Shown here: piece after piece, positions 1 through 64,000 of the stretch
Layout: each line of letters starts with the position of its first letter
How positions within the stretch are numbered: the stretch's first letter is position 1
IMG/VR virus record: IMGVR_UViG_3300045988_122195
Span: 50,227 to 114,226 of that record
DNA: 64,000 bases
Reading direction: 5' to 3' (one strand)
Source of the DNA: a virus
Made by a program: the position numbers and the translations under genes
The notes under the pieces: generated by a model
What the model was told of the DNA's origin: nothing
The model's input: the letters and a program-made list of their open reading frames with translations, nothing else
Databases searched by the model: none

Positions 1-28
1 AAAGAATTCTTTACTCTTAGTAGTTGCT

Positions 29-205
29 ATGGAAGAAATAAAGATTGGCAATAAAAACAGTGAAACCACAAAGAAATGTTCGATGTGCGGAAAGCCTATG
101 GTTAGAGAATGTGTGTTTGAGAATAATAAGTTTGTATATAAGGAAAGATGTTGCAATCTTTTCTGTAGAAGATATACTCCGTATTTTGAATGGAGAATAA
201 AATAA
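29..205 (+). CDS. small Cys-rich (zinc-ribbon-like) protein; frame is open to position 2 so it may be 5'-partial
   Basis: ATG at 29, TAA at 203-205; translation ...KKCSMCGKPMVRECVFENNKFVYKERCCNLFCRRY has CxxC pairs; no stop upstream in frame within the window. Confidence 0.4.
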   Translation: MEEIKIGNKNSETTKKCSMCGKPMVRECVFENNKFVYKERCCNLFCRRYTPYFEWRIK

Positions 206-422
206 TAAAAAAGATTAATGCGGTGAAAAGAACTGAAAGCCTGAGATGGTGAAAAGGTAAAGGTGAAGACTGTTAGCAATATTCCAGTCAACCGATGAGC
301 GTATGAGTTGAACCTGTGCATTCAGAATATAATACTCTGGAACAAACCGCAACCCTCACGAAGTCAGGGATAAGGATGCTCTTAAGAAGTACGAAAATGA
401 ACGTGCTTCTTATAAAGATAAT

Positions 423-977
423 ATGGAGGTGAAGATATTGGAAGGAAATATATGGGTATTCATCCATGTGATCATAATGGCTGGTAGTGCAATTTGTCTT
501 TTTTCATCATTTTTGTCTATTATTGTTCTAATCGTAGAAGAAGATGAAACAGGAATAAACTCGTCATTTAAAACATTTATTACAAGTTTGTTTATTACGG
601 TTGCAAGTTTTGTATTTCTCATATTTGGCTGTTATAAATGCGAAAAATCAACATGGAATTATTCAGATAAGCCTTATTCTACAGAATATATTGCTTCATT
701 AAATGATAGTAATATGGTCAGAGGGAGGTTTTATCTTAGACGAGGATACATAGAAGAGAATCTATATTATCAATATATGGTGAAACTAAATGGTGGTTTT
801 GTCGCAAACAAAGTGAAATCAAACAATGCTACTTTGTATTACTCTGATGATAATTTTAGAGTTGAATGGTACGAAAAAGAACGCCATTGGTTGTGGTTTC
901 AACAGAAAGAAACTTATAACAAGATTTATATTCCAAATGGAAGTATATCAGAAGAATATTCGGTTGATTTGGAATAA
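423..977 (+). CDS. hypothetical membrane protein (two predicted TM segments at N-terminus)
   Basis: 184-aa ORF in track; hydrophobic stretches IWVFIHVIIMAGSAICLFSSFLSIIVLIV and FITSLFITVASFVFLIFGCY. Confidence 0.6.
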   Translation: MEVKILEGNIWVFIHVIIMAGSAICLFSSFLSIIVLIVEEDETGINSSFKTFITSLFITVASFVFLIFGCYKCEKSTWNYSDKPYSTEYIASLNDSNMVRGRFYLRRGYIEENLYYQYMVKLNGGFVANKVKSNNATLYYSDDNFRVEWYEKERHWLWFQQKETYNKIYIPNGSISEEYSVDLE

Positions 978-989
978 GAATAAAAATTA

Positions 990-1379
990 ATGAATTTAAT
1001 TTTTCATTCGGTTTTTGTCGAAGTAGAGAATAAACAATCAGGAGGCGAAGTTGAAATGAAAATATCTGAATTACAAGCAGTTTGTAAGTACGATGACAGT
1101 GAAATGGATGAAGTTAAAAACTGCCATCCAAAACAGATTGCAAGTGAAGTAATTCCTATTCCAACTTGGAAGATTAAATATAAGTATACAACTGCTCGTG
1201 GAAATCCAAAAGAAGCAGTAAAGTATATGTTCTTAGATAAGAATGCCTGGGATTCTGTCGATCAGGAATTCATGAATTATATAGAAGAACTTAACGAAAA
1301 ACATCCGGAAAGAATGGCATCAAACGTAGAAATTCTTGATGCAGTTTATTTCGGAAAACTTTATTTAGAACTTGAATAA
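990..1379 (+). CDS. hypothetical protein
   Basis: 129-aa ORF, compact spacing after previous gene, RBS-like aggaggcg inside suggests possible internal start; no recognisable motif. Confidence 0.55.
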   Translation: MNLIFHSVFVEVENKQSGGEVEMKISELQAVCKYDDSEMDEVKNCHPKQIASEVIPIPTWKIKYKYTTARGNPKEAVKYMFLDKNAWDSVDQEFMNYIEELNEKHPERMASNVEILDAVYFGKLYLELE

Positions 1380-1574
1380 TAAATATTTTTCAATTGTAAT
1401 CAAATCCCTGTAATCAGGGTTGTACAGCGAGATGGCTTGTATTACCCAAGCAGCATAGCGACATAAGGTTAAAACGTAAAATCTTACACCATGACCTAAA
1501 ATAATTGGATTCTAAGAATAAGATAAACTCCTTTAACTAATTGGTAAAATCCAAAAGTTAAAGGAAGATTACAA

Positions 1575-2855
1575 TTGAATCCGATATACGATGAATACAT
1601 TAAATTTTTAAAAGACACTTCTGGCGAAGAATTACCTTATTTAAAAGAAGGTTTCTTCTGGCTTGATAAACAGATTATAAAAGGTTTTGATAGTCAATTT
1701 GTAGAACATAAATTTTACAGAGTTAAAGTATCAGATAACCTAGAAAAAGTAGAAATTCTAAAATTAAAATCTTATGAAGATCCATCTGAAGTAGACCTAA
1801 TAGATTGGAGAACAATGATCAACATCAAAGAAAATCATTTGAGAGAAATTGAACATGAAGCTTTATGCCTAATATGTGAAAAGATCAAAGATTATGATGT
1901 ATATACTCCAATAATACCTGTTTCTATGGGTAAAGATTCTATGGTTACATGTCATTTAGTTCGACAACTATATCCAAACACAAAAGCAATATTTAACAAC
2001 ACATCACTTGATTGTACTGACACATATAAGATGGTTAAACGATTTCCGAATTGCGAAATTATGAATCCAGACAAAGGGTTCTATCAATATGTAAAATCTG
2101 ATTCTATGATTCCGTCAAGATTTTCAAGATTCTGTTGTAGGATTTTTAAAGTTGGAGTTATGGTTTCTCAACTTGATAATAAGCATCCGTATTTAATTTT
2201 TATGGGAATGAGAAATGAAGAATCAAATACAAGAAGCAATTATCAAGACGAATGGGTTAATACTTCAGAATGGGGAGACACATGTTGGCAAGGAATACTT
2301 CCTATTAGAAAGTGGACGGAATTGGATGTTTGGCTTTATATATTTTGGAGAAATATTGAAGTTAATCCAAAATATAAAAAAGGATATTCAAGAGTTGGAT
2401 GCCATTGTGCTTGCCCGTACTATGCGAAGTCAACATGGATTCTTGATAGATATTGGTATCCAAAAGCATATAAAAGATGGAGAAATATTCTAAGAGAAGA
2501 TTTTATTAACAATCAGAAATGGTTGATTATGAACTGTACACTCGAAGAGTATCTTACTCAAGCATGGAATGGTGGCGTGTTCAGAAGTGAGCCAACACAA
2601 GAAGTGATTGACGAATTTGTAAAGTATACAGGAATTGATAAACAGATTGCGCTGCAATATTTTAATAAGAAATGTTGTGAGTGCAATAAGAGAATAAAAC
2701 ATAAGGAAGTTCTTTCAATGAACTTAAAAATACATGGAAGACAAGTTAGTAAATTCTATTGTAAGAAATGTTTGATGAAAGAATTCGATTGGACACAAGA
2801 AGATTGGGACAAGCAGGTGGAGTCGTTTAAGGCTCAAGGTTGTGCGTTGTTCTAG
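1575..2855 (+). CDS. PAPS reductase-like / PP-loop ATP pyrophosphatase family protein with Cys-rich C-terminal extension
   Basis: 426 aa; PP-loop-like motif VSMGKDSMV (SGGxDS-type); C-terminal CHCACPYY and CCECNKR...CKKC cysteine clusters; TTG start in track. Confidence 0.7.
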   Translation: MNPIYDEYIKFLKDTSGEELPYLKEGFFWLDKQIIKGFDSQFVEHKFYRVKVSDNLEKVEILKLKSYEDPSEVDLIDWRTMINIKENHLREIEHEALCLICEKIKDYDVYTPIIPVSMGKDSMVTCHLVRQLYPNTKAIFNNTSLDCTDTYKMVKRFPNCEIMNPDKGFYQYVKSDSMIPSRFSRFCCRIFKVGVMVSQLDNKHPYLIFMGMRNEESNTRSNYQDEWVNTSEWGDTCWQGILPIRKWTELDVWLYIFWRNIEVNPKYKKGYSRVGCHCACPYYAKSTWILDRYWYPKAYKRWRNILREDFINNQKWLIMNCTLEEYLTQAWNGGVFRSEPTQEVIDEFVKYTGIDKQIALQYFNKKCCECNKRIKHKEVLSMNLKIHGRQVSKFYCKKCLMKEFDWTQEDWDKQVESFKAQGCALF

Positions 2856-2885
2856 GTTTTATTGGTAGAAAGGTGGTGAAAAGTA

Positions 2886-3242
2886 GTGTATCCGAGTGAG
2901 TTTTTTAAGAATTGTTCTCTAAGGACAGGAATTGACGTATTTGAAATTTATGATACAGATTTAAAAGAAAAATTAAAAAATGTGCATCCAAAGAATTTCT
3001 TAAAAACAACAATCACATTGCCAGTATATAAAGTCAATTTATCCTATCGTACTGAAAAAGATAATTACAAAACAGTTGACAGATATGCAGTAATGGACTC
3101 AAGTGCAGAAGATGAGTATTTTGATTTCTGGATTGATATGCTTATAAGAGATTATAACAGTAATAATCCAAATCATAAGATGGTAGATTGTGAAATAAAC
3201 AGCATTGAAAGACTTTGCGAAGCTGTGCTACCAATTGGTTAG
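2886..3242 (+). CDS. hypothetical protein
   Basis: 118-aa ORF between the two PP-loop genes; no motif recognised. Confidence 0.5.
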   Translation: MYPSEFFKNCSLRTGIDVFEIYDTDLKEKLKNVHPKNFLKTTITLPVYKVNLSYRTEKDNYKTVDRYAVMDSSAEDEYFDFWIDMLIRDYNSNNPNHKMVDCEINSIERLCEAVLPIG

Positions 3243-3421
3243 CTTTTCACCATATGTATTTAATACCTTTGTGCAGCAAAGGTTGTCACGATGATTTATA
3301 GAAGACGGATCATTGGTTAATATAAATCGAAAAAGCAATGTGATAGTGACGTAAAAAGACACTCACGAAGTATGGCTTTGCCTCATTGAAATGAAATAAA
3401 TTTCAGTGAGGAAAGTACATA

Positions 3422-4432
3422 TTGGTACAGAAAGCTAATACAATTGAGGAATTATTAAAAGGTTGTCCTGTAAATCAAACGATTTGTGATAATTTGATTC
3501 GTGCATGGGCAATTATCAACAATGATAAATATGAGAAAATCATTTGTTCAATTTCAGGCGGTTCAGACAGTGATGTGATGTTAGATATCGTTTGGAGATG
3601 TGACAAAGACAATAAAGTAGATTATGTATGGTTTGATACTGGATTAGAATATCGAGCCACAAAAGAGCATTTAAAATATCTTGAAGAAAAATATGATATT
3701 ACGTTTCATTCTTATAGGGCTATAAAACCTATTCCAACGTCCTGCAAGGAATATGGACAACCGTTTTTATCAAAACAAGTCAGTGAATTTATCCAAAGAT
3801 TACAAAAACATAATTTTCAATGGGAAGATGAAGATTTCAACACATTATATAAGAAATATCCAAAATGTAAGTCTGCCTTAGAGTGGTGGTGTTGTAACAA
3901 AGGTAATGACAGTTGCTTTAATATTACCAGGAACAAATGGTTAAAAGAATTTATGGTTGCTAATCCACCAACATTTAATATTTCAAACAAGTGTTGTAAA
4001 TATGCAAAAAAAGATGTTGCACATAGCATTGTAAAGTATGGAATAGACGGTAAATTATTTGATCTACAGATTATAGGTATTAGGAAAGCTGAAGGTGGTG
4101 CTAGATCAACAGCGTACAAATCATGCTTTGACGACAATAATGACATTGACAATTATAGACCTCTATTCTGGTACAAAGATTCAGATAAAGAAGATTATGA
4201 GAAAGTGTATGGAATTGTTCATAGTGATTGTTATTCGGAATATGGTTTAAAGCGCACTGGTTGCTGTGGTTGCCCTTATGGTAGAGATTTTGAGAATGAA
4301 TTAGATGTAATTAAGAAGTATGAACCTAAACTGTATAAAGCAGTAACAAATATTTTCAAGGATTCTTATGAATATACAAGAAAGTATGTGGAGTTTAGAA
4401 AAATGATGGATGAGAAGGAGAGAATAAGATAA
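3422..4432 (+). CDS. PAPS reductase-like / PP-loop ATPase family protein (paralog of 1575..2855)
   Basis: 336 aa; canonical PP-loop ISGGSDSDVMLDIV; C-terminal CCGCPYG cluster; TTG start preceded by gaggaaag RBS. Confidence 0.7.
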   Translation: MVQKANTIEELLKGCPVNQTICDNLIRAWAIINNDKYEKIICSISGGSDSDVMLDIVWRCDKDNKVDYVWFDTGLEYRATKEHLKYLEEKYDITFHSYRAIKPIPTSCKEYGQPFLSKQVSEFIQRLQKHNFQWEDEDFNTLYKKYPKCKSALEWWCCNKGNDSCFNITRNKWLKEFMVANPPTFNISNKCCKYAKKDVAHSIVKYGIDGKLFDLQIIGIRKAEGGARSTAYKSCFDDNNDIDNYRPLFWYKDSDKEDYEKVYGIVHSDCYSEYGLKRTGCCGCPYGRDFENELDVIKKYEPKLYKAVTNIFKDSYEYTRKYVEFRKMMDEKERIR

Positions 4433-4674
4433 TGAAAATTAAAAACCTTAAAGACGTAGAAACATTTCTCAATGTAGTAAATGAATGCAAAGGCGATGTA
4501 ACTCTTACATCACAGTATGGAGATAAATTCAATCTTAAATCTGCATTGACACAGTATGTAGCTATTGCAGCGTTAGTCGGAGAGCATGGTGATGAACTTG
4601 AGCTGTGGTGTTCCGATAAGGAAGATGAGATGAAATTTCTCAAGATGTTTGATGAGAATCCAGAGATGGTATAG
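4432..4674 (+). CDS. hypothetical protein
   Basis: 80-aa ORF; start ATG overlaps stop of upstream gene (ataATGa); translational coupling. Confidence 0.5.
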   Translation: MKIKNLKDVETFLNVVNECKGDVTLTSQYGDKFNLKSALTQYVAIAALVGEHGDELELWCSDKEDEMKFLKMFDENPEMV

Positions 4675-4828
4675 ATATAGAGAATAAATAAAATATAACC
4701 ACTATATGTTGTGTTGCTAATAGTATATATAGTATACTGGAGCATACATATATACAATATATAGTGATAAAATCACGACGAAATTCTTGGTAATGTGTAC
4801 ATAGATATGGAACAGGATGGTGAATAAT

Positions 4829-4984
4829 AATGAAGTTAAAACAGGTAAATAAATGTAGAGAATGTTTATATTATCATGATAAAAACAATACTTGTCAGTC
4901 TAAAAAATGTTCAACTTACGGGCATGGATATGTTAACTGGTGGGATCAATTGTTTTGCAAACCGTATAAAGGAGAAAATAAATA
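4829..4984 (+). CDS. small Cys-rich protein (not in ORF track, <60 aa)
   Basis: ATG at 4829 ... MKLKQVNKCRECLYYHDKNNTCQSKKCSTYGHGYVNWWDQLFCKPYKGENK, preceded by gga RBS-like; CxxC..C..C pattern. Confidence 0.3.
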
Positions 4985-5248
4985 ATGAAAATATTAGCGG
5001 TACATAATTACCATATCAAGAAAATAAAAACAGAAAGAGAATATTGTTGTTCATGCAGTAAATGTGGCACAGTCTTTGTTTTTGAAAGGTCTGAAGTAAC
5101 TATCCCAAGATGTATTAATCCGAAGCCTGAATATTGTACTATTATGTGTCCTAATTGTAAAAACATCATGTCATTAGATGTATGCAATGAATTCATTACA
5201 ACTGAAGACAAAGAGAATTTCTACAAACAATATATGGATAATATATAA
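4985..5248 (+). CDS. zinc-ribbon protein
   Basis: 87 aa; CCSCSKCGT ... CPNCKN cysteine pairs; RBS ggagaaaataaataATG. Confidence 0.5.
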   Translation: MKILAVHNYHIKKIKTEREYCCSCSKCGTVFVFERSEVTIPRCINPKPEYCTIMCPNCKNIMSLDVCNEFITTEDKENFYKQYMDNI

Positions 5249-5291
5249 AATTTTGGTTTCATTTTAGCTGGCTCTCGTCATTGAGAGTCAG

Positions 5292-5720
5292 TTGACTAAA
5301 AGGAGAAGAATAATGATAGAACTTAATGTAAATTTTGAAGAATTGGAACACATGGATTTAGAGGAAGCTAAGGAAATCGTAAGCCACTTCAACAATGAAG
5401 ATTGGTATGAAGAACTTGGAGCAACCGTTAATGGTGTTGAATATGGTTTAGATATTGTAGATGATGGTGATTGGGACGACCAAGGAAAATATCAGTACAA
5501 AGATGTAACAGGTATTTTGTGTAAAACCTCAGAAGATGGTTCAGTTACAAAATATGATATTGCAGTCACACAATATATCACAAGATGTGGTTCTTACTTC
5601 TCTGAATATAACTATGAGTACGTACCATTACAAGTAGATCAGTTAGTTCAGAAAGTAATTTCACAGCAGATTATTCCAGAGAGAACGGTGGTTACTTTTG
5701 CAGATAAGGAGAATAATTAA
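5292..5720 (+). CDS. hypothetical acidic protein
   Basis: 142-aa ORF; RBS aaaggagaagaataATG. Confidence 0.55.
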   Translation: MTKRRRIMIELNVNFEELEHMDLEEAKEIVSHFNNEDWYEELGATVNGVEYGLDIVDDGDWDDQGKYQYKDVTGILCKTSEDGSVTKYDIAVTQYITRCGSYFSEYNYEYVPLQVDQLVQKVISQQIIPERTVVTFADKENN

Positions 5721-5721
5721 T

Positions 5722-5952
5722 ATGAGAATTATTAGCCAGGATAAAACAATTGACGTTCCTTATGACAATGTTGTGCTTACAATTGAGCCAACAAGTTTTA
5801 AAGGAAGTGACGATGTAGATATCTATGCTAAATATTATGGCGAACGATACCACATGGCTACATATGGAAGTATGGATAGAGCTGTTAGTGTTGTGAAAGA
5901 TATCTACAGTTCATTTGATAATAAGAAATATTACACGATGTACACAATATAA
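5722..5952 (+). CDS. hypothetical protein (track ORF 5698..5952; ATG at 5722 after aggagaataattaat RBS is the likelier start)
   Basis: ORF track plus RBS position. Confidence 0.5.
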   Translation: MRIISQDKTIDVPYDNVVLTIEPTSFKGSDDVDIYAKYYGERYHMATYGSMDRAVSVVKDIYSSFDNKKYYTMYTI

Positions 5953-6017
5953 TTAGATGGGCTGTGTGGTAGTCAAACATTGCGCAGCTATTCACAAATA
6001 TGGAGAGAATAATAATT

Positions 6018-6275
6018 ATGGCAAAGCAAACAGAAGATTATTTATCACTCAAACCACTTGCAGAAAGATTCCAAGAAGCTGCGAACAGAATTACAGATGA
6101 AGAATTGGATTGTATTATTCGCTCAAAAATTAAAGAACAGATTGAAGAGCAAATAGATTTCAGTTCTTTGGGAATAGCAATCGAAGAAACTGTTGAGAAC
6201 TGGCTTGATGATAACGAAAATTGTAACTTTGTTTTGGACACATTAAAGAAAAGTATAGAAAGGAGATTACGCTAA
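6018..6275 (+). CDS. hypothetical protein (track 6000..6275; internal ATG 6018 MAKQTED follows ggagagaataataatt)
   Basis: ORF track, RBS. Confidence 0.5.
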   Translation: MAKQTEDYLSLKPLAERFQEAANRITDEELDCIIRSKIKEQIEEQIDFSSLGIAIEETVENWLDDNENCNFVLDTLKKSIERRLR

Positions 6276-6634
6276 TGACCACAGAAGAAATGAATCAGAG
6301 AACATTGTTCCTCATTAAAAATATTATTGAGAATGGGTTTGATCTTATCGAAAATCCGGAAGATTATGAAGAATATGGATTTAATGCTTGGCAGGTTTTA
6401 GCTAAAATCAGTGGAATTCTTGTTGCGTTAAATGAATTTGAAGAAAAAGATATAAAGAAAAATTCTTACGAATCTGCAATTTTAGAAACTAAAAATCAAA
6501 CTATAGGAAAATTAGCTAATAACATTACAGTTGCAATCAATCGTTATAACAGTATGTTGCCTATATCCGATGGTAGAAGAATTGACGAGTGTAAAACTGT
6601 AAATGATGAATACATTTACGAATTTGTGAGGTAA
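6275..6634 (+). CDS. hypothetical protein
   Basis: 119 aa; start overlaps previous stop (gctaATGa). Confidence 0.55.
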   Translation: MTTEEMNQRTLFLIKNIIENGFDLIENPEDYEEYGFNAWQVLAKISGILVALNEFEEKDIKKNSYESAILETKNQTIGKLANNITVAINRYNSMLPISDGRRIDECKTVNDEYIYEFVR

Positions 6635-6640
6635 TGAATT

Positions 6641-7357
6641 GTGAAGAGACAGATTAGAAGATGTGTATTTGAGACTAATTCGTCAAGTATGCATTCTCTT
6701 TGTGTGATGAAAATAGATGAATATTATACACCAGAAGAAATCTCTAAGAATTTCTTTTTGTGGAACAACAAAGAAACAGGTGAAGAAAAGTGTGAATGGC
6801 ATATTTGGGATGGAGATTTAGAGTTTGGCAGAAGTCCTTTCAGAGTATTATGTAATTTCCATGATAAATGGTTATATGCTTGTGCCTCATTAGTAAGAGA
6901 ATATAATGATGAGACATATAAAGAATTAGAATCAATTGCATTAAAGCATGTTCCAGGACTTAAAAAGGTTGTTATTCCTATGGTTTCGGATTCATTCGCT
7001 GATAAAAACCATCCAGAGAATAAAGATAATGATTATGCACAGGAATATGGTAAAACAGAGGACGAGCTTAATGAATGGCTTGAACAGAAAGAAAAAGCAT
7101 GGGGTATTGATACACTTACATATTGGGAAAGTGAGAATGGATATTTTCATTTTGAAAAACCTTTTATGGGTTGTGTTGACAAAAATATCTTAGGCGGTTT
7201 TCTTGAGAAAGAGAATATATCATTAGAGGAATATTTAATCAATAAAAAGTATGTTGTTATTCAGGATGGTGATGAATATTGCGAGTTTGGCAACTTCAAA
7301 AGAAGTGGTTTGATCAATTTAGATGTGATTGAGCATGAATATCCAAAAGAATATTAA
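6641..7357 (+). CDS. conserved hypothetical protein, paralog A (N-terminal motif QIRRCVFETNSSSMH)
   Basis: 238 aa, GTG start; N-terminal 20 residues nearly identical to next ORF. Confidence 0.6.
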   Translation: MKRQIRRCVFETNSSSMHSLCVMKIDEYYTPEEISKNFFLWNNKETGEEKCEWHIWDGDLEFGRSPFRVLCNFHDKWLYACASLVREYNDETYKELESIALKHVPGLKKVVIPMVSDSFADKNHPENKDNDYAQEYGKTEDELNEWLEQKEKAWGIDTLTYWESENGYFHFEKPFMGCVDKNILGGFLEKENISLEEYLINKKYVVIQDGDEYCEFGNFKRSGLINLDVIEHEYPKEY

Positions 7358-7369
7358 GGAGTAAATATT

Positions 7370-7762
7370 ATGAAGAAACAGATTAGACGTGGAACTTTCG
7401 AAACAAATAGTAGCTCAATGCATGTAATCGTGATGTGTATGGAATCGGATTATGACAGATGGCAGGAAGGTAATTTATATCTTTTTACAGGTTCAGGTTG
7501 GTGCTATCCAGATAATAACAAACCTGAAAAGAATCATTTCTATACTAGAGAAGAAGCGATTGAATTTGAGAAGACAAACAAATATGAAAGAGAAGATGTT
7601 AATTGGACAGATGAAGAGGAAATAAATAAAATCCTTCGTGAAAACGAATTCTATGATTATGAATATTTTTGGAATGAGTATTGTGAAGATTATGAAGACT
7701 ATGAAGAAACATTGACAACCCCAAATGGAGATAAGGTTGTGGCATTTGGATATTATGGTTAG
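7370..7762 (+). CDS. conserved hypothetical protein, paralog B (N-terminal motif QIRRGTFETNSSSMH)
   Basis: 130 aa; shares MK(R/K)QIRR..FETNSSSMH with 6641..7357; acidic D/E/Y-rich C-terminus. Confidence 0.6.
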   Translation: MKKQIRRGTFETNSSSMHVIVMCMESDYDRWQEGNLYLFTGSGWCYPDNNKPEKNHFYTREEAIEFEKTNKYEREDVNWTDEEEINKILRENEFYDYEYFWNEYCEDYEDYEETLTTPNGDKVVAFGYYG

Positions 7763-7785
7763 ATAATTAGGAGAGGTAATGAAGA

Positions 7786-8682
7786 ATGGAATTATTAGGA
7801 AGATATAAGAATGGCAATTATGTTACGACTATTCTGAGTGATGGAACGAGAATAAGAGAGACAAATGATGATGAGTTTATTTCTGATCATGCTGAAAACA
7901 TGGATATAAAAATTACGAATGCTTGTTCAGCAGGTTGTCCGTTTTGCCACGAGGGTTCAATGAAAGATGGTAAACATGGAGACATTTTAAACGAAAAGTT
8001 TGTTGACACTTTGTATCCATTTCAGGAGGCAGCAATCGGTGGTGGAAACGTACTTGAACATCCTGATTTAATTCCATTCTTAGAAAAACTCAAAGAAAAG
8101 AAGGTTATTGCAAATATCACAGTTAATCAGGTTCACTTTGAAAAAGAGCAGAAATTGATCAGAAAACTTGTTGATGAAAAATTAATCTATGGACTTGGCG
8201 TATCTCTTGTAAAACCAACAGAAAAATTTATTAATCTTATAAATCAGTATCCTAATGCAGTTGTTCATGTAATCAATGGTGTATTAACTGCGTCTGATGC
8301 GAAGGTTATGGAGAATAACAATATAAAGATGCTTATTCTAGGATACAAACATCTTAGAAGAGGTGATGTTTATTTTAAACATGAGAAAGAAAGAATCGAA
8401 GCAAATCAGAAATGGCTGTATGGGAACTTAGCTGATATTACAAATAAATTCAAGGTTGTAAGTTTTGACAATCTTGCGATTGGGCAGCTTAATGTAAAAA
8501 GATTATTGTCTGAAGACGAATGGGAAGAGTTCTACCAAGGAGAAGACGGAAGTTCAACTTATTACATTGATATGGTAGAGCGTAAATTTGCCAAAAGTTC
8601 AACTGCGCCATTTAATAAAAGGTATGATTTATTGGATTCTGTGGATGAGATGTTTAAAGTGATTCGAAACGAGAATAATTAA
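7786..8682 (+). CDS. radical SAM domain protein
   Basis: 298 aa; CxxxCxxC motif ITNACSAGCPFCHEG near N-terminus; RBS aggagaggtaatgaagaATG. Confidence 0.65.
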   Translation: MELLGRYKNGNYVTTILSDGTRIRETNDDEFISDHAENMDIKITNACSAGCPFCHEGSMKDGKHGDILNEKFVDTLYPFQEAAIGGGNVLEHPDLIPFLEKLKEKKVIANITVNQVHFEKEQKLIRKLVDEKLIYGLGVSLVKPTEKFINLINQYPNAVVHVINGVLTASDAKVMENNNIKMLILGYKHLRRGDVYFKHEKERIEANQKWLYGNLADITNKFKVVSFDNLAIGQLNVKRLLSEDEWEEFYQGEDGSSTYYIDMVERKFAKSSTAPFNKRYDLLDSVDEMFKVIRNENN

Positions 8683-8719
8683 ATGGAATCTATTTGATAC
8701 ACTAGGAAAAAATTAATTT

Positions 8720-9595
8720 ATGAAAATATTAAAAAAATGGAGTAAAACAATAGAATGTGACACATGTAAGTGCGAACTTGAATATGGAATTGAAGATTTA
8801 AAGTCTAAAACAAGATATACATATTCAACTGAATTGGATGAATCATATATTGAAAACACAGAAGAGTTTACTTATATAATTTGTCCGTATTGTCAAAATA
8901 AAATAATAATAAATAAAACAATTATTCCATATGAAAAAGGAAACAAAGAAGAATTTTATAATGAAAAGGAGAATAAAAAGATGATGAATAATTTATTGAA
9001 TGGAATGTTTGGGAAAGTTGGAAATGGAATGTGCAGACTATCAATGAATGGCAACATTGCAGTAAAAACATCTAGTGGATACAAAACATACAATTTAAAG
9101 ACCGGAAGACTCACAAATTGCGATAGCTTTGTATTTAATATTGGAGAGGAATTTTTCTTTGTGATTCCTACAAATAAAGTTTCAGAAGGAGACATTATCC
9201 TTGTAAATGGGAAACCAAAATGTGTTATTGAAGCAGAAAAGAATAAAATTACTGTGATAAATTACGAAGATTCCACAATTGACACAATTCTTCCTGAAAG
9301 ACATGTGTTTATGGGTAATACATATTTCTATGGAAAGATTGTTTCAATGTTTGGAAATGATGCAGTAAAAGGCAAAAAAGGAAAAAACAATATCTTTAAA
9401 TATATGATGCTTTCTCAGATGATGAATGGAAACGATAACAATGCAGTGGGTATGGCTAATTCAAACAACAATATGAGTGCAATGTTACCATTTATGATGA
9501 TGGGTGGAAATATGGGCGAAATGTTTGACGGTATGTTTGATTTTGATATGAATGACGGAGACGAAGTAGAGAATTCAGAAGAGGAGGATGCATAA
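8720..9595 (+). CDS. zinc-ribbon protein with Met/Asn/Gly-rich low-complexity region and acidic tail
   Basis: 291 aa; CDTCKC...CPYCQNK ribbon; MMLSQMMNGNDNN...MMMGGNMGEMFDGMFDFDMNDGDEVENSEEEDA. Confidence 0.55.
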   Translation: MKILKKWSKTIECDTCKCELEYGIEDLKSKTRYTYSTELDESYIENTEEFTYIICPYCQNKIIINKTIIPYEKGNKEEFYNEKENKKMMNNLLNGMFGKVGNGMCRLSMNGNIAVKTSSGYKTYNLKTGRLTNCDSFVFNIGEEFFFVIPTNKVSEGDIILVNGKPKCVIEAEKNKITVINYEDSTIDTILPERHVFMGNTYFYGKIVSMFGNDAVKGKKGKNNIFKYMMLSQMMNGNDNNAVGMANSNNNMSAMLPFMMMGGNMGEMFDGMFDFDMNDGDEVENSEEEDA

Positions 9596-10475
9596 TATGG
9601 GATGTGGATCATGGACAAGTGATAGTTTTAAGAGTTATTCAAAATCAGTAGGAAGGTCGGTTTCTAAGTCAGGAGCTATCAATTCTGATTATAGCAATCA
9701 GGAAATGTTTAAAGCAAGACATCTTGACTCGGCACTCGATCCTAAAAATGTTATTAGAGAGTGTTGCGATTCAGAAGAACATCCAAATACATTGCCAGTT
9801 ATTTTGGCTCTAGATGTAACTGGGAGCATGGGAGAAGCAGCTGTCGAAGTTGCTAAAAAGTTAAATGTAATTATGACAAAACTTTATAAAGACGTAAAAG
9901 ATGTAGAATTTATGATTATGGGAATCGGAGATTTGGCATATGATGCTTGTCCAATTCAGGTATCTCAATTTGAATCAGATATTCGTATTGCTGAACAGTT
10001 GGATAAAATTTACTTCGAATTTGGTGGAGGTGGAAATAGCTTTGAATCATATACAGCGGCATGGTATTTTGGTTCACGTCATACAAAGCTTGATTGTTTA
10101 AATCGTGGAAGAAAAGGGATTATCATTACTATTGGAGATGAACAACTTAACCCGTATCTTCCATTGAGAGGTATGAAAAGTGGCTTAATTGATGCAACTG
10201 GTGACAATCTTCAGGCAGGTGTAGAGACAAAAGATTTATACGATGAGGCTTCTAAAAAATTTAACATTTATCATTTAGATGTGAATCATTATCATAGATG
10301 GGACGAAGATGAAGTTGAAAAATCTTATAAGGAGTATCTTGATGATACTCATTTTAGAAAAGTAACTATAGACAATATTGCAAATGAGATTGTAGATATT
10401 ATCATCAATGAAGCAGAGAATAATACACCAGATACAGTTACAACACCTTCTAACTCAGAAGAAATAACTTGGTAG
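9588..10475 (+). CDS. von Willebrand factor A (VWA) domain protein
   Basis: 295 aa; MIDAS-like LALDVTGSMGEAA, downstream GGGNS and TIGDEQ; true start may be ATG 9597 after gaggagga RBS. Confidence 0.65.
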   Translation: MHNMGCGSWTSDSFKSYSKSVGRSVSKSGAINSDYSNQEMFKARHLDSALDPKNVIRECCDSEEHPNTLPVILALDVTGSMGEAAVEVAKKLNVIMTKLYKDVKDVEFMIMGIGDLAYDACPIQVSQFESDIRIAEQLDKIYFEFGGGGNSFESYTAAWYFGSRHTKLDCLNRGRKGIIITIGDEQLNPYLPLRGMKSGLIDATGDNLQAGVETKDLYDEASKKFNIYHLDVNHYHRWDEDEVEKSYKEYLDDTHFRKVTIDNIANEIVDIIINEAENNTPDTVTTPSNSEEITW

Positions 10476-10495
10476 AAAAAGGAGAATTATAACAG

Positions 10496-11611
10496 ATGAA
10501 GGACATTAAGATTGTAATCGGTTCAAACTTTGGTGATGAAGGCAAAGGTCTTATGGCGGATTATTTCTCTCAAAAACCGAATAGTATTGTTGTGTGTTCT
10601 AATGGTGGAGCGCAAAGAGGACATACTGTAGTTACCTCAACTGGAATCAGACATGTCTTTCATCATTTTGGATCTGGAACTTTTAATGGGGCAGACACAT
10701 ATCTCTCAGAGGATTTTATCTGCAATCCGATTATTTTCAGACAAGAATATAATGAACTAAAACATTTGGGATATTATCCGAACATCTATATAAATCAAAA
10801 CTGTATGGTAACAACCCCATATGATATGATGGCTAATCAAATTATTGAAGAAAATCGTGGAAAGAATAAGCATGGAAGTTGTGGTCTTGGAATTTATGAG
10901 ACAATCAAAAGATATAAAGCCGGAGTAACTACTTTGTATGTCTCCGATTATATCCGAGATTATTACTTAAAGATTTTCAACAGAGAAGGAATTGTCTTAA
11001 CAAAGAAATGGGAAGATTTGTTCAATGATTCAGGAATTTACGATCATTATTTAGAAGATTGGGATTTTATGAACGAAGTAGCAACAACGATTTCTGACGA
11101 ATGTTTTCTCAATGAGTATGAGAATATAGTATTTGAAGCTGCACAAGGTCTTTTACTTGATCAAAATAATCTGAAATATTATCCACATCTTACACCTTCT
11201 AACACAGGAATAAAAAATCCAAAGAAAATAATTGAAAATGTGAAATGGGACGATGATATTAACATTGAGACATGTTATGTGTCAAGGACATATTTAACAA
11301 GACATGGAGCAGGACAATTTCCATCTGAATGTCGCAAGAATCGAATAAATAAGTCAATGTATGATAAGACAAATGTTCCGAATCCATTCCAGGACACATT
11401 AAGATACGGAACGCTTGATTTGAAAGATTTATATATTCGATGTGCTAAGGATGTGATGAATTTTGGAGACAAGAAATCAATTGCTATAACACACTGTAAT
11501 GAATACAAAATTGATGTTGAGGAATTAGAAGATATCTTTGAAGGATGGAATATTTATTATTCTAACGGAGAAACGCACGATGATATGAGGGAGGGCGCTA
11601 TATGGAATTGA
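10496..11611 (+). CDS. adenylosuccinate synthetase (PurA) family protein, C-terminally short; candidate PurZ-like
   Basis: 371 aa; GSNFGDEGKGLMADYF (PurA P-loop GDEGKGK), GGAQRGHT (PurA GGHNAGHT), FEAAQGLLLD (PurA FEGAQGTLLD), PSNT, HGAGQFPSE (PurA GAGPFPTE); lacks about 60 aa of PurA GTP-binding C-terminus. Confidence 0.75.
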   Translation: MKDIKIVIGSNFGDEGKGLMADYFSQKPNSIVVCSNGGAQRGHTVVTSTGIRHVFHHFGSGTFNGADTYLSEDFICNPIIFRQEYNELKHLGYYPNIYINQNCMVTTPYDMMANQIIEENRGKNKHGSCGLGIYETIKRYKAGVTTLYVSDYIRDYYLKIFNREGIVLTKKWEDLFNDSGIYDHYLEDWDFMNEVATTISDECFLNEYENIVFEAAQGLLLDQNNLKYYPHLTPSNTGIKNPKKIIENVKWDDDINIETCYVSRTYLTRHGAGQFPSECRKNRINKSMYDKTNVPNPFQDTLRYGTLDLKDLYIRCAKDVMNFGDKKSIAITHCNEYKIDVEELEDIFEGWNIYYSNGETHDDMREGAIWN

Positions 11612-11925
11612 CACACAACGACGCATTGCCAAGTACAAGATTCACAACGTACTTGGCGTGTGATTTAGCACAACAGGTGTCATTACATACATTTGACTTG
11701 CATTATATTTACCATGATAGATGGCTGAATAAGTTTTATCTGAAGAACGATTCTTGTATTACTGCATATATCAAGACAACGTGGAATGAAAAGAAAATTT
11801 TGGATGTGATTTTCTTTGAGGAAAATGTGAGATATCCAGATAGTTTGAAGAAGTATATCTTGAGTTTTATTGGTGATCGGTTGGAAGTTCCGGTTATTGT
11901 AGAAGAATATGAGTTGGAGGATTGA
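11602..11925 (+). CDS. hypothetical protein
   Basis: 107-aa ORF overlapping previous stop. Confidence 0.5.
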   Translation: MELTHNDALPSTRFTTYLACDLAQQVSLHTFDLHYIYHDRWLNKFYLKNDSCITAYIKTTWNEKKILDVIFFEENVRYPDSLKKYILSFIGDRLEVPVIVEEYELED

Positions 11926-12010
11926 GTATGAAAGTAGCATTAACTGGTCATAGACCACAAATATTTGGAATGTCTGATGATGAATTAGATGATAAATGGA
12001 GGAGAAAAAT

Positions 12011-12304
12011 ATGAAATTATATGTGATGTCAGGAGCAGCTAACGGAATAGATAGTATTGATGGAATGTATTATCTTATAGCAGAAACAGGTGAATGCTTG
12101 GCAAGTCATTTTTGTTCCTGTAAATATTTTGCAAAAGGTGATTTATACGAAAGAAGACCAGAAAGAATTGAAAAATTTACAAAAAGATTTGGGGACATCG
12201 AAGTGTTATATCTTGGAGAAGATGATATGACGGTTGATAAACTTCTGGATCTTAATAAAAAATGGGCTATAGAAAACGGTCTTTGCGAAGAAGACGGAGA
12301 ATAA
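12011..12304 (+). CDS. hypothetical protein (track 11996..12304; ATG 12011 follows ggaggagaaaaat)
   Basis: ORF track, RBS. Confidence 0.5.
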   Translation: MKLYVMSGAANGIDSIDGMYYLIAETGECLASHFCSCKYFAKGDLYERRPERIEKFTKRFGDIEVLYLGEDDMTVDKLLDLNKKWAIENGLCEEDGE

Positions 12305-12309
12305 TAATT

Positions 12310-12540
12310 ATGAAAAACGAAGAAATTATTGATTATTTGATGTCAACTAAGTTGTATGAAAATACAGACGTTGATATGTATTACGAAAAGAAAATGCTTG
12401 ACGAAAACAAAACAGTACCGATTAGAGATTTAATAGGGAGATTTGTTGGCGTAGATAAAGAATTTCATGGAGAACCTTGGAACATCAGGCAAATTCTAAC
12501 GAACATAGATATGATTATTTCGGTAGAAGATAGAAATTAA
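12310..12540 (+). CDS. hypothetical protein (track 12262..12540; ATG 12310 after ggagaataataatt)
   Basis: ORF track, RBS. Confidence 0.5.
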   Translation: MKNEEIIDYLMSTKLYENTDVDMYYEKKMLDENKTVPIRDLIGRFVGVDKEFHGEPWNIRQILTNIDMIISVEDRN

Positions 12541-12544
12541 ACAG

Positions 12545-12562
12545 ATGAAACACATGTTTCAT
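12545..12562 (+). terminator. intergenic hairpin ATGAAAC-ACAT-GTTTCAT followed by TAAAAATAT (member of recurrent TGAAA..TTTCA family)
   Basis: 7-bp inverted repeat right after stop of 12310..12540. Confidence 0.35.
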
Positions 12563-12585
12563 TAAAAATATATTGAGGTGATGAT

Positions 12586-12759
12586 ATGAGAAATGAATTT
12601 TATAAATGCTTTTTCTGCAAATATTATGATGAATATGAAGGTTGCGTAGATGGTTGTAGTAATCATGAAGCGTTTTCACCAAATCATGATCGTATTATCA
12701 GAAAAGCAAAAGAAAAGAATATATCAGTGCAGGATGTAATTGCACTAATAAATTTATAG
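12586..12759 (+). CDS. small Cys-rich protein (57 aa, below track cutoff)
   Basis: ATG 12586 after gaggtgatgat; MRNEFYKCFFCKYYDEYEGCVDGCSNHEAF... Confidence 0.3.
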   Translation: MRNEFYKCFFCKYYDEYEGCVDGCSNHEAFSPNHDRIIRKAKEKNISVQDVIALINL

Positions 12760-12767
12760 GTGACAAT

Positions 12768-13037
12768 ATGGATCAGTTAAACAAAATAGATTATATGATT
12801 GAATCATTATATCTTGCAAAAGATGAAATTAAGTATGCACAGGAATACAACTTGCGAAAAGAAAATGACAATACAATGGGACGTGATTTCTATTCTGGTT
12901 ATGGATGCAATCATAGAACTCCGAACGGAACAATAATCAGAGAGTCACTGAAAATGGTGTCAAGAATTGCAGCACAGGTTGCAAATGAATGTATATTAAC
13001 TAACTATTGTGATGAAGTATTTAAGAGAGGATTGTAA
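12768..13037 (+). CDS. hypothetical protein
   Basis: 89-aa ORF. Confidence 0.5.
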   Translation: MDQLNKIDYMIESLYLAKDEIKYAQEYNLRKENDNTMGRDFYSGYGCNHRTPNGTIIRESLKMVSRIAAQVANECILTNYCDEVFKRGL

Positions 13038-13040
13038 AGT

Positions 13041-13343
13041 ATGAGCAAGTCAGTATTAGTTATGGACACGCCAGAAACATGTTTGGACTACATGTTTTGT
13101 TTCGAATTAGATGAAGGAATTAACGCTTGTTGTTCTGTTATGTCTGATAAAAATGATAAAAGTCTATGCAGAGATATTCAGTGTGATGGCGGTTATTGTC
13201 AGAGTAAACCAAATTGGTGTCCATTGAAAGAAGTTCCTGAAGAAGAACATAATGATTATAAATATGATGAGTATTGTGACGGTTATGATGATGGTTGGAA
13301 TTCATTAAGAGATAGAATTCTAGGAGAGAATAAGAATGTATAG
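13041..13343 (+). CDS. Cys-rich hypothetical protein
   Basis: 100 aa; CLDYMFCF...CCSVMSDKNDKSLCRDIQCDGGYCQSKPNWCP. Confidence 0.5.
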   Translation: MSKSVLVMDTPETCLDYMFCFELDEGINACCSVMSDKNDKSLCRDIQCDGGYCQSKPNWCPLKEVPEEEHNDYKYDEYCDGYDDGWNSLRDRILGENKNV

Positions 13344-13941
13344 ATATATTGCGGATTTGCACATCGGTTGTACGAATTCATTTGACGCTCGTAAAATAGA
13401 ACATGATGAGATTCTTGTTAAAAATTGGAATTCAGTGGTTAAAAATAATGATATAACGTTTATTCTAGGCGATATTGGCAGATGTGGAAATAACAAAGAC
13501 AATGAGTATTTATGTTCAGTAATCTCAAGACTTAAAGGAAAGAAAATTTTAATAGTTGGAAATCATGACGAATACGGTTTGAAAGATCATAGGGTTAAAC
13601 AGTTATTCGATTCGGTATGTGATTATTTTGAACTTACTGATAATTACAATGGTATCAATCAAAAGCTTGTCCTATCGCATTATCCTATCTTTTCATGGAA
13701 TAGTTGTTACAAAGATACAGTTCTTCTCTATGGTCACACACATGGTAATTTCGATGATGACATCTATCAGGAATCTCTGGAAAAGCTCAGATATAAAGTA
13801 AGACAATTGAATATAGAGAATAAAGAAGTGAAGAAATTCAAGAATCTTCCTTATGCTTATAATGTTGGTGCAATGATGGATTGGATCAATTATTGTCCGA
13901 GAACATGGCAGGAGATTAAGGATATTTATATTTTGAGATAG
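13336..13941 (+). CDS. calcineurin-like metallophosphoesterase
   Basis: 201 aa; motifs ADLHIG (DxH), FILGDIGR (GD), VGNHDE (GNHD/E), GHTHGN (GHxH). Confidence 0.75.
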   Translation: MYRYIADLHIGCTNSFDARKIEHDEILVKNWNSVVKNNDITFILGDIGRCGNNKDNEYLCSVISRLKGKKILIVGNHDEYGLKDHRVKQLFDSVCDYFELTDNYNGINQKLVLSHYPIFSWNSCYKDTVLLYGHTHGNFDDDIYQESLEKLRYKVRQLNIENKEVKKFKNLPYAYNVGAMMDWINYCPRTWQEIKDIYILR

Positions 13942-13948
13942 GAGAATT

Positions 13949-14173
13949 ATGTTTGAGAGAATTATAAAATCAGAACCATTCAAGAGCGCAGCTAGAAAAA
14001 CTGGCAATGTGGTCAAAGTAACATTGTCAGTGTATTTTGTACCTATTATTATATCTGTTGCGCTGATTCCGGTGGTACACGAATGGTTCTTTATCTTAGT
14101 GATTGTTATGTTGTTTTCAACGTATCCATTTTCTAAATGGTTAATTAAGTTGCTAGAAGAGGGGAGATTGTAA
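13949..14173 (+). CDS. small membrane protein
   Basis: 74 aa; TM segments VYFVPIIISVALIPVV and FFILVIVMLFSTYPF. Confidence 0.45.
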   Translation: MFERIIKSEPFKSAARKTGNVVKVTLSVYFVPIIISVALIPVVHEWFFILVIVMLFSTYPFSKWLIKLLEEGRL

Positions 14174-14179
14174 TGTTCT

Positions 14180-14518
14180 ATGAAAATTGAGAAGTATCAT
14201 TTTGTTAAAGGTGAAGCTCTAGTTGTCAATGGGAATATCCATTTTGATTGTAATTTTGCATTTTGTGGAAGACCATACATTCATTTGAACGCTTATTGTG
14301 GACGGAAATATCAAATTGGCGTAGGAATTCGTGACAATGATGACTTTGACATTGGTTGTATATACACAGCAGAAAATAAAGAACAATTTTTCAATGTTCT
14401 ACATGAGCTGATCAATTGGATGAATGACTTAGAACATGGTGTATGTTTTTGGGGAGAATTTATAGATGATATTAAAGGATTCTTTCCTGAATGTGGATGT
14501 AAAAAGGAGAGGTGGTAA
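14180..14518 (+). CDS. hypothetical protein
   Basis: 112-aa ORF. Confidence 0.5.
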   Translation: MKIEKYHFVKGEALVVNGNIHFDCNFAFCGRPYIHLNAYCGRKYQIGVGIRDNDDFDIGCIYTAENKEQFFNVLHELINWMNDLEHGVCFWGEFIDDIKGFFPECGCKKERW

Positions 14519-14522
14519 AGTG

Positions 14523-14930
14523 GAAAATAAAGAGGCAATTAATCTTCTTAAGTGTATTCAAAGTCCTTTGCAAGATTATGCAGAATGGGTTAGCGCACCG
14601 TGTTGGGCTTATGGAAAACAATATGTTTATCCAGACCCTGAAGATTATGCGATTGAGCAAGCAATTTCTGCGTTAGAAAAAGAAGAACGATATAAATGGC
14701 ACGATTTAAAAAACAATCCAAACGATTTGCCAGAAGTATTTATAGATTATGAAGTTGAAGATGGTAAGTTCTCAGATAAAATTCTTGTAAAAACAGACAA
14801 ATATGACACATTAATGGTTGCTTGTATGAATTTAAGCACAGGCGAATGGTTTAATGAATTGAATGAAGACGAATGCTTTCACGAAGAATATGGGAATGTA
14901 GTTAAGTGGAAGTATATTGACTATGAATAA
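14523..14930 (+). CDS. hypothetical protein (track 14466..14930; GTG 14523 after ggagaggtggtaaa is likelier start)
   Basis: ORF track, RBS. Confidence 0.5.
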   Translation, partial: ENKEAINLLKCIQSPLQDYAEWVSAPCWAYGKQYVYPDPEDYAIEQAISALEKEERYKWHDLKNNPNDLPEVFIDYEVEDGKFSDKILVKTDKYDTLMVACMNLSTGEWFNELNEDECFHEEYGNVVKWKYIDYE

Positions 14931-14944
14931 GAAGGTGATATGTT

Positions 14945-15217
14945 ATGGGAAATCCTAAACAGTCTTATGACGACATTGTGAGAGAAGCAGATAGAATTAT
15001 TACAGAAAGTATGAAAGTAGATAAAGATACTCCAATAGAAGACTTGGAATTAAGATTAAAAGCTTGCGATCATGACAACAACTTCTATTTTAACTGTGGA
15101 ATTGCAGCGTCAAACGTAGCAAATGATATTTGTATGAATGGTAGTTGTGATGAGATGAATGCAATGCTTGGTGGTCTTAGTATGTTCGAGGATTTGATTG
15201 GACTGGAAGGTGAATAG
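14945..15217 (+). CDS. hypothetical protein
   Basis: 90-aa ORF ending GLEGE*. Confidence 0.5.
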   Translation: MGNPKQSYDDIVREADRIITESMKVDKDTPIEDLELRLKACDHDNNFYFNCGIAASNVANDICMNGSCDEMNAMLGGLSMFEDLIGLEGE

Positions 15218-15221
15218 TAAA

Positions 15222-15512
15222 ATGATTAATGCAAAGAAAATGAAGAAAATTTTTGATAAAAAATATTCTGACAAAAATACTGCGAAAATGATTATTAGTG
15301 AAATCAAAAAATATATTAAATATGGAGGAATTAATCAATCATTCGTAGGAAAATGGTATAAAGGACTTTCTGATGGAACAATTAAAATCCTCATAGATAA
15401 AGGATATGTAATAAAAAGAAGTGCAGAACATTGTGATGAATTTGCTGTTCTTTTTACTGATGCGGATGATGTTGGAATACCGTATGAATACAATATTTCA
15501 AGTGGGGAATAA
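15222..15512 (+). CDS. hypothetical protein (track 15198..15512)
   Basis: ATG 15222 immediately after ggtgaatagtaaa; ends SSGE*. Confidence 0.5.
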   Translation: MINAKKMKKIFDKKYSDKNTAKMIISEIKKYIKYGGINQSFVGKWYKGLSDGTIKILIDKGYVIKRSAEHCDEFAVLFTDADDVGIPYEYNISSGE

Positions 15513-15516
15513 ATAA

Positions 15517-15780
15517 ATGGCAGTATACGAATTACAACAACATGATGTAATTTCTTACAAGCCTCCACAACCACATAAACAAAAGTATAAGATTGGAAAA
15601 TATATTTCTGTTTACGAATTAGTTGAAGCAACATCTGGTTCACCTGCTTTAAGGTTGGAAAGAGATAAAAGTGAAGACAAAATGCTTAGAATTAATGGAA
15701 TAAAATATGTAAAATTTCCGTGGTGGAAGTTTTGGAAGAAAAGAAAGTATGTTAATGAGTACTATTTGGAAGTTATGTAG
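15517..15780 (+). CDS. hypothetical protein
   Basis: 87-aa ORF. Confidence 0.5.
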   Translation: MAVYELQQHDVISYKPPQPHKQKYKIGKYISVYELVEATSGSPALRLERDKSEDKMLRINGIKYVKFPWWKFWKKRKYVNEYYLEVM

Positions 15781-15792
15781 GTAGGTGAATAT

Positions 15793-16071
15793 ATGAATAA
15801 AAGACAGAAAAAGAAATTTATTAAAAAGAACATGATTAAGTTGAGAAAGATTCATCCAGATATAGGTGATGTAGTTATTCTTCAGTTTGATCCTGGCAAT
15901 GAATATATAGATATTGATACTGTTCTTGAATTCTATAAGGCATGGGAAGGTGCTGGGGTTTTTGATAATTGTGTAGTTGCTATTGTTCCATGTAATGTAA
16001 AAGTTTGGGATAAAGAAGCTGCACAGAAATATTGTGATGCTTTGCAGGAAGTAATTAATGAGATGGAGTAA
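15793..16071 (+). CDS. hypothetical protein
   Basis: 92-aa ORF. Confidence 0.5.
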   Translation: MNKRQKKKFIKKNMIKLRKIHPDIGDVVILQFDPGNEYIDIDTVLEFYKAWEGAGVFDNCVVAIVPCNVKVWDKEAAQKYCDALQEVINEME

Positions 16072-16073
16072 CA

Positions 16074-16319
16074 ATGGAAACAATGGAAGAAAATAAATAT
16101 TTACACTATATGCATTACCAAGATAGATGGTTTTGTTGGATCGATAAACTTAATAAAAAAAAGTATTATAAAAAACATGAAGATGCAGACATTATTTGGT
16201 TAGAAGAAAACATAATCACGGAACATCAATGTAGAGAATTTTTAAAAGAGAAATATCCTGATTTAAAACCATATAAGGCTATTGCATATCATTGGTCTCC
16301 ATCTCATAGTTTAGGTTGA
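16074..16319 (+). CDS. hypothetical protein
   Basis: 81-aa ORF, 2 nt after previous stop. Confidence 0.5.
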   Translation: METMEENKYLHYMHYQDRWFCWIDKLNKKKYYKKHEDADIIWLEENIITEHQCREFLKEKYPDLKPYKAIAYHWSPSHSLG

Positions 16320-16355
16320 TCACAGCTAATAAAAAACAATTAGGAGGAGAAAAAA

Positions 16356-16640
16356 ATGATTAAAGAATATTGTGATATTTGTGGTAAAGAAGTTGTAACA
16401 GATAAATATTTTCTTCCGGTTATGAAAGACAGTTATGTAAGAGATGGACATGGCACTCCTATAGTTGCAACAAAAGTAATGTCATCCGAAAGAAAAGATG
16501 TGTGCCAAAACTGTGCAAGAAAAATACAATTTCTAATTGATTGCATTTTACCAATGATGGATAAAGATATTTCAATAACATTTGAATCATTGGAAACTGG
16601 TAAGTCGTATCACATTGAGTATATAGGAGATAAGCTATGA
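16356..16640 (+). CDS. zinc-ribbon protein
   Basis: 94 aa; CDICGKE ... CQNCARK; RBS ttaggaggagaaaaaaATG. Confidence 0.5.
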   Translation: MIKEYCDICGKEVVTDKYFLPVMKDSYVRDGHGTPIVATKVMSSERKDVCQNCARKIQFLIDCILPMMDKDISITFESLETGKSYHIEYIGDKL

Positions 16641-16828
16641 TAATCGACGGTTTAGTGTACGGACTTGTAAGTGCGTTGATATTATCAATATTCGGAGTAG
16701 ATGATATTTTTATAGATTCATTACAACCATTTGTACATGGTATTAAATTAACTTCGGATCATTTCTATCTCACATTTGCATGTCTTGGAGCGATAGGAGC
16801 TATCTTAAAAGAGCTTGTAAGTTTATGA
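16637..16828 (+). CDS. small membrane protein
   Basis: 63 aa; hydrophobic LVYGLVSALILSIFGV and LTFACLGAIGAIL. Confidence 0.4.
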   Translation: MIIDGLVYGLVSALILSIFGVDDIFIDSLQPFVHGIKLTSDHFYLTFACLGAIGAILKELVSL

Positions 16829-16853
16829 AAGTTTTGTTTCAAGCGGTTAAAGA

Positions 16854-17090
16854 ATGAAAGGAGTTATATTGGTGATAGATAGCAATGAGACTATAATGTA
16901 TGAAAATGGTAGAGATTGTGGATACGAAGAAGGATTTGACGATTGTAGATCAGAACTTATGGAAGTGATAGAATCGCTAGCATATGAAGTAGCAAAGCAT
17001 GAATATCCTGAACAATATGACTATTCTAAGGAGCAGATTAAAAGCATTATGTTGTGCGCAGGATTGGATAAGAAATATTTAGGAGAATAA
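16854..17090 (+). CDS. hypothetical protein
   Basis: 78-aa ORF ending YLGE*. Confidence 0.45.
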   Translation: MKGVILVIDSNETIMYENGRDCGYEEGFDDCRSELMEVIESLAYEVAKHEYPEQYDYSKEQIKSIMLCAGLDKKYLGE

Positions 17091-17177
17091 TAGATAGAAA
17101 ATTTCTCTTTCAAAAGAAAGCAAAAATACACTAGGTCTTTAGTTTAGTGGCAGTTTACGTGGAAGGTGATAAAACAT

Positions 17178-17969
17178 ATGAAACATTATTTTATAGATAA
17201 TATTTATATAATGACTGATTATATGGGTGGGTGGACGAATCAATATAAGGAAATTGGTTGGTATGATTCAAAATCAGGGAAATATTTTAATCTTGATGAA
17301 GTAAGAGAAATATTTAATCAAGGAGAAGCAGAGAATGTAGGAATTAGAAAAGATGGAACTCTATATATGAAAAGTTGCTGGCTTGATGCAAGGACTGCAT
17401 TTTCTGTAATTTGCGGAATACCATTTGATGTAGATAAAAAGCATCTCAATTTAATAAATTACGCATATAAAATGGGATGGGCGACTAAGAAACAAATACC
17501 AATTCAAATGTATATGGGAACAAAAACTCTTGATATAAATAAAGATGGTACATATACAATTAGATATATAATAGATAAAGAAAAATATACTAGTCCTTGT
17601 ATAGAATTTATTGAGAAAATATGCGTTGGGAAAGTCAAACGTTTAAAAAATCAAACGCATTATTATCATCATGACGGTATCGAGGAGAAGGTTCACGAGT
17701 TTTTATGTGGAGAAGTTTCTTTTGATAGAGAAAATTTAACTTTGATTATTAATGATATTCCATATTCGGATATATTCAAAAGAAATTTGATTGATGCGAT
17801 TAGAAATTTAGATTTAGAATTATTAATTAGTAATCCAAACATTGTTAATTTTTCAAATGTGTTATCTGCATGTCATGATTTTTGTAGAGATCGTGGTCAA
17901 TATCATTGGATTGGCGACTACAATAAAGAAAAAGAAGAAAATTCAAATGTATATTGGTATGATAAATAA
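17178..17969 (+). CDS. hypothetical protein (track 17166..17969)
   Basis: ATG 17178 MKHYFIDN after ggaaggtgataaaacat. Confidence 0.55.
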   Translation: MKHYFIDNIYIMTDYMGGWTNQYKEIGWYDSKSGKYFNLDEVREIFNQGEAENVGIRKDGTLYMKSCWLDARTAFSVICGIPFDVDKKHLNLINYAYKMGWATKKQIPIQMYMGTKTLDINKDGTYTIRYIIDKEKYTSPCIEFIEKICVGKVKRLKNQTHYYHHDGIEEKVHEFLCGEVSFDRENLTLIINDIPYSDIFKRNLIDAIRNLDLELLISNPNIVNFSNVLSACHDFCRDRGQYHWIGDYNKEKEENSNVYWYDK

Positions 17970-18002
17970 GTTGGAAATTCTTGAAAATATTGGAGAATAA
18001 GT

Positions 18003-18218
18003 ATGTGTAAGTTACCAAAAACAAGTTGCGATATTCCTATGCCGAAAGTCGTAGAAATTTACAAACCAAAAACAATTGCAAGAATTAAATTATGTGGTGG
18101 AGCAATGACTTTTACTGTCACAGATTATATGTCATGGGAAAAACCAACGGAAGAACAGATTAAGAATTTGCATGATATGTTATGTATTGATATTGAGATT
18201 TTAGAAGATGGAGAATAA
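18003..18218 (+). CDS. hypothetical protein
   Basis: 71-aa ORF after ttggagaataagtATG; ends EDGE*. Confidence 0.5.
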   Translation: MCKLPKTSCDIPMPKVVEIYKPKTIARIKLCGGAMTFTVTDYMSWEKPTEEQIKNLHDMLCIDIEILEDGE

Positions 18219-18511
18219 GTATTATGTACAGATGTAGCATTGGATACGAACTTTAAGATAATTTAGTTCCACCAGATAGATGTAACTCTGACGGTCATCC
18301 AGATTCTTGTAAAGATTGTCGGAATTATAATACGGAATATGATTTAGTAGAACGTGCAATTGAGTCTGCTAAATGCCGGATATATTGGTTAAAAGATAAC
18401 TCTGGCGTTAGAGTATTGAAACTCTATAGAGACAAGTATGAATAGAGAATAAAATCTTAGAGCGATTCGCTCAAAATTTCAAAAAAGACAATTGAATAGA
18501 GGTGAGAAATA

Positions 18512-18706
18512 ATGTCTGATTTATATATATACTTAATTCGTTCAAGAAATAAGGACAACAAAGATATTCCTAATTTCAAAGAACGTGCAAAAACTATCTT
18601 AGAATATAAAGAAAACGAAGATAAAGTAATTAAAGAATTTCATAAATTTGCAGCGGATGGAGTTCATGGCGAAAAAAACAAGATTATATCGGTCTGTAAA
18701 TTCTAG
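18512..18706 (+). CDS. hypothetical small protein
   Basis: 64-aa ORF; RBS gaggtgagaaataATG. Confidence 0.4.
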   Translation: MSDLYIYLIRSRNKDNKDIPNFKERAKTILEYKENEDKVIKEFHKFAADGVHGEKNKIISVCKF

Positions 18707-19067
18707 AAATGAAGAAAAGATAAGAGAAGAATTCATTATTAGATTGCTTAAAGATAAACCAAGTATGACAAAGCTGAATCGTACATTAGCTTCAGTTGCA
18801 CAGCAAGCAGAGAACCGTGATGAGAGTAAATGGTTATTCGATTTTGATGTGGATGACGAGTCGTTAATGTATGATTTTGTCCATGATGTAATTATATTTT
18901 CTGGTATTCCATTATCAGATATACAAGCATATAAAACTCCGCATGGTTATGCAATCGTAGTTCCACATGGTTTTAATACAAGAGAGCTTATTGAAGAGTG
19001 GAAAGATTATGATATTACATTGAAGAGAGATGAATTGTTATTTTTGGATATGATTACAAAGGAGTGA
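18666..19067 (+). CDS. hypothetical protein (track 18648..19067)
   Basis: ATG 18666 MAKKTRLY. Confidence 0.5.
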   Translation: MAKKTRLYRSVNSRNEEKIREEFIIRLLKDKPSMTKLNRTLASVAQQAENRDESKWLFDFDVDDESLMYDFVHDVIIFSGIPLSDIQAYKTPHGYAIVVPHGFNTRELIEEWKDYDITLKRDELLFLDMITKE

Positions 19068-19073
19068 AACGAG

Positions 19074-19460
19074 TTGACGTTTGAAGAAAGAATACGTGAA
19101 TGTTGTTTACGATCAGGCATAGTGTATGAAAGAATCCTTTCATCTCTATGTGGAAAAGACTTGTACGTTTTATATCCATCAGAGTTGGAACATGAGCAGA
19201 TTCTTAAAGATAATATTCCAAAAATGTTAAAAGTAATTAGAGAATATATAGAAGAGTCTGAGTTATACAGGGAATGCATGGATAGAGTTGATAAGCTTAA
19301 TTTCGACTCACAGAAAACAGCAATGATAAACGGAGCGCACAGTCATCAAGAAAAAGCAGATAAACTGGCAGAAATTATGAACGAAGGAATTAATCCTTAT
19401 GCTTGGTATTATCATGATGCAATGCAGTATGGGTATGTTGTGTATTTGGACAATATTTAA
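19074..19460 (+). CDS. hypothetical protein
   Basis: 128 aa; TTG start after aggagtgaaacgag. Confidence 0.5.
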   Translation: MTFEERIRECCLRSGIVYERILSSLCGKDLYVLYPSELEHEQILKDNIPKMLKVIREYIEESELYRECMDRVDKLNFDSQKTAMINGAHSHQEKADKLAEIMNEGINPYAWYYHDAMQYGYVVYLDNI

Positions 19461-19474
19461 GGAGGGAACTAACA

Positions 19475-19657
19475 ATGGCAGAGGTAACAAGATTATGTCC
19501 TGTTTGTAGGACAATTATGAAATCAGCAGCTTATAAAGTTGGAAAACAAGATGGTACTGAAAGATTAGAAAATAAGATTTTTACACCTGATGGTATTGGT
19601 ATTATTGGAAAACTTTTAGTATGCCAGAAATGTGGAAATTTAGCAGTGGTGAAATAA
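19475..19657 (+). CDS. zinc-ribbon protein
   Basis: 60 aa; CPVCRT ... CQKCGN; RBS aggagggaactaacaATG. Confidence 0.45.
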   Translation: MAEVTRLCPVCRTIMKSAAYKVGKQDGTERLENKIFTPDGIGIIGKLLVCQKCGNLAVVK

Positions 19658-19660
19658 AGT

Positions 19661-20083
19661 ATGGAGAAAGTAATTAAGTATAAATGCTCTGAATGTGGAG
19701 AATTATTTGATGAACCTGAAATAGCATTAGCACATGAAATAAGACACGAAAGAATTGAAAAAGCTAACGAAATGCTTAATGAAGGATACACATTAAAACA
19801 AATCAACGATGAGTGTGAGATTTGGGCTTACGTACCAGAGCATTTAGAGAATATAAATAAGGATAACTGTTTCAGAATAAGTTATTGGCAATGTTGTGAT
19901 AAACCAGCTTATCAAATTATTTGTATTTATTTCGATGGATATGTAAACGTAAGAGGCTGTGGGTCGTGGAGTGGATATTATGGCAATCGGCTTAGAATAG
20001 ATAGTCATGATTTGAAAAACCCAAGACCGAAAGAGGAATTGTTTGTTGATCCAAGGTATGAAGAATTGTATGGATATCATTAG
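19661..20083 (+). CDS. C2H2-like zinc-finger protein
   Basis: 140 aa; KYKCSECGELFDEPEIALAHEIRHE. Confidence 0.5.
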   Translation: MEKVIKYKCSECGELFDEPEIALAHEIRHERIEKANEMLNEGYTLKQINDECEIWAYVPEHLENINKDNCFRISYWQCCDKPAYQIICIYFDGYVNVRGCGSWSGYYGNRLRIDSHDLKNPRPKEELFVDPRYEELYGYH

Positions 20084-20092
20084 GAGAGTGTT

Positions 20093-20398
20093 ATGAAGAT
20101 TAAATCAGACGGCTATTTTGGTAAAAATATTCGATTTACATGCGAAAATTGTGGATGTGTGTACGATGTTGAATCAAGAGATGATTGGAAGATAAACTTA
20201 GTAAACATGCAAATACAAGAAGACTCTAGGATTTCTTTTAAAAAAGTTCCAGATTATAGTGTCGTCTGTCCAAAATGCAAACATGAAAAGCGTTTGGGAT
20301 ATGATCCATCAGATATTCCGTATATGACTTATAGTATTGTTGATTTATTGTCAGAACGAGAAGATTGGGAAGATAGATTTAAAGTATTTTTGCGGTAG
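20093..20398 (+). CDS. zinc-ribbon protein
   Basis: 101 aa; CENCGCVYD ... CPKCKHE. Confidence 0.5.
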   Translation: MKIKSDGYFGKNIRFTCENCGCVYDVESRDDWKINLVNMQIQEDSRISFKKVPDYSVVCPKCKHEKRLGYDPSDIPYMTYSIVDLLSEREDWEDRFKVFLR

Positions 20399-20609
20399 AG
20401 AAATATATGATGTGATACAAAATGAGTGTAGAAAGTAGTTATTATTTAGTTGTTGGATACGACCTAACTGGATGTGAAACAGATAAGTTTGATAATTGGA
20501 AGATAACGGATTAAATGAGATGGTGAGAAATATGAAGAATAATGAAGATTTTGTTTGCATGTGTACTGCGATTGATAAGTTGAATCAGAAAGTGAAAGGA
20601 AGAAACTGA

Positions 20610-21872
20610 ATGAGAAGTAGTATTTTTATTCCAAAGACGATTAATGTTGGTTATCAGAATCGTTCGGGAACATATACAGGAAAGCTTGCTTATGTAATCT
20701 ACTATGATGAGAAAGGTAAACTGCGAAAAGAGACTTCATGGAATGGTTGGCGAGATAAGAATATTCCAAATAACGAATATGATAATATTCCAACTGAAGG
20801 ATTTGTACTTAATAAAAAAGCAGGTGATTATTCTACAGGTTGGGATCACAGACATGCTTATTGTAGAGTATATGATCCACGAGGATTTGAATTTGAGATT
20901 ACTATTGAGAATTTATTATACATTCTTGAAAATGTAAATTGTATCAAGGGTAAGGGACTTGAAGGAGAATTTGTATATGGATGGGACGGCAAAGATTTAG
21001 TTCTTATGCCAGTAGAATCACCTGATTATAGAGAGATCAGTGAGTTTAATAAGATTGTCCATAATAATGAATATATTAAAGCGAAAGACTTGATTATAGG
21101 TGCTACATATTTAACCAAAGATAATGAAAATTGGATTTATATGGGACGATTTGAAACATATGGAAGTGGTTATGCATGGGGTGAAAATGGCGAAACAAAA
21201 TCATGTAAATCATACAAAGATATTCCAAGTAAACTTACGAGATATGGTTATGCAAAAATAAATTATAAATCAATTTATAATTTACCATATGGGAAAATGT
21301 ATTGGTTCGCTAGGTTAAGTGGCGAAAAATATAGATTTGAGCAAGTTAAAAGTGTTCCTAAAAACAAACTTATTGGTTGTGTTGATGAGAAATGTACAGA
21401 TAAATATTCAGATATTTATGATCAGATGGAGTCGTCTTATGAATTTTCCCCAATAGACAACAACAAAGATGAAATACATAGTATGACTTTTGAACAACTT
21501 TATCAAAAGGCTACTAGAACATATTCCGATGGAGAACATCAATATTTCGATATTGAGCTTATGGCAAATATAAAAGGTAAATATGTGAAATATCAGATAA
21601 GAACCCCATACAACAGAGAAGAGAATGGAAAATATATAGTATATGGATATAGCACAACAGACTTTTATTATGGGGATATTGAAGAAATTAGTATCTTTCC
21701 AACTATGAAAAAGTTGGTTAAATCAAATTATTATCCATATAACGAAAAAGAAGAACTACATATGATTCCAGTATCTCTTGAAACAATATATGAAAAACTA
21801 AAACCTGTTTATTTGCAGAAGTATTTAGCAAATGGTAGAAAATATGTAAAGGAGTATATATTTAATGAGTAA
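20610..21872 (+). CDS. hypothetical protein (420 aa)
   Basis: Long uninterrupted ORF; no motif recognised. Confidence 0.55.
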   Translation: MRSSIFIPKTINVGYQNRSGTYTGKLAYVIYYDEKGKLRKETSWNGWRDKNIPNNEYDNIPTEGFVLNKKAGDYSTGWDHRHAYCRVYDPRGFEFEITIENLLYILENVNCIKGKGLEGEFVYGWDGKDLVLMPVESPDYREISEFNKIVHNNEYIKAKDLIIGATYLTKDNENWIYMGRFETYGSGYAWGENGETKSCKSYKDIPSKLTRYGYAKINYKSIYNLPYGKMYWFARLSGEKYRFEQVKSVPKNKLIGCVDEKCTDKYSDIYDQMESSYEFSPIDNNKDEIHSMTFEQLYQKATRTYSDGEHQYFDIELMANIKGKYVKYQIRTPYNREENGKYIVYGYSTTDFYYGDIEEISIFPTMKKLVKSNYYPYNEKEELHMIPVSLETIYEKLKPVYLQKYLANGRKYVKEYIFNE

Positions 21873-22272
21873 GAATGATGACAGAATTTTAGAATTAAAG
21901 AAGCAGATTGAGGCTAAGAAGAAAGCTATCTATGAGAAGAAAGTTAGATTTATTCCTGAGACAAATTGTGTTCTTAATATGGATGGAATGAATATCAACC
22001 TTAACGTATGTTCAGATGATGCATTAGTGCTATTACTTATCAGACTTAACTCATATCTTATGTCGGCAGTCGATCTTGAAATGTCTGATTTTGAGATTTC
22101 AGGCTACAGCGTAACGGATTGGATTAAGGACATTAAGAGCAAATTAGAAGTATCTAGTCTAAAGAAAGAGGAAATAGATTTGAAGAAGATGGAGAGTAAA
22201 CTGGATAAACTGTTATCTGATGACAAGAAAACGGAGATTGAAATTGATGAGATTGCAAATCTATTGAAGTAA
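21865..22272 (+). CDS. hypothetical coiled-coil protein
   Basis: 135 aa; overlaps previous stop by 8 nt. Confidence 0.5.
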   Translation: MSKNDDRILELKKQIEAKKKAIYEKKVRFIPETNCVLNMDGMNINLNVCSDDALVLLLIRLNSYLMSAVDLEMSDFEISGYSVTDWIKDIKSKLEVSSLKKEEIDLKKMESKLDKLLSDDKKTEIEIDEIANLLK

Positions 22273-22288
22273 TGAAAGCGATATTTCA
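22273..22288 (+). terminator. hairpin TGAAA-GCGATA-TTTCA after gene end
   Basis: Same motif family; followed by TTAGG. Confidence 0.3.
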
Positions 22289-22310
22289 TTAGGTTGCAGG
22301 AGGTAAACCA

Positions 22311-22739
22311 GTGAAAATTAAAGATAAGATACGAGATAAATTAAGACAGTGGTTATTGGCAGATGAATTATTAAAATTTGATTTAGCTGAAGATAAATAT
22401 AAAGAAGCCAGGGAATTACTTACATATTCTAATGCAGAATTATCAAGAGCAGCAGACCAGCATAGTGCTTCATTTAAATTAGTCGATGATTGTCATAAGC
22501 TTATAGATTCTATGATAGATGTTGGGACAGATGTAGGATTTCATTCTGATGATCATTCCTGGGCGGTTGTATGTATTAAAGGTCATCCAGAATATGTAAA
22601 GTTTATTCCATTATCACGCAGAGACGCACGAGATGTATTGGATTTTCTGAAACGATTTAGATATTCAGACAGAGTTGTAGATTCTCCTTTTGCGTTTAGA
22701 GATATGGTTGATCATTGTATTATGGAAAATCCATTTTAA
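22311..22739 (+). CDS. hypothetical protein
   Basis: 142 aa; GTG start after gcaggaggtaaacca. Confidence 0.5.
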   Translation: MKIKDKIRDKLRQWLLADELLKFDLAEDKYKEARELLTYSNAELSRAADQHSASFKLVDDCHKLIDSMIDVGTDVGFHSDDHSWAVVCIKGHPEYVKFIPLSRRDARDVLDFLKRFRYSDRVVDSPFAFRDMVDHCIMENPF

Positions 22740-22786
22740 AAAAATAAAAAGGAGACAGAAAAAAAGCATAAGGAAAGGACAAGAGC

Positions 22787-23110
22787 ATGAACAGAATTAC
22801 GATTAATGGCAAAAATATCACTTGTGCAGGAAGTAATGTAGTCATCAATAATGAAAAAGTAATTGTTGATGGCAAGACTATTCAGGAATGTAGTAGTGGT
22901 GATATTAAGGTAGTCATCGAAGGAGATGTAAATAAAATTGATTGCAGTGGATCGGTAAAAGTTCAAGGCAATTCAGGAAATATTGATTGTGGTGGAAGTT
23001 GCGAAGTGCGTGGTGATGTCAAAGGCGATATAGATGCAGGTGGCTCAGTAACTTGTGGAAATGTATCAGGAGATATTGATGCTGGAGGTAGCGTTAAGTG
23101 TAGAAAATAG
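22787..23110 (+). CDS. bactofilin-like beta-helical repeat protein
   Basis: 107 aa; tandem short repeats GD(I/V)..GGSV: GDVNKIDCSGSVKVQGNSGNIDCGGSCEVRGDVKGDIDAGGSVTCGNVSGDIDAGGSVKC. Confidence 0.5.
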   Translation: MNRITINGKNITCAGSNVVINNEKVIVDGKTIQECSSGDIKVVIEGDVNKIDCSGSVKVQGNSGNIDCGGSCEVRGDVKGDIDAGGSVTCGNVSGDIDAGGSVKCRK

Positions 23111-23124
23111 GAGAATATTACAAT

Positions 23125-23559
23125 ATGAAGATTTTAACATTAACAATTTTATTCGTTTTGGCATTTTTTAGAGTAAAGAGTACTCCATGTGAATTGAGCA
23201 AAACATTGTGGAAGAACAAGATGATTAAGCAGTTAAATAATAATGAAAAACAGAATGGTGGTAAACCTTATAGTGACGAAATTCAAGGCGCAACAATTTT
23301 TCTCACATTTTTAATTGAACTGTTTTTAATTATTTTCTACATAGTGTTAGGCAACAAGATTGAGACAACTGAATTTATTATTATGTCTGCATTACAGGTA
23401 TTTGCTTGCTTATGGAGTTTATGTGTGAACATTAACGAGTTCAAGAGTGCATTTTCTTATAATATTGAAGAACATAAGTTTCATAGATTCCTGTTATTAT
23501 TTAACTTGGTTCTGGATTACGTTTACTACCCATATGCAATCTATATGTTATTAAAGTAG
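23125..23559 (+). CDS. membrane protein
   Basis: 144 aa; signal/TM ILTLTILFVLAFF and further TM helices. Confidence 0.5.
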   Translation: MKILTLTILFVLAFFRVKSTPCELSKTLWKNKMIKQLNNNEKQNGGKPYSDEIQGATIFLTFLIELFLIIFYIVLGNKIETTEFIIMSALQVFACLWSLCVNINEFKSAFSYNIEEHKFHRFLLLFNLVLDYVYYPYAIYMLLK

Positions 23560-23725
23560 AGAATAATAAAAAGTAGGATGCCGAAAAAGAGGTGAAATAC
23601 TATGATGGCGGGAATTGTAATAGATAATAAAGTAGTATGCAGAGAGCATGATTTTAATGGAATGAATTTGGATATGGATTATTTGATTGAGAATTGTGTG
23701 GGCTTTACGAATTAGGAGAATAAAT

Positions 23726-23902
23726 ATGTGTAATCGTTGTGATTATGACTCACTTGACAATCAGATATATATTGATCCATTGACGAATGAATATTATTTG
23801 GATATAGAAACTTTTGAATGGGATGATTACGATGATGGATTTGTTCATCAACGAGAATATATTTTGTATTGTCCTTATTGTGGAAGAAAATTGGGAGAAT
23901 AA
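23726..23902 (+). CDS. zinc-ribbon protein (track 23687..23902)
   Basis: ATG 23726 after ggagaataaat; CNRCDYD ... CPYCGRK; ends KLGE*. Confidence 0.45.
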   Translation: MCNRCDYDSLDNQIYIDPLTNEYYLDIETFEWDDYDDGFVHQREYILYCPYCGRKLGE

Positions 23903-24399
23903 AAGACACAAGAGGTGGTTTGGTGAAATGTAGAAAATGTCCTTATGGATGTGAATCATTCGAAAAATACAAGTCATACATTGATGAGGAAGATATTGAC
24001 GACTATGTTTGGTGCGATAAAGTTGGTGGTAAGGTTTATTCTTTTGGACATTGTAGTGATTGGTACGAGCAGGATGAAGAAAAACATAATAATCATTCAA
24101 GAAGAAAGAAGAAAACCAAATATGAAAGAAACTTAAAGCACAAGAATCACATCAAACATTTGTATGAGACTGTTGGTGGTTATCATCCATCTCCTGTTAG
24201 ATACACAGATGAAGTATGGGTTAAGGGTGTTGGTTATGTTAAAAATCCAAAACCATATTATCAAAGATTATATCGTGGTAAAAGAAGCGGTTATTTAAAA
24301 CGACAGTCCAATAAAACAATTCGCAGATATAAAGGTGAGTTACACAATGGTTATCAATATATTCATAAAATTTTTGATTTTTGGTGGGATTATATTTAG
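23869..24399 (+). CDS. basic Lys/Arg/Tyr-rich protein (possible nucleic-acid binding)
   Basis: 176 aa; CRKCPYGCESF, RRKKKTKYERNLKHKNHIKH, YQRLYRGKRSGYLKRQSNKTIRRYKG; exact start uncertain. Confidence 0.5.
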   Translation: MSLLWKKIGRIKDTRGGLVKCRKCPYGCESFEKYKSYIDEEDIDDYVWCDKVGGKVYSFGHCSDWYEQDEEKHNNHSRRKKKTKYERNLKHKNHIKHLYETVGGYHPSPVRYTDEVWVKGVGYVKNPKPYYQRLYRGKRSGYLKRQSNKTIRRYKGELHNGYQYIHKIFDFWWDYI

Positions 24400-24429
24400 G
24401 AAGAATTATGAGAGGAGATAGGCTAATAA

Positions 24430-25065
24430 ATGAGTAGTAGCAGCATTTATGGAATAAGAAAAGATTATACAGGAGAAGAAATATTAGAGTATGAAAATTC
24501 GTGGTGGTTTTCTCCTATAATTTGGAGTGTCTTGCCAGATAAATATATTCATGATTACATTCAAACACCATTTGGCTTTAAAAAGGGAATTATTGGAATG
24601 GATGGAAATGATGTATGGACAAGAACTAACAAAGCCATTAATAAGTGTGATAACACACCTGATAGGATTTGTTGGGAAATGTCAAATCAACAGATTTTTC
24701 ATACATCTGACAAACAGATTATTTCAGATTCTATTATGAAATTTTTAAAGCAAAATGATACTTATGATGTATCAGAAGAAGATAATATCCCTGTTTTAAA
24801 AAGAGAACATATTATTGAAAGATTTACCGAAATAGCAAATGATATTTTGTTAATTGACGAAAATGAATTTCCATATTTTGTTTTTAAAAATACAACAGTT
24901 GATGATGGCGTTAAGAGATGGTTTAAAAAACATGATGAGGAATCTGATGGGTATGTTTCATGTGCAATGTCAGAAAATACAGATGATTTTTATGCAGAAT
25001 TTGTATTTATCAAAGATAGAAAAATTGACAAATTTGTAAGCAACAAAGATTATCAGTTTGAATAA
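24430..25065 (+). CDS. hypothetical protein
   Basis: 211-aa ORF. Confidence 0.55.
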   Translation: MSSSSIYGIRKDYTGEEILEYENSWWFSPIIWSVLPDKYIHDYIQTPFGFKKGIIGMDGNDVWTRTNKAINKCDNTPDRICWEMSNQQIFHTSDKQIISDSIMKFLKQNDTYDVSEEDNIPVLKREHIIERFTEIANDILLIDENEFPYFVFKNTTVDDGVKRWFKKHDEESDGYVSCAMSENTDDFYAEFVFIKDRKIDKFVSNKDYQFE

Positions 25066-25161
25066 ATTGAAATTTTTCTTTCATTCAGTAGTAATGAATG
25101 CTGCGTGAAAGAGCAAATAATTAACTACATACGAAAGGGAATAAGAGTAATTCTAGATAAT

Positions 25162-25177
25162 ATGCTTACGTAAGCAT
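25162..25177. promoter_or_regulatory. perfect 16-bp palindrome ATGCTTACGTAAGCAT 15 nt upstream of the MTase-like gene
   Basis: Read directly: ATGCTTAC|GTAAGCAT. Confidence 0.4.
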
Positions 25178-25192
25178 TGAAAATAAGGCAAT

Positions 25193-25780
25193 TTGAGCAA
25201 TACAAATGAAAGAAAAACTTCCACTGATGGACTTAGAGTGTTAAGTCTCTGTGGTGGTGTAGAAACTGGATTATACGCATTACAGAAATTGGATATTCCT
25301 GTGAAAGAGTATCATACATATGAGATTCTGCCTGAAGCTATTGCAGTTTCCCAGTACCATTTTCCGTTTGTGGTACATCATGGTGATTTATATGAAACGG
25401 ATTTTAATCAATTCAAAGGATTTGATTTGTTATTAGCAGGAACTTGTTGTCAGAGTTTGAGCAAAATCAGAATAGAAGACAAACAAGTTAACAATGGTTT
25501 AGATGGTAAATCGGGAATTTTCTTTAAAGCCATCGAATGTCTTGAGGCAATTCAGCCAAAATATTTCATGTTTGAAAACGTAATACCGAGTAGAGAAGAG
25601 GATTTAAATACAATGACTAAGTGTATTGGAGTTGATCCTTTACTTATTGACTCTAAAATTTTTAGCATACAATCGCTATTGGACAAGTTTACGATGAGAA
25701 TGGTAAATCAATTCATTTTCACGATCCAAGAACTGCTAAAGCAAGAAGTAAAACATTTCCAGGAGTTGCAAAACCAATGA
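25193..25780 (+). pseudogene. C5-cytosine DNA methyltransferase-like, truncated and possibly frameshifted
   Basis: Motif I-like VLSLCGGVETG, motif IV-like AGTCCQSLS (CCQ in place of PCQ), motif VI FMFENV; only 195 aa, no TRD/motifs IX-X; alternative frame near 25700-25810 reads protein-like YDENGKSIHFHDPRTAKARSKTFPGVAKPMTDQW. Confidence 0.4.
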
Positions 25781-25816
25781 CAGATCAATGGACAAAAGAT
25801 TGGAGAGAATAAAATT

Positions 25817-26011
25817 ATGACAATTAAATTTATTAAAGATGTGATCTTCAAAGACCAAAAAGAAGATAGCGTAAAAATTAAAGAGGGTAAGATTCTTACT
25901 GCAAAAGTAGTGATTAACGAAAATGGAAAAGAAGTATACGAAATAAAACAGAAGAAGAATGTTTTTACAATTCCATCTGCAATGAAAGATGTTGTGTTTG
26001 TAGTTTTGTAG
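25817..26011 (+). CDS. hypothetical small protein
   Basis: 64-aa ORF after ggagagaataaaattATG. Confidence 0.35.
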   Translation: MTIKFIKDVIFKDQKEDSVKIKEGKILTAKVVINENGKEVYEIKQKKNVFTIPSAMKDVVFVVL

Positions 26012-26072
26012 TTTTGTTCAGATTCTTTTGGAGAATAAGTAAGTATACAAATAATGATTGTGAGGTATAGAA

Positions 26073-26582
26073 ATGCTTAATGAAAAACAAAAGAATCTGG
26101 TGGAAGAAAATTACAAACTTATTTACAAATATGCCAAAGAACATAAGTTAGATTTGGAAGAATTCAGTGGATTGCTTTCTATCGGACTATGCAAAGCTGC
26201 ATTAAACTATGATGAAGATAAGACAAAATTCTCAACATTTGCGTTTAAATGTATGGGAAATGAAGTTGGTAATTATCTTAGAAAGATTAATGCGGCAAAG
26301 TATCTTAGACATGACACAGTATATTCTATGGAAGTATTAGATGAAGAAGACAATAGACCTATTGCTGAAACTTCATTAATGGTTTCTTCAGAGAATATTG
26401 AGCGAGAATACATATTTAAAACTAAGTTTCAGAAAGAATATAGCAAGCTGAAAGACCAAGTAAAAAATATTGTTGCTCTCAAATATCGTGGTTACACAAA
26501 CAATGAAGTTGCAGAAATTATGGATATGAAAGCATCCACTGTAAGTATGGCGTTAAAGAAATTCAAAATGGCTTTGGTTTGA
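26073..26582 (+). CDS. sigma-70 family RNA polymerase sigma factor (phage-encoded)
   Basis: 169 aa; region-2-like LIYKYAKEHKLDLEEFSGLLSIGLCKAALNYD and region-4 HTH ALKYRGYTNNEVAEIMDMKASTVSMALKKF. Confidence 0.75.
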   Translation: MLNEKQKNLVEENYKLIYKYAKEHKLDLEEFSGLLSIGLCKAALNYDEDKTKFSTFAFKCMGNEVGNYLRKINAAKYLRHDTVYSMEVLDEEDNRPIAETSLMVSSENIEREYIFKTKFQKEYSKLKDQVKNIVALKYRGYTNNEVAEIMDMKASTVSMALKKFKMALV

Positions 26583-26592
26583 GGTGATTAGT

Positions 26593-26964
26593 ATGAAACA
26601 TATGCAAGGTGTGTTAAAAGAGATAGAGATTCCAAATGATGTGAATGTGAATTTTGAAAAAATGTGTAGAGATATTCTGATTAAAGAGGGAATCGTTAAA
26701 ATGGAAGATCATCCATTAACCTATGGTTCTTTGTATTGGTCAGATATTCTTGAAAAAGAACTTGGTGATAAGTATGTAGTTGTTCAGGATTGGTGCTTAG
26801 TTGACAGACTGTTTGAAATTTGTAAATTCGAATCAGAAATTATAGAAGAGGGTTATGACTTTATACCAACAAGCTACGATAGAGAATATGTGTTTGACAT
26901 TGTATGCGACGAGTCGAAAAAATTTAGCGAAGCATTATCTCGTGCAGTGTATAGCGAACCATAA
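26593..26964 (+). CDS. hypothetical protein (track 26584..26964)
   Basis: ATG 26593 MKHMQG after gaggtgattagt. Confidence 0.5.
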   Translation: MKHMQGVLKEIEIPNDVNVNFEKMCRDILIKEGIVKMEDHPLTYGSLYWSDILEKELGDKYVVVQDWCLVDRLFEICKFESEIIEEGYDFIPTSYDREYVFDIVCDESKKFSEALSRAVYSEP

Positions 26965-26965
26965 C

Positions 26966-26979
26966 GAAATGCGAATTTC
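26966..26979 (+). terminator. hairpin GAAAT-GCGA-ATTTC after gene end
   Basis: Same motif family; followed by ATTAGG. Confidence 0.3.
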
Positions 26980-27014
26980 ATTAGGAGAGAATATATAAGT
27001 GGAGATGATAATCA

Positions 27015-27362
27015 ATGAACAATCGACAAAGAAAGAAATGGCTGAAGAAACAGGGTTTATATGTAAACCCAAAAGAAACATGGAGTTTGGATGTAACACT
27101 CGCCAAGTATATCATTCCAAGATTAAAGAAATTTAAAGAGCTTAATAATGGTTATCCAGGCATAGAGGAAGTGAACACGCCTGAAAAGTGGGATGAAGCA
27201 TTAGATAAGATGATTCATGCATTTGAGTATGTGGCAAATGAATTTGATTGGTGGGCAGACAATCCGAAATATGATTGTTTTGACGAAGAAAAGAGAAGAC
27301 AAGTAGTAATTAATGAGGGATTACAGTTGTTTGCTAAGTATTATATGAATTTGTGGTGGTAA
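27015..27362 (+). CDS. hypothetical protein
   Basis: 115-aa ORF. Confidence 0.5.
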   Translation: MNNRQRKKWLKKQGLYVNPKETWSLDVTLAKYIIPRLKKFKELNNGYPGIEEVNTPEKWDEALDKMIHAFEYVANEFDWWADNPKYDCFDEEKRRQVVINEGLQLFAKYYMNLWW

Positions 27363-27413
27363 GAGAATAAATGGCGAGTTTCGTTGGAGAATGTTTCTTA
27401 GGAGGTAATGAAA

Positions 27414-28115
27414 ATGTGCAAAAAAAGTAATAAATCAAGATATAGGGGGTTGAGGTTTAATTACAAGATAGATGGAAAAGTATTAATGGATAAATATCAA
27501 ACGATTGATGATTTTCTATCAACAGAATTTCCTAAGAATGATAATCCATTGTCACCTACTCTTAATACAGAGATTACGGGAATTAAATGGAATGGCAGCA
27601 CTATTTCTATTTCCAACAAAATTCACACAGTAAAGGATTTGACTGACTTATTAAGCAAAGAAAATGTAGAAAACATTTTTATTTCAAATAGAGATGTTAG
27701 GTTGCATAAGATTAAACCAAAACATGACGATCTTATCAGAAAGTCCACATATTCCATAGAATATGTACACAGTAAGGTTAAAGATGTTTTGTTTGAAAAA
27801 GACAAGCGAAATGCAAAAGTTGATTTTGATGGAGATTTGATTAAAGGTAATAGTCAACGATATCAGACATTTTTTACAAAAGGCTGTAAATGTTCAGTTT
27901 GTGGAATTGAAGGACAATATTTTGCAAAAGAAAGACATTTACAGGATAAAATTTATCATCTGAATTTGTATGCAGTTGATGATAATGGTGATGAAATTTT
28001 AATGACAAAAGATCATATTTTACCACGTTCAAAAGGTGGTATTAATGATATTAGTAACTATCAAACAATGTGTAAGCTTTGTAATGAAGCAAAAGGTAAC
28101 AAATTAGAAGATTAA
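27414..28115 (+). CDS. HNH endonuclease
   Basis: C-terminal HNH motif DHILPRSKGGINDISNYQTMCKLCNEAKGNK; additional CKCSVCG zinc knuckle. Confidence 0.65.
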   Translation: MCKKSNKSRYRGLRFNYKIDGKVLMDKYQTIDDFLSTEFPKNDNPLSPTLNTEITGIKWNGSTISISNKIHTVKDLTDLLSKENVENIFISNRDVRLHKIKPKHDDLIRKSTYSIEYVHSKVKDVLFEKDKRNAKVDFDGDLIKGNSQRYQTFFTKGCKCSVCGIEGQYFAKERHLQDKIYHLNLYAVDDNGDEILMTKDHILPRSKGGINDISNYQTMCKLCNEAKGNKLED

Positions 28116-28185
28116 ATAAGAAAGGGAAAGAATAGAAAAGTTCCTATAGGATAAAGTGCGCACTACTTACTAAGGTAAGAGGAAC

Positions 28186-29355
28186 TTGGAAAATAAAGAA
28201 AGAGCATTAGCACACGTAGAAAAGATTGAGTGGATCAAGCCGATAGAAGGAGCTGATAATATTGAACTTATTGGAGTTTTGGGGTGGGTTTGTATCGCCA
28301 AAAAGAATGAATTTAACGTAGGAGATATGGCTGTTTATATTGAGATTGACAGCAAATGTCCAGAAACAGATGAAAGATTTGCATTTTTAGCAAATAAGAA
28401 ATTCAAAGTTAAGACTATGAAACTTGGAAAGTTCAAAGTGATTAGTCAGGGATTAGCTTTACCATTGTCACTTTTCCCAGAATTACAGGACAAAAAGATT
28501 GGTGATAATGTTACAGAAGCATTAAAAATTACTTATGTTTCAGAAGAGGATGCCGCAAGAAAGACTAATAAGATTGATCCAAATGCCAAATATAAGTCAA
28601 TGGCAAGGCGTAGACCAAAATTATTTTCAAATCCAATTGTTAGAATGATTATGAGATATAGCATTGGTCGAAAGATTATGTTTATGCTGTTTGGTCGTAA
28701 GAAAGATAATCCAAAGAAATTTCCAGATTGGATTGTTAAGACTGATGAGACTAGAATTGAGAACGCACCATTCTATCTTCAGACTACAGAAAAGTGGATT
28801 AAAACTGAGAAATGCGATGGAACAAGTTGTACATTTGCCGTTGATAGATTGAAGAAAGGAAAGGACAAATTTGACTTTATTGTATGCAGCAGGAATGTAA
28901 GACAGGCTGATAGAGAACAGGATCGTTATCACGAATCAAATATTTATTGGGAATTATCCGATAAATATGATATTGAAAAAATTCTCACACAGTTTGCGAT
29001 AGAGAACAATTATAACAGAGTTGTATTACAAGGTGAAGGTGTTGGTTCAGTTCAGGGTAATCCATATAAATTTACAGAAAATAAGTTGTTTGTATTCAAT
29101 CTGATTATTGATGGTGTAAGAGTCGGAACAATGGAAATGGCTGATTTCTGTAAGAACCACGGTTTAACAAGTGTACCAATTATTGATACGGCTTATGAAC
29201 TCCCAAAGACTATGGAAGAAATGAAGCTTGAAGCTGATGGATATAGCGAATTAAATCCAAAGGTCAAGAGAGAAGGATTTGTATACAGGACACAGAACGG
29301 ACAGCAGAGTTTTAAAAATGTAAGTCGTGAGTATTTGTTAAAACATAATGGATAA
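28186..29355 (+). CDS. ATP-dependent RNA ligase-like nucleotidyltransferase (KxDG motif I, roughly 200-aa N-terminal domain)
   Basis: 389 aa; motif I KTEKCDGTSCTFAVD (K-x-D-G-x-S); TTG start after taaggtaagaggaac. Confidence 0.6.
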   Translation: MENKERALAHVEKIEWIKPIEGADNIELIGVLGWVCIAKKNEFNVGDMAVYIEIDSKCPETDERFAFLANKKFKVKTMKLGKFKVISQGLALPLSLFPELQDKKIGDNVTEALKITYVSEEDAARKTNKIDPNAKYKSMARRRPKLFSNPIVRMIMRYSIGRKIMFMLFGRKKDNPKKFPDWIVKTDETRIENAPFYLQTTEKWIKTEKCDGTSCTFAVDRLKKGKDKFDFIVCSRNVRQADREQDRYHESNIYWELSDKYDIEKILTQFAIENNYNRVVLQGEGVGSVQGNPYKFTENKLFVFNLIIDGVRVGTMEMADFCKNHGLTSVPIIDTAYELPKTMEEMKLEADGYSELNPKVKREGFVYRTQNGQQSFKNVSREYLLKHNG

Positions 29356-29395
29356 TAGGTGATTATGTAATTTTTATGTTTAAAGGAGATTTTAA

Positions 29396-30286
29396 ATGAA
29401 TAAACCAACATTATGGGTTATGGTCGGTTTGTCTGGAAGTGGCAAATCAAGTGTCGCAAAAGAAATTGCAGAGAATAATCCTGATACAGTTACTATATCA
29501 TTAAACAATATTCGTGAAGAATTAACTAGTAAAGTAGAAGATCAATCTAAAAACGAAGAAATATTCAAAGTATTTCACAAAAGAATCCGTGAGGCATTGG
29601 AGAATAATACTAATGTGATTGCTGATGCTACAAACATTACAATGAGGTCAAGACGAGCAATTATTGAAAATATTAAAGGTATTGAATGTCGTAAGATTGC
29701 TTATCTGATTCCAAAACCGTTTGATCAATGTAAGATTGATAACCTGAATAGACAACATCCTGTGCCTAAAGAAGTGTTAGACAAACAGATTAGAAAATTC
29801 CAGATTGTGTTTTATGAGGAAGGTTGGGATCTTATTAGAAGCTGTGGCTTCCTTAGAGATGATGAGATAACAATTCCAGATATATCTTTAAAAATGGAAA
29901 ATTTTGACCAAAAGAATCCACATCACACTATGAGTTTGCTTGAGCATAGTGATTATACATACAAATTGTTCGCTGACAAAGAATATCCAATGAGTTTTCA
30001 ATTAGGAGCGTTGCTTCATGATGTTGGTAAACTATATTGTCAAACTTTTGATGAATCTGGAATTGCTCGTTACCTTGACCATAATTCGATTGGAAGTTAT
30101 GTTATTTTGACAAGTCTTGATAGGTTCTATCATTACGACATCATTGATGCTTGTTTTCTTATCAACTATCATATGATGCCCTTTAATTGGACAACAGAAA
30201 AATCTAAGGAACGTTGGAAGAAAAGGTTTGGAGAATATAAATATCAGATGCTTTTAGATTTTCATGAATGTGATAAAGCGAGGTGA
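29396..30286 (+). CDS. P-loop polynucleotide-kinase-like domain fused to HD-domain phosphohydrolase
   Basis: 296 aa; Walker A VMVGLSGSGKSSVAKE; HD motifs HHTMSLLEHSDY and LGALLHDVGK. Confidence 0.65.
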   Translation: MNKPTLWVMVGLSGSGKSSVAKEIAENNPDTVTISLNNIREELTSKVEDQSKNEEIFKVFHKRIREALENNTNVIADATNITMRSRRAIIENIKGIECRKIAYLIPKPFDQCKIDNLNRQHPVPKEVLDKQIRKFQIVFYEEGWDLIRSCGFLRDDEITIPDISLKMENFDQKNPHHTMSLLEHSDYTYKLFADKEYPMSFQLGALLHDVGKLYCQTFDESGIARYLDHNSIGSYVILTSLDRFYHYDIIDACFLINYHMMPFNWTTEKSKERWKKRFGEYKYQMLLDFHECDKAR

Positions 30287-30639
30287 GACGCATGAGATGT
30301 AATACAGATTTAGAGACTTGGCTGCATGATTTCGAAGATGATATATTTCGTATCTTAGTTTACAGAAAGCCTGGTCAGTACACACCATATGAGATGGAGA
30401 ATAAGTTTAGTGATGAATCGTTGTATGTAAACAATGAGTACAAGAAAGTATTTATTGAAGATGTAATTGAACTACCGGACAAAGATGTTCTGATTGGATT
30501 CAGAGAAGTTCTTGATGTGAATCAACACGAAGATGGGGAATATGAATGCGAACTTGCAGATAGCATTGAATATTATAAGTTATCAGAAATCAAACTGGAA
30601 TGTTTCAAGTGTGATCAAGTGATAGGAGGTGAGTTTTAA
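30283..30639 (+). CDS. hypothetical protein
   Basis: 118 aa; overlaps previous stop (ATGAGATG). Confidence 0.5.
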   Translation: MRRMRCNTDLETWLHDFEDDIFRILVYRKPGQYTPYEMENKFSDESLYVNNEYKKVFIEDVIELPDKDVLIGFREVLDVNQHEDGEYECELADSIEYYKLSEIKLECFKCDQVIGGEF

Positions 30640-31063
30640 TATGGTATCAAGTCAGATTATTGATGTAATCAACGAATTGTGTAGTAAGTTCGGAATTGCA
30701 ATTGATTGGTCACAGAAAAACGTGCAGCCTTATTTGGAAAGTCTTGTGGTAAAAGCTGTAAATTATGAATTATATACGTCTATTATGTGGATTGTAATCG
30801 GAGCAATTCTAATCGGAATAGGTTTATTTTATTTGTCAAAAGCCAATAAGTGTAAGGAGAGATATATAAAATATAAAAAAGATTCCACTGTTGACACTGA
30901 AAGTGATTATACATGTAAAGATTTATACAGAATATTAGGTTGGTTTTTATTTATAACTGCTATCCTTTTTATTATATACAATACAAATGATGTTATTAAA
31001 TGTATTACATTTCCAGATAAAGTTGTGTTTGATATGATTTATAGTTATTTACCAACTAATTAA
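30629..31063 (+). CDS. membrane protein (2-3 TM)
   Basis: 144 aa; TM SIMWIVIGAILIGIGLFYL and ILGWFLFITAILFIIY. Confidence 0.5.
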   Translation: MSFNMVSSQIIDVINELCSKFGIAIDWSQKNVQPYLESLVVKAVNYELYTSIMWIVIGAILIGIGLFYLSKANKCKERYIKYKKDSTVDTESDYTCKDLYRILGWFLFITAILFIIYNTNDVIKCITFPDKVVFDMIYSYLPTN

Positions 31064-31070
31064 ATGGAGG

Positions 31071-31337
31071 ATGGACATGGAAGTATTTCAAAATATTATG
31101 ATTATCTTCTTGACTGCACTACTACTCGGAATTTTAATCGCATTTTCAATTCTATTGGAAAAATTCGTAGAACTTTCAGATGAAGTACATAAGAAACTCT
31201 TTGAGATGTCAGTAGAGAATAATACAAATGTGGATGATGGATTCATTCTTGGAGATGAATTCTTAACAGAAGATGAATTGATGAATGAAAACGATGAAGA
31301 TTCAGGAGAAGAATTCGGAGTTTATTCTGAACGATAA
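31071..31337 (+). CDS. small membrane protein with acidic C-terminus
   Basis: 88 aa; TM IMIIFLTALLLGILIAFSILL; DE-rich tail. Confidence 0.45.
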   Translation: MDMEVFQNIMIIFLTALLLGILIAFSILLEKFVELSDEVHKKLFEMSVENNTNVDDGFILGDEFLTEDELMNENDEDSGEEFGVYSER

Positions 31338-31554
31338 AAGAGTAATAGTATTATGGGTATACGTTAAATATGAGGACAAATTCTTGCCGTAATCGTTCAA
31401 GATTAACAATTGGATACTGAAAAATAAAAAAACTGAATTTGCTATGTGTATATATTAAATAGTAAGCAATATATGATGTGTTTTTTGAACTTAAATTAGC
31501 TTAATTAAACTAACTAATTTTTGTATAAATATTTAAAAAAGAGGAGAAAGAAAA

Positions 31555-33135
31555 ATGGTAAATGAGATTATTAATGGACTTGGTGTTTTAGTTCCTGTAG
31601 TGATTGTAGGAGCAGGTGGAATTGGAATTGTTGGTTCTGGATATGTAAAAGCATCGCCAGATAAAGCCTATATCATTTCTGGTTTAAGAAAAGATCCAAA
31701 AGTTCTTATTGGAAAAGCTGGGCTTAAGATTCCATTCTTTGAAAAGAAAGACGAGCTAAATCTTCAGTTAATTCCAATCGATGTAAAAACATCAAGCGCA
31801 GTTCCAACAGCAGATTACATCAACATTAACGTTGATGCAGCAGTAAATGTAAAGGTTAGTAGTGACACAGATAGACTTAAACTTGCAGCAGAGAACTTTC
31901 TTAATAAACCAACTGACTACATTGGACAGGTTGCAAGAGAAGTTCTTGAGGGTAATATGCGTGAAATTGTTGGCAAAATGAACTTGGAAGAAATGGTTTC
32001 TGATCGTCAGAAGTTTGCAGAACTCGTAAAAGAAAATGCTGAACCAGATCTTGCTGCAATGGGACTCGACATTGTGAGCTTCAATGTACAGAATTTTGTT
32101 GATGAAAATGGAGTAATTGAAAATCTTGGTGTTGATAACATTGTTAAAATCCAGAAGAATGCAGCTATTTCAAGAGCTGATAGCGAAAAAGAAATTGCTA
32201 AGGCTCGTGCTATGGCTAAAAAAGAAGCAAATGATGCAGAGGTAGCTTCTGAATTGGAAATTGCAAATGCTCAGGCTGAAGCACAGAAAAAGAAAACAAT
32301 TGTACAGGCTAATGCCGATAGAGAGTCAAGAGAAGCTCAAATTGCAGCAGACACACTTATTGCGCAGAAAGAAAATGAACTTGAAATTAAAAAAGCAGAA
32401 CTTCAGAAAGATGCTGAAACAAAAAAGGCTTCAGCGGATGTAGCTTATAGTATTCAGGAACAAAATGAAAGAAAATCTGTGGAGATTGCAACGGCAGATG
32501 CTGATCTTGCCAAACAGGAAAAAGCTGTAGAGATTAAGGAGAAAGAGATTGCACTTACAGAAAAAACTCTTGAAGCCACTGTAAAGAAACAAGCTGAAGC
32601 AGAAAAATATGCAAAACAGCAGGAAGCAGATGCAAGGCTGTATGAAACACAGAGAAAATCAGAAGCAAGTCTTTTTGAGAGACAGAAAAATGCTGAAGCA
32701 GAGAAGTTTGAGCGTGAGAAAGAAGCTGAAGCTATGAAAGCGACAGCAGAAGCTAACAAATATGCAATGGAACAAGAGGCGGAAGGTATCCGTAGTAAAG
32801 GACAAGCTGAAGCTGATGCAATCAAAGCAAAAGCTCTTGCAGAAGCAGAAGGTATTCAGAAGAAAGCAGAAGCAATGAAACAGATGGGTGAAGCAGCAGT
32901 TCTTGATATGTATTTCAAAGCTATGCCAGAAATCGCTAAGAATATTGCAGAACCTCTTGCCAAAGTTGACAAAATTACAATGTATGGAGATGGAAACTCT
33001 TCAAAATTGATGAAAGATATCATGAACACCCTTAATCAGGTTACAGATGGTATGAAAGAGTCAACTGGAATCGACTTAAATTCTATTCTTGCAGGTTTTG
33101 CAGGTGCTAAAATTGCTGAATCTACAGACAAATAA
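31555..33135 (+). CDS. floT: flotillin (SPFH domain, FloT/YuaG-like)
   Basis: 526 aa; N-terminal hairpin anchor GLGVLVPVVIVGAGGIGIVGSGYV, SPFH core incl. EVLEGNMREIVG and GLDIVSF, long EA-rich coiled coil (AEAEKFEREKEAEAMKA), C-terminal KVDKITMYGDGN; collinear with B. subtilis FloT as recalled. Confidence 0.85.
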   Translation: MVNEIINGLGVLVPVVIVGAGGIGIVGSGYVKASPDKAYIISGLRKDPKVLIGKAGLKIPFFEKKDELNLQLIPIDVKTSSAVPTADYININVDAAVNVKVSSDTDRLKLAAENFLNKPTDYIGQVAREVLEGNMREIVGKMNLEEMVSDRQKFAELVKENAEPDLAAMGLDIVSFNVQNFVDENGVIENLGVDNIVKIQKNAAISRADSEKEIAKARAMAKKEANDAEVASELEIANAQAEAQKKKTIVQANADRESREAQIAADTLIAQKENELEIKKAELQKDAETKKASADVAYSIQEQNERKSVEIATADADLAKQEKAVEIKEKEIALTEKTLEATVKKQAEAEKYAKQQEADARLYETQRKSEASLFERQKNAEAEKFEREKEAEAMKATAEANKYAMEQEAEGIRSKGQAEADAIKAKALAEAEGIQKKAEAMKQMGEAAVLDMYFKAMPEIAKNIAEPLAKVDKITMYGDGNSSKLMKDIMNTLNQVTDGMKESTGIDLNSILAGFAGAKIAESTDK

Positions 33136-33168
33136 TCTGTACATAATCTAATTTTATACATTTTAACT

Positions 33169-33705
33169 TTGCATAGTGTCACAGCTATGCAGAGTATTTC
33201 TAAAAATAATATGAGAGGAAGTGATTATGTGGTTAATTTAGAACCACAAATGATACAAAAAGTACAAAAGTGTTTAGAAACACATGTTGGTGGCGAAGCA
33301 TATTTTAATGAATTAGATGCTGCAATTAAATCAGATGAAAATCTTTTGAAGTCTTTTATTAATCGCATTGTCATAGAAACGAAGTGTCGCAACTTTGTAA
33401 TGTCAGGTGAAATTGGTGTTGTGTATTCTAAGTTATATTCATACGATGACATTCATTTATTGTTACTGCCAGGTGGCTTGAGACACGATAAAGAAATTCC
33501 TTATGACATTGGGAGAATATATGAAGGAATGGAATTTGTATTCGTAGATGATTCATATTACTCAGGAAAAACTTTAAATGCTGTGAAGAAATATATGGAA
33601 TCTACTGGTGCAAAGGTCATTGCAAATTATGTTTTCTACGATGGAAGTATGGAGAATAAAGATAATGTGAGATCAATTTACAGATATTACGATTATCACA
33701 AGTAG
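33169..33705 (+). CDS. phosphoribosyltransferase-fold (PRTase-like) protein
   Basis: 178 aa; PRPP-loop-like MEFVFVDDSYYSGKTLNAV; start may be ATG 33211. Confidence 0.5.
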   Translation: MHSVTAMQSISKNNMRGSDYVVNLEPQMIQKVQKCLETHVGGEAYFNELDAAIKSDENLLKSFINRIVIETKCRNFVMSGEIGVVYSKLYSYDDIHLLLLPGGLRHDKEIPYDIGRIYEGMEFVFVDDSYYSGKTLNAVKKYMESTGAKVIANYVFYDGSMENKDNVRSIYRYYDYHK

Positions 33706-33719
33706 GGAGAATAATACAT

Positions 33720-33914
33720 ATGGGAAGAAAATTCAGATGGTTGGATGCAATCAGAGCGATGAGTGTAGATGATCTTTCACCTTATCTTGTAAAAGAATGT
33801 TTCAATTTTCATGATGAAACATGGTGGTTATCTCCAAGTGGTAATAAATTTGATCATTACGATGATGCTCTTGAAGATTGTATTCGGTGGTTAAATTCGA
33901 AATACGAGGAATAA
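33720..33914 (+). CDS. hypothetical small protein
   Basis: 64-aa ORF after gggagaataatacatATG. Confidence 0.45.
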   Translation: MGRKFRWLDAIRAMSVDDLSPYLVKECFNFHDETWWLSPSGNKFDHYDDALEDCIRWLNSKYEE

Positions 33915-33918
33915 GATT

Positions 33919-34290
33919 ATGGGATGGTATGAAGAACGCAGAACAAAAGAGTGCATAGAGGGATTACAAAAGGTAATTGACGCATTGGACGAAAAAGATA
34001 GGATTATCAATTCGTTGCGAAAAGAGAATAAAAAATTAGAGGATGAACATTACAAAGATAAAGAACTAAAAAAACTGCAAGAAAAAATTGAAGAGTTGCA
34101 GGGCAACTGTACTAGAGGATTTCCAATTACTGTTAAAGAACAAGAAAAGATAGATAAGATCCGTGAAGAACATAGAAAAACATGTCCTCTTTGTAAATTC
34201 AGTTATGAATTTGTGTGTTATCCAATGGTTGGCTTTGGTTTTTTGAAATGCGCAACATGTGGTGAAAAAATAAAATTTGCAGAGTGGTGA
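33919..34290 (+). CDS. coiled-coil protein with C-terminal zinc ribbon
   Basis: 123 aa; KKLEDEHYKDKELKKLQEKIEELQ; CPLCKF ... CATCGEK. Confidence 0.5.
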   Translation: MGWYEERRTKECIEGLQKVIDALDEKDRIINSLRKENKKLEDEHYKDKELKKLQEKIEELQGNCTRGFPITVKEQEKIDKIREEHRKTCPLCKFSYEFVCYPMVGFGFLKCATCGEKIKFAEW

Positions 34291-34378
34291 TGAACTATAT
34301 GGAGAATAAGTAAATGAATGAAGTTACATATTTACATATTACTAATGTAAAACCATTCGTAGAAAGGAGTCTGTAGTA

Positions 34379-34816
34379 ATGAATTTTCCAGAAGCAACGA
34401 AGTATCTTCTTAATGGAGAATATATAAGAAGATTAAAATGGTATAAAGATTATTACATCAAACTTGAAAATGATGCAATTTTTGATAGTGATGGAACAGA
34501 TTTTTCAGGCACAATGTTCTCTATGGAAGATATTATCGCTAACGATTGGGAGCTATATCAGCCTAAATTAGAAGTAGGTACAGTTGTTCAACACCGTGAC
34601 GGTACAATCGGAATTATAGTCGATTTTTGCAATTTTAGCAATGAATGCTTCATTTTATGTGCGGATGGGTGTCTAGAAAAAGTTGATGAAAGCATGGTTT
34701 CATCTATAAAAAATGACGATAAGCTTGTAAAAAGATACATAAATTTTGCAAATGAAAATCTGAAAGCACTTGTTTCTACATTAGATACAATTTCGAATTT
34801 TGTAAATAAAGAGTAG
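34379..34816 (+). CDS. hypothetical protein
   Basis: 145-aa ORF. Confidence 0.5.
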   Translation: MNFPEATKYLLNGEYIRRLKWYKDYYIKLENDAIFDSDGTDFSGTMFSMEDIIANDWELYQPKLEVGTVVQHRDGTIGIIVDFCNFSNECFILCADGCLEKVDESMVSSIKNDDKLVKRYINFANENLKALVSTLDTISNFVNKE

Positions 34817-34866
34817 AGAATATATAAGTATAAAGTTTAAAGATTCAAAGATTAAAGGAGAAAAAT

Positions 34867-35511
34867 ATGAGTACAATTGAGAAAATGACGGTTCACAAAG
34901 CATTGGCGGAGTTAAAGATTATTGATTCCAGAATAGAGAGATCAATTGATGATGCACAGTTCTGTGTGGCAAACAAACATTCTAATGAAAAAATTAATGG
35001 TATTCCGGTTGAAGATGCTAAGAAATTAATGGTAGGAAGCTACGATAAAGCATCTGATCTTATTAAGAGAAGAAATGCAATCAAGAGAGCGGTTGTTCTT
35101 TCTAACGCAAAGACAATTGTTACGATTGCAGACAGAGAATATACTGTTGCAGAAGCAATTGAGATGAAAAATCATGGCATTGACTTTGAGGAACTTCTTT
35201 TAAATGAAATGAGATGTCAATACGCAGACGCTAATAGAACTATCTCAGCAGAGAATGGCGAAAAACTGAGCGAAAGAGCAGATAAGTTTGTCATTGACAT
35301 GTATGGATCAAAAGAGGGTAAAACAAATACTGCTGATTTTGAGAAAGCAAAGAAAGATTTCATTACAGCGAATTCTTATGATCTGATTGATCCACTTGAT
35401 ATTAAGAAGAAGATTGATGGATTAGAAGAATATATCTCAAACTTCAAAACAGAAGTAGATGCTGTATTGAGTGTTAGTAATGCTATTACAGAAATTACTG
35501 TAGAGTATTAG
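34867..35511 (+). CDS. hypothetical protein
   Basis: 214 aa; RBS aaaggagaaaaatATG. Confidence 0.55.
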   Translation: MSTIEKMTVHKALAELKIIDSRIERSIDDAQFCVANKHSNEKINGIPVEDAKKLMVGSYDKASDLIKRRNAIKRAVVLSNAKTIVTIADREYTVAEAIEMKNHGIDFEELLLNEMRCQYADANRTISAENGEKLSERADKFVIDMYGSKEGKTNTADFEKAKKDFITANSYDLIDPLDIKKKIDGLEEYISNFKTEVDAVLSVSNAITEITVEY

Positions 35512-36149
35512 AGAATATATAGATAGGAAATTATTTCACTGTTTGCTGAAAACTTAGAACTACAATCATTCAGACTTTTGCAAGTATAGCCTGAATAAAA
35601 ATAATAAAGAAACTTGAAAACATCCTAAAGCATAAAAGGTAAGTAGAAAATATGTGAGAATGCTTGATGCACAGTGTCAAGCGTTATATTACAAGATGAC
35701 TGTAAAGAGTAAAGTTCAAATGTCAAGTAGTAAAGCTCAAAATTCAAAGATTATGTTTTGTGTAAAGTTTAAGTAACAAATAGTAAAGATATAAAGTTTT
35801 ATAAAATCTTCGATTAACAGTTTTTCAGTATGATTGTACTTGGCTGTAAGTTGTCTGCGAAGCTGGTAAATGGTGAATTAGTTTATAAGTGTCAGCCTGC
35901 ATAATAATATGCATAGTTGTCGTGTGGGTTGACAAATAAGCACCCAAGGTGATGCGGTACGTTGCACCTGGCTTATATCCAGCGATTCTCCGTTCGACTC
36001 GGAGTGGGTGTACTGTATCTGAATATTCACAGAATGTGTTATTCGTTTCCTTTCTTTCTATGAACATTCTAGTTCAGATGCAATGTTTTTCATAACTTCC
36101 TTTTTTGGGGGTTGGCAACTTACCCTGGAGACAAAAAAGTTGCAAATAA

Positions 36150-36300
36150 AAATATGGTGGATGACAGCAACGGAACGAAATTTGTTGTGCATGACAAATT
36201 CTAGTATGAGTAGGAACGCTGTGGTTGTAAGTGAAGTTGTTAAGAAGATGCACATTCGAAGCAATGAATCTTATAAAGGTGGTTCGAATCCACCATCCAT
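36150..36300 (+). ncRNA. candidate structured RNA element with tRNA T-arm-like hairpin
   Basis: GGTGGTTCGAATCCACC (36278-36294; 5-bp stem, TTCGAAT loop); perfect 7-bp hairpin AATTTGT-TGTGCATG-ACAAATT (approx 36178-36200); GGTGGAT (36157-36163) complementary to ATCCACC about 130 nt downstream; no ORF. Confidence 0.3.
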
Positions 36301-36670
36301 CTTTTAATTTCAAAACCCGTCGTTCAGCCTGTATGGTGAGCAATAATTAGAGAATTGGAACAAAAGCCTTAAATGAACGTAAAACAAAAGGAATCGAAGT
36401 ACAAGATTCTGGAGTAGACCTAGACACAGTACCGTTATAAGATAGCTCATAAACTGAAAAGATATATGTTTTTGAGTGAAAAAAGTAAGTAAAGAATGAA
36501 ATGCTGAAAAAATCTTATGAAACAGAAATAGAAATCGCTCAAATTGCCACAATGTTATGAAAGGTCATTGTGGAAATCCAATGGGCTGTGGTGAATAAGT
36601 AAACACATAGCTACATTAATGGGAGCGTTACCCATCAGCCTAGTTAAATACAATTATATTATATAGTGAG

Positions 36671-37411
36671 GTGATAACAATAAGTGCATTAGTAGACAAT
36701 TATTCGAAAGAAGAATTAGAAAAAATTGTAAATGAATCATTTTCTATGGCAGAAGTTATTAGTAAATTAGGTTATAAAACAAGAAATGGCAGTAACGATA
36801 AAACAGTTAAAAAAAGATTAGAAAAATATAATATATCAACAAATCATTTTAGAAATCTTAGATGTGTTGAAAGAACACCACAAAATGTATTTTGTATTAA
36901 TAGCACAGTAACACAGAGTGTGTTAAGAAGGTGGTTCAAACGGATTAGTGATGATAGTAGATGTGAAATTTGTGGACAATTAAAATGTTGGAACAATAAA
37001 GATTTAACAATGATTTTAGATCACATAGATGGAGATAATCATAATAATCAGTTACAAAATTTAAGATGGATATGCCCAAATTGTAATAGTCAGCTTCCAA
37101 CCTTTGCAGGTAGAAATTTAAATAAAAGAATAAATTATATACCTATGAAAGATCGAAAAGCAAAGAAAAAAATTTGTCCAGTATGTAATATTAATGAAAT
37201 ACATCTTGAAAGCAAGATGTGTATTGATTGTAGAAACAAAGAAAAAGCAAAGAACATACCGCCAAAAGAAGAGTTGGAAAAGTTGATTTATGAAAAATCT
37301 TTTGTGGCAATTGGTAAGATATATGGGGTTTCAGATAATGCTGTTAGAAAATGGTGCAAAAAATATGGTTTGCCTTATAGATATGGTGAATTACATAAAT
37401 ATATAGCATAA
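36671..37411 (+). CDS. HNH homing endonuclease-like protein
   Basis: 246 aa, GTG start; HNH motif LDHIDGDNHNNQLQNLRWICPNCNSQ; extra CxxC pairs (CPVCN, CIDCRN); C-terminal HTH-like YGVSDNAVRKWCKKYGL. Confidence 0.6.
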   Translation: MITISALVDNYSKEELEKIVNESFSMAEVISKLGYKTRNGSNDKTVKKRLEKYNISTNHFRNLRCVERTPQNVFCINSTVTQSVLRRWFKRISDDSRCEICGQLKCWNNKDLTMILDHIDGDNHNNQLQNLRWICPNCNSQLPTFAGRNLNKRINYIPMKDRKAKKKICPVCNINEIHLESKMCIDCRNKEKAKNIPPKEELEKLIYEKSFVAIGKIYGVSDNAVRKWCKKYGLPYRYGELHKYIA

Positions 37412-37438
37412 CAAAAGATGTACAGAAATGCACATCGA

Positions 37439-37521
37439 ACTGGAATGGCGGAATGGCAGACGCACTTGACTTAAAATCAAGCGGTGAAAACACCATACGA
37501 GTTCAAATCTCGTTGCCAGTA
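37439..37521 (+). tRNA. tRNA-Leu (anticodon TAA), type II with long variable arm
   Basis: Acceptor ACTGGAA/TGCCAGT (one A-G mismatch), D arm GCG-GAATGGCAGA-CGC, anticodon stem CTTGA/TCAAG with loop CTTAAAA, variable arm GGTG-AAAA-CACC, T arm ACGAG-TTCAAAT-CTCGT, discriminator A; no encoded CCA. Confidence 0.8.
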
Positions 37522-37524
37522 TTA

Positions 37525-37634
37525 GCCATATGAGACCTTCATTCCTTGAGCAAGAATGATGAAATCGGTACAAAAATGCTCAATTCTGTATTTTACATTC
37601 GTGTGTTATGCGAGCAGCACGAATGACATATGGC
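37525..37634 (+). other. structured spacer between the tRNA genes
   Basis: 8-bp long-range complement GCCATATG (37525-37532) / CATATGGC (37627-37634) enclosing two hairpins: TTCATTC-CTTGAGCAAG-AATGATGAA and CATTCGTG (37596-37603) / CACGAATG (37618-37625). Confidence 0.3.
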
Positions 37635-37674
37635 ATTACCCCAACATAGGGTATTTACATTTTACAAAATGGTT

Positions 37675-37744
37675 TGACTGTTAGCTCAGATGGGAGAGTA
37701 TCTATTGCAAGAGAGGGTCGCAGGTTCGAATCCTGTACAGTCAA
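37675..37744 (+). tRNA. tRNA-like element (possible tRNA-Cys GCA or Ala TGC, or pseudo-tRNA) with non-canonical anticodon arm
   Basis: Perfect acceptor TGACTGT/ACAGTCA, D arm GCTC-AGATGGGA-GAGT, canonical T arm GCAGG-TTCGAAT-CCTGT; only 19 nt between D stem and T stem, so no clean 5-bp/7-nt anticodon arm; contains TTGCAA. Confidence 0.45.
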
Positions 37745-38019
37745 CTCGTCGCAGAAGACATTTGATTTTTGCATTCATGTTTTGCACACCTCCTTTCTTA
37801 AAGTGCAAAGTAGGTTGTTAGTTCATTGGTAGAACATCTTATTGAAAAATAATGCAGTCCTGTTCTTTTCGCTTTCTCAACGATGTAATGCATTATAATA
37901 GGAAGAAACACGTTCGAGTCGTGTACAATCTATTAGTCTTGGTTGACTTACCACTTTCAAACGAGGACTTAAAATTCGGTAGTAAAGTGGAGAATAATAT
38001 TAATAGGTGGTGAAAAATT

Positions 38020-38361
38020 ATGAGATGTCCGTATTGTGACAAAGAAATGATTAAGAAGTACAAGATTAAGCACTTCTGTAATTTCGATGATCCGTATGAC
38101 TCATGGGAGAAAGAAATACATATTTGTAAGAAGTGTGGAATCAAGAAAGTAGATGGAAAATGGAAGATTCCACATAAGTATAGAAGACCATCAACCAATC
38201 AGATTCGCAGATGCAAGACTTTGGCTAAGATATACGACATAGATTTTGAGCCACTTCTTGCAAGGCAGTGCAAGAGATTCATCGCGAGAATGCTTGATAG
38301 ATTACACAATCAGGGTCATTATTGCGATGAAGAACTCCATATCATTGGAGAGAATAAATAA
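38020..38361 (+). CDS. zinc-ribbon protein
   Basis: 113 aa; MRCPYCDKE ... CKKCG; ends IIGENK*. Confidence 0.5.
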   Translation: MRCPYCDKEMIKKYKIKHFCNFDDPYDSWEKEIHICKKCGIKKVDGKWKIPHKYRRPSTNQIRRCKTLAKIYDIDFEPLLARQCKRFIARMLDRLHNQGHYCDEELHIIGENK

Positions 38362-38379
38362 GAAAAGGAGATAAGTAAC

Positions 38380-38619
38380 ATGACGAGAGAAGAAAGAATG
38401 CAGAAAAGAAGAGACGCAGGTAAGGTTTACACTTATAAGAAGAATCCTTATGAAAAAGGGACTAAGGAATGGGTTAAGGAAGAACTTGCTAGATCAGAGA
38501 AAAGAAAATCTAAGAAACCACATTACGCTAAGATGACTTCTGTATTTGCTAAGTTGGACAATGAGCTTGCAAAAGCTGAACTTGCTGCAAAGAAGAAGTC
38601 CAAAAAAGAGGGTAAGTAA
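38380..38619 (+). CDS. basic Lys-rich small protein
   Basis: 79 aa; RBS aaaaggagataagtaacATG. Confidence 0.5.
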   Translation: MTREERMQKRRDAGKVYTYKKNPYEKGTKEWVKEELARSEKRKSKKPHYAKMTSVFAKLDNELAKAELAAKKKSKKEGK

Positions 38620-38856
38620 ATGAGAGAAACTTTATTTTGGATTACCATTATTGTTGGAATTGCACTTGGTATTTACACTGGCGGTTGGTTATTATTCATT
38701 AAACCAATTATTATTGTATGCACTGCATATGATGCAGGGACACTTACAGGGAGTATGATTGGATGGACAATTATCAAATGTTTAGTGTTTGCGCCAATTG
38801 TTGCAAAAGTAATTGTGAATGTTGCGCTTGCGATTGCAAAAGCCATTTTGGATTAA
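38620..38856 (+). CDS. small membrane protein (2 TM; holin-like size)
   Basis: 78 aa; LFWITIIVGIALGIYTGGWLLFIKPIIIV and LVFAPIVAKVIVNVALAIA. Confidence 0.45.
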   Translation: MRETLFWITIIVGIALGIYTGGWLLFIKPIIIVCTAYDAGTLTGSMIGWTIIKCLVFAPIVAKVIVNVALAIAKAILD

Positions 38857-38874
38857 TTTCGATAGGAGGCAGAC

Positions 38875-39156
38875 ATGAAACTTTTTGAAACAGTAGACGA
38901 TAAATTGAATGATATCGGATTTGTAAAAGTGAATGAAGACAAGTACGGTGTTGAGTACGAAAGAAAAAATGATGAATTCAATTACACACAGGTAGTTTCA
39001 ATTCTTCACAAAGCTTCAGGTAGACATATTTTACAGTCTTGTGATAAAGATTTGATGGACGAAGCAAAAATTGGAAACGTTGGTGTTGGACTTACAGGAT
39101 ATGAGATGAAATTGTTCTTAAAGAAGATGAAGCAGATTGGTTTGTATAGTATATAG
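38875..39156 (+). CDS. hypothetical protein
   Basis: 93 aa; RBS ataggaggcagacATG. Confidence 0.45.
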   Translation: MKLFETVDDKLNDIGFVKVNEDKYGVEYERKNDEFNYTQVVSILHKASGRHILQSCDKDLMDEAKIGNVGVGLTGYEMKLFLKKMKQIGLYSI

Positions 39157-39174
39157 TAAAAAGAGGGCAAATAA

Positions 39175-39372
39175 ATGAAAGAACCTTTCTTGAAAATTCT
39201 TGGTATTATTATCGGAATCTTCATTGTACTTGCACTTAGTTGGATTGTTACATGTGGATTTATAAAACTGATTACAATTTGCTTTGGGTGGACATTCAAA
39301 TGGTCAATTGCAACTGGAATTTGGTTAATACTGTTATTACTAGAAGCAACATTAAAACCTGAATCAAAATAG
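39175..39372 (+). CDS. small membrane protein
   Basis: 65 aa; two hydrophobic helices. Confidence 0.4.
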   Translation: MKEPFLKILGIIIGIFIVLALSWIVTCGFIKLITICFGWTFKWSIATGIWLILLLLEATLKPESK

Positions 39373-39384
39373 GAGAATAAGCCA

Positions 39385-39660
39385 ATGATAGAAATTATAG
39401 AAACTAATCTTGCTATAGATGAGAATAAAGATATTAGAGATCATCAGTCAAGAGTAGTTCTTGCAGATGATTGGGAAAGTTATTGTGAAGCATATGAAAA
39501 ATATGATGGATCAAGGGTGGTATTTCCATCAAAGAATCCTGGTGCTAGTATCTATGAAGATAGAAATATAGAGGACTTGGAGCATGATGAGTATCATTTG
39601 TATTGCAGAATAGTCAATGAGCATTTTACAGGTACGAGACTTGCATACAAAATCAGTTGA
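39385..39660 (+). CDS. hypothetical protein
   Basis: 91 aa; RBS ataggagaataagccaATG. Confidence 0.45.
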   Translation: MIEIIETNLAIDENKDIRDHQSRVVLADDWESYCEAYEKYDGSRVVFPSKNPGASIYEDRNIEDLEHDEYHLYCRIVNEHFTGTRLAYKIS

Positions 39661-39676
39661 TGAAAACAAAGTTTCA
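39661..39676 (+). terminator. hairpin TGAAAC-AAA-GTTTCA after gene end, followed by TTAAACATC
   Basis: Same motif family. Confidence 0.35.
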
Positions 39677-39912
39677 TTAAACATCTTAATCAAGAACCAA
39701 ATCGGTTCACAATTTCAAATTAAATCAAAACTAAATAGAGAATAAAAATATGGTCGTACAGCGTACCTTTGGTTTTTTGTACCATGAAATCGCTGTTTCA
39801 TATAGATTTTACATAAATTTATTTTTGTGTTCCGTCCGGTTGGACGTTTAGATAGATTGTTTTATTAACAATATTTTACATAAATTTTTATTTTTAAGGA
39901 GGTCAAAATTTT

Positions 39913-41133
39913 ATGAATTTTGAAATGACAGGAAAACTAAGCATCAGTAAAGAGACAGAGAAGTTTCATCCTTATACTGAGAAGACTTATCCATCAGGTT
40001 GGGTAAGAAAACAGTTATTCTTCAATGTAACATGTGGAGATAACAGACATATGTTAACTGTTACAGCAGGTGCATTTGCTGATGGACACGGTGATATCTA
40101 TTCATTCACTAAAGGTGGAGTAGATGAGAACGGTAATAAAGTAAAAGGTGAGTCTATTCAGATTCCATTTAAAGAAAGACTTACATCTCCTAGACTTGCA
40201 GAGATTGCTGAGTTTAAGAAGTTCATCATTGATCTTGAGCACCCAGGAAGAAGATATAAGCTTCAGAACATTGCAGACAAACTTCATGAGGGCAAAGAAC
40301 TTACAGATGAAGAGCTTAAATCAGTTGGTCTTGAGTCAAAAGATGATGTTACAACAGCTCTTGAGAAGAGCAATAAGAAGAGACACGAGTTTATTTCAGA
40401 AATGGATTACATCGACTTCATTAAGAAAGTAATTGATTCTGAGAAATATAAAGACAAGTTGTTCTTTATTCGTGGCAATGGTGAATATCAGTATTCAGAT
40501 AGCCAGCAGAAAGTATATGAGTCTTATATTCCTACAAGAATCTATCTTGCAGCAGATGATGCAGAACCGTCTTCAACAGCAACAATCAACATCATCTTCA
40601 ATAGTGAAAGTCTTGATGAGATGAGCGTAGAGGAAAAAGGTAAGTATTATGTGAATGGTCATATGATGGAATACGATCAGAATCGTAAGGCTAATATTCC
40701 TGTTCCAGTTACAATTGTAATTCCTGTTCCAGAAGATGATGAAAAAGGAAAGAAAAAAGCTGAAGCATTTAGGCACAAATTTATGGTAGATGACGATACT
40801 TATAAAGAGTATGGTGCGATTGTTAATATGCTTAATGGAGCGCAGAAAACAGAAATAACAGAGGATATGCTTACTGACGAACAGCGAGAAGATTTGGATT
40901 TAGGGATTATTACAATGGATGATATTCGAGCCGAGATTGGTGGAAATGTATATGGCGATAGAATTCGTGAATATCAGCTTGTAAAACCTGCTCGTGGATT
41001 TACTAAAGGAAGACAGGATACGGTTTGGACTGACGAAGATATGATTATTAAACCTATAGAGGAAGCAATCCCGGATTCAGAAGACCTGTTTGAAAATGAA
41101 GTTGTCGATGATGATGATGATGACATTCTGTAA
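39913..41133 (+). CDS. putative single-stranded DNA-binding protein (acidic C-terminal tail)
   Basis: 406 aa; strong RBS taaggaggtcaaaattttATG; terminal VVDDDDDDIL acidic tail typical of SSBs; first gene of replication module. Confidence 0.45.
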   Translation: MNFEMTGKLSISKETEKFHPYTEKTYPSGWVRKQLFFNVTCGDNRHMLTVTAGAFADGHGDIYSFTKGGVDENGNKVKGESIQIPFKERLTSPRLAEIAEFKKFIIDLEHPGRRYKLQNIADKLHEGKELTDEELKSVGLESKDDVTTALEKSNKKRHEFISEMDYIDFIKKVIDSEKYKDKLFFIRGNGEYQYSDSQQKVYESYIPTRIYLAADDAEPSSTATINIIFNSESLDEMSVEEKGKYYVNGHMMEYDQNRKANIPVPVTIVIPVPEDDEKGKKKAEAFRHKFMVDDDTYKEYGAIVNMLNGAQKTEITEDMLTDEQREDLDLGIITMDDIRAEIGGNVYGDRIREYQLVKPARGFTKGRQDTVWTDEDMIIKPIEEAIPDSEDLFENEVVDDDDDDIL

Positions 41134-41192
41134 GTACGAGGGCTATATGCTCTCTAATAATAAAATATATTTACTATAAGGAGAATTGACAT

Positions 41193-42383
41193 ATGGAATT
41201 ACCAGTAATTAATAAAATTTCAACAGATATTAAGGATTTAACTATTTATTTACGTTCTATTAAAAAGTTTGGAAAATCAACTTTGTTTAGAGATACGATT
41301 ATTGCAAAATACGGAGATCCTTGTAATGGACTTCTTGCCCAGTGTGGTAAGGAAAAAGGAGTAAAGCTTCTTGATAATGTAAATAGTACAAGAATTAGAA
41401 GCTATGAAGATGTTGTTGAATTAAAAGAGTACTTAGTACATAAAAGATTATTTGAAAGAGACGAAAAAGGAAAAGTAGTCAAAGGGAAGTATGTGCCAGC
41501 ACCACATAATATCAAAATTGTTTGTTTCGATACTGTTGATGAATTAGTACCATTCTTTGAGGCAGAAACAATTAGGATTAGCAATATTGAAAATCCAAGT
41601 AAAAAGGTTAAAACAATTAATGCGGCGATGGGTGGATATCAAGAAGGTCAAAAGTACGCAGCGAATATGATTAAAGATTATCTTGAAGAAATTGTTGACG
41701 CAGGAATCGGTGTATGGGCTATTGCGCATACAAAATTCAAAACAATCAAAGAAAAGGGCGGTCTTGAAGAAGATGGATATCAGCAGTTAACTTCAAATCT
41801 TGTAAGTGCATATGAAGCTGCTTTTGGAGACATTTTTGATGTAACACTTACTGGAGTTATCGACAGGAATGTAGAAATAAGAGGGGAAGGAGATAACGCT
41901 AAACGTTACGCAACGGATGAGGTGAGAAAACTTTATTTCCGTGGAACTACCCTCATTGATGCAGGTGGAAGATTTGCAGACGGAGCTGTTCCAGAATATT
42001 TGGTTTTTGATAAAGGAAACATGGGATCCGAGTTTGTAAAAACTGTAGAGGAAGGTATGGAGAAATCTAAGACAGAACTTAGTAAAAGACCAAAGGCTAC
42101 AGCACCTGTAAAAGCAGCAACCACAGAGTCAACGCCAACTCCAACAGCACAGGAAGAAGAAGTTCCTTTTGCGGAAGACGATATTGATGACATCGACACG
42201 CCTGCAACAGAAGAAGCATCTAGTGATTATCCAGAAGACCTTGATGGAGTAATCAGAACAATGTTCAAAGAGTGCAAAGATGCAGACCTCAAAGCAAAGG
42301 TTAAAGCTGTAATCGCAGAGTATGGAAAACTTAATGATGTTAACGAAGATGGTCTGAAAAAGATTTACGACATGATGAAATAG
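41193..42383 (+). CDS. putative RecA-like/AAA ATPase recombination-replication protein with acidic Thr/Pro-rich C-terminus
   Basis: 396 aa; deviant P-loop LRSIKKFGKSTLF; low-complexity tail KATAPVKAATTESTPTPTAQEEEVPFAEDDIDDIDTP. Confidence 0.4.
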   Translation: MELPVINKISTDIKDLTIYLRSIKKFGKSTLFRDTIIAKYGDPCNGLLAQCGKEKGVKLLDNVNSTRIRSYEDVVELKEYLVHKRLFERDEKGKVVKGKYVPAPHNIKIVCFDTVDELVPFFEAETIRISNIENPSKKVKTINAAMGGYQEGQKYAANMIKDYLEEIVDAGIGVWAIAHTKFKTIKEKGGLEEDGYQQLTSNLVSAYEAAFGDIFDVTLTGVIDRNVEIRGEGDNAKRYATDEVRKLYFRGTTLIDAGGRFADGAVPEYLVFDKGNMGSEFVKTVEEGMEKSKTELSKRPKATAPVKAATTESTPTPTAQEEEVPFAEDDIDDIDTPATEEASSDYPEDLDGVIRTMFKECKDADLKAKVKAVIAEYGKLNDVNEDGLKKIYDMMK

Positions 42384-42397
42384 GAGAATAAGTGTTT

Positions 42398-42883
42398 ATG
42401 GCAAGAAAAGTTAAATGCCGTAAATGTGGTTCTCAAATAGATCAAAAGACAGCTTTCAAAGTAGTAGTAGGTAAGGTTAATACCTACTACTGCAATGAAG
42501 AAGAATATGATTTAGTCCTTGCTGAAAGAAAAGTAAAGGATGATACATATGAATGCATTAATAAGATATTTGGATACATTATAACAAATACGGCTATATA
42601 TAAAGAAATAAATGCTCTTGTAAAGGTGTACGGTTATGAACTTATCCTGTCATATTTGCAGGAGAATTTTGACTATTTACATAATTTGATGAGTAGGGAT
42701 TTTGAAAAAGAATACGGAAGAATAAGGTATTTTTCTGTTGTCCTAAGTAATAACCTTGCTGATTATAAGAAAGCTCAAGAAGTCAATGTGGAAGAGTCTG
42801 CTATCAGAGAAGTCGTAGTTGATATGCCAGAAATCCATTATAAACGAAAAAATAAGCGCAGAGCATTAGACGAAATAGAATAG
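42398..42883 (+). CDS. hypothetical protein with N-terminal zinc ribbon (track 42392..42883)
   Basis: MARKVKCRKCGSQIDQ...YYCNEEEYD. Confidence 0.5.
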   Translation: MARKVKCRKCGSQIDQKTAFKVVVGKVNTYYCNEEEYDLVLAERKVKDDTYECINKIFGYIITNTAIYKEINALVKVYGYELILSYLQENFDYLHNLMSRDFEKEYGRIRYFSVVLSNNLADYKKAQEVNVEESAIREVVVDMPEIHYKRKNKRRALDEIE

Positions 42884-42897
42884 GCGGTACGATAGAT

Positions 42898-44448
42898 ATG
42901 GCAGAATATATATCAGGAGTTAAAGAAAAATATCCATCTCAGTTGTTAAAGAACAGGATCGAAGTTGAGGGAAATGTAATTAGTTGTTTCTTTAAAGACA
43001 TGTTATTACTCGATGACACATGTTTTGACAGAAATGATTTTATAACAAGCGATGGAAGATTTTATTTCGCAATGCTTAATCAGCTTAGAATTAAAGGGTT
43101 TTATTCTTTAGATGAGGTAACAATTCTTTCTAATCTTCCGGAAGAAACGATTGAAATTTACGAAGATATGGGCGGTTGGGAAACCATTCAACATCAGATT
43201 GATATTATCAATACACAGAATTTTGATACTTATATTGATATTTTGTATCGTGAAAATATTATTCTTAAATTACATGATGATGGTTTTAACCTACTCAAAG
43301 AGATTGAAAGCAATGGTAAAAAGATTATTCCTCTAAAGATGTTTAGAAAAATGACATCAGAAGAAGTTACAGATTGGTATGAGGCAAGAATAAGTTCTTA
43401 TGGAACTGGATATTCTAGCAAGATTCTTGAGGAAGAAGAGATTGACTTTGATGATGAATTTATTGATTCTTGTGCAGATGGTGAAGAAAATGGAGTTCCG
43501 TTTGATATTGCCGGATATGATGTAAATGGCGAAGAAATGAATTGTTTTCCATTTTTATCAAACCAAACATTAGGACTCTTAGAGGGAACATTTACTATGA
43601 TGGGTGGTTTCTCATCATGTGGTAAGTCAACTTGGTTTGTAACAATAATTATGGCTTTACTACATAGAGACCGTAAAGTATTGATTATATCAAACGAGGA
43701 AAGCATTAAGAAATTCAAGGTTAAGTTCATGGTTTGGCTTCTTGGAAAATATAATCGCTATTTTAAACTTACAAAAAAGAAGATGACTTCTGGGAATATT
43801 ACTAAAGAAGATAGAGAGCATCTTGCTCTTGTTCAGAAATATTGGAGAGAAAATTATAAGGGACGAGTAAAATTTATTTCCATTGAAGATGCAAACATGA
43901 GTGTTGTAAAGAAGAAAATCAGAGAAAATGTATTACGCTATGCATATGATACTGTGCTTTATGACACGTTTAAAATGCAGGAATCGGATATGACAAGTAG
44001 CAGACAGGACTTAGCTCTTATTAGAGATAGTAGAGATTTACATAAGCTGGCTAAGAAATACAATCTTATCATGATGGCTTCAGTACAGTTGTCGGAATCA
44101 ACAAGAGGTCAGTTGTTTTTGTCTTCTGGTAACACATCAAATAGTCGTCAGCTTAAAGAGATCTTGGAAAATTATTTCCTTATGAGGAATATGTATCCAG
44201 AAGAATTTGAAGAAAAGGGCAAATATTACTGTCGTCCATTCAGACTGAAAAAGGTCAATGAAAAGTGGATTGAAGAACCATATAAAATTGATCCTACTGG
44301 CGTGTATAGATGTTTATTTGTTGAGAAAGCACGAAATGGTGTTAACTCACAGGATAATGGGAAAGCGTATATCCTAAAATATGATGGGGATCATTCTATT
44401 TTTAGAGAAATTGCACAATGTTATCCGAAACATGGAGAAATTAGGTAA
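42898..44448 (+). CDS. dnaB: DnaB-like replicative DNA helicase
   Basis: 516 aa; Walker A MMGGFSSCGKSTWFV; DnaB-like LIMMASVQLSESTRGQ; Walker B-like VLYDTF. Confidence 0.8.
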   Translation: MAEYISGVKEKYPSQLLKNRIEVEGNVISCFFKDMLLLDDTCFDRNDFITSDGRFYFAMLNQLRIKGFYSLDEVTILSNLPEETIEIYEDMGGWETIQHQIDIINTQNFDTYIDILYRENIILKLHDDGFNLLKEIESNGKKIIPLKMFRKMTSEEVTDWYEARISSYGTGYSSKILEEEEIDFDDEFIDSCADGEENGVPFDIAGYDVNGEEMNCFPFLSNQTLGLLEGTFTMMGGFSSCGKSTWFVTIIMALLHRDRKVLIISNEESIKKFKVKFMVWLLGKYNRYFKLTKKKMTSGNITKEDREHLALVQKYWRENYKGRVKFISIEDANMSVVKKKIRENVLRYAYDTVLYDTFKMQESDMTSSRQDLALIRDSRDLHKLAKKYNLIMMASVQLSESTRGQLFLSSGNTSNSRQLKEILENYFLMRNMYPEEFEEKGKYYCRPFRLKKVNEKWIEEPYKIDPTGVYRCLFVEKARNGVNSQDNGKAYILKYDGDHSIFREIAQCYPKHGEIR

Positions 44449-44463
44449 TAAAAAGTAAATGAG

Positions 44464-45504
44464 GTGCTAGGTGATATGCTTGAAGATGTTAAGAAAGAAT
44501 TATTAAATCACCCTGATAAACTCAAAGAAGTATTGGAACATTTCGGTTATTGTAATATTGTCATTCGAGACAGATATATGCAATTCGGAAGAGATGAAGT
44601 CTCATCAAAGAAATCAATTGTAATCAATTTAAAAGAAAATAGATTCTTATATGTACATGATTATGCGAGAAATATTCAAGCAGATTTATTCTCTTATATT
44701 ATTTCACAGCGTCATGTTGAATTTAAAGAAGTATTAAATGAAGTTAAACATGTTCTTGGAATTACAGATTATTTTGATTTCTTTGGCAAAAGAGGAATCT
44801 TTGGAGGGTTTTATGAGAGGGTAAGAAAAAGACGAACAGCCAGTGAGTCTAAGATTTATGATGAATCGATTTTAAATCAGTTTTCTCAATGTGGAAACAT
44901 GAGATTTCTTAAAGACAACATATCACTTAGAACTCAAAGGTTCTTTGAAATAGGTTATGACGTAGAATCTCAAGGAATAACAATACCAATTAGAAATCAG
45001 TTTGGTCAGCTAATGGGTGTAAAAGAAAGATTTAACTATGATGTAGAAGATGGCGAAATAAAGTATTTTTATCAGAGTCCGTGTTTAATGAGCAATACAT
45101 TATATGGATATTCGCAAAATTATGAATTCTTAACTGGTGGCGAAGTGTTGATATTCGAAGCAGAAAAATCAACAATGCAATGCCATACGTATGGAATTAG
45201 AAATTGTGTTTCTCTTGGTAGTGGAAGTATAAGCAAAAAACAGATACAGATATTGCTTGAGCTTAATCCTAAGAAAGTAATATTCATGCACGATGCAGGA
45301 TATAAGATGGAATACATTATGAGAAATATTGATTTTTTGAAAGGTTATTCAAGGTTTTCTGAATTACAGATTGGTTATTGGGATTACTTTGACAAAGGAT
45401 ACACCGACAAAGTTTCTCCATCTGATATGGGTAAAGAAAAATTAAAGCACATATTAAACAATGAGATAAAAATGATCGGAGATGATGATGACGAAGAATT
45501 ATAA
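44464..45504 (+). CDS. TOPRIM-domain DNA primase (DnaG-like)
   Basis: 346 aa; TOPRIM-like LIFEAEKSTMQ (conserved Glu) and VIFMHDAGYK (DxD-like); sits between helicase and nuclease genes. Confidence 0.5.
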   Translation: MLGDMLEDVKKELLNHPDKLKEVLEHFGYCNIVIRDRYMQFGRDEVSSKKSIVINLKENRFLYVHDYARNIQADLFSYIISQRHVEFKEVLNEVKHVLGITDYFDFFGKRGIFGGFYERVRKRRTASESKIYDESILNQFSQCGNMRFLKDNISLRTQRFFEIGYDVESQGITIPIRNQFGQLMGVKERFNYDVEDGEIKYFYQSPCLMSNTLYGYSQNYEFLTGGEVLIFEAEKSTMQCHTYGIRNCVSLGSGSISKKQIQILLELNPKKVIFMHDAGYKMEYIMRNIDFLKGYSRFSELQIGYWDYFDKGYTDKVSPSDMGKEKLKHILNNEIKMIGDDDDEEL

Positions 45505-47092
45505 TATCTTAAATGATTGCAGAGGTATGTATGAGGAAGAAATTTTTAATACGATTCTTGAACAAAGAGGTATTGATGATATTGAAGGGTTTCTTCGTCC
45601 TACAGAAAAAAATCTATTACCATTAGATAGCTTGGTTAATATAGACTACGCTGCAAGAAGAGTTGAATTAGCTATCGAAAATAAAGAAAGAGTTGCGGTA
45701 TTATGGGATACAGACACGGACGGTGTGTCGTCCGGTGCTATTATCACAAGATATTTAGACAATTTCCTTTTTACCAAGGCAGTTCCTTTTATTGATGAAG
45801 GTAAGAAACATGGTCTTAAAGGACAGGATTTAAAAAAATTCATGTCATTTGATTTACTTATTATTGTGGATAGCTTGGACAATAGCGAAAAACAATATAA
45901 AGAATTAAGTGATAATGGCGTAGATGTTATCATTCTTGATCACCATGCAATTAACTCAAAGATTCCGTATGATGATTATGTAATCTTGGTATCGTCTCAG
46001 AGGTCATATGATAATCCACATCTTTCAGGTTCTGGTGTAGTATGGAAGTTCTGTAAATATCTTGATAGTAAATTTGGTACTTATTATGCAGATGAATTAA
46101 TGGACTTAGCAGCTTGTGGTTTGGTATCCGACATGATGGATATGACCGTTATGGAGAATAGATATATTGTATATCAAGGACTACAACAAATTTATAATCC
46201 TGCAATTAAAAAGATAGTTGGCAGTTTTCCTTTTAATAGTACAGCAATTTCTTTTAGTATTGCGCCAATTATTAATGCTGCGAATAGAATGGGCAAAAAT
46301 GAAGTTGCTGTAAAAGCATTTCTTGCAGACGAAAATAAGACGGTTCTTAAATACATTAAAGAATTAAAAGGTTGTAAAGAAGATCAGAATGAAGAAGTAG
46401 ATAGATTACTTCCTGACGTGATTGAGCAATGTGAACAGCAATTACATAAAAAAATGATTACAGTTTTAATTGATACTCCTTATGGTGTAGCAGGATTACT
46501 TGGAAATAAATTACTAGAAAAATACAAACGACCAATCCTTGTATTAAAGGATGTTGGTAATAAATATGCAGGTTCTATGAGAGCTGTTGGTGTAGAAGAT
46601 TTTAGACGAATCTGTAATGATAGTGGATTAGCCAAAGTTGATGGACATGAACTTGCAGCAGGAATTCAAATTAATAAAAATGATTTCGAACAATTCTTAT
46701 CTTATATCGAGAATAATCTCCATGAATTAAAACTTGATACAACGGTTACTGTAGATGCTCAGATTGATGTGTCTGACATTACAAGAAAACTAATTGACTA
46801 TATTAAGCAGATTGACTTAGTGTCTGGCGAAAACTTTAAATCTGTACGATTCTTTATTGATGGAATTACAGATTATGAGATTGGTCAGATGAGTAATTAT
46901 AAGCATCTTGTGGTTAAACCGAATGACTATTTACAGATTATTAAATGGAATTTCAATGGATCTTTTGATGAATATGAAGACCATAGCATGATAAATGATG
47001 AGTTGGAAATCGTTTGTAGTTTGGACTCTGGTTTCCTTGGTAGAAAGTTTGTATTGAAAGCAGTGTGTGATGAAATTGGAGAGGTTAGTTAG
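45482..47092 (+). CDS. DHH-family phosphoesterase / RecJ-like exonuclease
   Basis: 536 aa; DHH motif I VAVLWDTDTDGVSSGAII, motif III ILDHHAIN. Confidence 0.75.
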   Translation: MMMTKNYNILNDCRGMYEEEIFNTILEQRGIDDIEGFLRPTEKNLLPLDSLVNIDYAARRVELAIENKERVAVLWDTDTDGVSSGAIITRYLDNFLFTKAVPFIDEGKKHGLKGQDLKKFMSFDLLIIVDSLDNSEKQYKELSDNGVDVIILDHHAINSKIPYDDYVILVSSQRSYDNPHLSGSGVVWKFCKYLDSKFGTYYADELMDLAACGLVSDMMDMTVMENRYIVYQGLQQIYNPAIKKIVGSFPFNSTAISFSIAPIINAANRMGKNEVAVKAFLADENKTVLKYIKELKGCKEDQNEEVDRLLPDVIEQCEQQLHKKMITVLIDTPYGVAGLLGNKLLEKYKRPILVLKDVGNKYAGSMRAVGVEDFRRICNDSGLAKVDGHELAAGIQINKNDFEQFLSYIENNLHELKLDTTVTVDAQIDVSDITRKLIDYIKQIDLVSGENFKSVRFFIDGITDYEIGQMSNYKHLVVKPNDYLQIIKWNFNGSFDEYEDHSMINDELEIVCSLDSGFLGRKFVLKAVCDEIGEVS

Positions 47093-50000
47093 TGGAAAGA
47101 AATAAATTAATTAAAGAAATAATTCCTACATTAAACTTTAAATTTCCATATGAAACAAAGGATTATTGTGAAAATCTGTACTTTGAAAATTATCATTGTC
47201 ATAAAGATTTTAGCAATCCGACAATTGCAGATAGTGGTGAATCTATTGAAAACTATGCAAATAGATGTCATGAGCTGAAAGCAAAATGTTTGTTTTCTGG
47301 TGAACACGGCAATCAAGGAAATCATTTTCATGTATACACCGTAGCAGAAAAAGAAAAATTAAGATATAGACATTCAACTGAAGCTTATTGGGTTAAAGAT
47401 AGACATGAAAAAGATAGGACAAACTGTCATATTGTTTTAGTTGCAAAAAATGCAGAAGGAAGACGAGATATCAATTACGCCTTATCTATGGCAAATATTG
47501 ACGGATATTATTACAGACCACGTATTGACTTAGAATTATTAATGAATATTCCAAAAGATAATGTAATTGTTACGTCTGCATGTATTGCCGGATGGTGGTA
47601 TGATGACGCTTCTGATGTTTGGTTAAAGATACATGAACATTTTCAAGACAATTTTTTCTTTGAAGTACAGACAAATAATACTGATCCGCAGAAAAAATTG
47701 AATGAAAGAATTCTTAGATTGTCTGAAAAAAATGGAATAGATATAATAGCAGGATTAGATAGTCATTATATCAATGATGTCGGAGAAGTAAAAAGAGATC
47801 AGATTTTAAAGTATAAAAAAGTAACATATCCCGAAGAACAAGGATGGTTTATGGACTATCCAGATATGTTAACAGGTCTTGAAAGATTTGCAAATCAAAA
47901 TGTATTAGATGAAAAATTGGCATTAAGAGCATTTATGAACACTAATGTTTTTGTAAATGAATGTGAAGAAATTGTATTAGATAGAAGTTTTAAAATTCCT
48001 AGTATGTATAAGGACAAGACATATAAAGAAAAATGTAAGATTTATATGAATGACCTTAATAAAGCATATTCAAAAGAAAAAATCAAATCAAAAGACCGAG
48101 CAGATGGAATTAGATACGAAGCAAAAGAAGTAATGAATTCTGGTGTTGTAGACTATTTCTTGACAAGTAAAAAAATAGTAGAAGATGCAATCAATAATGA
48201 GGGTGGTATTCTTACTACAACATCAAGAGGAAGTGCTGCTTCATATATTACTAATAAATTAATCGGTCTTACAACTGTTGATAGATTCAATTCTGATATC
48301 CCAATCTATCCTGAAAGATTCCTTACAAAAGAACGTGTAGATGCTGGAATGATGCCAGATATTGACTTAAATATTTCAGATCAAGAACCATTTATTAAAG
48401 CTACAAAAAAATTACTTGGAGAATATGGTTGTATGCCACTTATGGCAGTAGAAAAGCTTAAGAAAAAAGCAGCATGGCAATTATACGCAGGTGCAAATGA
48501 TGTAGAACCTGCTATGGCAACTCAGATTTCTAAATACATAGATGAGTATGAAGATGCATTGAAATATGCAGAAGAAGAAGAGAAAGAATTTATCAATGTA
48601 GAAGATTACATTCCTGAGAAGTATATTGATCTATTTAGAAAGAGTAACGATTATCAAGGAATTACAATTAATTTAAAAGTACATGCATGTGGAAACTTAA
48701 TTTTCGATGGAGATATTAGAAGAGAAGTTGGTCTCATAACTGCAATCTCTAAAACCACTGGGAAACGTACGCTGTGCGCTTGCGTAGAAGGTGGAGTATT
48801 AGATGATTTTGGTTATGTTAAAGAAGATTTTCTTATTGTAGACAGTGTATCTTTGATTTATAAATGTTTTAAAGCAATTGAAAGAGAGGTACCGTCTTTC
48901 GAAGAACTTAGAGAAATGATTAAAGATGATAAACCAACATGGGATATCTATGAAAAAGGTATTACTTGCTGTGTGAATCAATGTGAGAAAGCATCTACTA
49001 CAAATAAAGTTAAAAAATATAAACCTAAGACACTGGCTGAATTGTCTGCCTTTATTGCTGCGATTAGACCAGGATTTGCATCTCTGCTAAACAGATTTCT
49101 TAATCGATCCGAATATACAACAGGAGAAGAAAAGATTGATGAGTTGTTGAATGATACAGCACACTTTATGCTGTATCAGGAATCAATTATGAAAGTTCTT
49201 TCGTTTTTAGGAATGAAAATGGGAGATACATATGGTGTTATTAAATCTATTTCTAAAAAGAAATTAAAAGGTGAAAAGAAAGAAAAACTTCTTATTGAAT
49301 TAAAAAAAGATTGGGAAAATGAATTTGGTAACTTAGATAATTTTTCAAATGTATGGAGCGTAATTGAGGATTCAGCTCATTACGCATTTAATTCCCCTCA
49401 TGCTTATTCAATGGCTGGTGATTCTGCATATATAGCATGGTTTAAAGCACACCATACATCAACATTTTACGAAGTTGCGATAAATCATTATCAACAAAAG
49501 AATAAAAAAGATAAGATAAATGCTCTTATTGAAGAGTCCATCAAATTCTATGGATATAAATTAGGTGATTATAAGTTTGGCAATGATAATAGAACTGTTA
49601 CGGTAGATGAGAAAAATAAATTGATTTATCCAAATTTATCAAGTGTAAAAGGATTCGGAGAGGGTGTTGTAAATACATTGTATGAATTAGGGTTAAAGGA
49701 ATATAGCTCTTTCATTGACGTTTTAACAGCTCTTACTTCCAACTCAATCAATAAAACAATTATCAATAAATTGATCAGAATCAACTATTTTGACAATTAT
49801 GGAGATGTAAATACTTTATTGCAGATTACTACGTATTTTGATTTAATAAACGGAATTAAGCAGATGTCAAAAGAAAAAGCAATAAAAAACAATATTCCTT
49901 TTGAATGTTTGAAGAAATATGGACATGAAACTGAAAAACAATTCAATAAAATAGATTCTGTTGGATTATTAAACGAATTAGTTTCAAACAACAAATATAA

Positions 50001-50379
50001 AGAACTTTCTTTAAAAGAAAAAATTGACAATCAGCATGAGATTCTTGGAATTATAAATATTGTAGATCCTGAAACAAACAAACGAATGTATTACGTGTCT
50101 GGTTTGGAAGTGTTAAAAACTGTTACAAACATTACTCTTTATGAAATCTACAGTGGTAAAACACGCCAAGTGAAGATGTGGACGAATCAATATAATAAAG
50201 AGCCTTTTGATGAAACTGATGTTCTATACATTATTTCCCTTGAGAAAAAGAATAAAAAAGAACCTACCGGTGAAATAAATCCAGAAACAGGTAAAAAAAT
50301 CTATGCAGATGTGCCAGATAAGTTTGAATATTGGCTCAAGAAATTCATAGTAAAGGAAAGTTTAGAAGATGATAGATAG
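47092..50379 (+). CDS. dnaE: DNA polymerase III alpha subunit (DnaE-type) with N-terminal PHP domain
   Basis: 1095 aa, GTG start; PHP signature FENYHCHKDFSNPTIADS; length/architecture of Pol III alpha. Confidence 0.8.
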   Translation: MERNKLIKEIIPTLNFKFPYETKDYCENLYFENYHCHKDFSNPTIADSGESIENYANRCHELKAKCLFSGEHGNQGNHFHVYTVAEKEKLRYRHSTEAYWVKDRHEKDRTNCHIVLVAKNAEGRRDINYALSMANIDGYYYRPRIDLELLMNIPKDNVIVTSACIAGWWYDDASDVWLKIHEHFQDNFFFEVQTNNTDPQKKLNERILRLSEKNGIDIIAGLDSHYINDVGEVKRDQILKYKKVTYPEEQGWFMDYPDMLTGLERFANQNVLDEKLALRAFMNTNVFVNECEEIVLDRSFKIPSMYKDKTYKEKCKIYMNDLNKAYSKEKIKSKDRADGIRYEAKEVMNSGVVDYFLTSKKIVEDAINNEGGILTTTSRGSAASYITNKLIGLTTVDRFNSDIPIYPERFLTKERVDAGMMPDIDLNISDQEPFIKATKKLLGEYGCMPLMAVEKLKKKAAWQLYAGANDVEPAMATQISKYIDEYEDALKYAEEEEKEFINVEDYIPEKYIDLFRKSNDYQGITINLKVHACGNLIFDGDIRREVGLITAISKTTGKRTLCACVEGGVLDDFGYVKEDFLIVDSVSLIYKCFKAIEREVPSFEELREMIKDDKPTWDIYEKGITCCVNQCEKASTTNKVKKYKPKTLAELSAFIAAIRPGFASLLNRFLNRSEYTTGEEKIDELLNDTAHFMLYQESIMKVLSFLGMKMGDTYGVIKSISKKKLKGEKKEKLLIELKKDWENEFGNLDNFSNVWSVIEDSAHYAFNSPHAYSMAGDSAYIAWFKAHHTSTFYEVAINHYQQKNKKDKINALIEESIKFYGYKLGDYKFGNDNRTVTVDEKNKLIYPNLSSVKGFGEGVVNTLYELGLKEYSSFIDVLTALTSNSINKTIINKLIRINYFDNYGDVNTLLQITTYFDLINGIKQMSKEKAIKNNIPFECLKKYGHETEKQFNKIDSVGLLNELVSNNKYKELSLKEKIDNQHEILGIINIVDPETNKRMYYVSGLEVLKTVTNITLYEIYSGKTRQVKMWTNQYNKEPFDETDVLYIISLEKKNKKEPTGEINPETGKKIYADVPDKFEYWLKKFIVKESLEDDR

Positions 50380-50905
50380 TTTTAAATATACAGACAAAGA
50401 AATTAATGAATTGGTTTCTTCTATGGTTATTCTTGTAGACACGAGGGAACAGAAGTGTGATCACATTTTAGAACACTTTGATAAGAAAAAGATTAATTAT
50501 AAGAAAAAAGCTCTTGATTATGGGGATTATAGTTTTATGATCCCCAAGAATGAGAAGCTAGCAATACCAAGAGACTTGTACTTCAACCGAAAAGTCTGTA
50601 TTGAAAGAAAAGGAAGCCTTGAAGAAATCAGTGGAAACTTCACGAACGGTAGAGACAGGTTTGAAAAAGAGTTAAGTCTTGCACCAAAAACAAAAGTATT
50701 ACTAATAGAGAATGCTGACTATGGCGATGTTGCATGTGGTAATTACAACACGCAGTACAACAAAAAATCATTTATAGGTTCTCTTCATAGCTTCTGGTTT
50801 AAATACAACATACCAATATTTTTCATGAAGGAGAATAAATATTCAGGCGTATTTATCAGAATGTACTTTGAATATTACTTCAAAAACTATTTGAAAGGGA
50901 ATTAG
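50369..50905 (+). CDS. ERCC4-type (XPF/Mus81/Hef-like) nuclease domain protein
   Basis: 178 aa; VILVDTREQ (V-x-V-D-x-R-E) and CIERKGSLEE (ERK motif). Confidence 0.6.
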   Translation: MIDSFKYTDKEINELVSSMVILVDTREQKCDHILEHFDKKKINYKKKALDYGDYSFMIPKNEKLAIPRDLYFNRKVCIERKGSLEEISGNFTNGRDRFEKELSLAPKTKVLLIENADYGDVACGNYNTQYNKKSFIGSLHSFWFKYNIPIFFMKENKYSGVFIRMYFEYYFKNYLKGN

Positions 50906-50907
50906 GT

Positions 50908-51177
50908 ATGAATTACGAGACTCAATATTATAAAGGAATTCCATTAAATCTTATAAAAAGGAAATATGGGAACAGAAATGCGAAGCGATTTGTAATCAAT
51001 CATACAAATCAAAACGTATGGATTCCGAATAAACATCTTGAAGAAGATGGAACAATTAAATTAATGGAAAATATAGATTATGTGTTTAGAAAATCGACAC
51101 GACAATTAGAATTGGCTGGAATTACTCAACCAATTATAGGTATTAAAAGACGAACAATAAGGAGAATAAATGAATAA
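50908..51177 (+). CDS. hypothetical protein
   Basis: 89-aa ORF. Confidence 0.45.
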   Translation: MNYETQYYKGIPLNLIKRKYGNRNAKRFVINHTNQNVWIPNKHLEEDGTIKLMENIDYVFRKSTRQLELAGITQPIIGIKRRTIRRINE

Positions 51178-51919
51178 AGTAAAAGTTTTCGAGGAACTTC
51201 TAACAAAGTTTGAAACAGAAGAGATTAAAAGTTATTGCGAAGATATGATTAATGATATTCCAGATTATATCTTCATGATCCCAAGTAGTACATCACTTAA
51301 ATATCACAACGCAACACAGTGTAAGACACATGGACAGCTCATGCATATTTTTATGTTTGCTGAGATTATGAATTACATACTTGATTTGGAATATGTTAAA
51401 GAAAAGACTGATTCAGTTAAAAGAGATTGCTTAAGATGCACTCCAATTTTCCATGATGCTATAAAATGTGGTCTGAATGGTTCGCAGTATTCATTGCATG
51501 ATCATCCTCTAATTGCAGGAAAATGGATTCGTGAGACAGTAGTTGAGCATGATATCAGCCAAGAACTTAAGGACTATATTGCTAGATTATGTGAGAGTCA
51601 TTCAGGTGAATGGACATCTACAAAAAGAAGTAAAGTAGTTCTTCCTAAACCAGAAACAGATGACCAATTTTTAGTACATCTCTGTGATTACCTATCAAGT
51701 AGACCAAACTTAGATATGACTTATGAAGATGAATTAGACGAAATTCTTGGTGAAATCAAAGAAGATAGTGTGCCAAAACTTGATGAATATGTCTTAGATT
51801 TTGGTAAATATAAAGGACAGAAACTTATTGATGTTGCCGAAATGAATCCTGGATATATCAGTTGGGCTAAAGAAAATATTGGCAGAGAACCGATTAGAAG
51901 TTTACTGGAACAGTTATAA
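51170..51919 (+). CDS. HD-domain phosphohydrolase
   Basis: 249 aa; His KYHNATQ, HD dyad PIFHDAIKCG, later HSGEW and HLCDYL; C-terminal FGKYKGQKLIDVAEMNPGYISWA motif. Confidence 0.6.
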   Translation: MNKVKVFEELLTKFETEEIKSYCEDMINDIPDYIFMIPSSTSLKYHNATQCKTHGQLMHIFMFAEIMNYILDLEYVKEKTDSVKRDCLRCTPIFHDAIKCGLNGSQYSLHDHPLIAGKWIRETVVEHDISQELKDYIARLCESHSGEWTSTKRSKVVLPKPETDDQFLVHLCDYLSSRPNLDMTYEDELDEILGEIKEDSVPKLDEYVLDFGKYKGQKLIDVAEMNPGYISWAKENIGREPIRSLLEQL

Positions 51920-51929
51920 GGAGAATCAA

Positions 51930-52736
51930 ATGATTAAAATTTCATGTAAAGAATATGCAGCTAATTTAAAAGAAGAACTAAAAGAGTTATGCGAAAAATC
52001 ACCAAGACAGCGTTGCCTTACAGTGGTTCAGATTGGGAATGATGCAGCAAGTAACTCTTATGTAAATGGCAAAAGAAAAGATTGTGAGTATGTTGGGATC
52101 AAGTTCAATCATGTACATATTACAGATTATGAAAATCTTGATGAATCAGATCTATGCCAAATCATTAAAGAACTTAACAAATCAGAGGAAGTTGATGGAA
52201 TCATCATCCAGCTTCCTATTCCAGACAAATACAACGTAAAAACATTACAGCAGTTTATCAGTCCAGAAAAAGATGTAGATGGTTTCAGAATGGATTCGCT
52301 CTATAATCCATGTACTCCGCAGGGAATTATTGATTGGCTCGAAGCTAACGATATTGATTTAAGAGGTAAATTAGTAACTGTATTAGGAAGAAGTGAAATA
52401 GTTGGAAAACCACTTGTGAATATGTTGATCGACAAAGGTGCGACAGTTATTAGTTGCAATAGTAAGACAGAAAAATATCATATGGAACATTTAATGATAT
52501 TATCAAATATTGTTATTTCTGCAATTGGCAAGCCTAAGAAATTTGATTCTTCTTGCTTCTATGGTAATACCATTATTATAGATGTTGGCATCAATAGAGA
52601 TGAATATGGCAAATTGTGTGGAGATATTAACAGAGAAGAAGTCGAAGGTTATTATGAAAGTTGTTATGTAACTCCTGTTCCTGGCGGTGTAGGGTTATTA
52701 ACAAGGGTTACATTGTTGAAAAACGTAATGAAATGA
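51930..52736 (+). CDS. folD: bifunctional methylenetetrahydrofolate dehydrogenase/cyclohydrolase FolD (track 51879..52736; ATG 51930 after taaggagaatcaa)
   Basis: YVNGKRKDCEYVGI, IIQLPIP, VLGRSEIVGKPL, TPVPGGVGLLT signatures. Confidence 0.8.
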   Translation: MIKISCKEYAANLKEELKELCEKSPRQRCLTVVQIGNDAASNSYVNGKRKDCEYVGIKFNHVHITDYENLDESDLCQIIKELNKSEEVDGIIIQLPIPDKYNVKTLQQFISPEKDVDGFRMDSLYNPCTPQGIIDWLEANDIDLRGKLVTVLGRSEIVGKPLVNMLIDKGATVISCNSKTEKYHMEHLMILSNIVISAIGKPKKFDSSCFYGNTIIIDVGINRDEYGKLCGDINREEVEGYYESCYVTPVPGGVGLLTRVTLLKNVMK

Positions 52737-52740
52737 GTAA

Positions 52741-52758
52741 ATGAAATTTAAGTTTCAT
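52741..52758 (+). terminator. hairpin ATGAAA-TTTAAG-TTTCAT followed by CTATATTTTAAT, after folD
   Basis: Same motif family, T-rich tail. Confidence 0.4.
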
Positions 52759-52885
52759 CTATATTTTAATACAGCATATGGTATATGATAATATATCTAT
52801 GAACTATATATTGTGTTAAAATTATTGCAACACACAATATTATCTATATATCTCGAAAGATAGCATTTTCATTGGGAGGGAATAT

Positions 52886-53227
52886 ATGACAGAATTAAAT
52901 ATTTTAATGATTGCTGCTTGTTCTATTGCTTCAATTCTCTTTATTACAGACCTAATTATGTGCGACACGAAAGAAGTTGTTTGGAAAAGAAAGAAGCTAA
53001 CAGCAGATAAAGCTAGAAAGATATCTAATGATTATTCTGAAGACATTGACTTTATTGAAAAAGAAATCAGACAGGCTGCTAAACAAAACAAAACTTCTGT
53101 AGAACTGACTATTTACAGTGAAAAAGTAGTAAAACATTTCGAGAACGCTAAATTTGTTGTAACACATGTTCAGAAATGTATTTATAACATTGATTGGAGC
53201 AACAATGAAAATAGAAAAGAATATTAG
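52886..53227 (+). CDS. membrane-anchored hypothetical protein
   Basis: 113 aa; N-terminal TM ILMIAACSIASILFITDLIM. Confidence 0.5.
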   Translation: MTELNILMIAACSIASILFITDLIMCDTKEVVWKRKKLTADKARKISNDYSEDIDFIEKEIRQAAKQNKTSVELTIYSEKVVKHFENAKFVVTHVQKCIYNIDWSNNENRKEY

Positions 53228-53280
53228 AGAATACACAATAGAGGAAGTAATTGAGCCTATAACATTGGAGGAAAAGAAGA

Positions 53281-53484
53281 ATGGTAAATATCAAATATGA
53301 AAGAGGTACATATGTGATCGACGCAAAGATTCATACAGAAGTTGCAACAAGTGATATAGCAAAAGTACAGGAGCATTTTATCACAAGTTGTTCATATGAA
53401 TTTGCAGAAGAACTTAAAAGTCTAATTAGCAAGGCAAATACTGTAAAGCCAAAATTAAAACCAGCAATTATTGGAGGAGAATAA
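53281..53484 (+). CDS. hypothetical small protein
   Basis: 67-aa ORF. Confidence 0.45.
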   Translation: MVNIKYERGTYVIDAKIHTEVATSDIAKVQEHFITSCSYEFAEELKSLISKANTVKPKLKPAIIGGE

Positions 53485-53485
53485 A

Positions 53486-54178
53486 ATGGGAACAGTAATA
53501 GTCACAAAAGACACAACAAAATATCCTATCACAATGATTGGACGATATGCAGGTGTATGTTGGGGAGCAAATACATCTGACAATGAGAAAAATTATAAAC
53601 GTGGTTTAGATTGTATCGAAAGTGAACACGGAAGAACATGGGAATTTCCAGACGTATATGCAATTATTGATGGATATTCAGCAAAGGTTTTGCGTGAATG
53701 GTATACACATGTAGGAGGTTTACCAACTAGATTACAAGCATCTACGAGATATATCAATTATTCCAAAGGTGAAGGATTTAAATATGTGACTCCACCTACA
53801 ATTACAAATAATATAGATGCCTTGGCAGAATGGTCATTGATGATGAGTGATATTAATGACATGATTAGAAAATTTATCAATGTATACAACATTCCAGTCG
53901 AAGATGCGACAATGGCATTACCTATAGCATATCAAAGTAAAATGGTAGACAAACGTAATTTCAGAAACGTTGTTGATATGTCGTTTCAGAGAACTTGCAC
54001 AAGAGCATATTGGGAATATAGAAATCAGTTAATGAAAGATTATCTTAATGCATTAAGAGAATATTCAGAAGAATGGAAGACATTGATTGATATGACATGC
54101 AAACCAAAATGTGAGAAAACTGGATTCTGTACAGAAAAGAAGACATGTGGAAGAAAGCCAAGAAAGGGTGAAAATTAA
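53486..54178 (+). CDS. ThyX-like (flavin-dependent thymidylate synthase family) protein with divergent RHR motif
   Basis: ESEHGRTWEF (ThyX HETPFEH region), KVLREWYTHVGG (ThyX RQWFRHR with RHR replaced by THV), QASTRY (ThyX SGRY); ATG 53486 after ggaggagaataaa. Confidence 0.5.
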   Translation: MGTVIVTKDTTKYPITMIGRYAGVCWGANTSDNEKNYKRGLDCIESEHGRTWEFPDVYAIIDGYSAKVLREWYTHVGGLPTRLQASTRYINYSKGEGFKYVTPPTITNNIDALAEWSLMMSDINDMIRKFINVYNIPVEDATMALPIAYQSKMVDKRNFRNVVDMSFQRTCTRAYWEYRNQLMKDYLNALREYSEEWKTLIDMTCKPKCEKTGFCTEKKTCGRKPRKGEN

Positions 54179-54384
54179 TGAGAGATCCGAATAGAACATA
54201 CCCATTTTGCAAAGAACTAGCAACAATTTGGAGTGAGAATTATCCTGACTTAAGATTTGGTCAGCTTATGTATAACTTCATTGCTTGGTGTAGTAATACA
54301 AAGAAACGTGATATTTTCTTTCCAGAAGAAAAAGAATTTATGGAATTATTTAAAGAGTTTTGTGGAATTAAAGAGGGAGAATAA
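54178..54384 (+). CDS. hypothetical small protein
   Basis: 68 aa; start overlaps previous stop; ends KEGE*. Confidence 0.45.
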   Translation: MRDPNRTYPFCKELATIWSENYPDLRFGQLMYNFIAWCSNTKKRDIFFPEEKEFMELFKEFCGIKEGE

Positions 54385-54387
54385 AGA

Positions 54388-54885
54388 ATGAATACATTAA
54401 TGAGTTATTTATTACAACTAGACACAGTGATTTTCTTTGATGTAGATGGAGTATTAGCACCGTATGAATTTGGTGTTAATAAACATTGTATTGATGACGA
54501 AGAATGGGATAGAAAAATGGCAGCAGGAGAAGATATGTATTCTACTGTATCTCCAATTAAATTATTCCAAAATTTTATTGAAAGAAAAGGAACGGATAAT
54601 GTATATGTTTGTTCTAAAGCATCGACCGAAGAGTGGGATTCAAAGCTTAAGTTCTGTTATGACGGTTATGGAATTCCAAAAGACCACATTATTAGAACAT
54701 CATCAAAGCCAGAGAAAGTTGAGGTTTTAAAAAATTTTGCAAAGAAACATAACATTCCAGAGAATAAAATCGCAATGGTAGAAGATACAACAGAAACATT
54801 AGATATGATTTTTAATAATACAGATTGTGCAACAGTGCATGTATCTTCGTTTCTTGATTATAACGATGAGGTAATTTATGAATAG
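54388..54885 (+). CDS. HAD-superfamily hydrolase (nucleotidase-like)
   Basis: 165 aa; HAD motif I VIFFDVDGVLAPYE. Confidence 0.55.
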   Translation: MNTLMSYLLQLDTVIFFDVDGVLAPYEFGVNKHCIDDEEWDRKMAAGEDMYSTVSPIKLFQNFIERKGTDNVYVCSKASTEEWDSKLKFCYDGYGIPKDHIIRTSSKPEKVEVLKNFAKKHNIPENKIAMVEDTTETLDMIFNNTDCATVHVSSFLDYNDEVIYE

Positions 54886-56830
54886 AGTAGATAGAATTAA
54901 AGAATTAATTTCAACACTTAACAAAGCATCAGATGCTTACTATAACAGTGGTAATCCTATTATGACAGACTATGAATGGGATAACTTATACGATGAGCTT
55001 GTAAAATTAGAAGAAAAAACTGGCGTTGTTTATCTCAATAGTCCTACACAAATTGTAGGATATGAGGTCAAAACAAAACTTGAGAAAGTAACACATTCAC
55101 ATCCAATGCTTTCTCTTGGCAAAACAAAATCCGTTAATGATTTAGTGAAATTTTCTAATGGAAAAGATTGCATTATTTCACTTAAGATGGACGGTCTTAC
55201 GGTTTTAAATACATATGATGGTTGTAAATTAATTCAGAGTGAGACTAGAGGAAATGGCGAGGTTGGGGAATTGATTACTCACAACGCTAGAGTATTCGAT
55301 AATTTACCTGTATCTATTGATGTGGATAAGAAGTTTGAGATTGAGGGCGAAGCAATTATCACAAAAGAAGACTTCTATAATATCAATTTAAAACTTAAAG
55401 ATGGTGAAAAATATAAGAATCCTCGTAACTTGGCAAGTGGATCAGTTAGACAGCTAGACAGTAAAATTGCAAAAGACCGCCATGTAAAATTTGTTGCTTG
55501 GAAGATCCCTTATGGATTTACAAGATTTACGGATGGGTTCAAATTCGCAGAAGAATTAGGTTTTGACGTTGTTCCTTATTCGAAATATAACAGCAAAACA
55601 GATGATATCAATGTGATTATCGAGTATTTAAAAGACCTTGCAGATGTAAAAGGTTATCCTATTGATGGTCTTGTCATTACATATGACAATGTAGAATATG
55701 GCAAATCACTTGGTATGACAGGACATCACCCTAGACATTCATTGGCATTTAAGTTTTACGATGAAGAAGAAGTTACTATATTAAAAGATATTGAATGGGG
55801 AATGGGTAAAACAGGACAACTTACACCAGTAGCAATCTTTGATGATGTAGAAATTGATGGTACAACAGTCAATAGAGCGTCACTTCATAATGTATCAATT
55901 CTCAAAGAATTACAACTTGGTATTTGTGATGAAGTTACAGTATATAAGGCAAACCAAATAATTCCTCAATTACGAGAAAATCTTACAAAAAGTAATACAG
56001 TTACAATCCCATCAACTTGTCCTATTTGTGGAGAACCTACAAAAATTATAAAAGATAATGATTCAGAAGTTCTCATGTGTACAAATGATAATTGTGCAGG
56101 TAAGCTTCTTGGCAAACTTTGTCATGCTGTAAGCAAGAATTCACTTAATATCGAAGGCTTATCTGAAGCTACAATTCAAAAATTCATTAATCTTGGTTGG
56201 TTAAAATCAATTAAAGATATCTATAATTTATCCGAGCATTTATCCGAGATGTATAAACTTGAAGGGTTTGGCAAAAAATCAGTAGACAAACTGCTTAATT
56301 CTATTGAAGATAGTAGAAATACAGACTTGGTTAAATATATTTATGCACAGTCAATTCCTTTAATTGGACACACAGCAAGTAAAGCTATCTCAAAAATGTG
56401 CGATGGTGACTTGAATACATTCGTTCAGCATATGATATCAAAAGGTGCAAATGCTTTTGGAAAGATTGATGGTATTGGTTCAGAAATGATTAAATCTCTT
56501 GAAAAATGGTGGGATATTAATTATTTAGAGTTTGTCGATACCGCAACAATATTTACATTTAAAAAGAAAGAAACAGTTAATGTATTAGGATCAGATCTAA
56601 CTGGCAAAGTGTTTGTCATTACCGGAAGTCTTACTCAGTTCAGAAATCGTGATGAGATGAAAGAAAGAATTGAATCTCTTGGTGGAAAAGTGTCTGGAAG
56701 CGTATCTGCTAAAACAACTGCATTAATCAATAATGATATTGAATCTACTAGCAGCAAGAATAAAAAAGCAAAACAATTAAACGTTCCAATCCTTACAGAG
56801 AATATGTTTATTGAAAAGTATTTACAGTAA
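54878..56830 (+). CDS. ligA: NAD-dependent DNA ligase LigA
   Basis: 650 aa; adenylation motif I ISLKMDGLTV (KxDG), Zn finger CPICGEP...C..NC, HhH region, C-terminal BRCT FVITGSLTQF. Confidence 0.85.
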   Translation: MNRVDRIKELISTLNKASDAYYNSGNPIMTDYEWDNLYDELVKLEEKTGVVYLNSPTQIVGYEVKTKLEKVTHSHPMLSLGKTKSVNDLVKFSNGKDCIISLKMDGLTVLNTYDGCKLIQSETRGNGEVGELITHNARVFDNLPVSIDVDKKFEIEGEAIITKEDFYNINLKLKDGEKYKNPRNLASGSVRQLDSKIAKDRHVKFVAWKIPYGFTRFTDGFKFAEELGFDVVPYSKYNSKTDDINVIIEYLKDLADVKGYPIDGLVITYDNVEYGKSLGMTGHHPRHSLAFKFYDEEEVTILKDIEWGMGKTGQLTPVAIFDDVEIDGTTVNRASLHNVSILKELQLGICDEVTVYKANQIIPQLRENLTKSNTVTIPSTCPICGEPTKIIKDNDSEVLMCTNDNCAGKLLGKLCHAVSKNSLNIEGLSEATIQKFINLGWLKSIKDIYNLSEHLSEMYKLEGFGKKSVDKLLNSIEDSRNTDLVKYIYAQSIPLIGHTASKAISKMCDGDLNTFVQHMISKGANAFGKIDGIGSEMIKSLEKWWDINYLEFVDTATIFTFKKKETVNVLGSDLTGKVFVITGSLTQFRNRDEMKERIESLGGKVSGSVSAKTTALINNDIESTSSKNKKAKQLNVPILTENMFIEKYLQ

Positions 56831-56843
56831 GGAGATATATAGA

Positions 56844-57395
56844 ATGATTTATGTAATTATTGGACGTACAGCCAGTGGGAAAGACACGATTGTATCAAAA
56901 CTAATTAAATCTGGCTATAAACGTATTGTAACTTATACAAGCAGACCAATGCGTAAGAAAGAAAAAGATGGAGAAACCTACCATTTTGTTACAAAAGAAG
57001 ACTTTGAATCATTAATTCAGAGTGGATTCTTTGCAGAGTGGAGATCGTACGATACTGTAGATGGAGTATGGTATTACGGATCATCTGTTGATAGTTATGA
57101 TACAGATGAAGATAGAATTATTATTCTTAACCCAGATGGGTTTTCAAAAATTAAAAAAATCTTAGAACCTGAAAGTATCAAATCAATTTATGTTTATTCA
57201 AACATAAAAACAATCAGAAACAGATTAAAAAAACGTGGAGATAAGAAAGAAGAAGCAGAAAGACGTATTGAACATGATCTTATTGACTTTAAAGGACTTG
57301 AAAATGAAGTTGATAAGATTGTGTATAACAACGAAGATAACAACATTGATGATGTAGTTAATAAGATTCTTTCTTATGTAGAAGAGAATAAATAA
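56844..57395 (+). CDS. deoxynucleoside monophosphate kinase (T4 gp1-like P-loop kinase) (track 56811..57395)
   Basis: MIYVIIGRTASGKDTIVSKL resembles T4 gp1 N-terminus ...SGVKRSGKDT; ATG 56844 after taaggagatatatagaATG. Confidence 0.55.
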   Translation: MIYVIIGRTASGKDTIVSKLIKSGYKRIVTYTSRPMRKKEKDGETYHFVTKEDFESLIQSGFFAEWRSYDTVDGVWYYGSSVDSYDTDEDRIIILNPDGFSKIKKILEPESIKSIYVYSNIKTIRNRLKKRGDKKEEAERRIEHDLIDFKGLENEVDKIVYNNEDNNIDDVVNKILSYVEENK

Positions 57396-57412
57396 GTGGA
57401 GGTATCGGCTAA

Positions 57413-57607
57413 TTGATTTCAACGACAGCACAATTAGCTAGAGACTTGCATAATTTAGGTGACAATTTTGTCATTGCTGTGGATGAAGATGGCGTTGAGT
57501 ACGTCATCGACTCCATTGGCAAGGCTTGTAGGCATTACGATAATCCATATGAGTATTGTCTTGCACTTAAATTAAAGAGAGCAAGTTCTGGCTGTATAAA
57601 AAGATAG
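57413..57607 (+). CDS. hypothetical small protein
   Basis: 64-aa ORF. Confidence 0.4.
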   Translation: MISTTAQLARDLHNLGDNFVIAVDEDGVEYVIDSIGKACRHYDNPYEYCLALKLKRASSGCIKR

Positions 57608-57617
57608 GAGTAGAGAA

Positions 57618-57851
57618 ATGTATATTAATTTTGCAACAGTTAATGACGTGGCATTGTTTACAACAACGTGTGATAAATATGATGAAGACATAGATATTTA
57701 TTTTGGTCACATGTGTTTCGATGCCAAGTCGCTTGGAGCTAATATGAATCTTATTGGCAAAGATGCAAAGGTTGTTATTCATACAGATGATGAGTCTGTG
57801 GAGAATAAATTTAAAGAGGATGTAAATTTGTGGATTGTAAAGAAAGGGTGA
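57618..57851 (+). CDS. hypothetical small protein
   Basis: 77-aa ORF after ataggagtagagaaATG. Confidence 0.45.
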   Translation: MYINFATVNDVALFTTTCDKYDEDIDIYFGHMCFDAKSLGANMNLIGKDAKVVIHTDDESVENKFKEDVNLWIVKKG

Positions 57852-57857
57852 TTAAAA

Positions 57858-58097
57858 ATGTGGGTTCTATTGAACGACACAACTGAATTGGTTGCATTTA
57901 GAAATGGTGCAAGATTCTTTGATGGAACAATTGAAGTTAGGCAGGGCAGATATATTATTGATGCAAAAAGTACACTTGGTCTGTTTAGCTTAGATTTATC
58001 AAAACCAATTGATGTAAGCATTGAATGCGATAGTGAAAGAGTGAAAAATAACTTCTATGATTATATTAAGAAGTGGAGAGTAGAAGATGGGAACTAG
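57858..58097 (+). CDS. hypothetical small protein
   Basis: 79-aa ORF. Confidence 0.45.
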   Translation: MWVLLNDTTELVAFRNGARFFDGTIEVRQGRYIIDAKSTLGLFSLDLSKPIDVSIECDSERVKNNFYDYIKKWRVEDGN

Positions 58098-58437
58098 GAC
58101 TTTCTATAGTGCAAGAACAACTGTTTTAAGTGATTGTCCATGTCCGTGTTGCTCAACACTTAAAGAATGCAAGTCAGTTTATCCGACAATATGTCAACGA
58201 AGGCTAAACGACTATATGAATAGAGAACTTTCGCAGCAAACTAAGTACCATGAGACAAAGAAATCAAAAGCTATTCGTGAAAAACTAGAAGATGATTTTA
58301 AAGATATTGAAAAATTAATTCTGCAATTATCAAAAGACGGTTGTAAAAATGACAATAACGAACTTGTTTTTCTTACGTCTAGGTATTCCTATATAAAAGA
58401 ATTATTAGAAAAATATTGGAAAGATGGTGAGAAATAA
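58087..58437 (+). CDS. hypothetical Cys-containing protein
   Basis: 116 aa; CPCPCCSTLKECK. Confidence 0.5.
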   Translation: MGTRTFYSARTTVLSDCPCPCCSTLKECKSVYPTICQRRLNDYMNRELSQQTKYHETKKSKAIREKLEDDFKDIEKLILQLSKDGCKNDNNELVFLTSRYSYIKELLEKYWKDGEK

Positions 58438-59033
58438 TGAGTAGACCAAAGTTATTTTTAGATTATGACAACACTATTGTAGATACTATTGCAGCAGTTG
58501 TGTCTTTGTATAATGAAGATTATAAGGATAAAGATGGTTTTGTCCAGATCGATCCTAGTGAAGTGACAAGCTGGGAATTTACGGAATGTAATCTTGCTAC
58601 ATATGAAGAAATTGATAAATATTTTGGAGATGAAAGATTTTTCGAAAGAATAAAGTTGTATCCTGGCGCAAGTCAAGTATTGCGTTCATTGTCTCATAGA
58701 TACGATATTACAATTGTATCACACGGGTATGTTAGCAATTTGAAACTAAAAGAAGAATGGATAAAAGATAATTTGTTTAAAGAAATCTTAGATAGTAGCT
58801 GTAATGCTGAATTCATTGGTGTTAATTGGGAAACACATAACGACAAGTCACATGTGGACATGTCTAATTCTATTTTCGTAGATGATTCTATCACAAATCT
58901 CAAAACAAGTAATGCAAAATATAAACTCCTATATGGAGAATATATGGATTGGAACGAAACAAATCTTGATTTTATTAGATGCAAGAATTGGCTTGACCTA
59001 TACAATCAGATTTGTTTAATTGAAAGATTTTAG
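58437..59033 (+). CDS. HAD-superfamily 5'(3')-deoxyribonucleotidase-like hydrolase
   Basis: 198 aa; motif I LFLDYDNTIVDT (DxDxT). Confidence 0.55.
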   Translation: MSRPKLFLDYDNTIVDTIAAVVSLYNEDYKDKDGFVQIDPSEVTSWEFTECNLATYEEIDKYFGDERFFERIKLYPGASQVLRSLSHRYDITIVSHGYVSNLKLKEEWIKDNLFKEILDSSCNAEFIGVNWETHNDKSHVDMSNSIFVDDSITNLKTSNAKYKLLYGEYMDWNETNLDFIRCKNWLDLYNQICLIERF

Positions 59034-59045
59034 CGGAGGTGTGTT

Positions 59046-59219
59046 ATGGGAACTGATTTTTTATGTTTCTTAGTTGGAGCAGTTGTTGGAGTTATAATGA
59101 CATGCTTATGTAATGTTAATTATGGTGATTCTCGTGAAAGAGAATGGAATGAACTGAGGAGTGACATGGAAGAATTCGAATTGGACGAAGATTTGAAAGA
59201 AACAAAGGAGGACAAATAA
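59046..59219 (+). CDS. small membrane protein (58 aa, below track cutoff)
   Basis: ATG 59046 MGTDFLCFLVGAVVGVIMTCLC... ends TAA 3 nt before nrdD ATG. Confidence 0.35.
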   Translation: MGTDFLCFLVGAVVGVIMTCLCNVNYGDSREREWNELRSDMEEFELDEDLKETKEDK

Positions 59220-59221
59220 TA

Positions 59222-61375
59222 ATGGTAAGAGTTATTAAAAGGGATGGACGTGAAGTTTCGTTTGACAGAGAAAAAATTAAAGACGCTATCTTAGCTGCTT
59301 TTAAAGATGTTGATGGTGAGATTACACAAGAAGCAAAGAACAAAGCATCTGAAATTGCTACATATATTAAAAATTTAGACGAGAAGAAAATTCCTGTTGA
59401 AGAAATCCAAGATATTGTAGAAGAAAAATTAATGGCAAGTAAAAGAAAAGATGTGGCAAGAAAATTTGTCAGATATAGATATAAAAGAGAACTTGTCAGA
59501 GAAGCACAAACCAGTCTTGATAACGAAATCTTTGGTGTAAAAGATGGTACAAGTGAAGAGACTAGAAACAATGCAAATAAAGATGGAAGAAAATTACAAA
59601 CATTAAAACCCATGATTGCAGATGTAACCATTATTGACCAAGCAAAAAGATTATTTTTCCCAGAAAGATTAATGCGAGAACATGGGAAAAGAATGTATGT
59701 TCACGATATGAATTATGCAGGTCTTCCTATTTTTAACTGCATTAATGTTAATTGGGAAAATACATTAAGATACGGTGCAATTCTTGGAAATGCTCCAATT
59801 TCAGATCCAAAATCATATGCAGTAGCAATTGCATTAATTAGTCAAATTGCAAGTCATGTTTCATCTAATTGTTATGGAGGAGTTACGTTCCCTAATCTTA
59901 CAAGAGGATTATCTGTTTATGCAAAAAAGAGTTTGGATAAATATAGAATTGATGCAGAAGAATGGGTAGCGGACGAATCCAAAAGAGAAGATTACGCATG
60001 GGAACATTTAAGAAAAGAAATCAAAGATGGATGTCAAAGCTTAGAATATGAAATTCAGACGTTAATGAATTCACGAGGCGAATCTCCATTTTTGACAATA
60101 GAAGTTAATACGGTTGATGAAAGCTCAGATGAAGAAACTCAAAAAATTCAGAAAATGATTTGTGAAGGTTTTCTTAATCAAAGAATTAGAGGGTTAGATG
60201 GTAGAACTCCAGAGTTTCCTAAAATGGTATTTGAATTACGTAAAGGAAATAATCTTGAAAAAGATGATCCATATTATGACTTGTTCAAGCTTGCAATTAA
60301 ATGCTCAAGTATTAGATGTTATCCAGATTATTTAAACTATGACAAAATCGTTGAAGTTACCGGATCTTACAAACCACCAATGTCTTGCAGGTCATTCTTG
60401 CAGCCAATTCTTGATGAGACAGGTAAATATGTTCCATATGGATTTAATCAAGGTGTTGTAAGTGTAAATCTTGTACGTCATGCACTTTTGGCAAATGGAG
60501 ACGAAAATAAATTTTATGAGTTGTTAAAAGATACTCTTGATAATTATGTTGTTCCAATCCATATGATTAGACATAATCAATTAAAAACAGTAAAAGCAGA
60601 ACAAGCACCAATTCTCTATATGTATGGAATTGTAGATAGACTACAACCTGAAGAAACAATTGAAAAATTATTATATAAAGATCGTTCATCAATTTCTATT
60701 GGGTATGTAGGGGTGCATAATGCACTAAACGCACTGTATGGAAAGTCGTTTGATAAAGATAAAGAAATGGTCGAAAAAGGTAAAAAAATGATTAAATTTT
60801 TATCAGATTATTGCGATGATTTAAAAGAAAAAACAAATATAGGATTTTCGTTGTATTCGACTCCGGCAGAAGTTTTGGCAACTAAATTTTGCAAGCAAGA
60901 TATCAATGATTTTGGCATAATTGAAGGCGTAACAGACGAAGGATATTATGAAAATTCATTTCATTATCCATCAAACAAAGATGTGATTGCTTTTGATAAA
61001 ATTTCACTTGAAGGTTTAATGTCATGGATTCCAAGAGGAGGAGCAATCCAATATGTTGAATTGGGAGATACTACAAAAAACTTAAAAGCAATTGAAGATG
61101 TTGTAAGATTTGCATATGATCATTGTCATTATTTTGGCGTGAACGTTGCAGCAGACAGGTGTTTTAAATGTGGTTATGTTGGAATGATGGAAACAATTGG
61201 AACAAAAAACGAAGAATTTAGATGTCCTGCCTGTGGAAATATGGATACATCTCTGATGAGCGTGATTAGAAGACTGTGTGGATATTTTTCAGATCTTGCA
61301 CAAAGAAAATCTGTGGATAATAAAATGAAAGAAATTGCGCACAGAGTAAACCATTCAATTAAAAAGGAGAATTAA
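59222..61375 (+). CDS. nrdD: anaerobic ribonucleoside-triphosphate reductase NrdD
   Basis: 717 aa; N-terminal ATP-cone MVRVIKRDGREVSFDREKIKDAI; C-terminal Zn ribbon CPACGN and glycyl-radical motif RRLCGYFSD. Confidence 0.9.
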   Translation: MVRVIKRDGREVSFDREKIKDAILAAFKDVDGEITQEAKNKASEIATYIKNLDEKKIPVEEIQDIVEEKLMASKRKDVARKFVRYRYKRELVREAQTSLDNEIFGVKDGTSEETRNNANKDGRKLQTLKPMIADVTIIDQAKRLFFPERLMREHGKRMYVHDMNYAGLPIFNCINVNWENTLRYGAILGNAPISDPKSYAVAIALISQIASHVSSNCYGGVTFPNLTRGLSVYAKKSLDKYRIDAEEWVADESKREDYAWEHLRKEIKDGCQSLEYEIQTLMNSRGESPFLTIEVNTVDESSDEETQKIQKMICEGFLNQRIRGLDGRTPEFPKMVFELRKGNNLEKDDPYYDLFKLAIKCSSIRCYPDYLNYDKIVEVTGSYKPPMSCRSFLQPILDETGKYVPYGFNQGVVSVNLVRHALLANGDENKFYELLKDTLDNYVVPIHMIRHNQLKTVKAEQAPILYMYGIVDRLQPEETIEKLLYKDRSSISIGYVGVHNALNALYGKSFDKDKEMVEKGKKMIKFLSDYCDDLKEKTNIGFSLYSTPAEVLATKFCKQDINDFGIIEGVTDEGYYENSFHYPSNKDVIAFDKISLEGLMSWIPRGGAIQYVELGDTTKNLKAIEDVVRFAYDHCHYFGVNVAADRCFKCGYVGMMETIGTKNEEFRCPACGNMDTSLMSVIRRLCGYFSDLAQRKSVDNKMKEIAHRVNHSIKKEN

Positions 61376-61376
61376 A

Positions 61377-61916
61377 ATGTCATATTACAGCGGCATCGAA
61401 CCATGTGATGCATTAAACGGATCGGGATTCCGAACTGTGATTTGGTATAGCGGTTGCTCTTTAGATTGTAAAGGATGCTTCAATCCAAAAACTCATAATC
61501 CTTGTTATGGAAATGAATATACAGAAAAAACTCAAAATTATATTTTAGATTGTGTCTCAAAACCATATATAGACGGAATAACAATCAGCGGTGGAAATCC
61601 TCTTGAAGATTATAATCTTAATACTGTTTTATCTCTAATAAAATTAATTCGTAATAAACTTCCTGAAAAAACAATTTGGTTATACTGTGGTTATACTTTT
61701 GAAAATATTATTAAATATTCACAAAAAGAAAAATCCGACAGAAATATTTGGGAAAAACGTAAAGAAATAATTTTGTTATGTGATGTAATTGTTGATGGAG
61801 CATATGTTGAATCAAAAAGAAATGTTTCGTTAAAATTTCGTGGTTCATCAAACCAAAGAGTTATAAACATTCCAGAAACATTAAAACAAAACAAAGTAGT
61901 TTTATATTGTGATTAA
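61377..61916 (+). CDS. nrdG: anaerobic ribonucleotide reductase activating protein NrdG (radical SAM)
   Basis: 179 aa; CSLDCKGCFNP (CxxxCxxC); immediately downstream of nrdD. Confidence 0.85.
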   Translation: MSYYSGIEPCDALNGSGFRTVIWYSGCSLDCKGCFNPKTHNPCYGNEYTEKTQNYILDCVSKPYIDGITISGGNPLEDYNLNTVLSLIKLIRNKLPEKTIWLYCGYTFENIIKYSQKEKSDRNIWEKRKEIILLCDVIVDGAYVESKRNVSLKFRGSSNQRVINIPETLKQNKVVLYCD

Positions 61917-61998
61917 AATATCAATTCAAAGTAGTAAAAAATAAGGAGTGTTATAAAGGTATAGCACTCCTAAAATAAAAAGAAAAGAGAATAATAAA

Positions 61999-62277
61999 TT
62001 GACAAATGAACATGAAATAAAGAAAAAAGACGTTCTATATTACGCACAAATTCTTCCGTCAGTTGGCATTTATCATGTATTAGAAATGAAAGTAGCAACA
62101 GTCTATGATACTTATTTTGCAGTCACAGAAAAGCGTGATAAACATCGTTATTTGTTTAATTATACAGATATTAATAAATCCATTTTCTTTGACAGAAGTG
62201 AGTGTTTAGAAAAAGTAAAATATGCGGAAGCACATGGTAAAAAAGTAAGCAACGAAACATATTATGAAGAAGATTAG
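61999..62277 (+). CDS. hypothetical protein
   Basis: 92 aa; TTG start. Confidence 0.45.
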   Translation: MTNEHEIKKKDVLYYAQILPSVGIYHVLEMKVATVYDTYFAVTEKRDKHRYLFNYTDINKSIFFDRSECLEKVKYAEAHGKKVSNETYYEED

Positions 62278-62288
62278 AGGTACAAAAA

Positions 62289-63047
62289 TTGGCAAATAAA
62301 TTATTAGAATATAAAAATAGATTCCGTTTACGTGTACCTATTTGCGAATCAACTCATGATTTTTCACGTAAACTAGATGGAACTTTAGAAGATATTGATG
62401 TTTATATTTCATGCAGTAATGGAATAAAAGTTTTCTATTTTGGCAGAGGTCAATATGAAGTATATATTCCATCTCTGATAAAAGGACACAACATTTTAAA
62501 ACAGTTATATTACAAACATATTAATCCAAATAATGTAGATGTAACTGAGATAAAAAGAACAATTAAAGACAAAGAAACTGTAACATACAATTATCATATC
62601 ATCGACAATGATCTATACGAATCTGAATTAAAAACATCTGATTTCTTTACAGATATTCGTGAATTAGACTCTGAAGTTACATTCAGATTTCGTCAAAAAG
62701 ATTTCGAAAATGTAATCCCATTATTAAAACCACAAACTCTTGGCGCAGGTATTTCTCCATTTAGTACGAAGAATTTACCTAAACGAAAGTATGAAATAAG
62801 TGATGACCAGTTGAGAGAATATAAAAGTATAAATGACTCTATTCCTCAGTCTGATAAATTAAAACTCTCAAGAATTACGAACGATTTTATTAGCAATATT
62901 ATGTCAAAAAATAAGCAATATAAGTCGGTTGATATGAAAAAATATATGAGAAAAAAGATGCTAAGTGGTAAAGAATTTATTCATGAAGAAGGATTCTGGA
63001 ATGAATATATTTTTTATTTAAAGAAGAGACTAGGTGAAGAAAAATGA
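62289..63047 (+). CDS. hypothetical protein
   Basis: 252-aa ORF. Confidence 0.5.
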   Translation: MANKLLEYKNRFRLRVPICESTHDFSRKLDGTLEDIDVYISCSNGIKVFYFGRGQYEVYIPSLIKGHNILKQLYYKHINPNNVDVTEIKRTIKDKETVTYNYHIIDNDLYESELKTSDFFTDIRELDSEVTFRFRQKDFENVIPLLKPQTLGAGISPFSTKNLPKRKYEISDDQLREYKSINDSIPQSDKLKLSRITNDFISNIMSKNKQYKSVDMKKYMRKKMLSGKEFIHEEGFWNEYIFYLKKRLGEEK

Positions 63048-63385
63048 AACAATTAAAGTTGAGTAAAAAATGTAGGCACGAAGATTTAGTTGCGTATGGT
63101 TTCAGAAAACACGGACTGAATTACAAACTTTCAGTTCCATTATATACATATAAAAAGATTCCAGTTATTAGTGTAAATTTTCTCGTTTCATGTCTTGACA
63201 ATTACATTGGTTATGATGTGATCGATAACAATTCTGACATGATTTACACAGCTTATTATGACACAAGTTTATGTGCAGAGAATAAAGTGTTAGAGAAAGT
63301 CAAGCGAAAACTTGATGAAATTTTTGAAGAGATGACTGAGAAAAATATTTTAAAAGGAGATAATGAAGATGCAGAGAATTGCTAA
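63044..63385 (+). CDS. hypothetical protein
   Basis: 113 aa; overlaps previous stop (ATGA). Confidence 0.5.
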   Translation: MKQLKLSKKCRHEDLVAYGFRKHGLNYKLSVPLYTYKKIPVISVNFLVSCLDNYIGYDVIDNNSDMIYTAYYDTSLCAENKVLEKVKRKLDEIFEEMTEKNILKGDNEDAENC

Positions 63386-63878
63386 ATTTAGTAAAGTAAG
63401 TTGGGAACAGTTTGTGAAGGATTGGAAAGATGAATTTGGAACAGACGATGAAGTAACAAGAAAAATTTATTGCGGAATTAATGTGCCAAAAAGAGCAACA
63501 AAAGGTAGTGCAGGTTATGACTTTTTTGCACCAATTGAGTTCACATTATCACCTGGTGAAACGATTAAAATTCCTACTGGAATTCGATGCGAGATGAATG
63601 AAGGATGGGTTATGATGGGATTCCCACGAAGCGGATTAGGATTCAAGTATCGTCTGAGACTAGATAATACGGTTGGGATAGTGGATAGTGATTATGCTTT
63701 TTCAGATAACGAAGGACACATGTTTTTTAAACTCACAAACCGTGGAGACAAACCTATGACGGTCAAAGCAGGGGATGGTTTTGCACAAGGAGTTTTTGTC
63801 CAGTATGGCATTACAGAGGACGACAACTGTGACGGAATTCGCAATGGTGGTTTCGGATCTACAACAAAATCTAAATAA
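63369..63878 (+). CDS. dut: dUTP diphosphatase (trimeric dUTPase family)
   Basis: Motifs KGSAGYDFFAP, GIVDSDYAFSDNEG (GxxDxDY), C-terminal RNGGFGSTTKS (motif V GGFGSTG). Confidence 0.7.
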   Translation: MQRIAKFSKVSWEQFVKDWKDEFGTDDEVTRKIYCGINVPKRATKGSAGYDFFAPIEFTLSPGETIKIPTGIRCEMNEGWVMMGFPRSGLGFKYRLRLDNTVGIVDSDYAFSDNEGHMFFKLTNRGDKPMTVKAGDGFAQGVFVQYGITEDDNCDGIRNGGFGSTTKSK

Positions 63879-64000
63879 ACACATGTAATAATTATTGACA
63901 GGAATGCATAGTGTGGTACAATGATACTAACAAATGCATTTCTCTATGTCGCTGTGCAATTCAAATTTGCATTTTTCCATCAAAATTGTGTAAATTATTT

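Follow-up and report, generated by a model that had tools for sequence, protein, structure and literature searches.

We found that proteins sharing a short N-terminal tag and a divergent radical-SAM (rSAM) enzyme constitute a widespread two-component module that was previously undescribed. In the window, that is, the whole 64 kb stretch of viral DNA that was analysed, open reading frames and their translations placed three genes of the module side by side on the plus strand. ORF1 (6641..7357, 238 aa) starts with GTG, 8 nt downstream of a GAGGT ribosome-binding site, and encodes an acidic tagged protein (pI 4.6) of the ORF1-like body class. ORF2 (7370..7762, 130 aa) is preceded by AAGGAG and encodes a tagged protein of a small acidic class, and ORF3 (7786..8682, 298 aa) encodes a single-cluster rSAM that is the conserved partner of the tagged proteins. 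The pI of the ORF2 body, 4.1, agrees with the preliminary description, which had noted a very acidic tail in one of the motif proteins; the CxxxCxxC rSAM gene that it had placed next was also recovered, the codons of C47-S-A-G-C51-P-F-C54, the [4Fe-4S]/SAM cluster motif, being read directly at 7924..7947 (+). Scanning for promoters and terminators returned nothing beyond shuffled expectation. Genes encoding PAPS-reductase-like and PurA-like proteins also lay nearby in the window.

The tags span residues 1-20 of ORF1 (MKRQIRRCVFETNSSSMHSL; 6641..6700, +) and of ORF2 (MKKQIRRGTFETNSSSMHVI; 7370..7429, +). The two N-termini, MKRQIRRCVFETNSSSMH and MKKQIRRGTFETNSSSMH, follow the motif MK(R/K)QIRR..FETNSSSMH and are identical at 15 of 18 positions, and BLASTP aligned residues 1-28 (16/28 identity, E = 4e-8) with no second significant segment, as expected from the earlier observation that near-identical N-termini are followed by divergent sequence. 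When the tag was removed, profile-profile comparison of the ORF1 and ORF2 families detected no similarity (P = 0.17). The bodies are thus unrelated, and the term 'tandem paralogs' used in the preliminary description is valid for the first ~20 residues only. The codons of the common tag residues differ between ORF1 and ORF2 (Ser tcg tca agt versus agt agc tca; Phe ttt/ttc; Glu gag/gaa; Thr act/aca), which indicates that the likeness was selected at the protein level and excludes recent DNA duplication or gene conversion; an RNA-level signal in the tag was rejected on the same grounds. Across the six frames of the window, the tag motif occurred just twice.

Among 82 distinct N-termini, the tag started at Met1 in every case, and M1, R6, E11, N13, S14-16 and H18 were invariant within a consensus of ~20 residues, M-K-x-x-[IV]-R-x-x-[VT]-F-E-T-N-S-S-S-x-H-[SA]-[LI]. 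Residues 1-14 were unpacked and had pLDDT <50 in the AF2 models of both ORF1 and ORF2; the low pLDDT of this invariant segment is possibly an artefact of the shallow alignments and of invariant columns, in which there is no covariation signal. Literature searches with the tag motif strings returned no papers. Several known motifs were considered for the tag. The bacterial N-glycosylation sequon is D/E-x-N-x-S/T, which E-T-N-S-S matches by eye, and this reading was set aside since a signal peptide and a glycosyltransferase are both lacking and some tags have no Glu. Assignment of V-F-E-T-N-S-S-S to methyltransferase motif I, HAD motif I or a flavodoxin P-loop was unsupported by fold searches. 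Self-cleavage of the pyruvoyl or Ntn type at N-S or S-S may occur, which would leave the rSAM unexplained.

Examination of gene neighbourhoods in related phages, as had been proposed, showed that the pairing of tag and rSAM is tightly conserved. At IMG/VR loci found with ORF1, the rSAM gene was located directly downstream in 76/79 (median gap 24 nt), and every one of the 79 loci chosen by rSAM alone carried 1-3 tagged ORFs. The 9-residue tag pattern alone retrieved 76 GTDB loci, 62 of which had an rSAM homologue (38-78% identity) within 7 kb; of the 14 others, 5 stop at a contig edge. The last tagged gene and the rSAM gene downstream of it were usually 16-24 nt apart, the number of tagged genes per rSAM ranged from 1 to 10, and ORF clustering over 86 loci yielded no third conserved gene. 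One NCBI contig, with a truncated ORF1 and neither ORF2 nor rSAM, looked rearranged and was left out. The tag and the rSAM family remained paired from 88% to about 25-38% rSAM identity, in phages, bacteria and archaea. ORF1, ORF2 and the rSAM gene almost certainly form one functional unit. The earlier suggestion that the trio is an uncharacterised modification or maturation unit is strongly backed by comparative genomics, namely by this co-occurrence, by the absence of a third gene and by one gene fusion.

The fusion was found in Salmonella phage Arash, where gp146c carries a tagged domain fused N-terminally to the rSAM; no other such fusion was seen among the IMG/VR relatives of Arash or at roughly 240 loci. 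A Lak megaphage carries the rSAM gene followed by four tagged genes, and separate tag and rSAM genes are paired in Microcystis phage Ma-LMM01 (gp130/gp128), Rhodothermus phage RM378 (p106/p108), Thermus phage phiYS40 (genes 162/161) and Vibrio D479. Phages carrying the module also include human and animal gut phages of Lachnospiraceae, Bacteroidota and Methanobrevibacter. In the genomes of large phages, the tagged genes sit in the early or metabolic regions, and their neighbours in other phages include poly(A) polymerase/CCA-adding-like, RNA ligase and primase genes.

This distribution bears on a capsid-targeting or propeptide function, in which the tagged proteins would resemble the T4 internal proteins, a prohead protease would cut after V-F-E, and the adjacency of the rSAM gene would be incidental. 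Such a function would accord with tandem genes that share a common N-terminus of ~10-20 residues ahead of unrelated bodies, as in T4 ipI-III, and V-F-E, present in most members, matches the hydrophobic-x-Glu cleavage rule. However, conservation runs at least 8 residues beyond the Glu, and the Glu itself is missing from Arash, RM378, phiYS40 and D479. The module was also found in cellular islands that lack capsid genes, one beside a tuf operon (L155) and one on a Breznakiella chromosome, and the rSAM linkage is much too consistent to be incidental. Together with the weaker evidence that Arash Gp146 is missing among 116 proteins reported from virion preparations, these observations make a capsid function very improbable.

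Comparisons of the bodies revealed that the tag heads at least 25 classes, none joinable by BLAST. The tagged proteins are 94-328 aa long, with a confident fold after residue 16 (pLDDT 87) and a body pI <5 in 96% of cases. The AF2 model of ORF1 (pLDDT 87.7) had no fold match in PDB or BFVD, so that the fold search called for earlier led to no known family. ORF1 had 800 homologues in a 90%-cluster database, and its class comprised 663 50%-identity clusters by profile. The largest and most widespread class, the core class (GW-DH-NDN), comprised at least 5,509 90%-identity clusters and includes Ma-LMM01 gp130, RM378 p106 and the N-domain of the Arash protein. Without the tag, ORF2-type bodies were unrelated to ORF1-type and core-class bodies by profile-profile comparison; they are marked by an invariant C-terminal hairpin, T.P.G..V..FG.YG. 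Searches of ORF1 and ORF2 against Pfam, NCBIfam, PHROGs and PADLOC gave only a weak match of the tag to phrog_28997, 30 diverse tagged proteins had zero Pfam matches, and no meaningful PDB match came from sequence and profile searches with ORF1 and with the profiles of the rSAM and of the core class.

For the rSAM, the cluster motif (C47-x3-C51-x2-C54) did not vary among 13 homologues with identities as low as 42% (alignment A4). The window enzyme has exactly these three Cys, and no other Cys is conserved in the alignment, so that a SPASM/twitch auxiliary cluster is absent. By its cluster motif, ORF3 is assigned to the radical SAM superfamily and is predicted to cleave SAM to the 5'-deoxyadenosyl radical. 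It scored 27.6 bits against Pfam PF04055, whose gathering score is 29.5; 9 of the 13 homologues matched this family at E<=0.01, and the distant relatives in Arash (51 bits), phiYS40 (47 bits) and RM378 (38 bits) exceeded the cut-off. The enzyme also matched phrog_16999 (4e-41). No RRE (PqqD-like wHTH) or SPASM domain was found in it with Pfam, NCBIfam or the alignment, nor an RRE in the surrounding genes with Pfam or NCBIfam, and ORF1, ORF2 and the rSAM were all without a match to the anti-phage defence systems in PADLOC-DB. The conserved N-terminal extension (residues 1-40; 7786..7905, +), with invariant Y7, N9, G10, N11, D19, G20, T21, T26, D29, F31 and D40, is a candidate client-binding element.

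The preliminary description had named an ordinary explanation that would overturn it, a well-known housekeeping motif beside an rSAM that is a second RNR activase or QueE in an unrelated context. The rSAM does match NrdG2 (TIGR02495, 19.1 bits) and MoaA (NCBIfam, 24 bits) weakly, but these scores are far under the respective cut-offs of 131 and 231, and NCBIfam and Pfam gave no QueE match. The gene context is tightly conserved and consists of tagged genes alone, and the tagged proteins lack any Pfam, NCBIfam, PADLOC or PDB match. With the family absent from curated libraries, we give the ordinary explanation practically no credence.

These observations led us to the reading that the rSAM may well act on the N-terminal tail of the tagged proteins, which would be its clients. 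The flexible tail would be the element that is both recognised and acted on. Its basic first half (K2, R6, R7) would bind to the acidic and invariant extension at the start of the rSAM; E-T-N-S-S-S-x-H would reach into the active site, where one of its residues would lose a hydrogen to the 5'-deoxyadenosyl radical. All clients, whatever the body, would need the outcome, either a post-translational modification or a reactive group borne on the tail, and in Arash the identical reaction would proceed inside a single polypeptide. In favour of this reading, the tag is the sole common denominator of unrelated bodies, always begins at Met1 and is unpacked by AF2, and several clients per enzyme are placed upstream like the precursor genes of maturases. 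Against it, the rSAM is without the RRE and SPASM usual in protein- or peptide-modifying rSAMs. As to the reaction, the absence of auxiliary clusters and of further conserved Cys speaks against thioether formation, Cys-dependent epimerisation and anSME-type formylglycine formation; among single-cluster chemistries, radical generation, elimination or dehydration, and adenosylation are possible.

The Arash fusion also counts against a client role, as a tagged domain joined to the rSAM points to subunits or consecutive enzymes. Domain fusion is the classic sign of such relationships, and enzyme-substrate fusions are known but rarer. The main rival reading makes the tagged proteins subunits of the rSAM, either accessory or catalytic; the third-party substrate could be, for example, a nucleotide, a DNA or RNA base or a metabolite. 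T-N-S-S-S-x-H, joined in the core class by D-H and N-D-N, would then be a metal or ligand site, the domain would occur free or fused like PqqD-type domains, and small proteins of the ORF2 type would be derived forms, degenerate or regulatory. The core class lends itself to such a function, its invariant residues being R7, T13-N-S-S-S, H19, Y58, D106-H107 and N140-D-N142; judged from conservation, its Y, D-H and N-D-N motifs and T-N-S-S-S-x-H resemble a single polar site for catalysis or ligand binding, which suits an enzyme or accessory subunit equally well as a substrate. ORF1 shows weak profile similarity to the core class across the DH..NDN region (P = 0.0024), and genes of nucleic-acid or nucleotide enzymes lie nearby in several phages, both of which favour subunits. 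Yet DH and NDN are absent from most body classes while the tag stays invariant, and the ORF1 family itself no longer has the His of this DH motif (VDKN/VDEN). At loci with one tagged gene, that gene can be of any body class, and the rSAM is still present where the sole tagged gene is of the small ORF2 type or of the Cys-motif class. AF2 packs the tag into neither body, and 1-10 copies per enzyme with arms-race-like diversity would be odd for a catalytic subunit. We consider subunits possible but rather unlikely.

A further indication came from the variable positions of the tag, whose likeness was 0.49 among proteins with different bodies at one locus and 0.38 between loci, a within-locus value reached in 0 of 1000 permutations. 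This fits concerted evolution and is consistent with one common partner per locus, though shared ancestry could also be the cause. It would equally fit an F-box-like logic, by which the tag docks interchangeable acidic target-binding proteins onto the rSAM and radical chemistry is directed at the host targets they hold, the bodies possibly being nucleic-acid mimics. A constant tag, hypervariable and uniformly acidic bodies, and the Arash fusion, a natural arrangement for an adaptor and its enzyme, are in line with such adaptors. On the other hand, the residues that never vary in the tag (E, T, N, S, S, S, H) are small and polar, a composition atypical of a docking interface, the fused Arash protein keeps the tag although docking is redundant there, and no target is known. 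Adaptors therefore seem improbable.

Returning to modification of the tail, the diversity of the clients, their variation in copy number, their acidity and their early or metabolic location allow the speculation that they are effectors in phage-host conflict. A tentative synthesis, which we hold with less assurance than the action on the tail itself, is that a single-cluster rSAM installs a new modification or reactive group on the invariant tail of a huge, fast-diversifying acidic family encoded by phages and mobile elements, as a new maturation system of large phages that probably serves in host conflict. Protein-acting rSAM enzymes are few, and each has brought new chemistry, such as glycyl radicals, formylglycine, thioethers and splicing. 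Here, a compact and divergent member of the superfamily has a partner that is recognisable by one 9-residue motif and that belongs to a very large family unannotated in every curated library searched. The module ranges over Lak megaphages, gut phages, a bloom-controlling cyanophage, thermophile phages and a Salmonella phage; if the synthesis is true, it would be a maturation system of large phages from the gut, freshwater blooms, hot springs and enterobacteria, and if the clients are conflict effectors, a sizeable block of phage genes without an assigned function would gain a role. Because the module is present in cultured systems, such as Ma-LMM01 (gp128/gp130) and Arash (gp146c, on Salmonella Typhimurium), the hypothesis is directly testable.

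Comparison with known systems shows that the module is similar to RiPP-type clusters (PqqE/PqqA/PqqD, SCIFF, sactipeptide), in which one rSAM lies beside upstream gene(s) with a common short segment, many substrates are served per enzyme, and the recognition element is at times fused to the enzyme. RiPP precursors are usually <100 aa with an unstructured variable core, whereas the clients are folded, acidic and 94-328 aa long. RiPP leaders are moderately conserved and precede the variable core, whereas the tag is nearly invariant and forms the extreme N-terminus. Unlike the enzymes of RiPP clusters, the rSAM has three Cys only and neither RRE nor SPASM/twitch, and no protease or exporter accompanies the pair. 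The Cys-rich C-terminal auxiliary-cluster domain of SPASM/twitch rSAMs (sactisynthases, anSME, PqqE, spliceases) is likewise absent; a splicease XYG motif or mycofactocin-like C-terminal Tyr was rejected, since the enzyme has no SPASM and many clients lack the motif.

Glycyl-radical activases (PflA with PflB/TdcE/GrcA; NrdG with NrdD) resemble the module in that several folded clients are each acted on, at a defined loop, by a small single-cluster rSAM of ~250-300 aa, and the CxxxCxxC-H context is similar, along with the weak NrdG2 match. Their clients differ in carrying the site C-terminally, not N-terminally, and the tagged proteins have no RVxG[FY], no Gly_radical domain and no invariant Gly in the tag. 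The C-terminal FGxYG of ORF2 was considered as a glycyl-radical motif and falls outside the PROSITE pattern ([STIV]-x-R-[IVT]-[CSA]-G-[YF]-x-[GACV]); by eye, its V-V-A-F-G-Y-Y-G contains no Arg, and the Gly is not preceded by the small residue. The T4 internal proteins are likewise tandem, fast-diversifying phage gene products sharing just a short N-terminal sequence, but the tagged proteins have an obligate rSAM partner, are conserved beyond the putative cleavage Glu, and occur also outside phages and fused to the enzyme. For Arash gp146c, the borosin OphMA may be a precedent, as it combines a modifying enzyme and its target segment on one chain, with SAM methyltransferase chemistry and a C-terminal core peptide as differences. 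In AtsB/anSME and the sulfatases, an rSAM turns the Ser or Cys of a short near-N-terminal motif into a catalytic group. The clients described here have neither the C/S-x-P/A-x-R motif nor the alkaline-phosphatase-like fold of sulfatases, and if the target is a Ser of S14-S16, the anSME/sulfatase pair would be the nearest functional analogy to the module.

The three genes lie within a long block of plus-strand genes, each behind a good Shine-Dalgarno sequence: ORF1 (6641..7357, 238 aa, GTG start), ORF2 (7370..7762, 130 aa) and ORF3, which encodes the radical-SAM (rSAM) protein (7786..8682, 298 aa, with C47-S-A-G-C51-P-F-C54). ORF and translation checks agree with their placement in the preliminary description, and the intergenic gaps are 12 nt (ORF1-ORF2) and 23 nt (ORF2-ORF3). 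Fifteen of the first 18 residues are identical between ORF1 and ORF2, and BLASTP aligned only this N-terminal segment, hereafter the tag (16/28 identities, E = 4e-8). For the Ser, Phe, Glu and Thr residues that they have in common, the two genes use different codons, so that it is the peptide that is under selection. No further copy of the tag motif was found in a six-frame search of the window.

The first sign of linkage between tag and rSAM was observed in Lak megaphage B6, which carries a 52%-identical rSAM and then four tandem tagged genes, each beginning MK[IV]Q[IV]R.SVFETNSSSTHS. Among the phylogenetically clustered IMG/VR loci, 79 were collected with an ORF1 profile; the rSAM was present in 76, always 3' of the tagged genes and at a median distance of 24 nt, and a contig edge ends two of the three exceptions. 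The nine-residue pattern VFETNSSS[TVM] alone identified 76 GTDB species-representative loci, and 62 of them carried the same rSAM homologue within 7 kb (38-78% identity; downstream in 56 loci and upstream in 4, at a median distance of 16 nt). These loci included Lachnospiraceae isolates (Acetivibrio ethanolgignens, Eubacterium plexicaudatum ASF492 and strain MD308), the complete genome of Breznakiella homolactica, and metagenome-assembled genomes of Bacteroidota, candidate-phyla-radiation bacteria and Methanobrevibacter. Selection by the rSAM only gave 79 IMG/VR loci, mutual close relatives and hence non-independent, all 79 with one to three tagged ORFs. Loci contained 1 to 10 tagged genes, and all-against-all ORF clustering of 86 loci showed that only the tagged proteins and the rSAM were conserved across them. 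In our judgement, it is established with very little doubt that the tagged genes and the rSAM gene form one functional unit (the module). The co-occurrence bears out the earlier proposal that the trio belongs together, as a system whose mechanism we infer below.

Among cellular genomes, the gene order closest to that of the window was found in three Lachnospiraceae isolate loci: ORF1-like gene, more tagged genes, ORF2-like gene and rSAM (68-70% identity). This points to Lachnospiraceae as hosts of the phage group to which the window belongs. In one of these loci, from E. plexicaudatum, the module is surrounded by CCA-adding-like, DHH-like and DNA-methylase genes. The rSAM was split into two ORFs by frameshift or internal loss, with tagged gene(s) intact, on the B. 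homolactica chromosome (L141, 7276..8297) and in locus L155 (8684..9552), and these copies may represent a decaying module. In locus L082 (NCBI GCA_964261755.1, a 958 kb contig), an ORF1 homologue (7971..8849) is cut off after ..YVVIQ and followed by unrelated sequence, without ORF2 or rSAM and with NrdD/NrdG fragments nearby; this contig appears to be chimeric or rearranged in assembly.

Searching 50,697 phage records with the rSAM (tblastn) returned Lak phages and several cultured phages. In Microcystis phage Ma-LMM01 and the MaMV phages, the rSAM gp128 (36% identity to the window rSAM) lies two genes from gp130, a tagged protein of the core class described below, starting MLSIQVRQGVFETNSSSTHS. 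The intervening gp129 (4631..4969 of the Ma-LMM01 locus) is ProQ-C-like (Phage_ProQ_C_like, PF24203, 7e-15) and is not a conserved neighbour of the module at other loci. The rSAM p108 of Rhodothermus phage RM378 is accompanied by tagged p106 (MKAFIRFGLSTNSSSSHS), gene 161 of Thermus phages phiYS40 and TMA by tagged gene 162 (..LTSMTNSSSASM), and a longer rSAM in Vibrio phage D479 by a tagged partner (MKIRNGFVSNSSSSSF) 1.3 kb upstream. In distant members, the motif core is relaxed to [ST]-N-S-S-S(-S). The association therefore holds down to about 25% rSAM identity and spans aerobic and thermophilic hosts besides gut anaerobes. In Salmonella phage Arash, both partners are domains of one 476-aa polypeptide, gp146c, annotated 'methyltransferase': the C-terminal domain is the rSAM (PF04055, 51 bits), and the tagged N-terminal domain (MYLTQIRYGFATNSSSSHS .. 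FGYGW .. GYIDHES .. GGNDN) is homologous to Ma-LMM01 gp130 (30.5% identity, E = 2e-5). No other tag-rSAM fusion was found (IMG/VR relatives of Arash, ~240 loci).

ORF1 and ORF2 had no match in Pfam-A, NCBIfam or PADLOC and only a marginal one in PHROGs, to an unknown-function family. Their metagenome relatives, all unnamed, formed 800 clusters at 90% identity for ORF1 (663 50%-identity representatives by profile) and 923 clusters for ORF2. The core-class profile matched at least 5,509 clusters in a collection of 5.8 billion proteins, with no name or Pfam domain among the best 120; the tagged family is new to curated libraries. The tag starts at Met1 in 82 distinct N-termini, in which R6, E11, N13, S14, S15, S16 and H18 are invariant. 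Residues 1-7 are basic, in contrast to the bodies behind them, which are almost uniformly acidic whatever their class (pI < 5 in 96% of 190 tagged proteins from loci L001-L158; median 4.45).

At least 25 body classes, mutually unconnected by BLAST, follow the tag. The four largest are ORF1-like proteins; small acidic proteins of the ORF2-like type, whose C-terminal hairpin, T.P.G..V..FG.YG, is invariant; a 'core' class of ~174 aa in which G-W, Y, D-H and N-D-N are further invariant motifs; and proteins of 264-328 aa with the cysteine motif C..RYF.EGCL.DC.CGFE. The Cys-motif class, C(C).RYF.EGCL.DC.CGFE, was seen in six loci (L133, L146, L147, L154, L158 and L120; 172-328 aa), often as the sole tagged protein in Christensenellaceae and Eubacteriales genomes, and the motif could bind a metal or Fe-S cluster. 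Comparison by hhalign with the tag removed linked ORF1-type and core-class bodies weakly over the DH..NDN region (P = 0.0024), and detected no similarity of ORF2-type to core-class (P = 0.13) or ORF1-type bodies (P = 0.17). ORF1 and ORF2, previously described as tandem paralogs, thus share a common N-terminus but not related bodies.

The Arash fusion and the invariant core-class motifs are what would be expected if the tagged domain were an accessory or catalytic subunit, with T-N-S-S-S-x-H, D-H and N-D-N in one polar site and the pair acting on a third molecule. This is the strongest rival to a reading of the tagged proteins as substrates; many classes, however, retain the tag alone, and we consider it rather unlikely. 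An adaptor model fits more poorly and is improbable. T4-like capsid targeting is more improbable still, as copies of the module are found in cellular islands that lack capsid genes (L141, and L155 beside the tuf operon), some members have no tag Glu, and the published virion proteome table does not list Arash Gp146.

The only conserved cysteines of the rSAM family are the three cluster cysteines, accompanied by a GGG[ND] stretch, N-x-T-x-N-Q, G-x-G-x-S-L, LGYK..RRG, SFDNLA and an N-terminal extension of ~40 residues with invariant Y7, N9, G10, N11, D19, G20, T21, T26, D29, F31 and D40. Matches to PF04055 were borderline (27.6 bits for the window protein; 9/13 relatives match), and profile search found no relative of known structure. 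The best NCBIfam scores were far under every cut-off (MoaA, 24 bits vs 231; NrdG2, 19 vs 131), which rules out both an RNR activase and QueE, the alternatives named for the rSAM in the preliminary description.

We favour a client-substrate model, by which the rSAM would bind the free N-terminal tail of the tagged proteins, its clients, and act on it, because this tail is the sole element common to all partners, is fixed at the N-terminus and is predicted to be unpacked in two independent models, and because many upstream clients may accompany one enzyme and any body class suffices as sole partner, as in loci with a single tagged gene. In AlphaFold models of ORF1 and ORF2, built from shallow alignments of 26 and 56 closely related sequences, residues 1-14 have pLDDT < 50 and the first strand begins at residue 17-18; low pLDDT at an invariant terminus is weak evidence for an unpacked tail. 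At variable tag positions, different-body proteins are more similar within a locus (0.49) than between loci (0.38), a value reached in 0/1000 permutations, and this likeness may come partly from ancestry. The basic first half of the tag could be received by the acidic invariant residues of the rSAM extension. A single cluster and no extra Cys argue against the usual sactisynthase, anSME and YydG-type mechanisms; candidate chemistries are adenosylation, the generation of a radical, and elimination or dehydration at a Ser.

Several other genes of the window were noted. A short adenylosuccinate-synthetase homologue (10496..11611, 371 aa; Adenylsucc_synt, 7e-38; GDEGKG P-loop) and the genes at 9588..10475 and 8720..9595 are conserved together in many related phage contigs; the partners of the homologue are a vWA-like protein (DVTGSMG; phrog_2971) and a Zn-ribbon protein whose tail is rich in Gly, Met and Asn. 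The homologue may be an enzyme of the PurZ type, for 2-aminoadenine DNA; its best PDB matches are ordinary PurA (E = 1e-18). Upstream, two PAPS-reductase-domain (PP-loop) proteins lie close together (1575..2855 and 3422..4432; PF01507, 2e-27 and 5e-11), and, taken together with the PurA-like gene, hint at a region for nucleotide or DNA modification. The E. plexicaudatum locus, too, has a PP-loop gene of this kind near its module. The 142-aa protein at 5292..5720 had no Pfam match at E<=0.01, and its 78%-identical relative in L082 (8849..9262) has a precomputed match to PF26835 (Phage_T4_Y04K). A calcineurin-like metallophosphoesterase (PF00149, 4e-6) is encoded at 13336..13941.

In its working, the module is nearest to maturases with their precursors and activases with their clients, yet it failed the defining tests of each family. 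Known peptide-modifying rSAM enzymes have SPASM and RRE domains, both absent from this rSAM; glycyl-radical clients have a glycyl-radical motif, and sulfatases acted on by anSME a sulfatase motif and fold, none of which occurs in the tagged proteins; and RiPP precursors are short unstructured peptides, unlike the clients here. The module is therefore classed apart from each known family, and we rate it as a form of rSAM enzyme with dedicated protein partners.

Follow-up and report, generated by a model that had tools for sequence, protein, structure and literature searches.

What is an open reading frame (ORF) that carries the first motifs of a C5-cytosine methyltransferase, and lacks the rest, doing in the genome of a phage, and what is the meaning of the perfect palindrome that stands just upstream of it? 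A preliminary description of the locus, made from the letters of the DNA, offered several explanations, among them a frameshifted, a decaying, a phase-variable and a repurposed gene. We examined these questions in a window of 64,000 nucleotides, the whole stretch of viral DNA that was analyzed, and by comparison with 80 loci from IMG/VR, 7 loci from encoding contigs and 1 locus from GTDB.

The open reading frame is the N-terminal part of a C5-methylase

The ORF and the features that follow it are, in window coordinates:

25193-25780, plus strand: truncated C5-methyltransferase ORF with a TTG start, 195 aa
25676-25684, plus strand: deletion junction CTATTGGAC, with a microhomology, TATTGGAC, common to both methylase genes of locus L014
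25677-25812, plus strand: 3' remnant of a second DNA-methylase gene (phrog_757) in the other frame, including its stop codon at 25810-25812
25817-26582, plus strand: downstream genes in the same direction, namely a 64-aa ORF and a sigma-factor-like gene (26073-26582)

The ORF matches the C-5 DNA methylase family of Pfam (PF00145, E=5e-14) over residues 15-130 of its 195 residues, and the match covers profile positions 2-111 of 324 only. Motif I, the AdoMet-binding FxGxG loop, is present as LRVLSLCGGVETG (including LSLCGGVETG), motif IV as GTCCQSLS and motif VI (ENV) as FMFENV. Alignment with full-length relatives shows that motif VIII (QxRxR) is broken off after its Gln and that the TRD, motif IX and motif X (GNGW) are absent. 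The preliminary description, which had recognized the 195-aa ORF with its motifs I, IV and VI and had noted the missing TRD and motifs IX and X, was right on all these points: the motifs are not coincidental at the profile level, and the frame, when rechecked, still yields 195 aa and no full-length in-frame methylase. Authentic methylase sequence extends from residue 1 to about residue 162, ending ...IDSKIFSIQS just within motif VIII, and the last ~33 residues come from reading into the second methylase gene out of frame. A large protein database contains many full-length homologs (308-313 aa, ~90% identity) with motifs VIII-X, in which ...SAQS is followed by RERYYWTN, then a short TRD, then RKLTEIEYERLQGLPD as motif IX and MGNGWTEP as motif X. 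A megablast search of positions 24400-26600 against a phage collection found no near-identical isolated phages, and an Rfam scan of 24800-26100 gave no match at E<=1.

The Pro-Cys motif of C5-methylases is usually held near-invariant. In the window ORF, the Pro that precedes the catalytic Cys is replaced by Cys, which the preliminary description regarded as unusual. The replacement is shared by all relatives in clades A-C (as defined below) and by L088, and every full-length relative seen in these clades has (T/S)CCQ. The copy in a Clostridia MAG (66% identity) reads MCCQ, and in clade D (L067) and in protein P0101 the motif is TNCQ, with Asn instead of Pro, so that CCQ or NCQ characterizes the whole family, full-length genes included. 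The distant phage homologs phi92 gp043, Xoo-sp15 and S-CBS2 (32-35% identity) retain SPCQ. The best PDB matches of the family are the catalytic domains of DNMT3B and DNMT3A (E ~1e-20), in which GSPCNDLS is aligned to GSCCQSLS of the phage proteins, indicating that the second Cys is the catalytic one; the second Cys of the window ORF likewise aligns with the catalytic Cys of DNMT3B and with SPCQ of the phage homologs. Because xCCQ is found in genes that have all the other motifs, the loss of Pro is old and maintained, and is no lesion of the window copy. In M.EcoRII, substitutions of the Pro next to the catalytic Cys reportedly lower activity without abolishing it. The family-wide change of this Pro to Cys or Asn represents a natural experiment on a near-invariant motif.

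A deletion joined two methylase genes

Among the loci with an intact gene, L014 is the closest to the window and was used for comparison. Positions 25601-25675 of the window align to 3400-3474 of L014 and positions 25677-26098 to 4673-5093 (94% identity), and the ~1.2 kb between the two L014 blocks is missing from the window. The absent stretch consists of the 3' 146 codons of the first methylase gene and most of the next gene, which encodes 252 aa (4050-4808) and matches phrog_757, annotated as "DNA methyltransferase" (E=1e-57). Each of the two L014 methylase genes contains one copy of the 8-mer TATTGGAC, at 3487 in the first and at 4673 in the second; relative to L014, the window has lost the 1186 bp between these copies together with 11 nt (AGAGAAAGATA) just upstream. 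The second frame, at 25672-25812, reads IAIGQVYDENGKSIHFHDPRTAKARSKTFPGVAKPMTDQWTKDWRE and then a stop, and 41 of its 46 residues (89%) are identical to residues 207-252 of the 252-aa protein of L014. At the junction, codon ~162 of the first methylase is followed, in the wrong frame, by the final 44-46 codons of the second, and therefore both genes are destroyed. The short ORF was made by this 1.2-kb deletion and not by a frameshift. In an L014-like ancestor, the deletion between the TATTGGAC copies cost the first gene its 3' 146 codons and the second its 5' ~206 codons. The 64-aa ORF and the sigma-factor-like gene downstream may be co-transcribed with the remnant.

The alignment of both frames to methylases, which had been proposed as a check, identifies frame 1 as the N-terminal half of a C5-methylase, in agreement with the preliminary description, and frame 2 as part of a different family, phrog_757. 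The suggestion of a decaying methylase stands in that the gene is truncated and dead, and falls in that CCQ, being found in full-length relatives, is not a mutation of decay.

The window is a replication and nucleotide-metabolism module that encodes, among others, Pol III alpha, DnaB, primase, RecJ, NAD-dependent ligase, ThyX, FolD and NrdD/G. Related contigs are 85-236 kb long, and the nearest isolates are the Clostridium phages phiCD211 and c-st, with ~35% identity in the polymerase; a scan of genome contigs yielded a single match, the Clostridia MAG, with a copy of the gene that has no inverton. Past the left end of the window, the contigs that carry its first gene contain only further methylases (N6_N4, Dam-like); for the last gene of the window, no record was found. 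An adenylosuccinate-synthetase-like gene was considered as a candidate PurZ, an identity that was not established, all NCBIfam scores being far under the cut-off.

An invertible segment carries the start of the gene

The region upstream of the ORF contains the following features:

25069-25085, plus strand: left inverted-repeat arm GAAATTTTTCTTTCATT, beginning 3 nt past the stop codon of the upstream gene
25084-25109, plus strand: hairpin at the left end of the segment (-7.7 kcal/mol, z -2.0)
25086-25204, no strand assigned: invertible 119-bp segment, here in the ON orientation, holding the hairpin, a promoter-like block, the palindrome, AAGG, and TTG with codons 1-4
25133-25161, plus strand: promoter-like block GAAAGGGAATAAGAGTAATTCTAGATAAT, of the pattern GAAAGG-N15-17-TAG(G)(A/G)TAA
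25162-25177, no strand assigned: perfect 16-bp palindrome ATGCTTACGTAAGCAT, with a 12-bp core at 25164-25175, 15 nt before TTG
25185-25188, plus strand: Shine-Dalgarno-like AAGG, 4 nt before TTG
25205-25221, plus strand: right inverted-repeat arm AATGAAAGAAAAACTTC, within the coding sequence, codons 5-10 (NERKTS)

The arms are 17-nt inverted repeats with 1 mismatch. In a blastn comparison of the window with L007, positions 25069-25221 are reversed (98.7% identity), and the flanks show 99.1-99.5% identity across 10.4 kb, that is, the two differ by a clean 153-bp inversion. The segment is inverted relative to the window in L007, L009, L014, L016 and L114, and an inversion also distinguishes L075 from L043, with flanks that are 99.97% and 99.6% identical compared to 96.6% identity in the methylase gene. 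The outer A/G mismatch between the arms does not change sides upon inversion, and the crossover therefore lies within the inner 13 identical bases. Assembler k-mers are much longer than the arms, which excludes an assembly artefact as the source of the two orientations. The RNA fold of the whole switch is not significant (z -1.4), so a long-range RNA stem is unsupported as the reason for the repeats.

The upstream regions of the compared loci fall into four sequence clades, and each of these includes both orientations of the cassette:

Clade A: ON 14, OFF 4; arm cores TTTTTCTTTCATT (left) and AATGAAAGAAAAA (right)
Clade B: ON 42, OFF 4; arm cores TATTTTTTTCATT (left) and AATGAAAAAAATA (right)
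Clade C: ON 5, OFF 9; arm cores TTTTGTTTTTAT (left) and ATAAAAACAAAA (right)
Clade D: ON 4, OFF 1; arm cores GAAATATTATTTTTA (left) and TAAAAATAATAATTC (right)

Across the clades, the arm-to-arm spacing is 119-141 bp and the positions of the arms are kept; the arm sequences differ between clades yet stay complementary, i.e. they co-vary. An in-frame TTG or ATG lies inside the segment in 62 of the 65 loci with the ON orientation, the remaining 3 being 1-nt frameshifts, and in none of the 18 loci with the OFF orientation. The start codon is TTG in clades A, B and D, and ATG in clade C. A search of metagenome contigs for the exact pattern of the clade-A arms, independent of this collection, added 19 loci, 11 ON and 8 OFF. 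The window is ON, and L007 and L114, which have the same deletion, are OFF. Relatives without an inverton (L056, L077, L081 and L088; proteins P0052 and P0093) start with MKGLRVLSL, MKILSL or MSGLKILSL and are devoid of the N-terminal extension, ~13 residues long, in which the right arm lies.

As judged from these comparisons, the element in front of the methylase gene is most probably a phage-borne inverton, and the window presents its ON orientation before a dead gene. Phase variation, which the preliminary description had listed among its possibilities, was right in spirit; the way in which it would come about, by DNA inversion of the 5' end, had not been seen. At the level of the sequence, the orientation sets whether the translation start is present, and control of a promoter along with it is only probable.

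Signals within the invertible segment

The hairpin at the left end has counterparts of different sequence at the corresponding position of the other clades. The clade B hairpin, at -15.5 to -17.2 kcal/mol (z -5.4 and -6.2), has a U-run behind it and so resembles a terminator, the putative role of this element. In the window, there is no canonical sigma-70 promoter or terminator inside the segment, and no terminator-like site was found in 24800-26200. The promoter-like block is conserved in clades A-D, and a similar block precedes both the inverton-less copies of the gene (L056, L077 and L081) and the RNA-ligase gene (window 28120-28165); a scan of the window for the block gave only one further site, at 28120. 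The block at 25133-25161 is accordingly a candidate promoter in our annotation. Because it is not a canonical sigma-70 promoter, and a good sigma-70-like site (TTGACA-17-GATTAT) is present outside the segment at 25025-25053, the switch may act on translation only. The Shine-Dalgarno-like AAGG is conserved in clades A, C and D.

The perfect 16-bp palindrome, which the preliminary description had correctly located 15 nt upstream of the gene, is by itself not beyond chance, with 2 palindromes of this length observed in the 64 kb vs 2.1 expected from shuffles. It is real because it is conserved with symmetric co-variation in the relatives, where five variants occur, every one perfectly symmetric: GGTTACGTAACC (35 loci), GCTTACGTAAGC (15 loci), GGTTATATAACC (8 loci), AGTTGTACAACT (5 loci) and GCTTGTACAAGC (3 loci). 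The central four bases are also self-complementary, which speaks for binding by a symmetric dimeric protein rather than for a simple RNA hairpin; such a protein could use the palindrome as an operator or as a recombination accessory site. Clade C has two ordinary hairpins where the palindrome stands, and given these, the palindrome region may represent a 5'-UTR structure. The other proposal for the palindrome, that it is the cognate site of the methylase itself, was rejected as unlikely, because the centre varies (ACGT, ATAT, GTAC) while the TRD is conserved.

Remnant or new protein, switch or accident

The dN/dS between the window and L114, two deletion alleles, is ~0.13 over the retained 151 codons, which is unexpected for a long-dead gene; the value is not interpretable given the patchy, mosaic divergence along the locus (1 to 22 mismatches per 100 nt), because recombination with intact alleles can account for it.

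The truncated protein, consisting of motifs I-VI and a new tail, could have been repurposed, for example as a SAM- or DNA-binding regulator maintained by selection. Several observations are compatible with such a role: the same deletion allele is present in at least three contigs, namely the window, L007 (99%; JGI sample 3300029549) and L114 (94%), the P0001 cluster has 17 members, the switch is still flipping in the deletion lineage, and the dN/dS of the retained codons is low. We nevertheless regard repurposing as unlikely. Motif X and the C-terminal part, which in the established fold complete the catalytic and AdoMet-binding domain, are missing. The tail is out of frame and in L114 has lost its stop codon, so that the ORF runs into the next gene (P0002 reads through); furthermore, L114 is OFF and is missing 1 nt of the N-terminal arm. 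Additional independent truncated methylase alleles end at different points, and the low dN/dS itself may be imported from intact alleles under the mosaic divergence. We consider it highly probable that the ORF is a dead methylase remnant, derived from an L014-like ancestor, in a large human-gut phage, probably of Clostridia, and that it stands behind an inverton that carries the start of the gene. The stump itself is ordinary gene decay, and its value is that it drew attention to the switch that precedes it.

As for the switch, it might not be programmed at all: the inversions could be rare illegitimate events, such as template switching at short inverted repeats, or the elements could be independent MITE-like insertions. 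The arms are indeed short (13 identical bases) and A/T-rich, the segment with its repeats superficially resembles a MITE, and no invertase was found nearby. A Pfam search of ~50 ORFs of the window detected no recombinase domain and no Resolvase match, and phmmer with Hin, XerD and FimB, a crude query set, over 872 kb (~110 loci) revealed nothing near any inverton, the only recombinase match in the 872 kb being a large serine recombinase of the inverton-less prophage L088. Hin in particular gave 0 phmmer matches in the window or in the inverton-bearing loci, that is, the adjacent small serine invertase typical of Gin, Hin and Cin is not found. The search covered 64 kb of a phage genome that, by the size of related contigs, is likely ~85-205 kb, as well as the flanks of the loci; with none in the window, the invertase may be encoded elsewhere in the phage or in the host. 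The inversions themselves do not look accidental. The junctions do not differ among the loci and lack a target-site duplication, and the window contains no extra copies of the arms or of the segment. The start codon of the gene is part of the element, and the right arm belongs to the coding sequence. Inversion is seen repeatedly, in four clades and between genomes that are >99% identical, the OFF orientation accounts for 20-40% of the consensus sequences, and the co-variation of the arms across clades is likewise at odds with chance insertion. Finally, lesions of the 5' region comprise 27 precise inversions vs 3 frameshifts, which argues for an efficient dedicated mechanism over rare illegitimate events. 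We conclude that an origin of these inversions without a programmed switch is quite improbable.

Least credible by far, to the point of being nearly negligible, is an intact but frameshifted gene in which a programmed slip or a homopolymer near 25650 restores one methylase: two protein-like frames do meet near 25676, the alternative frame near 25700 is protein-coding as the preliminary description had it, and an A4T5 run is present at 25655-25663, but this run is too short to slip efficiently and played no part, ending 13 nt before the deletion junction at 25676 where the frame changes, ~146 codons (TRD, motifs VIII-X) that are present in L014 are physically missing here, and the second frame is not motifs IX and X but the last 46 residues of another gene family, phrog_757, so that a slippery tract or simple repeat joining two frames of one protein is not what is found.

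A model of switching

Under the model that we favour, the cassette in the ON orientation provides the translation start and probably a promoter too, and in the OFF orientation the gene body is left without an in-frame start. The inversion is most likely carried out by a putative site-specific recombinase acting in trans. For relatives whose gene is intact, the predicted outcome of the switch is a mixture of methylated and unmethylated progeny. DNA methylation shields from classical restriction and exposes to methylation-dependent nucleases, and the mixed progeny would be a hedge between hosts with the one and hosts with the other. Bet-hedging is most likely the purpose of the switch in phages with an intact gene, and it fits the high share of OFF orientations, the many independent truncations and a methylase that diverges faster than its flanks. 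That the methylase locus is often inverted, truncated or deleted also fits fluctuating selection, and the switch may explain the frequent loss. Several relatives have a further methylase gene downstream of the switch (phrog_757 in L014, phrog_11619 in L001), which suggests that the switch may govern a small methylase operon.

In short, DNA methylation is probably under ON/OFF control in this family of human-gut phages. The full form of the model, to which we attach moderate confidence, is that in widespread large human-gut phages a recombinase-driven inverton, with a putative trans-acting invertase and a conserved symmetric operator inside, toggles an atypical Cys-Cys DNMT3-like C5-methylase and perhaps the methylases downstream of it; each burst or lysogen population would then comprise methylated and unmethylated members, a form of viral epigenetic bet-hedging against restriction and methylation-dependent restriction. 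If this is true, phages diversify their own epigenetic state, as bacteria diversify their defence.

Comparison with known systems

A full-text literature search returned bacterial phase-variable methylases and invertible promoters only, and no phage-borne ON/OFF inverton acting on a C5-methylase; a phage-borne switch of this kind has apparently not been described. The enzyme itself belongs with the DNMT3-type C5-methylases (PF00145; TIGR00675, dcm superfamily), with which the full-length relatives share motifs I, IV (with its Cys), VI, VIII, IX and X and a short TRD. It differs from these in that the gut-phage family has Cys, or Asn, in place of Pro, and in that the window copy ends after the Gln of motif VIII.

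Inversion as such is familiar in phages. In the G segment of Mu, inverted by Gin, and the C segment of P1, inverted by Cin, ~3 kb of DNA is turned around, the C-termini of the tail fibre are swapped and the host range is changed; in both phages, the serine invertase is encoded beside the segment and an enhancer is needed. Common to these systems and the one described here is a phage-borne site-specific inversion that generates two kinds of progeny. The present system differs in the size of the segment (119 bp), in its target, a methylase, and in that no Hin-like gene was found.

Among bacterial invertons, fimS of E. coli, the capsule promoters of Bacteroides and the RecV-controlled switches of C. 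difficile are well known. The invertible promoters of gut bacteria provide the context for the phage element (PMC10403206, PMC9881135). Like these, the phage element consists of short inverted repeats around a segment of the 100-300 bp class, its orientation would set the expression of the adjacent gene, and both orientations occur in nature. Unlike them, the phage switch flips the start codon and the first codons, and one of its repeats lies inside the coding sequence; moreover, it resides on a phage genome, has no recombinase gene adjacent to it and targets an orphan C5-methylase.

A functional parallel in the literature may be sought in phasevarions, in which Mod genes vary via simple repeats, and Type I hsdS, BREX PglX and Type IIG genes are shuffled by inversion (PMC7672463, PMC9881135, PMC13076061). 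The likeness is in the reversible, stochastic switching of a DNA methylase through a rearrangement of the genome, which in the phage is predicted from comparison of sequences. Phasevarions are bacterial, and they operate by slippage at repeats or by swaps of specificity domains between long repeats (>=22 bp). The phage switch, in contrast, would be a simple ON/OFF device that acts through the 5' end of the gene for a monomeric C5 enzyme.

Divergence and possible recombination at the methylase locus

In two pairs of closely related contigs, sequence differences are markedly denser in the methylase gene than in its flanking DNA: the genes of L075 and L043 are 96.6% identical and the flanks 99.6-99.97%, and the respective values for L067 and L070 are 90.7% and 99.75%. 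This excess divergence suggests either allele exchange or diversifying selection at the locus. In addition, some relatives of the methylase (proteins P0027 and P0095) retain the N-terminal half joined to an entirely different C-terminal half, which in P0095 contains motifs IX and X and a TRD of a different kind and in P0027 is unrelated sequence. Because the break in both proteins falls at the YWTNI point, the same place as the deletion in the window, this point may be a recombination hot spot. Gene content upstream of the switch also varies among the relatives; in the window, the second gene before the switch is one that showed no family match:

23869-24399, very basic, Cys-rich ORF of 176 aa

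Further methylases in the relatives

In L088, the prophage of the Clostridia MAG, the CCQ methylase gene has as its neighbour an ORF of 103 aa (9992-10303) that derives from another C5-methylase and runs from motif I straight into motifs IX and X. This ORF is a second case of a methylase gutted by internal deletion. Contigs that carry the first gene of the window encode two extra methylases, N6_N4_Mtase (PF01555) and Dam-like (PF02086), in the counterpart of the DNA just past the left edge of the window:

L092, 1565-3129, region with both methylases
L093, 8005-9569, region with both methylases

Taking these two genes into account, the predicted methylase genes in these phages number at least four.

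A promoter-like block and a candidate tRNA-repair module

A second copy of the promoter-like block of the switch (AAGAAAGGG...TATAGGATAAA), followed by the 8-bp palindrome GTGCGCAC, precedes the RNA-ligase gene, whose start codon (28186) is likewise TTG. This segment (28120-28165) is strongly similar to the DNA preceding the methylase genes of relatives that lack the inverton (L056, L077, L081). The block and palindrome may represent a phage-specific promoter and leader module. The genes in this part of the window include:

27408-28115, HNH endonuclease, just upstream of the RNA ligase
28186-30286, RNA ligase, then a KTI12/AAA_33 kinase-like gene
31555-33135, phage-encoded SPFH/Band-7 and flotillin-domain protein of 526 aa

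Together, the endonuclease, ligase and kinase-like genes look like a tRNA-repair module.

Candidate nucleotide and DNA modification genes

Three further loci may have modification functions:

1575-4432 and 7786-8682, near the window start, two PAPS-reductase-domain genes and one radical-SAM-like gene
10496-11611, adenylosuccinate-synthetase-like gene, divergent and short at 371 aa (match to PF00709 of Pfam, 7e-38)

Against the NCBIfam PurA and PurZ models, every score of the 371-aa protein was far under the cut-off. This gene could encode a PurZ-type enzyme for 2-aminoadenine DNA, and the PAPS-reductase-domain pair with the radical-SAM-like gene may constitute a nucleotide or DNA modification cluster.

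Follow-up and report, generated by a model that had tools for sequence, protein, structure and literature searches.

The window, a 64,000-nucleotide stretch of gut phage DNA (positions 50,227 to 114,226 of IMG/VR record IMGVR_UViG_3300045988_122195), probably carries a two-gene module for healing and sealing RNA ends, composed of an Rnl5 ligase and a kinase-HD fusion (Pnk-HD) with an impaired kinase, to which an HNH endonuclease gene is attached as a passenger. Directly observed family assignments, gene linkage, mosaic boundaries and residue states point to this reading. As the original prediction described, three ORFs form one block on the plus strand; all three are intact, and their Pfam E-values in profile searches are far beyond chance. 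The main features are as follows.

27408..28115, plus strand: HNH endonuclease gene, 235 aa, freestanding
28186..29355, plus strand: Rnl5-family ATP-dependent RNA ligase, 389 aa, TTG start
29396-30286, plus strand: kinase-HD fusion (Pnk-HD), 296 aa
29396..29839, plus strand: polynucleotide-5'-kinase-type P-loop domain of Pnk-HD, aa 1-148
29903..30286, plus strand: HD phosphohydrolase domain of Pnk-HD, aa ~170-296
27364..29394, no strand: exchangeable segment of HNH plus ligase, with boundaries from blastn against relatives

A megablast search of positions 27000-30700 against 50,697 phage records returned zero matches; the phage is one without a close cultured relative. Promoter and terminator scans gave signals at chance level and were uninformative.

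The protein with the KCDGTS motif had been read as RNA-ligase-like, and this is where the profile searches place it. Pfam gave only an OB domain (PHA02142, PF21189, 8.2e-24, aa 8-94) and an RNA_ligase catalytic domain (PF09414, 2.3e-18, aa 202-377), with DNA-ligase adenylation and OB profiles absent; the RNA ligase family phrog_968 matches at 3e-63, and the significant PDB matches were all to the RNA ligase NgrRnl (5cot, E=2.2e-33), with both domains covered. The region of about 200 aa that precedes the nucleotidyltransferase exists as predicted, but it is not a single domain. An OB domain of roughly 117 aa (aa 6-117), aligned with residues 5-122 of NgrRnl at 66.7 bits, is followed by a basic linker, about 60 aa long, which NgrRnl does not have. 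Equivalents of motifs I, III, IV and V are all found in the ligase, and four segments align with NgrRnl.

28810-28827, plus strand: motif I, K209-CDGTS (aa 209-214), aligned with KLDG of NgrRnl
29026-29046, plus strand: LQGEGVG, aligned with LQGEIIG
29269-29289, plus strand: REGFVYR, aligned with REGLVFK
29311-29325, plus strand: FKNVS, aligned with FKAIS

There is no C-terminal appendage, as residue 388 of 389 pairs with residue 338 of 340 in the NgrRnl chain. An N-terminal OB domain followed by a nucleotidyltransferase, a KxDG motif I and the missing appendage are shared with NgrRnl and DraRnl (PMC4408790), whereas the linkage to an end-healing gene sets the window ligase apart from both. 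It differs from T4 Rnl1 and Rnl2 in being an Rnl5 protein, with the OB domain at the N-terminus and without a C-terminal domain. Its score against the NCBIfam equivalog TIGR02306 (RNA_lig_DRB0094) is 96.5 bits, below the cut-off of 151.15, and the protein is thus a homolog rather than an equivalog. By these alignments it is a member of the Rnl5 family and a predicted nick-sealing RNA ligase; it does not group with DNA ligases.

The third gene product is, as proposed, a P-loop kinase fused to an HD domain. The kinase half (Pfam AAA_33, 1.6e-20) falls, in sequence as in fold, among the polynucleotide 5'-kinases, the Clostridium thermocellum enzyme (CthPnk) being the closest. The other half carries the motifs PHHT, LEHS and LLHDVGK; the Pfam HD profile matches the window sequence alone at 0.0025, under the gathering score, and is matched by 20 of 23 family members (best E-value 1.1e-08). 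Throughout the family, residues H177, H184, H208-D209, K212, H229, H259 and D293 vary little or not at all; the metal-binding set among them (H184, H208-D209, H229, H259 and D293) is intact in the window and varies as little among 116 close relatives and, more broadly, 145 family representatives. Among solved structures, this domain comes closest to the HD region of a class II tRNA nucleotidyltransferase (Aquifex A-adding enzyme 3wfp, E=1e-10), a class in which HD is fused to a Pol-beta nucleotidyltransferase instead of a polynucleotide kinase. In the E. coli enzyme of this class, the HD domain strips 2',3'-cyclic phosphate from tRNA 3' ends (PMC6961547). No (p)ppGpp hydrolase matched the HD domain in Pfam, NCBIfam or PDB profile searches at E<=10, and no HAD/DxDxT acylphosphatase domain was matched in Pnk-HD, where the C-terminal domain is HD. 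The putative end-healing phosphatase is thus of the HD type that had been predicted, in contrast to the DxDxT/HAD phosphatase of T4 Pnkp.

Both domains match the phage family phrog_6931 in reverse order (kinase aa 2-147 to positions 183-336, HD aa ~176-294 to positions 38-152), and by this alignment Pnk-HD is related to the HD-Pnk type, with the order of the two domains swapped. In a description of the work of Munir and Shuman (2017), Runella slithyformis HD-Pnk is called a DNA/RNA end-healing enzyme and unites an HD 2',3'-phosphoesterase and a P-loop 5'-OH kinase in one polypeptide, beside a putative ligase that adenylylates and that sealed none of the substrates tested (PMC6097658). We compared it with the window by this description, with phrog_6931, which has the HD-then-kinase order, as a proxy for its own sequence. 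On that basis, the two share an HD and a Pnk domain in one polypeptide, an adjoining ligase gene and ORFs that abut or overlap. They differ in that HD is N-terminal and Pnk C-terminal in Runella whereas the window has kinase first and HD last, in the partner (a putative ligase there, an Rnl5-type ligase here) and in the window kinase having no general-base Asp.

The fusion was previously considered uncommon, which proved incorrect: the Pnk-HD family counts 513 or more clusters (50% identity; representatives at E<1e-30), with members in gut phages, Bacillus phages and Lachnospiraceae genomes. An HD-only query against a 5.8-billion-protein set returned just truncated gene calls of the same family. 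We found no characterised or assayed member in the searchable literature. The Bacillus phages Tsamsa (gp174-gp175), PK-3, vB_BcoS-136 and PJN02 encode the same kinase-then-HD fusion, at 28-30% identity over the full length, and have an RNA ligase immediately upstream as in the window. Unlike the window, their proteins keep the canonical SSDxxR kinase site, and the ligase of Tsamsa and PK-3 is of the Rnl1 (T4 RnlA) type rather than Rnl5. In PJN02 a homing endonuclease, unrelated to the window HNH, lies between the ligase and Pnk-HD genes.

It is in the acceptor site of the kinase that the window protein departs from its family.

29426-29449, plus strand: P-loop GLSGSGKS (aa 11-18) of Pnk-HD
29498-29515, plus strand: acceptor-site motif S35-L36-N37-N38-I39-R40, family consensus S-S-D-x-I-R
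29504-29506, plus strand: codon AAC of Asn37, at the position of the general-base Asp

The general base (Asp38 in CthPnk, Asp35 in T4) is kept in 141 of 145 broad-family representatives, and the equivalent CthPnk mutant, D38N, is unable to catalyse the reaction (PMC3902929). CthPnk contacts the acceptor phosphate through Arg41 and Ser37; the window retains the arginine (Arg40) and has Leu36 in place of the serine. Since Leu36 and Asn37 replace the family Ser and Asp, 5'-phosphorylation by the window protein is probably crippled; in its present form the module may be restricted to 3'-end healing and to sealing ends that are already 5'-phosphorylated.

One could take Asn37 as a step towards a pseudogene, with the cassette as a partly decayed leftover of horizontal transfer on which selection is gone. 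Several lineages do have Pnk-HD genes that are split by frameshifts or contain stops (L089-91, 16 contigs; L012, L053, L062 and L066), and non-canonical acceptor sites are enriched in loci without a ligase (7/9, vs 11/82 with one). However, this reading is very unlikely given the intact window ORFs, the 54 non-canonical alleles in which the remaining kinase domain and the entire HD site are conserved as in canonical alleles, and ligases that are 92-98% identical between phages whose Pnk-HD proteins are only ~60% identical. Because the Asn37 alleles are otherwise conserved, they are unlike simple decay, and the kinase domain may still act somehow. Positions 37 and 40 are strongly homoplasious on the tree, changing 17 and 23 times where the median is 7. 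The idea that they are the most variable positions of the protein was rejected, as they rank 144th and 70th by entropy. Hypermutation in the style of diversity-generating retroelements was likewise rejected, because the codon changes (TCA/TTA, GAC/AAC, CGT/GGT/TGT/CAT) are not adenine-specific and only four codons vary.

The partnership of ligase and Pnk-HD is visible in gene order. In 82 of 91 related loci the gene immediately upstream of Pnk-HD encodes a ligase, and these ligases belong to three unrelated lineages (LigA, LigB and Rnl1-like), which argues for a heal-and-seal partnership. Of the T4-like logic originally suggested, the pairing of sealing and healing genes is borne out by this adjacency, while the working 5'-kinase is not, on account of Asn37. 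Adjacency of the window genes is also a difference from T4 Pnkp and Rnl1/Rnl2.

The HNH gene, originally counted as an integral third component, turned out to be facultative and to swap out together with the ligase. It is present in 52 of the 91 loci, always where there is a ligase (52/82) and never where there is none (0/9). In the closest relatives, homology ends cleanly at 27363 and restarts as cleanly at 29395 (L165, L166 and L167, compared with the window by blastn), and an unrelated 174-aa ORF, with no informative match in Pfam, PHROG or PDB, occupies the place of HNH and ligase; in LigA loci that have no HNH, homology to the window runs from 28178-28197 to ~30284. Its identity does not track that of its neighbours, since an HNH 82% identical to that of the window stands beside a ligase that is not homologous and a Pnk-HD of 61% identity. 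The Pfam matches (HNH_5, 1.7e-11; HNH, 3.3e-09) are confined to residues 199-234, the Zn-binding CxxC pairs lie at aa 162-165 and 222-225 and the catalytic DH...N...N at aa 202-226, and C162, C165, H203, N217, C222, C225 and N226 do not vary among 30 homologs. The ribosome-binding site suggests that the second ATG, at 27414, is the more likely start. The PJN02 cassette, with its unrelated homing endonuclease, offers a parallel. By its distribution, the HNH behaves as a facultative homing-type passenger accompanying the ligase gene, and it probably drives the swapping of the HNH-ligase segment between phages. Since the HNH never occurs away from a ligase and has kept its catalytic residues, a functional partnership is still conceivable.

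Such a partnership would be part of a complete T4-like tRNA-repair cassette, in which three genes cooperate, the kinase is active and the product counters a host anticodon nuclease in concert with the phage tRNAs. The domain logic fits healing and sealing, the phage does encode tRNAs, the HNH is restricted to the side of ligases, and HNH-Rnl2 fusions have been noted in jumbo phages (PMC7824862). Nevertheless, we consider this reading unlikely: Asn37 reproduces the dead CthPnk D38N and the phosphate-contacting Ser36 is lost as well, 30 of the 82 ligase-bearing loci have no HNH, and the tRNAs are 5.6-7.4 kb away, on the downstream side of the cassette. Two of them have a clear anticodon (Ile-UAU and Leu-UAA) and read A/U-rich codons, which fits codon-usage supply in a genome of 32% GC equally well.

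For the two-gene module that we prefer, we infer what the enzymes do, on which substrate and in what biological role, as follows. The HD domain would hydrolyse a cyclic or 3'-phosphate to leave a 3'-OH, the P-loop domain would phosphorylate the 5'-OH, and the ligase would seal the 3'-OH/5'-PO4 nick via a Lys209-AMP intermediate, with the HNH outside this repair chemistry. A putative role in counter-defence against host tRNases is plausible. Among the ORFs scanned near the cassette there were no Tpt1 or methyltransferase-HIT genes, a further difference from the Runella system. PADLOC gave weak generic matches only. To our knowledge, Rnl5 ligases have no established physiological substrate.

A substrate centred on DNA has to be weighed here, with Rnl5 and Pnk-HD mending phage DNA nicks that carry 3'-side ribonucleotides, such as RNA-primed or RNA-patched intermediates. 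Rnl5 enzymes require RNA only on the 3'-OH strand of 3'-OH/5'-PO4 nicks (PMC4408790), and the Deinococcus Rnl5 knockout has a DNA-repair phenotype, being radiation-sensitive and delayed in genome reassembly (PMC5397189). The Runella enzyme, as described in PMC6097658, heals DNA as well as RNA ends, and replication genes of the window phage lie ~10 kb downstream of the cassette. On the other hand, the phage already encodes its own NAD-dependent DNA ligase and RecJ-like nuclease in the same genome, the nearest solved relative of the HD domain works in a tRNA enzyme, the partner of Pnk-HD in some relatives is an Rnl1-type ligase, the T4 tRNA-repair type, and close relatives vary in the cassette and can do without it. 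We regard a DNA-centred role as quite unlikely.

Possible, if doubtful, is a further reading in which Pnk-HD has been repurposed in the subclade of the window phage for ligase-independent 3'-end healing with the kinase off, the window phage itself being a recent chimera. The acceptor site may have been lost many times (Ser36Leu, Asp37Asn, Arg40Gly/Cys/His), mostly in ligase-less genomes, while the NTP and HD sites may have stayed under purifying selection. It is tempting to speculate that such a protein may, for example, take the 2',3'-cyclic phosphate off damaged tRNA 3' ends, allowing the host CCA-adding enzyme to rebuild them, and that the dead kinase may serve as a module binding RNA ends or NTP. 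An HNH-driven segment of HNH and Rnl5 ligase may then have been copied in beside a kinase-dead allele.

RNA heal-and-seal systems are a recognised answer of phages to host ribonuclease defences, and we know of biochemical studies only for the HAD-type T4 pathway and a few bacterial systems. Pnk-HD adds a large family that partners interchangeably with three ligase lineages, and in which natural equivalents of an engineered kinase-dead mutant exist and are enriched in ligase-less genomes. With these natural alleles one can test directly which of the end-healing steps counts in vivo, and whether the HD domain also does work that needs no ligase. The Pnk-HD genes, most of which are labelled 'AAA ATPase' or 'hypothetical', could be renamed.

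The predicted block of three consecutive ORFs, HNH, RNA ligase and kinase/HD fusion (Pnk-HD), was found on the + strand at exactly the coordinates originally proposed, and is followed by a short ORF:

27408-28115, + strand, HNH gene (HNH profile matches)
28186-29355, + strand, RNA ligase gene (TTG start; KCDGTS at residues 209-214)
29396-30286, + strand, Pnk-HD gene (P-loop at residues 11-18; HD signature LLHDVGK at residues 206-212)
30283-30639, + strand, 118-aa ORF (4-nt overlap with the Pnk-HD stop codon, GTGA)

The gaps within the cassette are 70 nt (HNH/ligase) and 40 nt (ligase/Pnk-HD), in a window where GC content is 30-36% and 42 of the 43 ORFs of at least 150 aa lie on the + strand. 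The 118-aa ORF gave no match in a family search and probably lies outside the module, because it is kept in the nearest relatives only. While the cassette itself is confirmed, its interpretation as T4-like, counter-defensive tRNA repair finds partial support. The module represents a variant of an already known system type, from a widespread family that is not yet characterised in the searchable literature.

A functional heal-and-seal partnership is best supported here by the pairing of ligase and Pnk-HD, which is kept while the ligase lineage changes. Of 91 loci in IMG/VR, ENA, Logan and NCBI whose upstream sequence was long enough, 82 have an RNA ligase immediately upstream of Pnk-HD, and Bacillus phages pair the two likewise. 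These ligases fall into three lineages without significant similarity to each other by BLAST: LigA (the window type), LigB (439 aa, 53% identical to the vB_BcoS-136 ligase, with a weak OB + RNA_ligase signature) and an Rnl1 (T4 RnlA) type. Such interchangeability beside Pnk-HD was unexpected.

The window ligase is RNA-ligase-like, as had been claimed. Its best solved relative in a PDB search is the Naegleria gruberi RNA ligase NgrRnl (E=2.2e-33), the alignment spanning the N-terminal OB and nucleotidyltransferase domains nearly to the final residues; Pfam returns PHA02142-OB and RNA_ligase, and PHROGs 'RNA ligase' (3e-63). Members of the Rnl5 family, defined by this same domain organisation, seal 3'-OH/5'-PO4 nicks if the 3'-OH strand is RNA (PMC4408790); a basic linker of ~60 aa distinguishes the window lineage. 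The window protein scores below the NCBIfam equivalog cut-off for DRB0094. No DNA-ligase profile matches it, and the phage encodes a separate NAD-dependent DNA ligase (54878-56830). A rival reading is a role in DNA repair, as in Deinococcus (PMC5397189). We favour RNA repair, and since Rnl5 prefers nicks in duplexes, a structured substrate such as tRNA or rRNA is suggested.

By sequence, the N-terminal half of Pnk-HD is closest to the Clostridium thermocellum Pnkp kinase domain (9e-10). Its C-terminal half is, by sequence, a true HD domain: Pfam HD matches 20 of 23 family members, and a profile of this half retrieves, at E=1e-10, the HD region of a class II tRNA nucleotidyltransferase from Aquifex, followed by PhnZ and Cas3-HD. 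RelA/SpoT hydrolases were not matched in that search, and the HD domain thus does not group with (p)ppGpp hydrolases. In the E. coli class II tRNA nucleotidyltransferase, the HD domain strips 2',3'-cyclic phosphate off tRNA 3' ends (PMC6961547, citing Yakunin 2004). When the two halves were searched separately against the phage family phrog_6931, the HD half matched positions 38-152 and the kinase half positions 183-336; this reverse order makes the window protein a domain-order-swapped relative of an HD-then-kinase architecture. The characterised example, Runella HD-Pnk, is likewise encoded beside a ligase (PMC6097658), with HD-then-kinase there and kinase-then-HD here. Across the family, the HD domain would turn 2',3'-cyclic or 3'-phosphate ends into 3'-OH, the kinase would supply the 5'-phosphate and the ligase would close the nick. 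A counter-defence role would fit both known phage RNA repair (PMC7824862) and the way the cassette behaves as an accessory, mosaic element.

Another rival reading is a T4-like system in which all of these steps work; the kinase acceptor site argues against it. The family consensus is S-S-D-x-I-R and the window reads S-L-N-N-I-R, while the D38N mutant of the C. thermocellum enzyme binds its substrates and loses catalysis (PMC3902929). Judged from these residues, the kinase step in the window phage is probably disabled. Both Asp and Arg are present in 137 of 145 representatives of the broad family, but in only 61 of 116 close relatives; among the latter, 21 carry Asn for Asp, and 37 have Gly, Cys or His at the Arg position. 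In a neighbour-joining tree of the remainder of the protein, the two positions require 17-23 changes, against a median of 7 and 0-3 for other catalytic residues; recombination may contribute to this homoplasious scatter. Such predicted natural kinase-dead alleles were unexpected. It is tempting to see a cassette in decay, as frameshifted or stop-containing Pnk-HD copies are also found; in the 54 non-canonical alleles, however, the P-loop, DATN, Arg86/87, Arg119 and the whole HD site are as conserved as in canonical ones. All six non-canonical alleles picked without knowledge of context lack a ligase beside them, and an intact gene with a canonical site occurs in 71 of 82 ligase-bearing versus 2 of 9 ligase-less loci (Fisher p=1e-4), an association that is suggestive only, because the loci are not independent and the sample is partly selected. 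In the window, by this comparison, the Rnl5 ligase is intact and the Pnk-HD allele next to it is of a kind typical of ligase-less genomes. Separately, in L089-L091, loci representing 16 independent contigs, Pnk-HD is divided between two ORFs of 88 and 222 aa that overlap by 8 nt (5742-6669 in L089), through either a fixed or a programmed frameshift.

As for the proposed three-gene block, the coupling of ligase and Pnk-HD stood, but HNH is missing from 30 of the 82 ligase-bearing loci (present in 52, and in 0 of 9 ligase-less loci). From its sequence and distribution, we regard HNH as a homing-type endonuclease, freestanding and linked to the ligase gene, with no enzymatic part in repair. There is one copy per locus, with catalytic and zinc residues invariant in 30 homologs, and it can share 82% identity between phages with unrelated ligases and 61%-identical Pnk-HD. 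Profile matches are confined to its last 36 residues, a structure search gave weak HNH neighbours only (McrA, phage GVE2 HNH, Cas9 HNH), and the ribosome-binding site favours the second ATG (27414). In LigA loci lacking HNH, DNA similarity to the window begins at 28178-28197 and ends at ~30284, exactly ligase plus Pnk-HD, with a small ORF of ~90 aa in the HNH position. In the closest relatives (flanks 88-100% identical), similarity breaks at 27363 and returns at 29395; HNH and ligase therefore form one exchangeable segment. Its slot there holds a 174-184-aa ORF directly upstream of Pnk-HD (L165 2977-3501, L166 2947-3501, L167-L170), for which Pfam, PHROG and PDB searches gave no informative match. 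Bacillus phage PJN02 has an unrelated homing endonuclease between ligase and Pnk-HD. That a homing-type endonuclease travels with the ligase was unexpected; a looser functional tie is conceivable, because jumbo phages are known to carry HNH-Rnl2 fusions, in which an offensive add-on has been seen (PMC7824862).

The kinase-HD fusion, thought uncommon, turned out to be abundant, with 513 matches at E<1e-30 among 1.84 billion cluster representatives, nearly all end-to-end alignments of ~300 aa, and 719 clusters of close relatives at 90% identity. It is also present, at 27-30% identity, in Bacillus phages that have been cultured (Tsamsa, PK-3, vB_BcoS-136, PJN02 and others), where its annotation is polynucleotide kinase, AAA ATPase or hypothetical. 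In PK-3 and PJN02 (L001 922-1527, L092 1-301), the cassette neighbourhood includes a nucleotidyltransferase, a subtilisin-like protease, ClpP, an ATP-dependent DNA ligase and a second RNA ligase. The host is probably a gut Lachnospiraceae, because Pnk-HD copies sit in such genomes: full-length beside a 74-79%-identical ligase in Konateibacter massiliensis and a Lacrimispora MAG, and as a truncated gene call in Lachnospiraceae bacterium 2_1_58FAA. In two Lachnospiraceae loci, L094 (K. massiliensis, 4205-5005) and L093, a 266-aa ORF without a Pfam match separates the LigA-type ligase from Pnk-HD.

Three tRNA genes called by ARAGORN, 5.6-7.4 kb downstream of the cassette, may have no role beyond the reading of A/U-rich codons:

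35940-36013, + strand, tRNA Ile(UAU), below the Rfam gathering score
37439-37521, + strand, tRNA Leu(UAA), confirmed by Rfam
37675-37745, + strand, third, unusual tRNA with an abnormal two-base anticodon 'gc', confirmed by Rfam

Just upstream of them is a match to RAGATH-27 RNA (35535-35618, +) scoring exactly at the Rfam gathering threshold (76.1 bits, E=1.3e-08). A flotillin/Band_7 protein (31555-33135, +) has 526 aa; the homologous gene in close relatives has 286 aa, after a 47-aa ORF. A protein of the adenylosuccinate synthetase family encoded upstream of the cassette (10496-11611, +; Pfam 7e-38; best PDB match cellular PurA, 1e-18) is divergent and, at 371 aa, short; it may be PurZ-like and serve a modified purine. 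Also upstream, a possible nucleotide or DNA modification module comprises two PAPS-reductase-like proteins, a radical-SAM-like one that scores under the Pfam gathering threshold, and a calcineurin-like phosphoesterase (1575-2855, 3422-4432, 7786-8682 and 13336-13941, +). Finally, a C5 DNA methylase-like ORF (25193-25780, +) has 195 aa, versus 137-546 aa in relatives, with a short inverted blastn match at 25069-25221, and may be truncated or rearranged.

Follow-up and report, generated by a model that had tools for sequence, protein, structure and literature searches.

What a full-length flotillin gene is doing in the genome of a phage, and whether the genes that surround it are its partners, are the questions raised by this locus, which lies in a 64,000-nucleotide stretch of viral DNA (positions 50,227 to 114,226 of IMG/VR record IMGVR_UViG_3300045988_122195), which is referred to here as the window.

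The flotillin gene, its phage setting and its source

The ORF at 31555..33135 (+ strand) begins with ATG, is preceded at a distance of 8 nt by the ribosome-binding site AGAGGAG (31541-31547) and encodes a protein of 526 aa. The preliminary description had read it as a full-length flotillin, and every part of that architecture was found: an N-terminal hairpin formed by a hydrophobic segment (residues 4-31, mean hydropathy 2.3), an SPFH/Band_7 domain (residues ~50-211), an EA-rich coiled coil (residues ~216-445; across 216-445 Ala 23%, Glu 18% and Lys 15%) and a Flot C-terminal block covering residues 417-483 and on. The motifs cited in that description, EVLEGNMREIVG and GLDIVSF, both occur in it. 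The HMM search that had been proposed as a check placed Band_7 (PF01145; 78.8 bits at residues 50-211, cutoff 23.6), Flot (PF15975; 39.5 bits at residues 417-483, cutoff 27) and, in the downstream gene described below, Pribosyltran above their Pfam cutoffs, and a search of the PDB matched the flotillin to the cryo-EM chains of human flotillin-1 and flotillin-2 (E 1e-51 and 1e-43). With the NCBIfam FloT equivalog model NF058507 it scored 278.3 bits (E 1.3e-82), below the 700-bit cutoff; the protein is a homologue of FloT, yet not an equivalog at the curated NCBIfam threshold.

That this flotillin belongs to a phage genome is borne out by the phage DNA polymerase, DnaB, RecJ, NrdD and RNA-repair genes which the window carries, and by its nearest relatives, two IMG/VR contigs 105 and 205 kb long; megablast against INPHARED returned no close sequenced phage for either the region or the replication block. 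Full-length flotillin was found at 61 IMG/VR loci belonging to at least five lineages, mostly on contigs of 90-205 kb (the longest being 424 kb), and tblastn gave matches in 11 of 50,697 phage records, two of which are annotated as "flotillin family protein". To describe flotillins as essentially unknown among phage genes, as had been done, is thus too strong. Phage SPFH/flotillin genes have also been remarked on in print with no function given (PMC13239085, PMC13384950), and a literature search for functional studies of a phage-encoded flotillin gave passing annotations only. The synteny comparison covered 38 flotillin-bearing viral loci besides the window (the IMG/VR set later grew to 61), and the sole gene common to all of its synteny groups was the flotillin itself, which reappears in large phages of several lineages whilst its neighbours change. 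In group C it is always followed by a 244-aa membrane-anchored coiled-coil protein, for which an identity as PspA/IM30 was not borne out, both Pfam and a phmmer search of the PDB being negative.

The window flotillin is 79-86% identical in amino acid sequence, over 94-100% coverage, to chromosomal flotillins of the Lachnospiraceae (those of Bariatricus, Dorea, Schaedlerella arabinosiphila, on a 6.3 Mb contig, and Lachnospiraceae M18-1). The Lachnospiraceae clade encloses both the window group and group B in a neighbour-joining tree, coiled-coil insertions of 33 aa and 11 aa are common to the window protein and that clade, and the bacterial orthologues are located in housekeeping gene contexts. 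From the identity and the nesting among Lachnospiraceae flotillins we infer that the gene is host-derived, and it appears to have been captured by the phage lineage from a Lachnospiraceae host.

This capture is not a recent one. Similarity to the bacterial copies at the DNA level is limited to 31592-33135, does not exceed 77.6% and ends at the ORF borders, and the proportion of synonymous differences from the nearest bacterial genes is 0.70-0.79, the distance therefore being at or beyond saturation. The GC3 of the window gene is 0.23, which matches the phage, as against 0.25-0.89 in the bacterial copies, and nucleotide comparison found no host sequence flanking the gene. The dN/dS ratio against its two closest relatives, L028 and L029, is 0.039-0.051 at a dS of 0.13-0.19, and values of 0.04-0.08 were obtained among the group C flotillins; taken over the phage lineages, the ratio is put at 0.04-0.06. 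Bacterial flotillins have 294 alignment columns with a conservation of 95% or more, and the window protein keeps 284 of them, the changes being mainly conservative. Strong purifying selection holds the phage flotillin intact. A recent host insertion with host flanks, which had been raised from the outset, and a chimeric assembly are both ruled out by the phage-like codon usage (GC3), the dN/dS and the absent host flank.

Possible roles of the phage flotillin

On balance we favour the reading that a lineage of large (~100-200 kb) low-GC gut phages took the gene long ago from a Lachnospiraceae host and has retained it since, as an auxiliary gene standing by itself, to maintain the membrane; that the function of bacterial flotillin is itself debated tells against this reading. 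By its N-terminal hairpin the phage protein would insert into the host membrane on its inner face, and the SPFH domain and EA-rich coiled coil would drive the formation of oligomers, either of phage flotillin alone or mixed with that of the host. It may then act as flotillins of the Firmicutes do, by maintaining membrane fluidity and by organising membrane-bound machinery under envelope stress, so that the membrane of the infected cell would stay functional until lysis, in the manner of other phage copies that supplement host functions. In bacteria, FloA and FloT are regulated by sigma-W; phage infection is among the membrane stresses to which they respond, and membrane fluidity is under their control (PMC8581546). 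A near-exact host flotillin kept under strong selection, in at least five large-phage lineages, points to a protein worth carrying in infection, and it gives an experimental handle on which membrane process flotillin serves.

There is also the possibility, which we consider unlikely, that the phage flotillin shields the membrane from membrane-disrupting abortive-infection effectors or blunts membrane-based immunity, thus buying time for replication. Several independent lineages place flotillin in accessory regions rich in known or likely counter-defence genes. An NAD+ cassette lies 400 bp upstream of the flotillin in 17 of 35 group C loci; in L003 it is downstream, and in L133 upstream. By gene family it resembles NARP1 (for this pathway see bioRxiv 10.1101/2024.02.11.579819), consisting of a Prs/Adps-like gene (phrog_619), a NAMPT/Namat-like gene (phrog_448), NadE and a nicotinamidase-like gene, with or without Macro. 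Also close by are RNA-repair genes (Rnl and PNK/HD in the window; RlaP, CCA-adding enzyme and RtcB in L133; RlaP in L161), as are DNA methylases near some phage flotillins. However, this is guilt by association only, as in large phages many accessory genes lie together without being related, and the near-identity to a housekeeping host protein favours an ordinary biochemical activity over that of a specialised inhibitor. The four proteins encoded by the flotillin, its downstream neighbour and the two small genes upstream gave no match in PADLOC-DB v2 at E<=0.01, although this library covers defence systems and not anti-defence.

The hairpin of the window flotillin is rich in Gly (VGAGGIGIVGSG) where that of the Lachnospiraceae is rich in Leu, Ile and Val, with 8 Gly in 24 hairpin residues as against 1-4 in the 85 chromosomal orthologues. 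Besides the window group, the Gly-rich form is present in group C and in lineages P0002-P0017 and P0268, whereas none of those 85 has it (0/85). Where the context of a Gly-rich flotillin could be judged it was phage or integrative-element DNA in four cases out of four, one of these genes adjoining xis/int in an integrative element, at its cargo end. It is not a universal phage signature, since group B and the phage flotillin lineages of 43-63% identity have ordinary hairpins. This variant suggests that the phage protein may behave not quite as the host flotillin does, and the repeated position beside counter-defence cassettes, and in one element beside xis/int, would suit a role in conflict no less than general membrane upkeep. 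The neighbouring NAD+ and RNA-repair cassettes, together with the anchor that some of these flotillins have and that was found on mobile elements only, suggest that phage and host may also be in conflict over the integrity of the membrane.

Two further proposals build on the hairpin. The first, which we regard as rather improbable, is that flotillins with the Gly-rich hairpin are a conflict tool of phages and integrative elements, in which the modified anchor would build or re-target microdomains, either to protect the membrane of the infected or lysogenised cell from membrane-disrupting abortive-infection effectors or to exclude rival phages. If this proposal were true, flotillin would count as a counter-defence or exclusion factor of a new kind, working at the membrane and travelling with NAD+-reconstitution and RNA-repair cassettes. 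The second, to which we give a little less credence again, is that the phage protein co-assembles with host flotillin, to which it is 80-86% identical, and that its hairpin relocates or disables the host flotillin assemblies, which could alter lysis timing or secretion or bring about superinfection exclusion by blocking the entry of competing phages. The confinement of the hairpin to mobile-element flotillins, the phage or integrative-element DNA around all those that could be judged and the copy next to xis/int, a typical spot for exclusion genes, would all be in keeping with such a takeover. However, the ordinary hairpins of group B and the 43-63% identity lineages indicate that the variant is not needed for a role in phages, and the protein is strongly conserved throughout, as would be expected if it functions normally.

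Neighbouring genes and upstream region

The flotillin is one of four adjacent and co-oriented genes, which the preliminary description had combined into a single module resembling the NfeD-flotillin operons of bacteria. The most distant of these (30629..31063, + strand) encodes a 144-aa protein with two hydrophobic segments that matches phrog_23747 (4.5e-25). Window positions 30641-31076 are missing from L029, in which the flanks abut, and members of the family are found in Clostridioides phage records with no flotillin match and in L127, which has no flotillin; the gene is an insertion specific to the window and stands outside any flotillin unit. The second gene (31071..31337, + strand) encodes a protein of 88 aa that has an acidic tail and a single hydrophobic segment, at its N-terminus, and for which Pfam, PHROG, PADLOC and NCBIfam gave no family match. 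It is 85% identical in L029, is replaced by unrelated sequence in L028 and is absent at all other loci. The two proteins had been likened to the NfeD/YuaF partners of bacterial flotillins; their hydrophobic segments were confirmed, but neither ORF gave any Pfam match at E<=0.01, NfeD (PF01957) included, and with the domain missing and the architecture wrong the analogy was rejected. NfeD was equally missing from eight flotillin-adjacent genes of other phage lineages.

The gene that follows the flotillin after a gap of 33 nt (33169..33705, + strand), the real start of which is probably the ATG at 33187 or later, barely passes the Pribosyltran cutoff (27.6 against 26.3 bits). It does contain the proposed PRPP-binding loop of type I PRTases, FVFVDDSYYSGKTL. 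Its AF2 model has a pLDDT of 88.3, and the proteins listed as its Foldseek matches in the PDB either are type I PRTases or have the PRTase fold (APRT, OPRT, PurR; probability 1.0, TM ~0.5), so that the type I PRTase fold with its PRPP-loop motif is confirmed at the level of the predicted structure. The protein has the fold of these solved enzymes and a PRPP-loop motif, DDSxxSGxT, that is invariant in an alignment of 42 sequences; however, it is only 10-16% identical to the solved PRTases and has a three-helix N-terminal part. We found 196 homologues, and the family consists of ~170-aa proteins on large phage-like contigs. The possibility that the gene is a relic of the Prs/Adps-like gene of the NAD+ cassette was rejected (hhalign probability 0.8%).

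Between the 88-aa gene and the flotillin lies a spacer of 217 nt (31338..31554, + strand), which holds the AGAGGAG Shine-Dalgarno sequence. It is indeed AT-rich, as had been reported, but its reading as promoter-like was not borne out: the scan found no sigma-70-like site within it, the regional count of such sites was at chance (31 against 27.7 +/- 5.4), folding gave no RNA structure (z +1.9) and there was no Rfam match. With nothing above chance in any of these, the spacer gives no sign of a promoter or a structured RNA. DNA alignment showed it to be conserved in L029, and in L028 only from 31534 on.

Taken as one functional unit, these four genes are very unlikely to hold together. Flotillin and PRTase are collinear and 33 nt apart in the window, L028 and L029, but co-occurrence breaks down outside these three nearly identical loci: the PRTase follows the flotillin in 2 of the 38 other viral loci, both with a 98% identical flotillin (L028 and L029), the 88-aa gene is present in one of the 38 and the 144-aa gene, unique to the window, in none, and loci found later agree. 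Homologues of the PRTase in other large phages lie in different contexts with no flotillin neighbour, whilst in L134, a related phage locus, the flotillin is followed by an orf64 homologue and there is no PRTase homologue. The upstream slot is itself replaced in L028, no NfeD domain is present, two donor-type bacterial flotillins (five loci tabulated) have no NfeD beside them, and a homologue of the PRTase or of either small gene is found at none of the bacterial flotillin loci. The module was thus ruled out by synteny clustering of the 38 loci and by DNA alignment with L028 and L029, and the PRTase and two small genes are neighbours through lineage-specific gene order, not partners of the flotillin. 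A tidy four-gene "module" can arise by accident of local gene order. Least credible of all is that a host gene was mis-assembled into a phage contig, or that the flotillin is a neutral passenger in decay. Its high identity to host proteins could hint at contamination, but independent IMG/VR contigs show the same gene in the same phage backbone, and GC3 is phage-like, host flank absent, the ORF intact and dN/dS ~0.05.

Comparison with known flotillin systems

The NfeD-SPFH operons of B. subtilis (yuaF-floT and yqeZ-floA) resemble the window in having small membrane-protein genes upstream of the SPFH gene. However, these small genes encode no NfeD domain, the final hydrophobic segment is followed by a tail of just 24 aa, and the upstream genes are not conserved even among near-identical phages. 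Two donor-type bacterial flotillins, from a tabulation of five loci, stand alone with no NfeD beside them, as does the window flotillin.

The membrane anchor is a hairpin in bacterial flotillin and acylation in the eukaryotic flotillins. The window protein aligns with eukaryotic flotillin-1 and -2 (PDB 9bq2, 9l3g) over the SPFH domain and a portion of the coiled coil, and this alignment supports a similar oligomeric membrane-cap assembly for the predicted phage protein; the homology is, however, only distant and the membrane anchors are unlike. Phage-borne SPFH proteins are also found in csAssE-Sib (OR575929) and Vibrio phage KIT04 ("flotillin family protein"), but these are 24-27% identical over the SPFH half only, whereas the window protein is a near-copy of the host orthologue, and the match of the phrog_200 SPFH lipoproteins is likewise confined to the SPFH domain (E 5e-6). 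It is bacterial FloT/YuaG, as represented by the "flotillin family protein" of the Lachnospiraceae, that has the same architecture and length, the window protein being collinear with it throughout; it differs from the Lachnospiraceae flotillin in being phage-encoded, with a phage codon composition and a Gly-rich hairpin, and in lying under the FloT equivalog cutoff.

The flotillin gene and the phage that carries it

The 526-aa ORF at 31555-33135 (+), which begins with ATG and has the ribosome-binding site AGAGGAG 8 nt upstream, had been called a flotillin in the preliminary description. This identity is confirmed by two Pfam domains that score above their gathering thresholds, Band_7/SPFH at residues 50-211 (78.8 bits) and the flotillin C-terminal domain Flot at residues 417-483 (39.5 bits), by matches to human flotillin-1 and flotillin-2 in their cryo-EM structures (E 1.5e-51 and 1e-43), and by a layout in which residues 4-31 are a hydrophobic N-terminal segment and a stretch of 230 residues is rich in Ala (23%), Glu (18%) and Lys (15%). 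The spacer in front of it (31338-31554) did not bear out its description as promoter-like; it contains no sigma-70-like site, the count of such sites in the region is at chance, shuffled versions of it fold into more RNA structure, and Rfam has no match for it.

The 64-kb window has a G+C content of ~32%, its long ORFs lie overwhelmingly on the + strand, and its gene set for replication and nucleotide metabolism is of phage type: DNA polymerase (phrog_405), DnaB-like helicase, RecJ-like exonuclease, NrdD, a PurZ-like adenylosuccinate-synthetase homologue (10496-11611, +; phrog_1211, E 6e-70) and two PAPS-reductase-like genes (1575-2855 and 3422-4432, +). Upstream of the flotillin region are an HNH endonuclease and a tRNA-repair type pair of RNA ligase (Rnl) and polynucleotide kinase/HD genes (28186-30286, +). 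INPHARED has no sequenced phage closely related in DNA sequence; two close relatives were found in IMG/VR, L028 (a 105.6-kb contig) and L029 (204.8 kb), and the phage-type genes together with these contigs therefore place the flotillin in a large uncultivated phage. The PurZ-like and PAPS-reductase-like genes may point to base modification in the DNA of this phage. The kinase/HD gene of L029 (3588-4470) has only its first 29 and last 28 codons left, its interior having been replaced.

Flotillin loci in IMG/VR numbered 38 in a first scan and 61 in a profile-based scan, most on contigs of 90-205 kb (longest 424 kb), and they form at least five lineages: the window's own group A (98% identity to the window flotillin), group B (88-90%), group C (63-65%; 486 aa, 35 loci) and several further lineages (43-63%). 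Group C proteins are present in nr as ‘hypothetical protein [Caudoviricetes sp.]’, and the bacterial proteins closest to them (~70% identity) are from taxa such as Longibaculum, Coprobacillus and other Lachnospiraceae. The curated phage collection gave matches in 11 of 50,697 records, two of which, csAssE-Sib and Vibrio phage KIT04, are annotated as ‘flotillin family protein’. Phage flotillins are thus seldom met in cultured phages but turn up repeatedly in large gut phages. Databases already contain them, yet they are uncharacterised; papers noticing SPFH genes in phages call their role unclear (PMC13239085, PMC13384950), and a functional study of a phage flotillin was not found in the literature.

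Host origin and selection

The window flotillin is 79-86% identical over its full length to flotillins of many Lachnospiraceae. Scanning one genome per species gave 80 loci, from species including Bariatricus, Dorea, Catenibacillus, Schaedlerella arabinosiphila (6.3-Mb contig) and Lachnospiraceae bacterium M18-1 (2-Mb scaffold), in neighbourhoods of ordinary chromosome (folate and alcohol dehydrogenases, asparagine synthase, two-component systems, GlmS, ThrRS and a P-type ATPase). In a neighbour-joining tree two phage groups, one of them the window's own, branch within the Lachnospiraceae clade, beside Bariatricus and Catenibacillus sequences, and coiled-coil insertions of 33 and 11 residues are common to the window flotillin and that clade. 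By identity, nesting and common insertions, the gene is host-derived. At the nucleotide level no bacterial locus is similar outside 31592-33135, and similarity there reaches at most 77.6%; the proportion of synonymous differences from the closest bacterial genes is 0.70-0.79, and the distance is therefore at or beyond saturation. The third-position G+C is 0.23 in the window, which is phage-like, compared with 0.25-0.89 in the bacterial copies. The capture from the host was not recent, judged from these sequence comparisons.

Between the window flotillin and that of L028 or L029, dS is measurable (0.13-0.19) and dN/dS is 0.039-0.051, and in group C, which is more divergent, the dN/dS range is 0.045-0.080. 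Among 81 bacterial orthologues 294 alignment columns are at least 95% conserved; the window protein departs from ten of these, mostly conservatively, and keeps the other 284. Such dN/dS values and kept columns are the signature of a working protein with its ancestral biochemistry.

Neighbours and hairpins of other phage flotillins

The neighbours of phage flotillins vary, and are typically accessory and counter-defence genes. An NAD+ cassette lies ~400 bp upstream of the flotillin in 17 of the 35 group C loci (L007-L038, about 1300-5600), with nicotinamidase-like, Prs/Adps-like (phrog_619), NAMPT/Namat-like (phrog_448) and NAD synthetase genes and sometimes a Macro-domain gene; in group C it alternates at this slot with a radical-SAM-like gene. 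The same cassette is downstream of the flotillin in the group B locus L003 (8000-12544), and in locus L133 the genes upstream (3626-7226) are NAMPT-like, PRTase-fold (a weak Pfam hit), NAD synthetase and nicotinamidase-like. By gene family these cassettes appear to be NARP1-like, NARP1 being an NAD+-reconstitution counter-defence of Prs-like and NAMPT-like families (bioRxiv 10.1101/2024.02.11.579819; PMC13586617). RNA-repair genes also recur (Rnl and PNK/HD in the window, RlaP, CCA-adding enzyme and RtcB in L133, RlaP in L161), as do DNA methylases (loci L002, L003, L028, L029 and L134), and a calcineurin-like metallophosphoesterase is beside or close to the flotillin in three further lineages (L170 4541-5185, L175 874-1425, L186 2286-2897). 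That the phage flotillin itself has a specific counter-defence role gains some footing from this recurrence, which is an association and not proof, and we consider it rather unlikely. The sole strictly conserved partner seen is the gene directly 3' of the group C flotillins (L004-L038; e.g., L005 7476-8210), for a 244-aa membrane-anchored coiled-coil protein. A PspA-like identity was suspected for it, and Pfam and PDB sequence searches were negative.

The N-terminal hairpin of the window flotillin (31564-31647, residues 4-31) is altered. The 24 residues before the conserved GYVKASPD read INGLGVLVPVVIVGAGGIGIVGSG, with 8 Gly, and IEVIGTVVPVVIAVGGVGAIIGSG, with 6 Gly, in group C, whereas the same stretch in all 85 chromosomal orthologues is Leu/Ile/Val-rich with 1-4 Gly (mean 2.0). 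Among the database matches 31 proteins have at least 5 Gly; the variant is present in L004-L038 and in the matched proteins P0002-P0017 and P0268. Four of five Gly-rich proteins checked for context lie on mobile DNA, the fifth contig being too short to judge: a phage contig with antirepressor, NAD salvage genes and RtcB; a window-like phage contig encoding PAPS reductases and methylases; a contig of small ORFs that includes PcfJ, YonG and LemA; and an integrative-element end with a Tn916-type excisionase and two tyrosine integrases (L131 8001-12463). The L131 flotillin is 83% identical to the window's, and ordinary bacterial genes follow the integrases. Group B and the lineages of 43-63% identity have ordinary hairpins, and the Gly-rich form is therefore restricted to mobile elements, not required by them. 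We give little credence to the idea that, through its altered hairpin, the protein serves in hijack or exclusion.

The four-gene arrangement and the proposed role

The preliminary description had joined the flotillin in one functional module with the PRTase-fold gene downstream and two small membrane genes upstream, the latter likened to NfeD/YuaF partners. The PRTase fold (33169-33705, +) stood up: Pfam Pribosyltran just passes (27.6 bits, cutoff 26.3), the family of 196 proteins of ~170 aa has an invariant DDSxxSGxT motif, and the AlphaFold model (pLDDT 88.3, pTM 0.83) has APRT, OPRT, HGPRT and PurR among its listed PDB matches. Hydrophobic segments are likewise present in the small proteins, two in that of 30629-31063 (+) and one in that of 31071-31337 (+). 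Neither has an NfeD domain, and the first (144 aa) has a tail of only 24 residues after its last hydrophobic segment; nor was an NfeD domain found in eight flotillin-adjacent genes of other phage lineages, or an NfeD partner beside the two donor-type bacterial flotillins with tabulated neighbours.

When the + strand ORFs of 38 loci and the window were clustered and searched with the window's neighbours, L028 and L029 alone had the PRTase gene after the flotillin, the 88-aa gene (31071-31337) occurred only in L029, and the 144-aa gene in none of the 38. DNA alignment showed 30641-31076, the 144-aa gene, to be a clean insertion relative to L029, unrelated sequence in L028 in place of 30547-31533, and group B similarity starting and stopping inside the flotillin ORF. 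In the related phage contig L134, whose flotillin is 83% identical to the window's, a homologue of window orf64 is 3' of the flotillin and the locus has no PRTase homologue anywhere. The 144-aa family (phrog_23747) also occurs in Clostridioides phages of ~130 kb that have no flotillin match. PRTase homologues of 41-49% identity lie on other large contigs with phage-type genes, beside a YorF-like gene, a PurZ-like gene with YqeY (the PurZ-like gene being close in L126 and L127), or a P-type ATPase with TerD, and none of these has a flotillin beside it. A phrog_1491 gene (annotated ‘tail fiber protein’) is a few kb from the PRTase-fold gene both in the window (34867-35511, +) and in the distant phage-like contig L124 (553-1185), at 47% and 43% identity respectively, which suggests that the PRTase is a gene of that backbone and not a companion of the flotillin. 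Just 3' of the window phrog_1491 gene is a match to the RAGATH-27 RNA (Rfam; 35535-35618, +; 76.1 bits, exactly the gathering score, E 2e-9), 5' of a tRNA cluster (35940-36013, 37439-37521 and 37675-37745, +) with a tRNA-Leu(TAA), a tRNA-Ile(TAT) called by ARAGORN only and absent from Rfam at E<=0.1, and a third tRNA of 45 bits in Rfam whose anticodon ARAGORN could not assign. The four-gene adjacency is the local gene order of one shallow lineage; a module is most improbable, and both it and the NfeD analogy should be dropped. That the window flotillin is an artefact has a negligible probability; module and artefact are both effectively excluded.

The window gene is a bona fide flotillin, phage-borne and host-derived, and we show this intact, host-like and selected flotillin to be a stand-alone phage gene. 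Its recurrence, strong selection and unexplored function make it of interest. The most economical reading, and on balance probably the correct one, is that it supplements a membrane function of the host. By analogy with its family, the protein would anchor in the inner leaflet, oligomerise, and maintain membrane fluidity and organisation under envelope stress (PMC8581546 and work cited there), and the phage may in this way keep the host membrane working until a long infection is over. Stress of this kind, phage infection included, also induces the flotillin genes of hosts.
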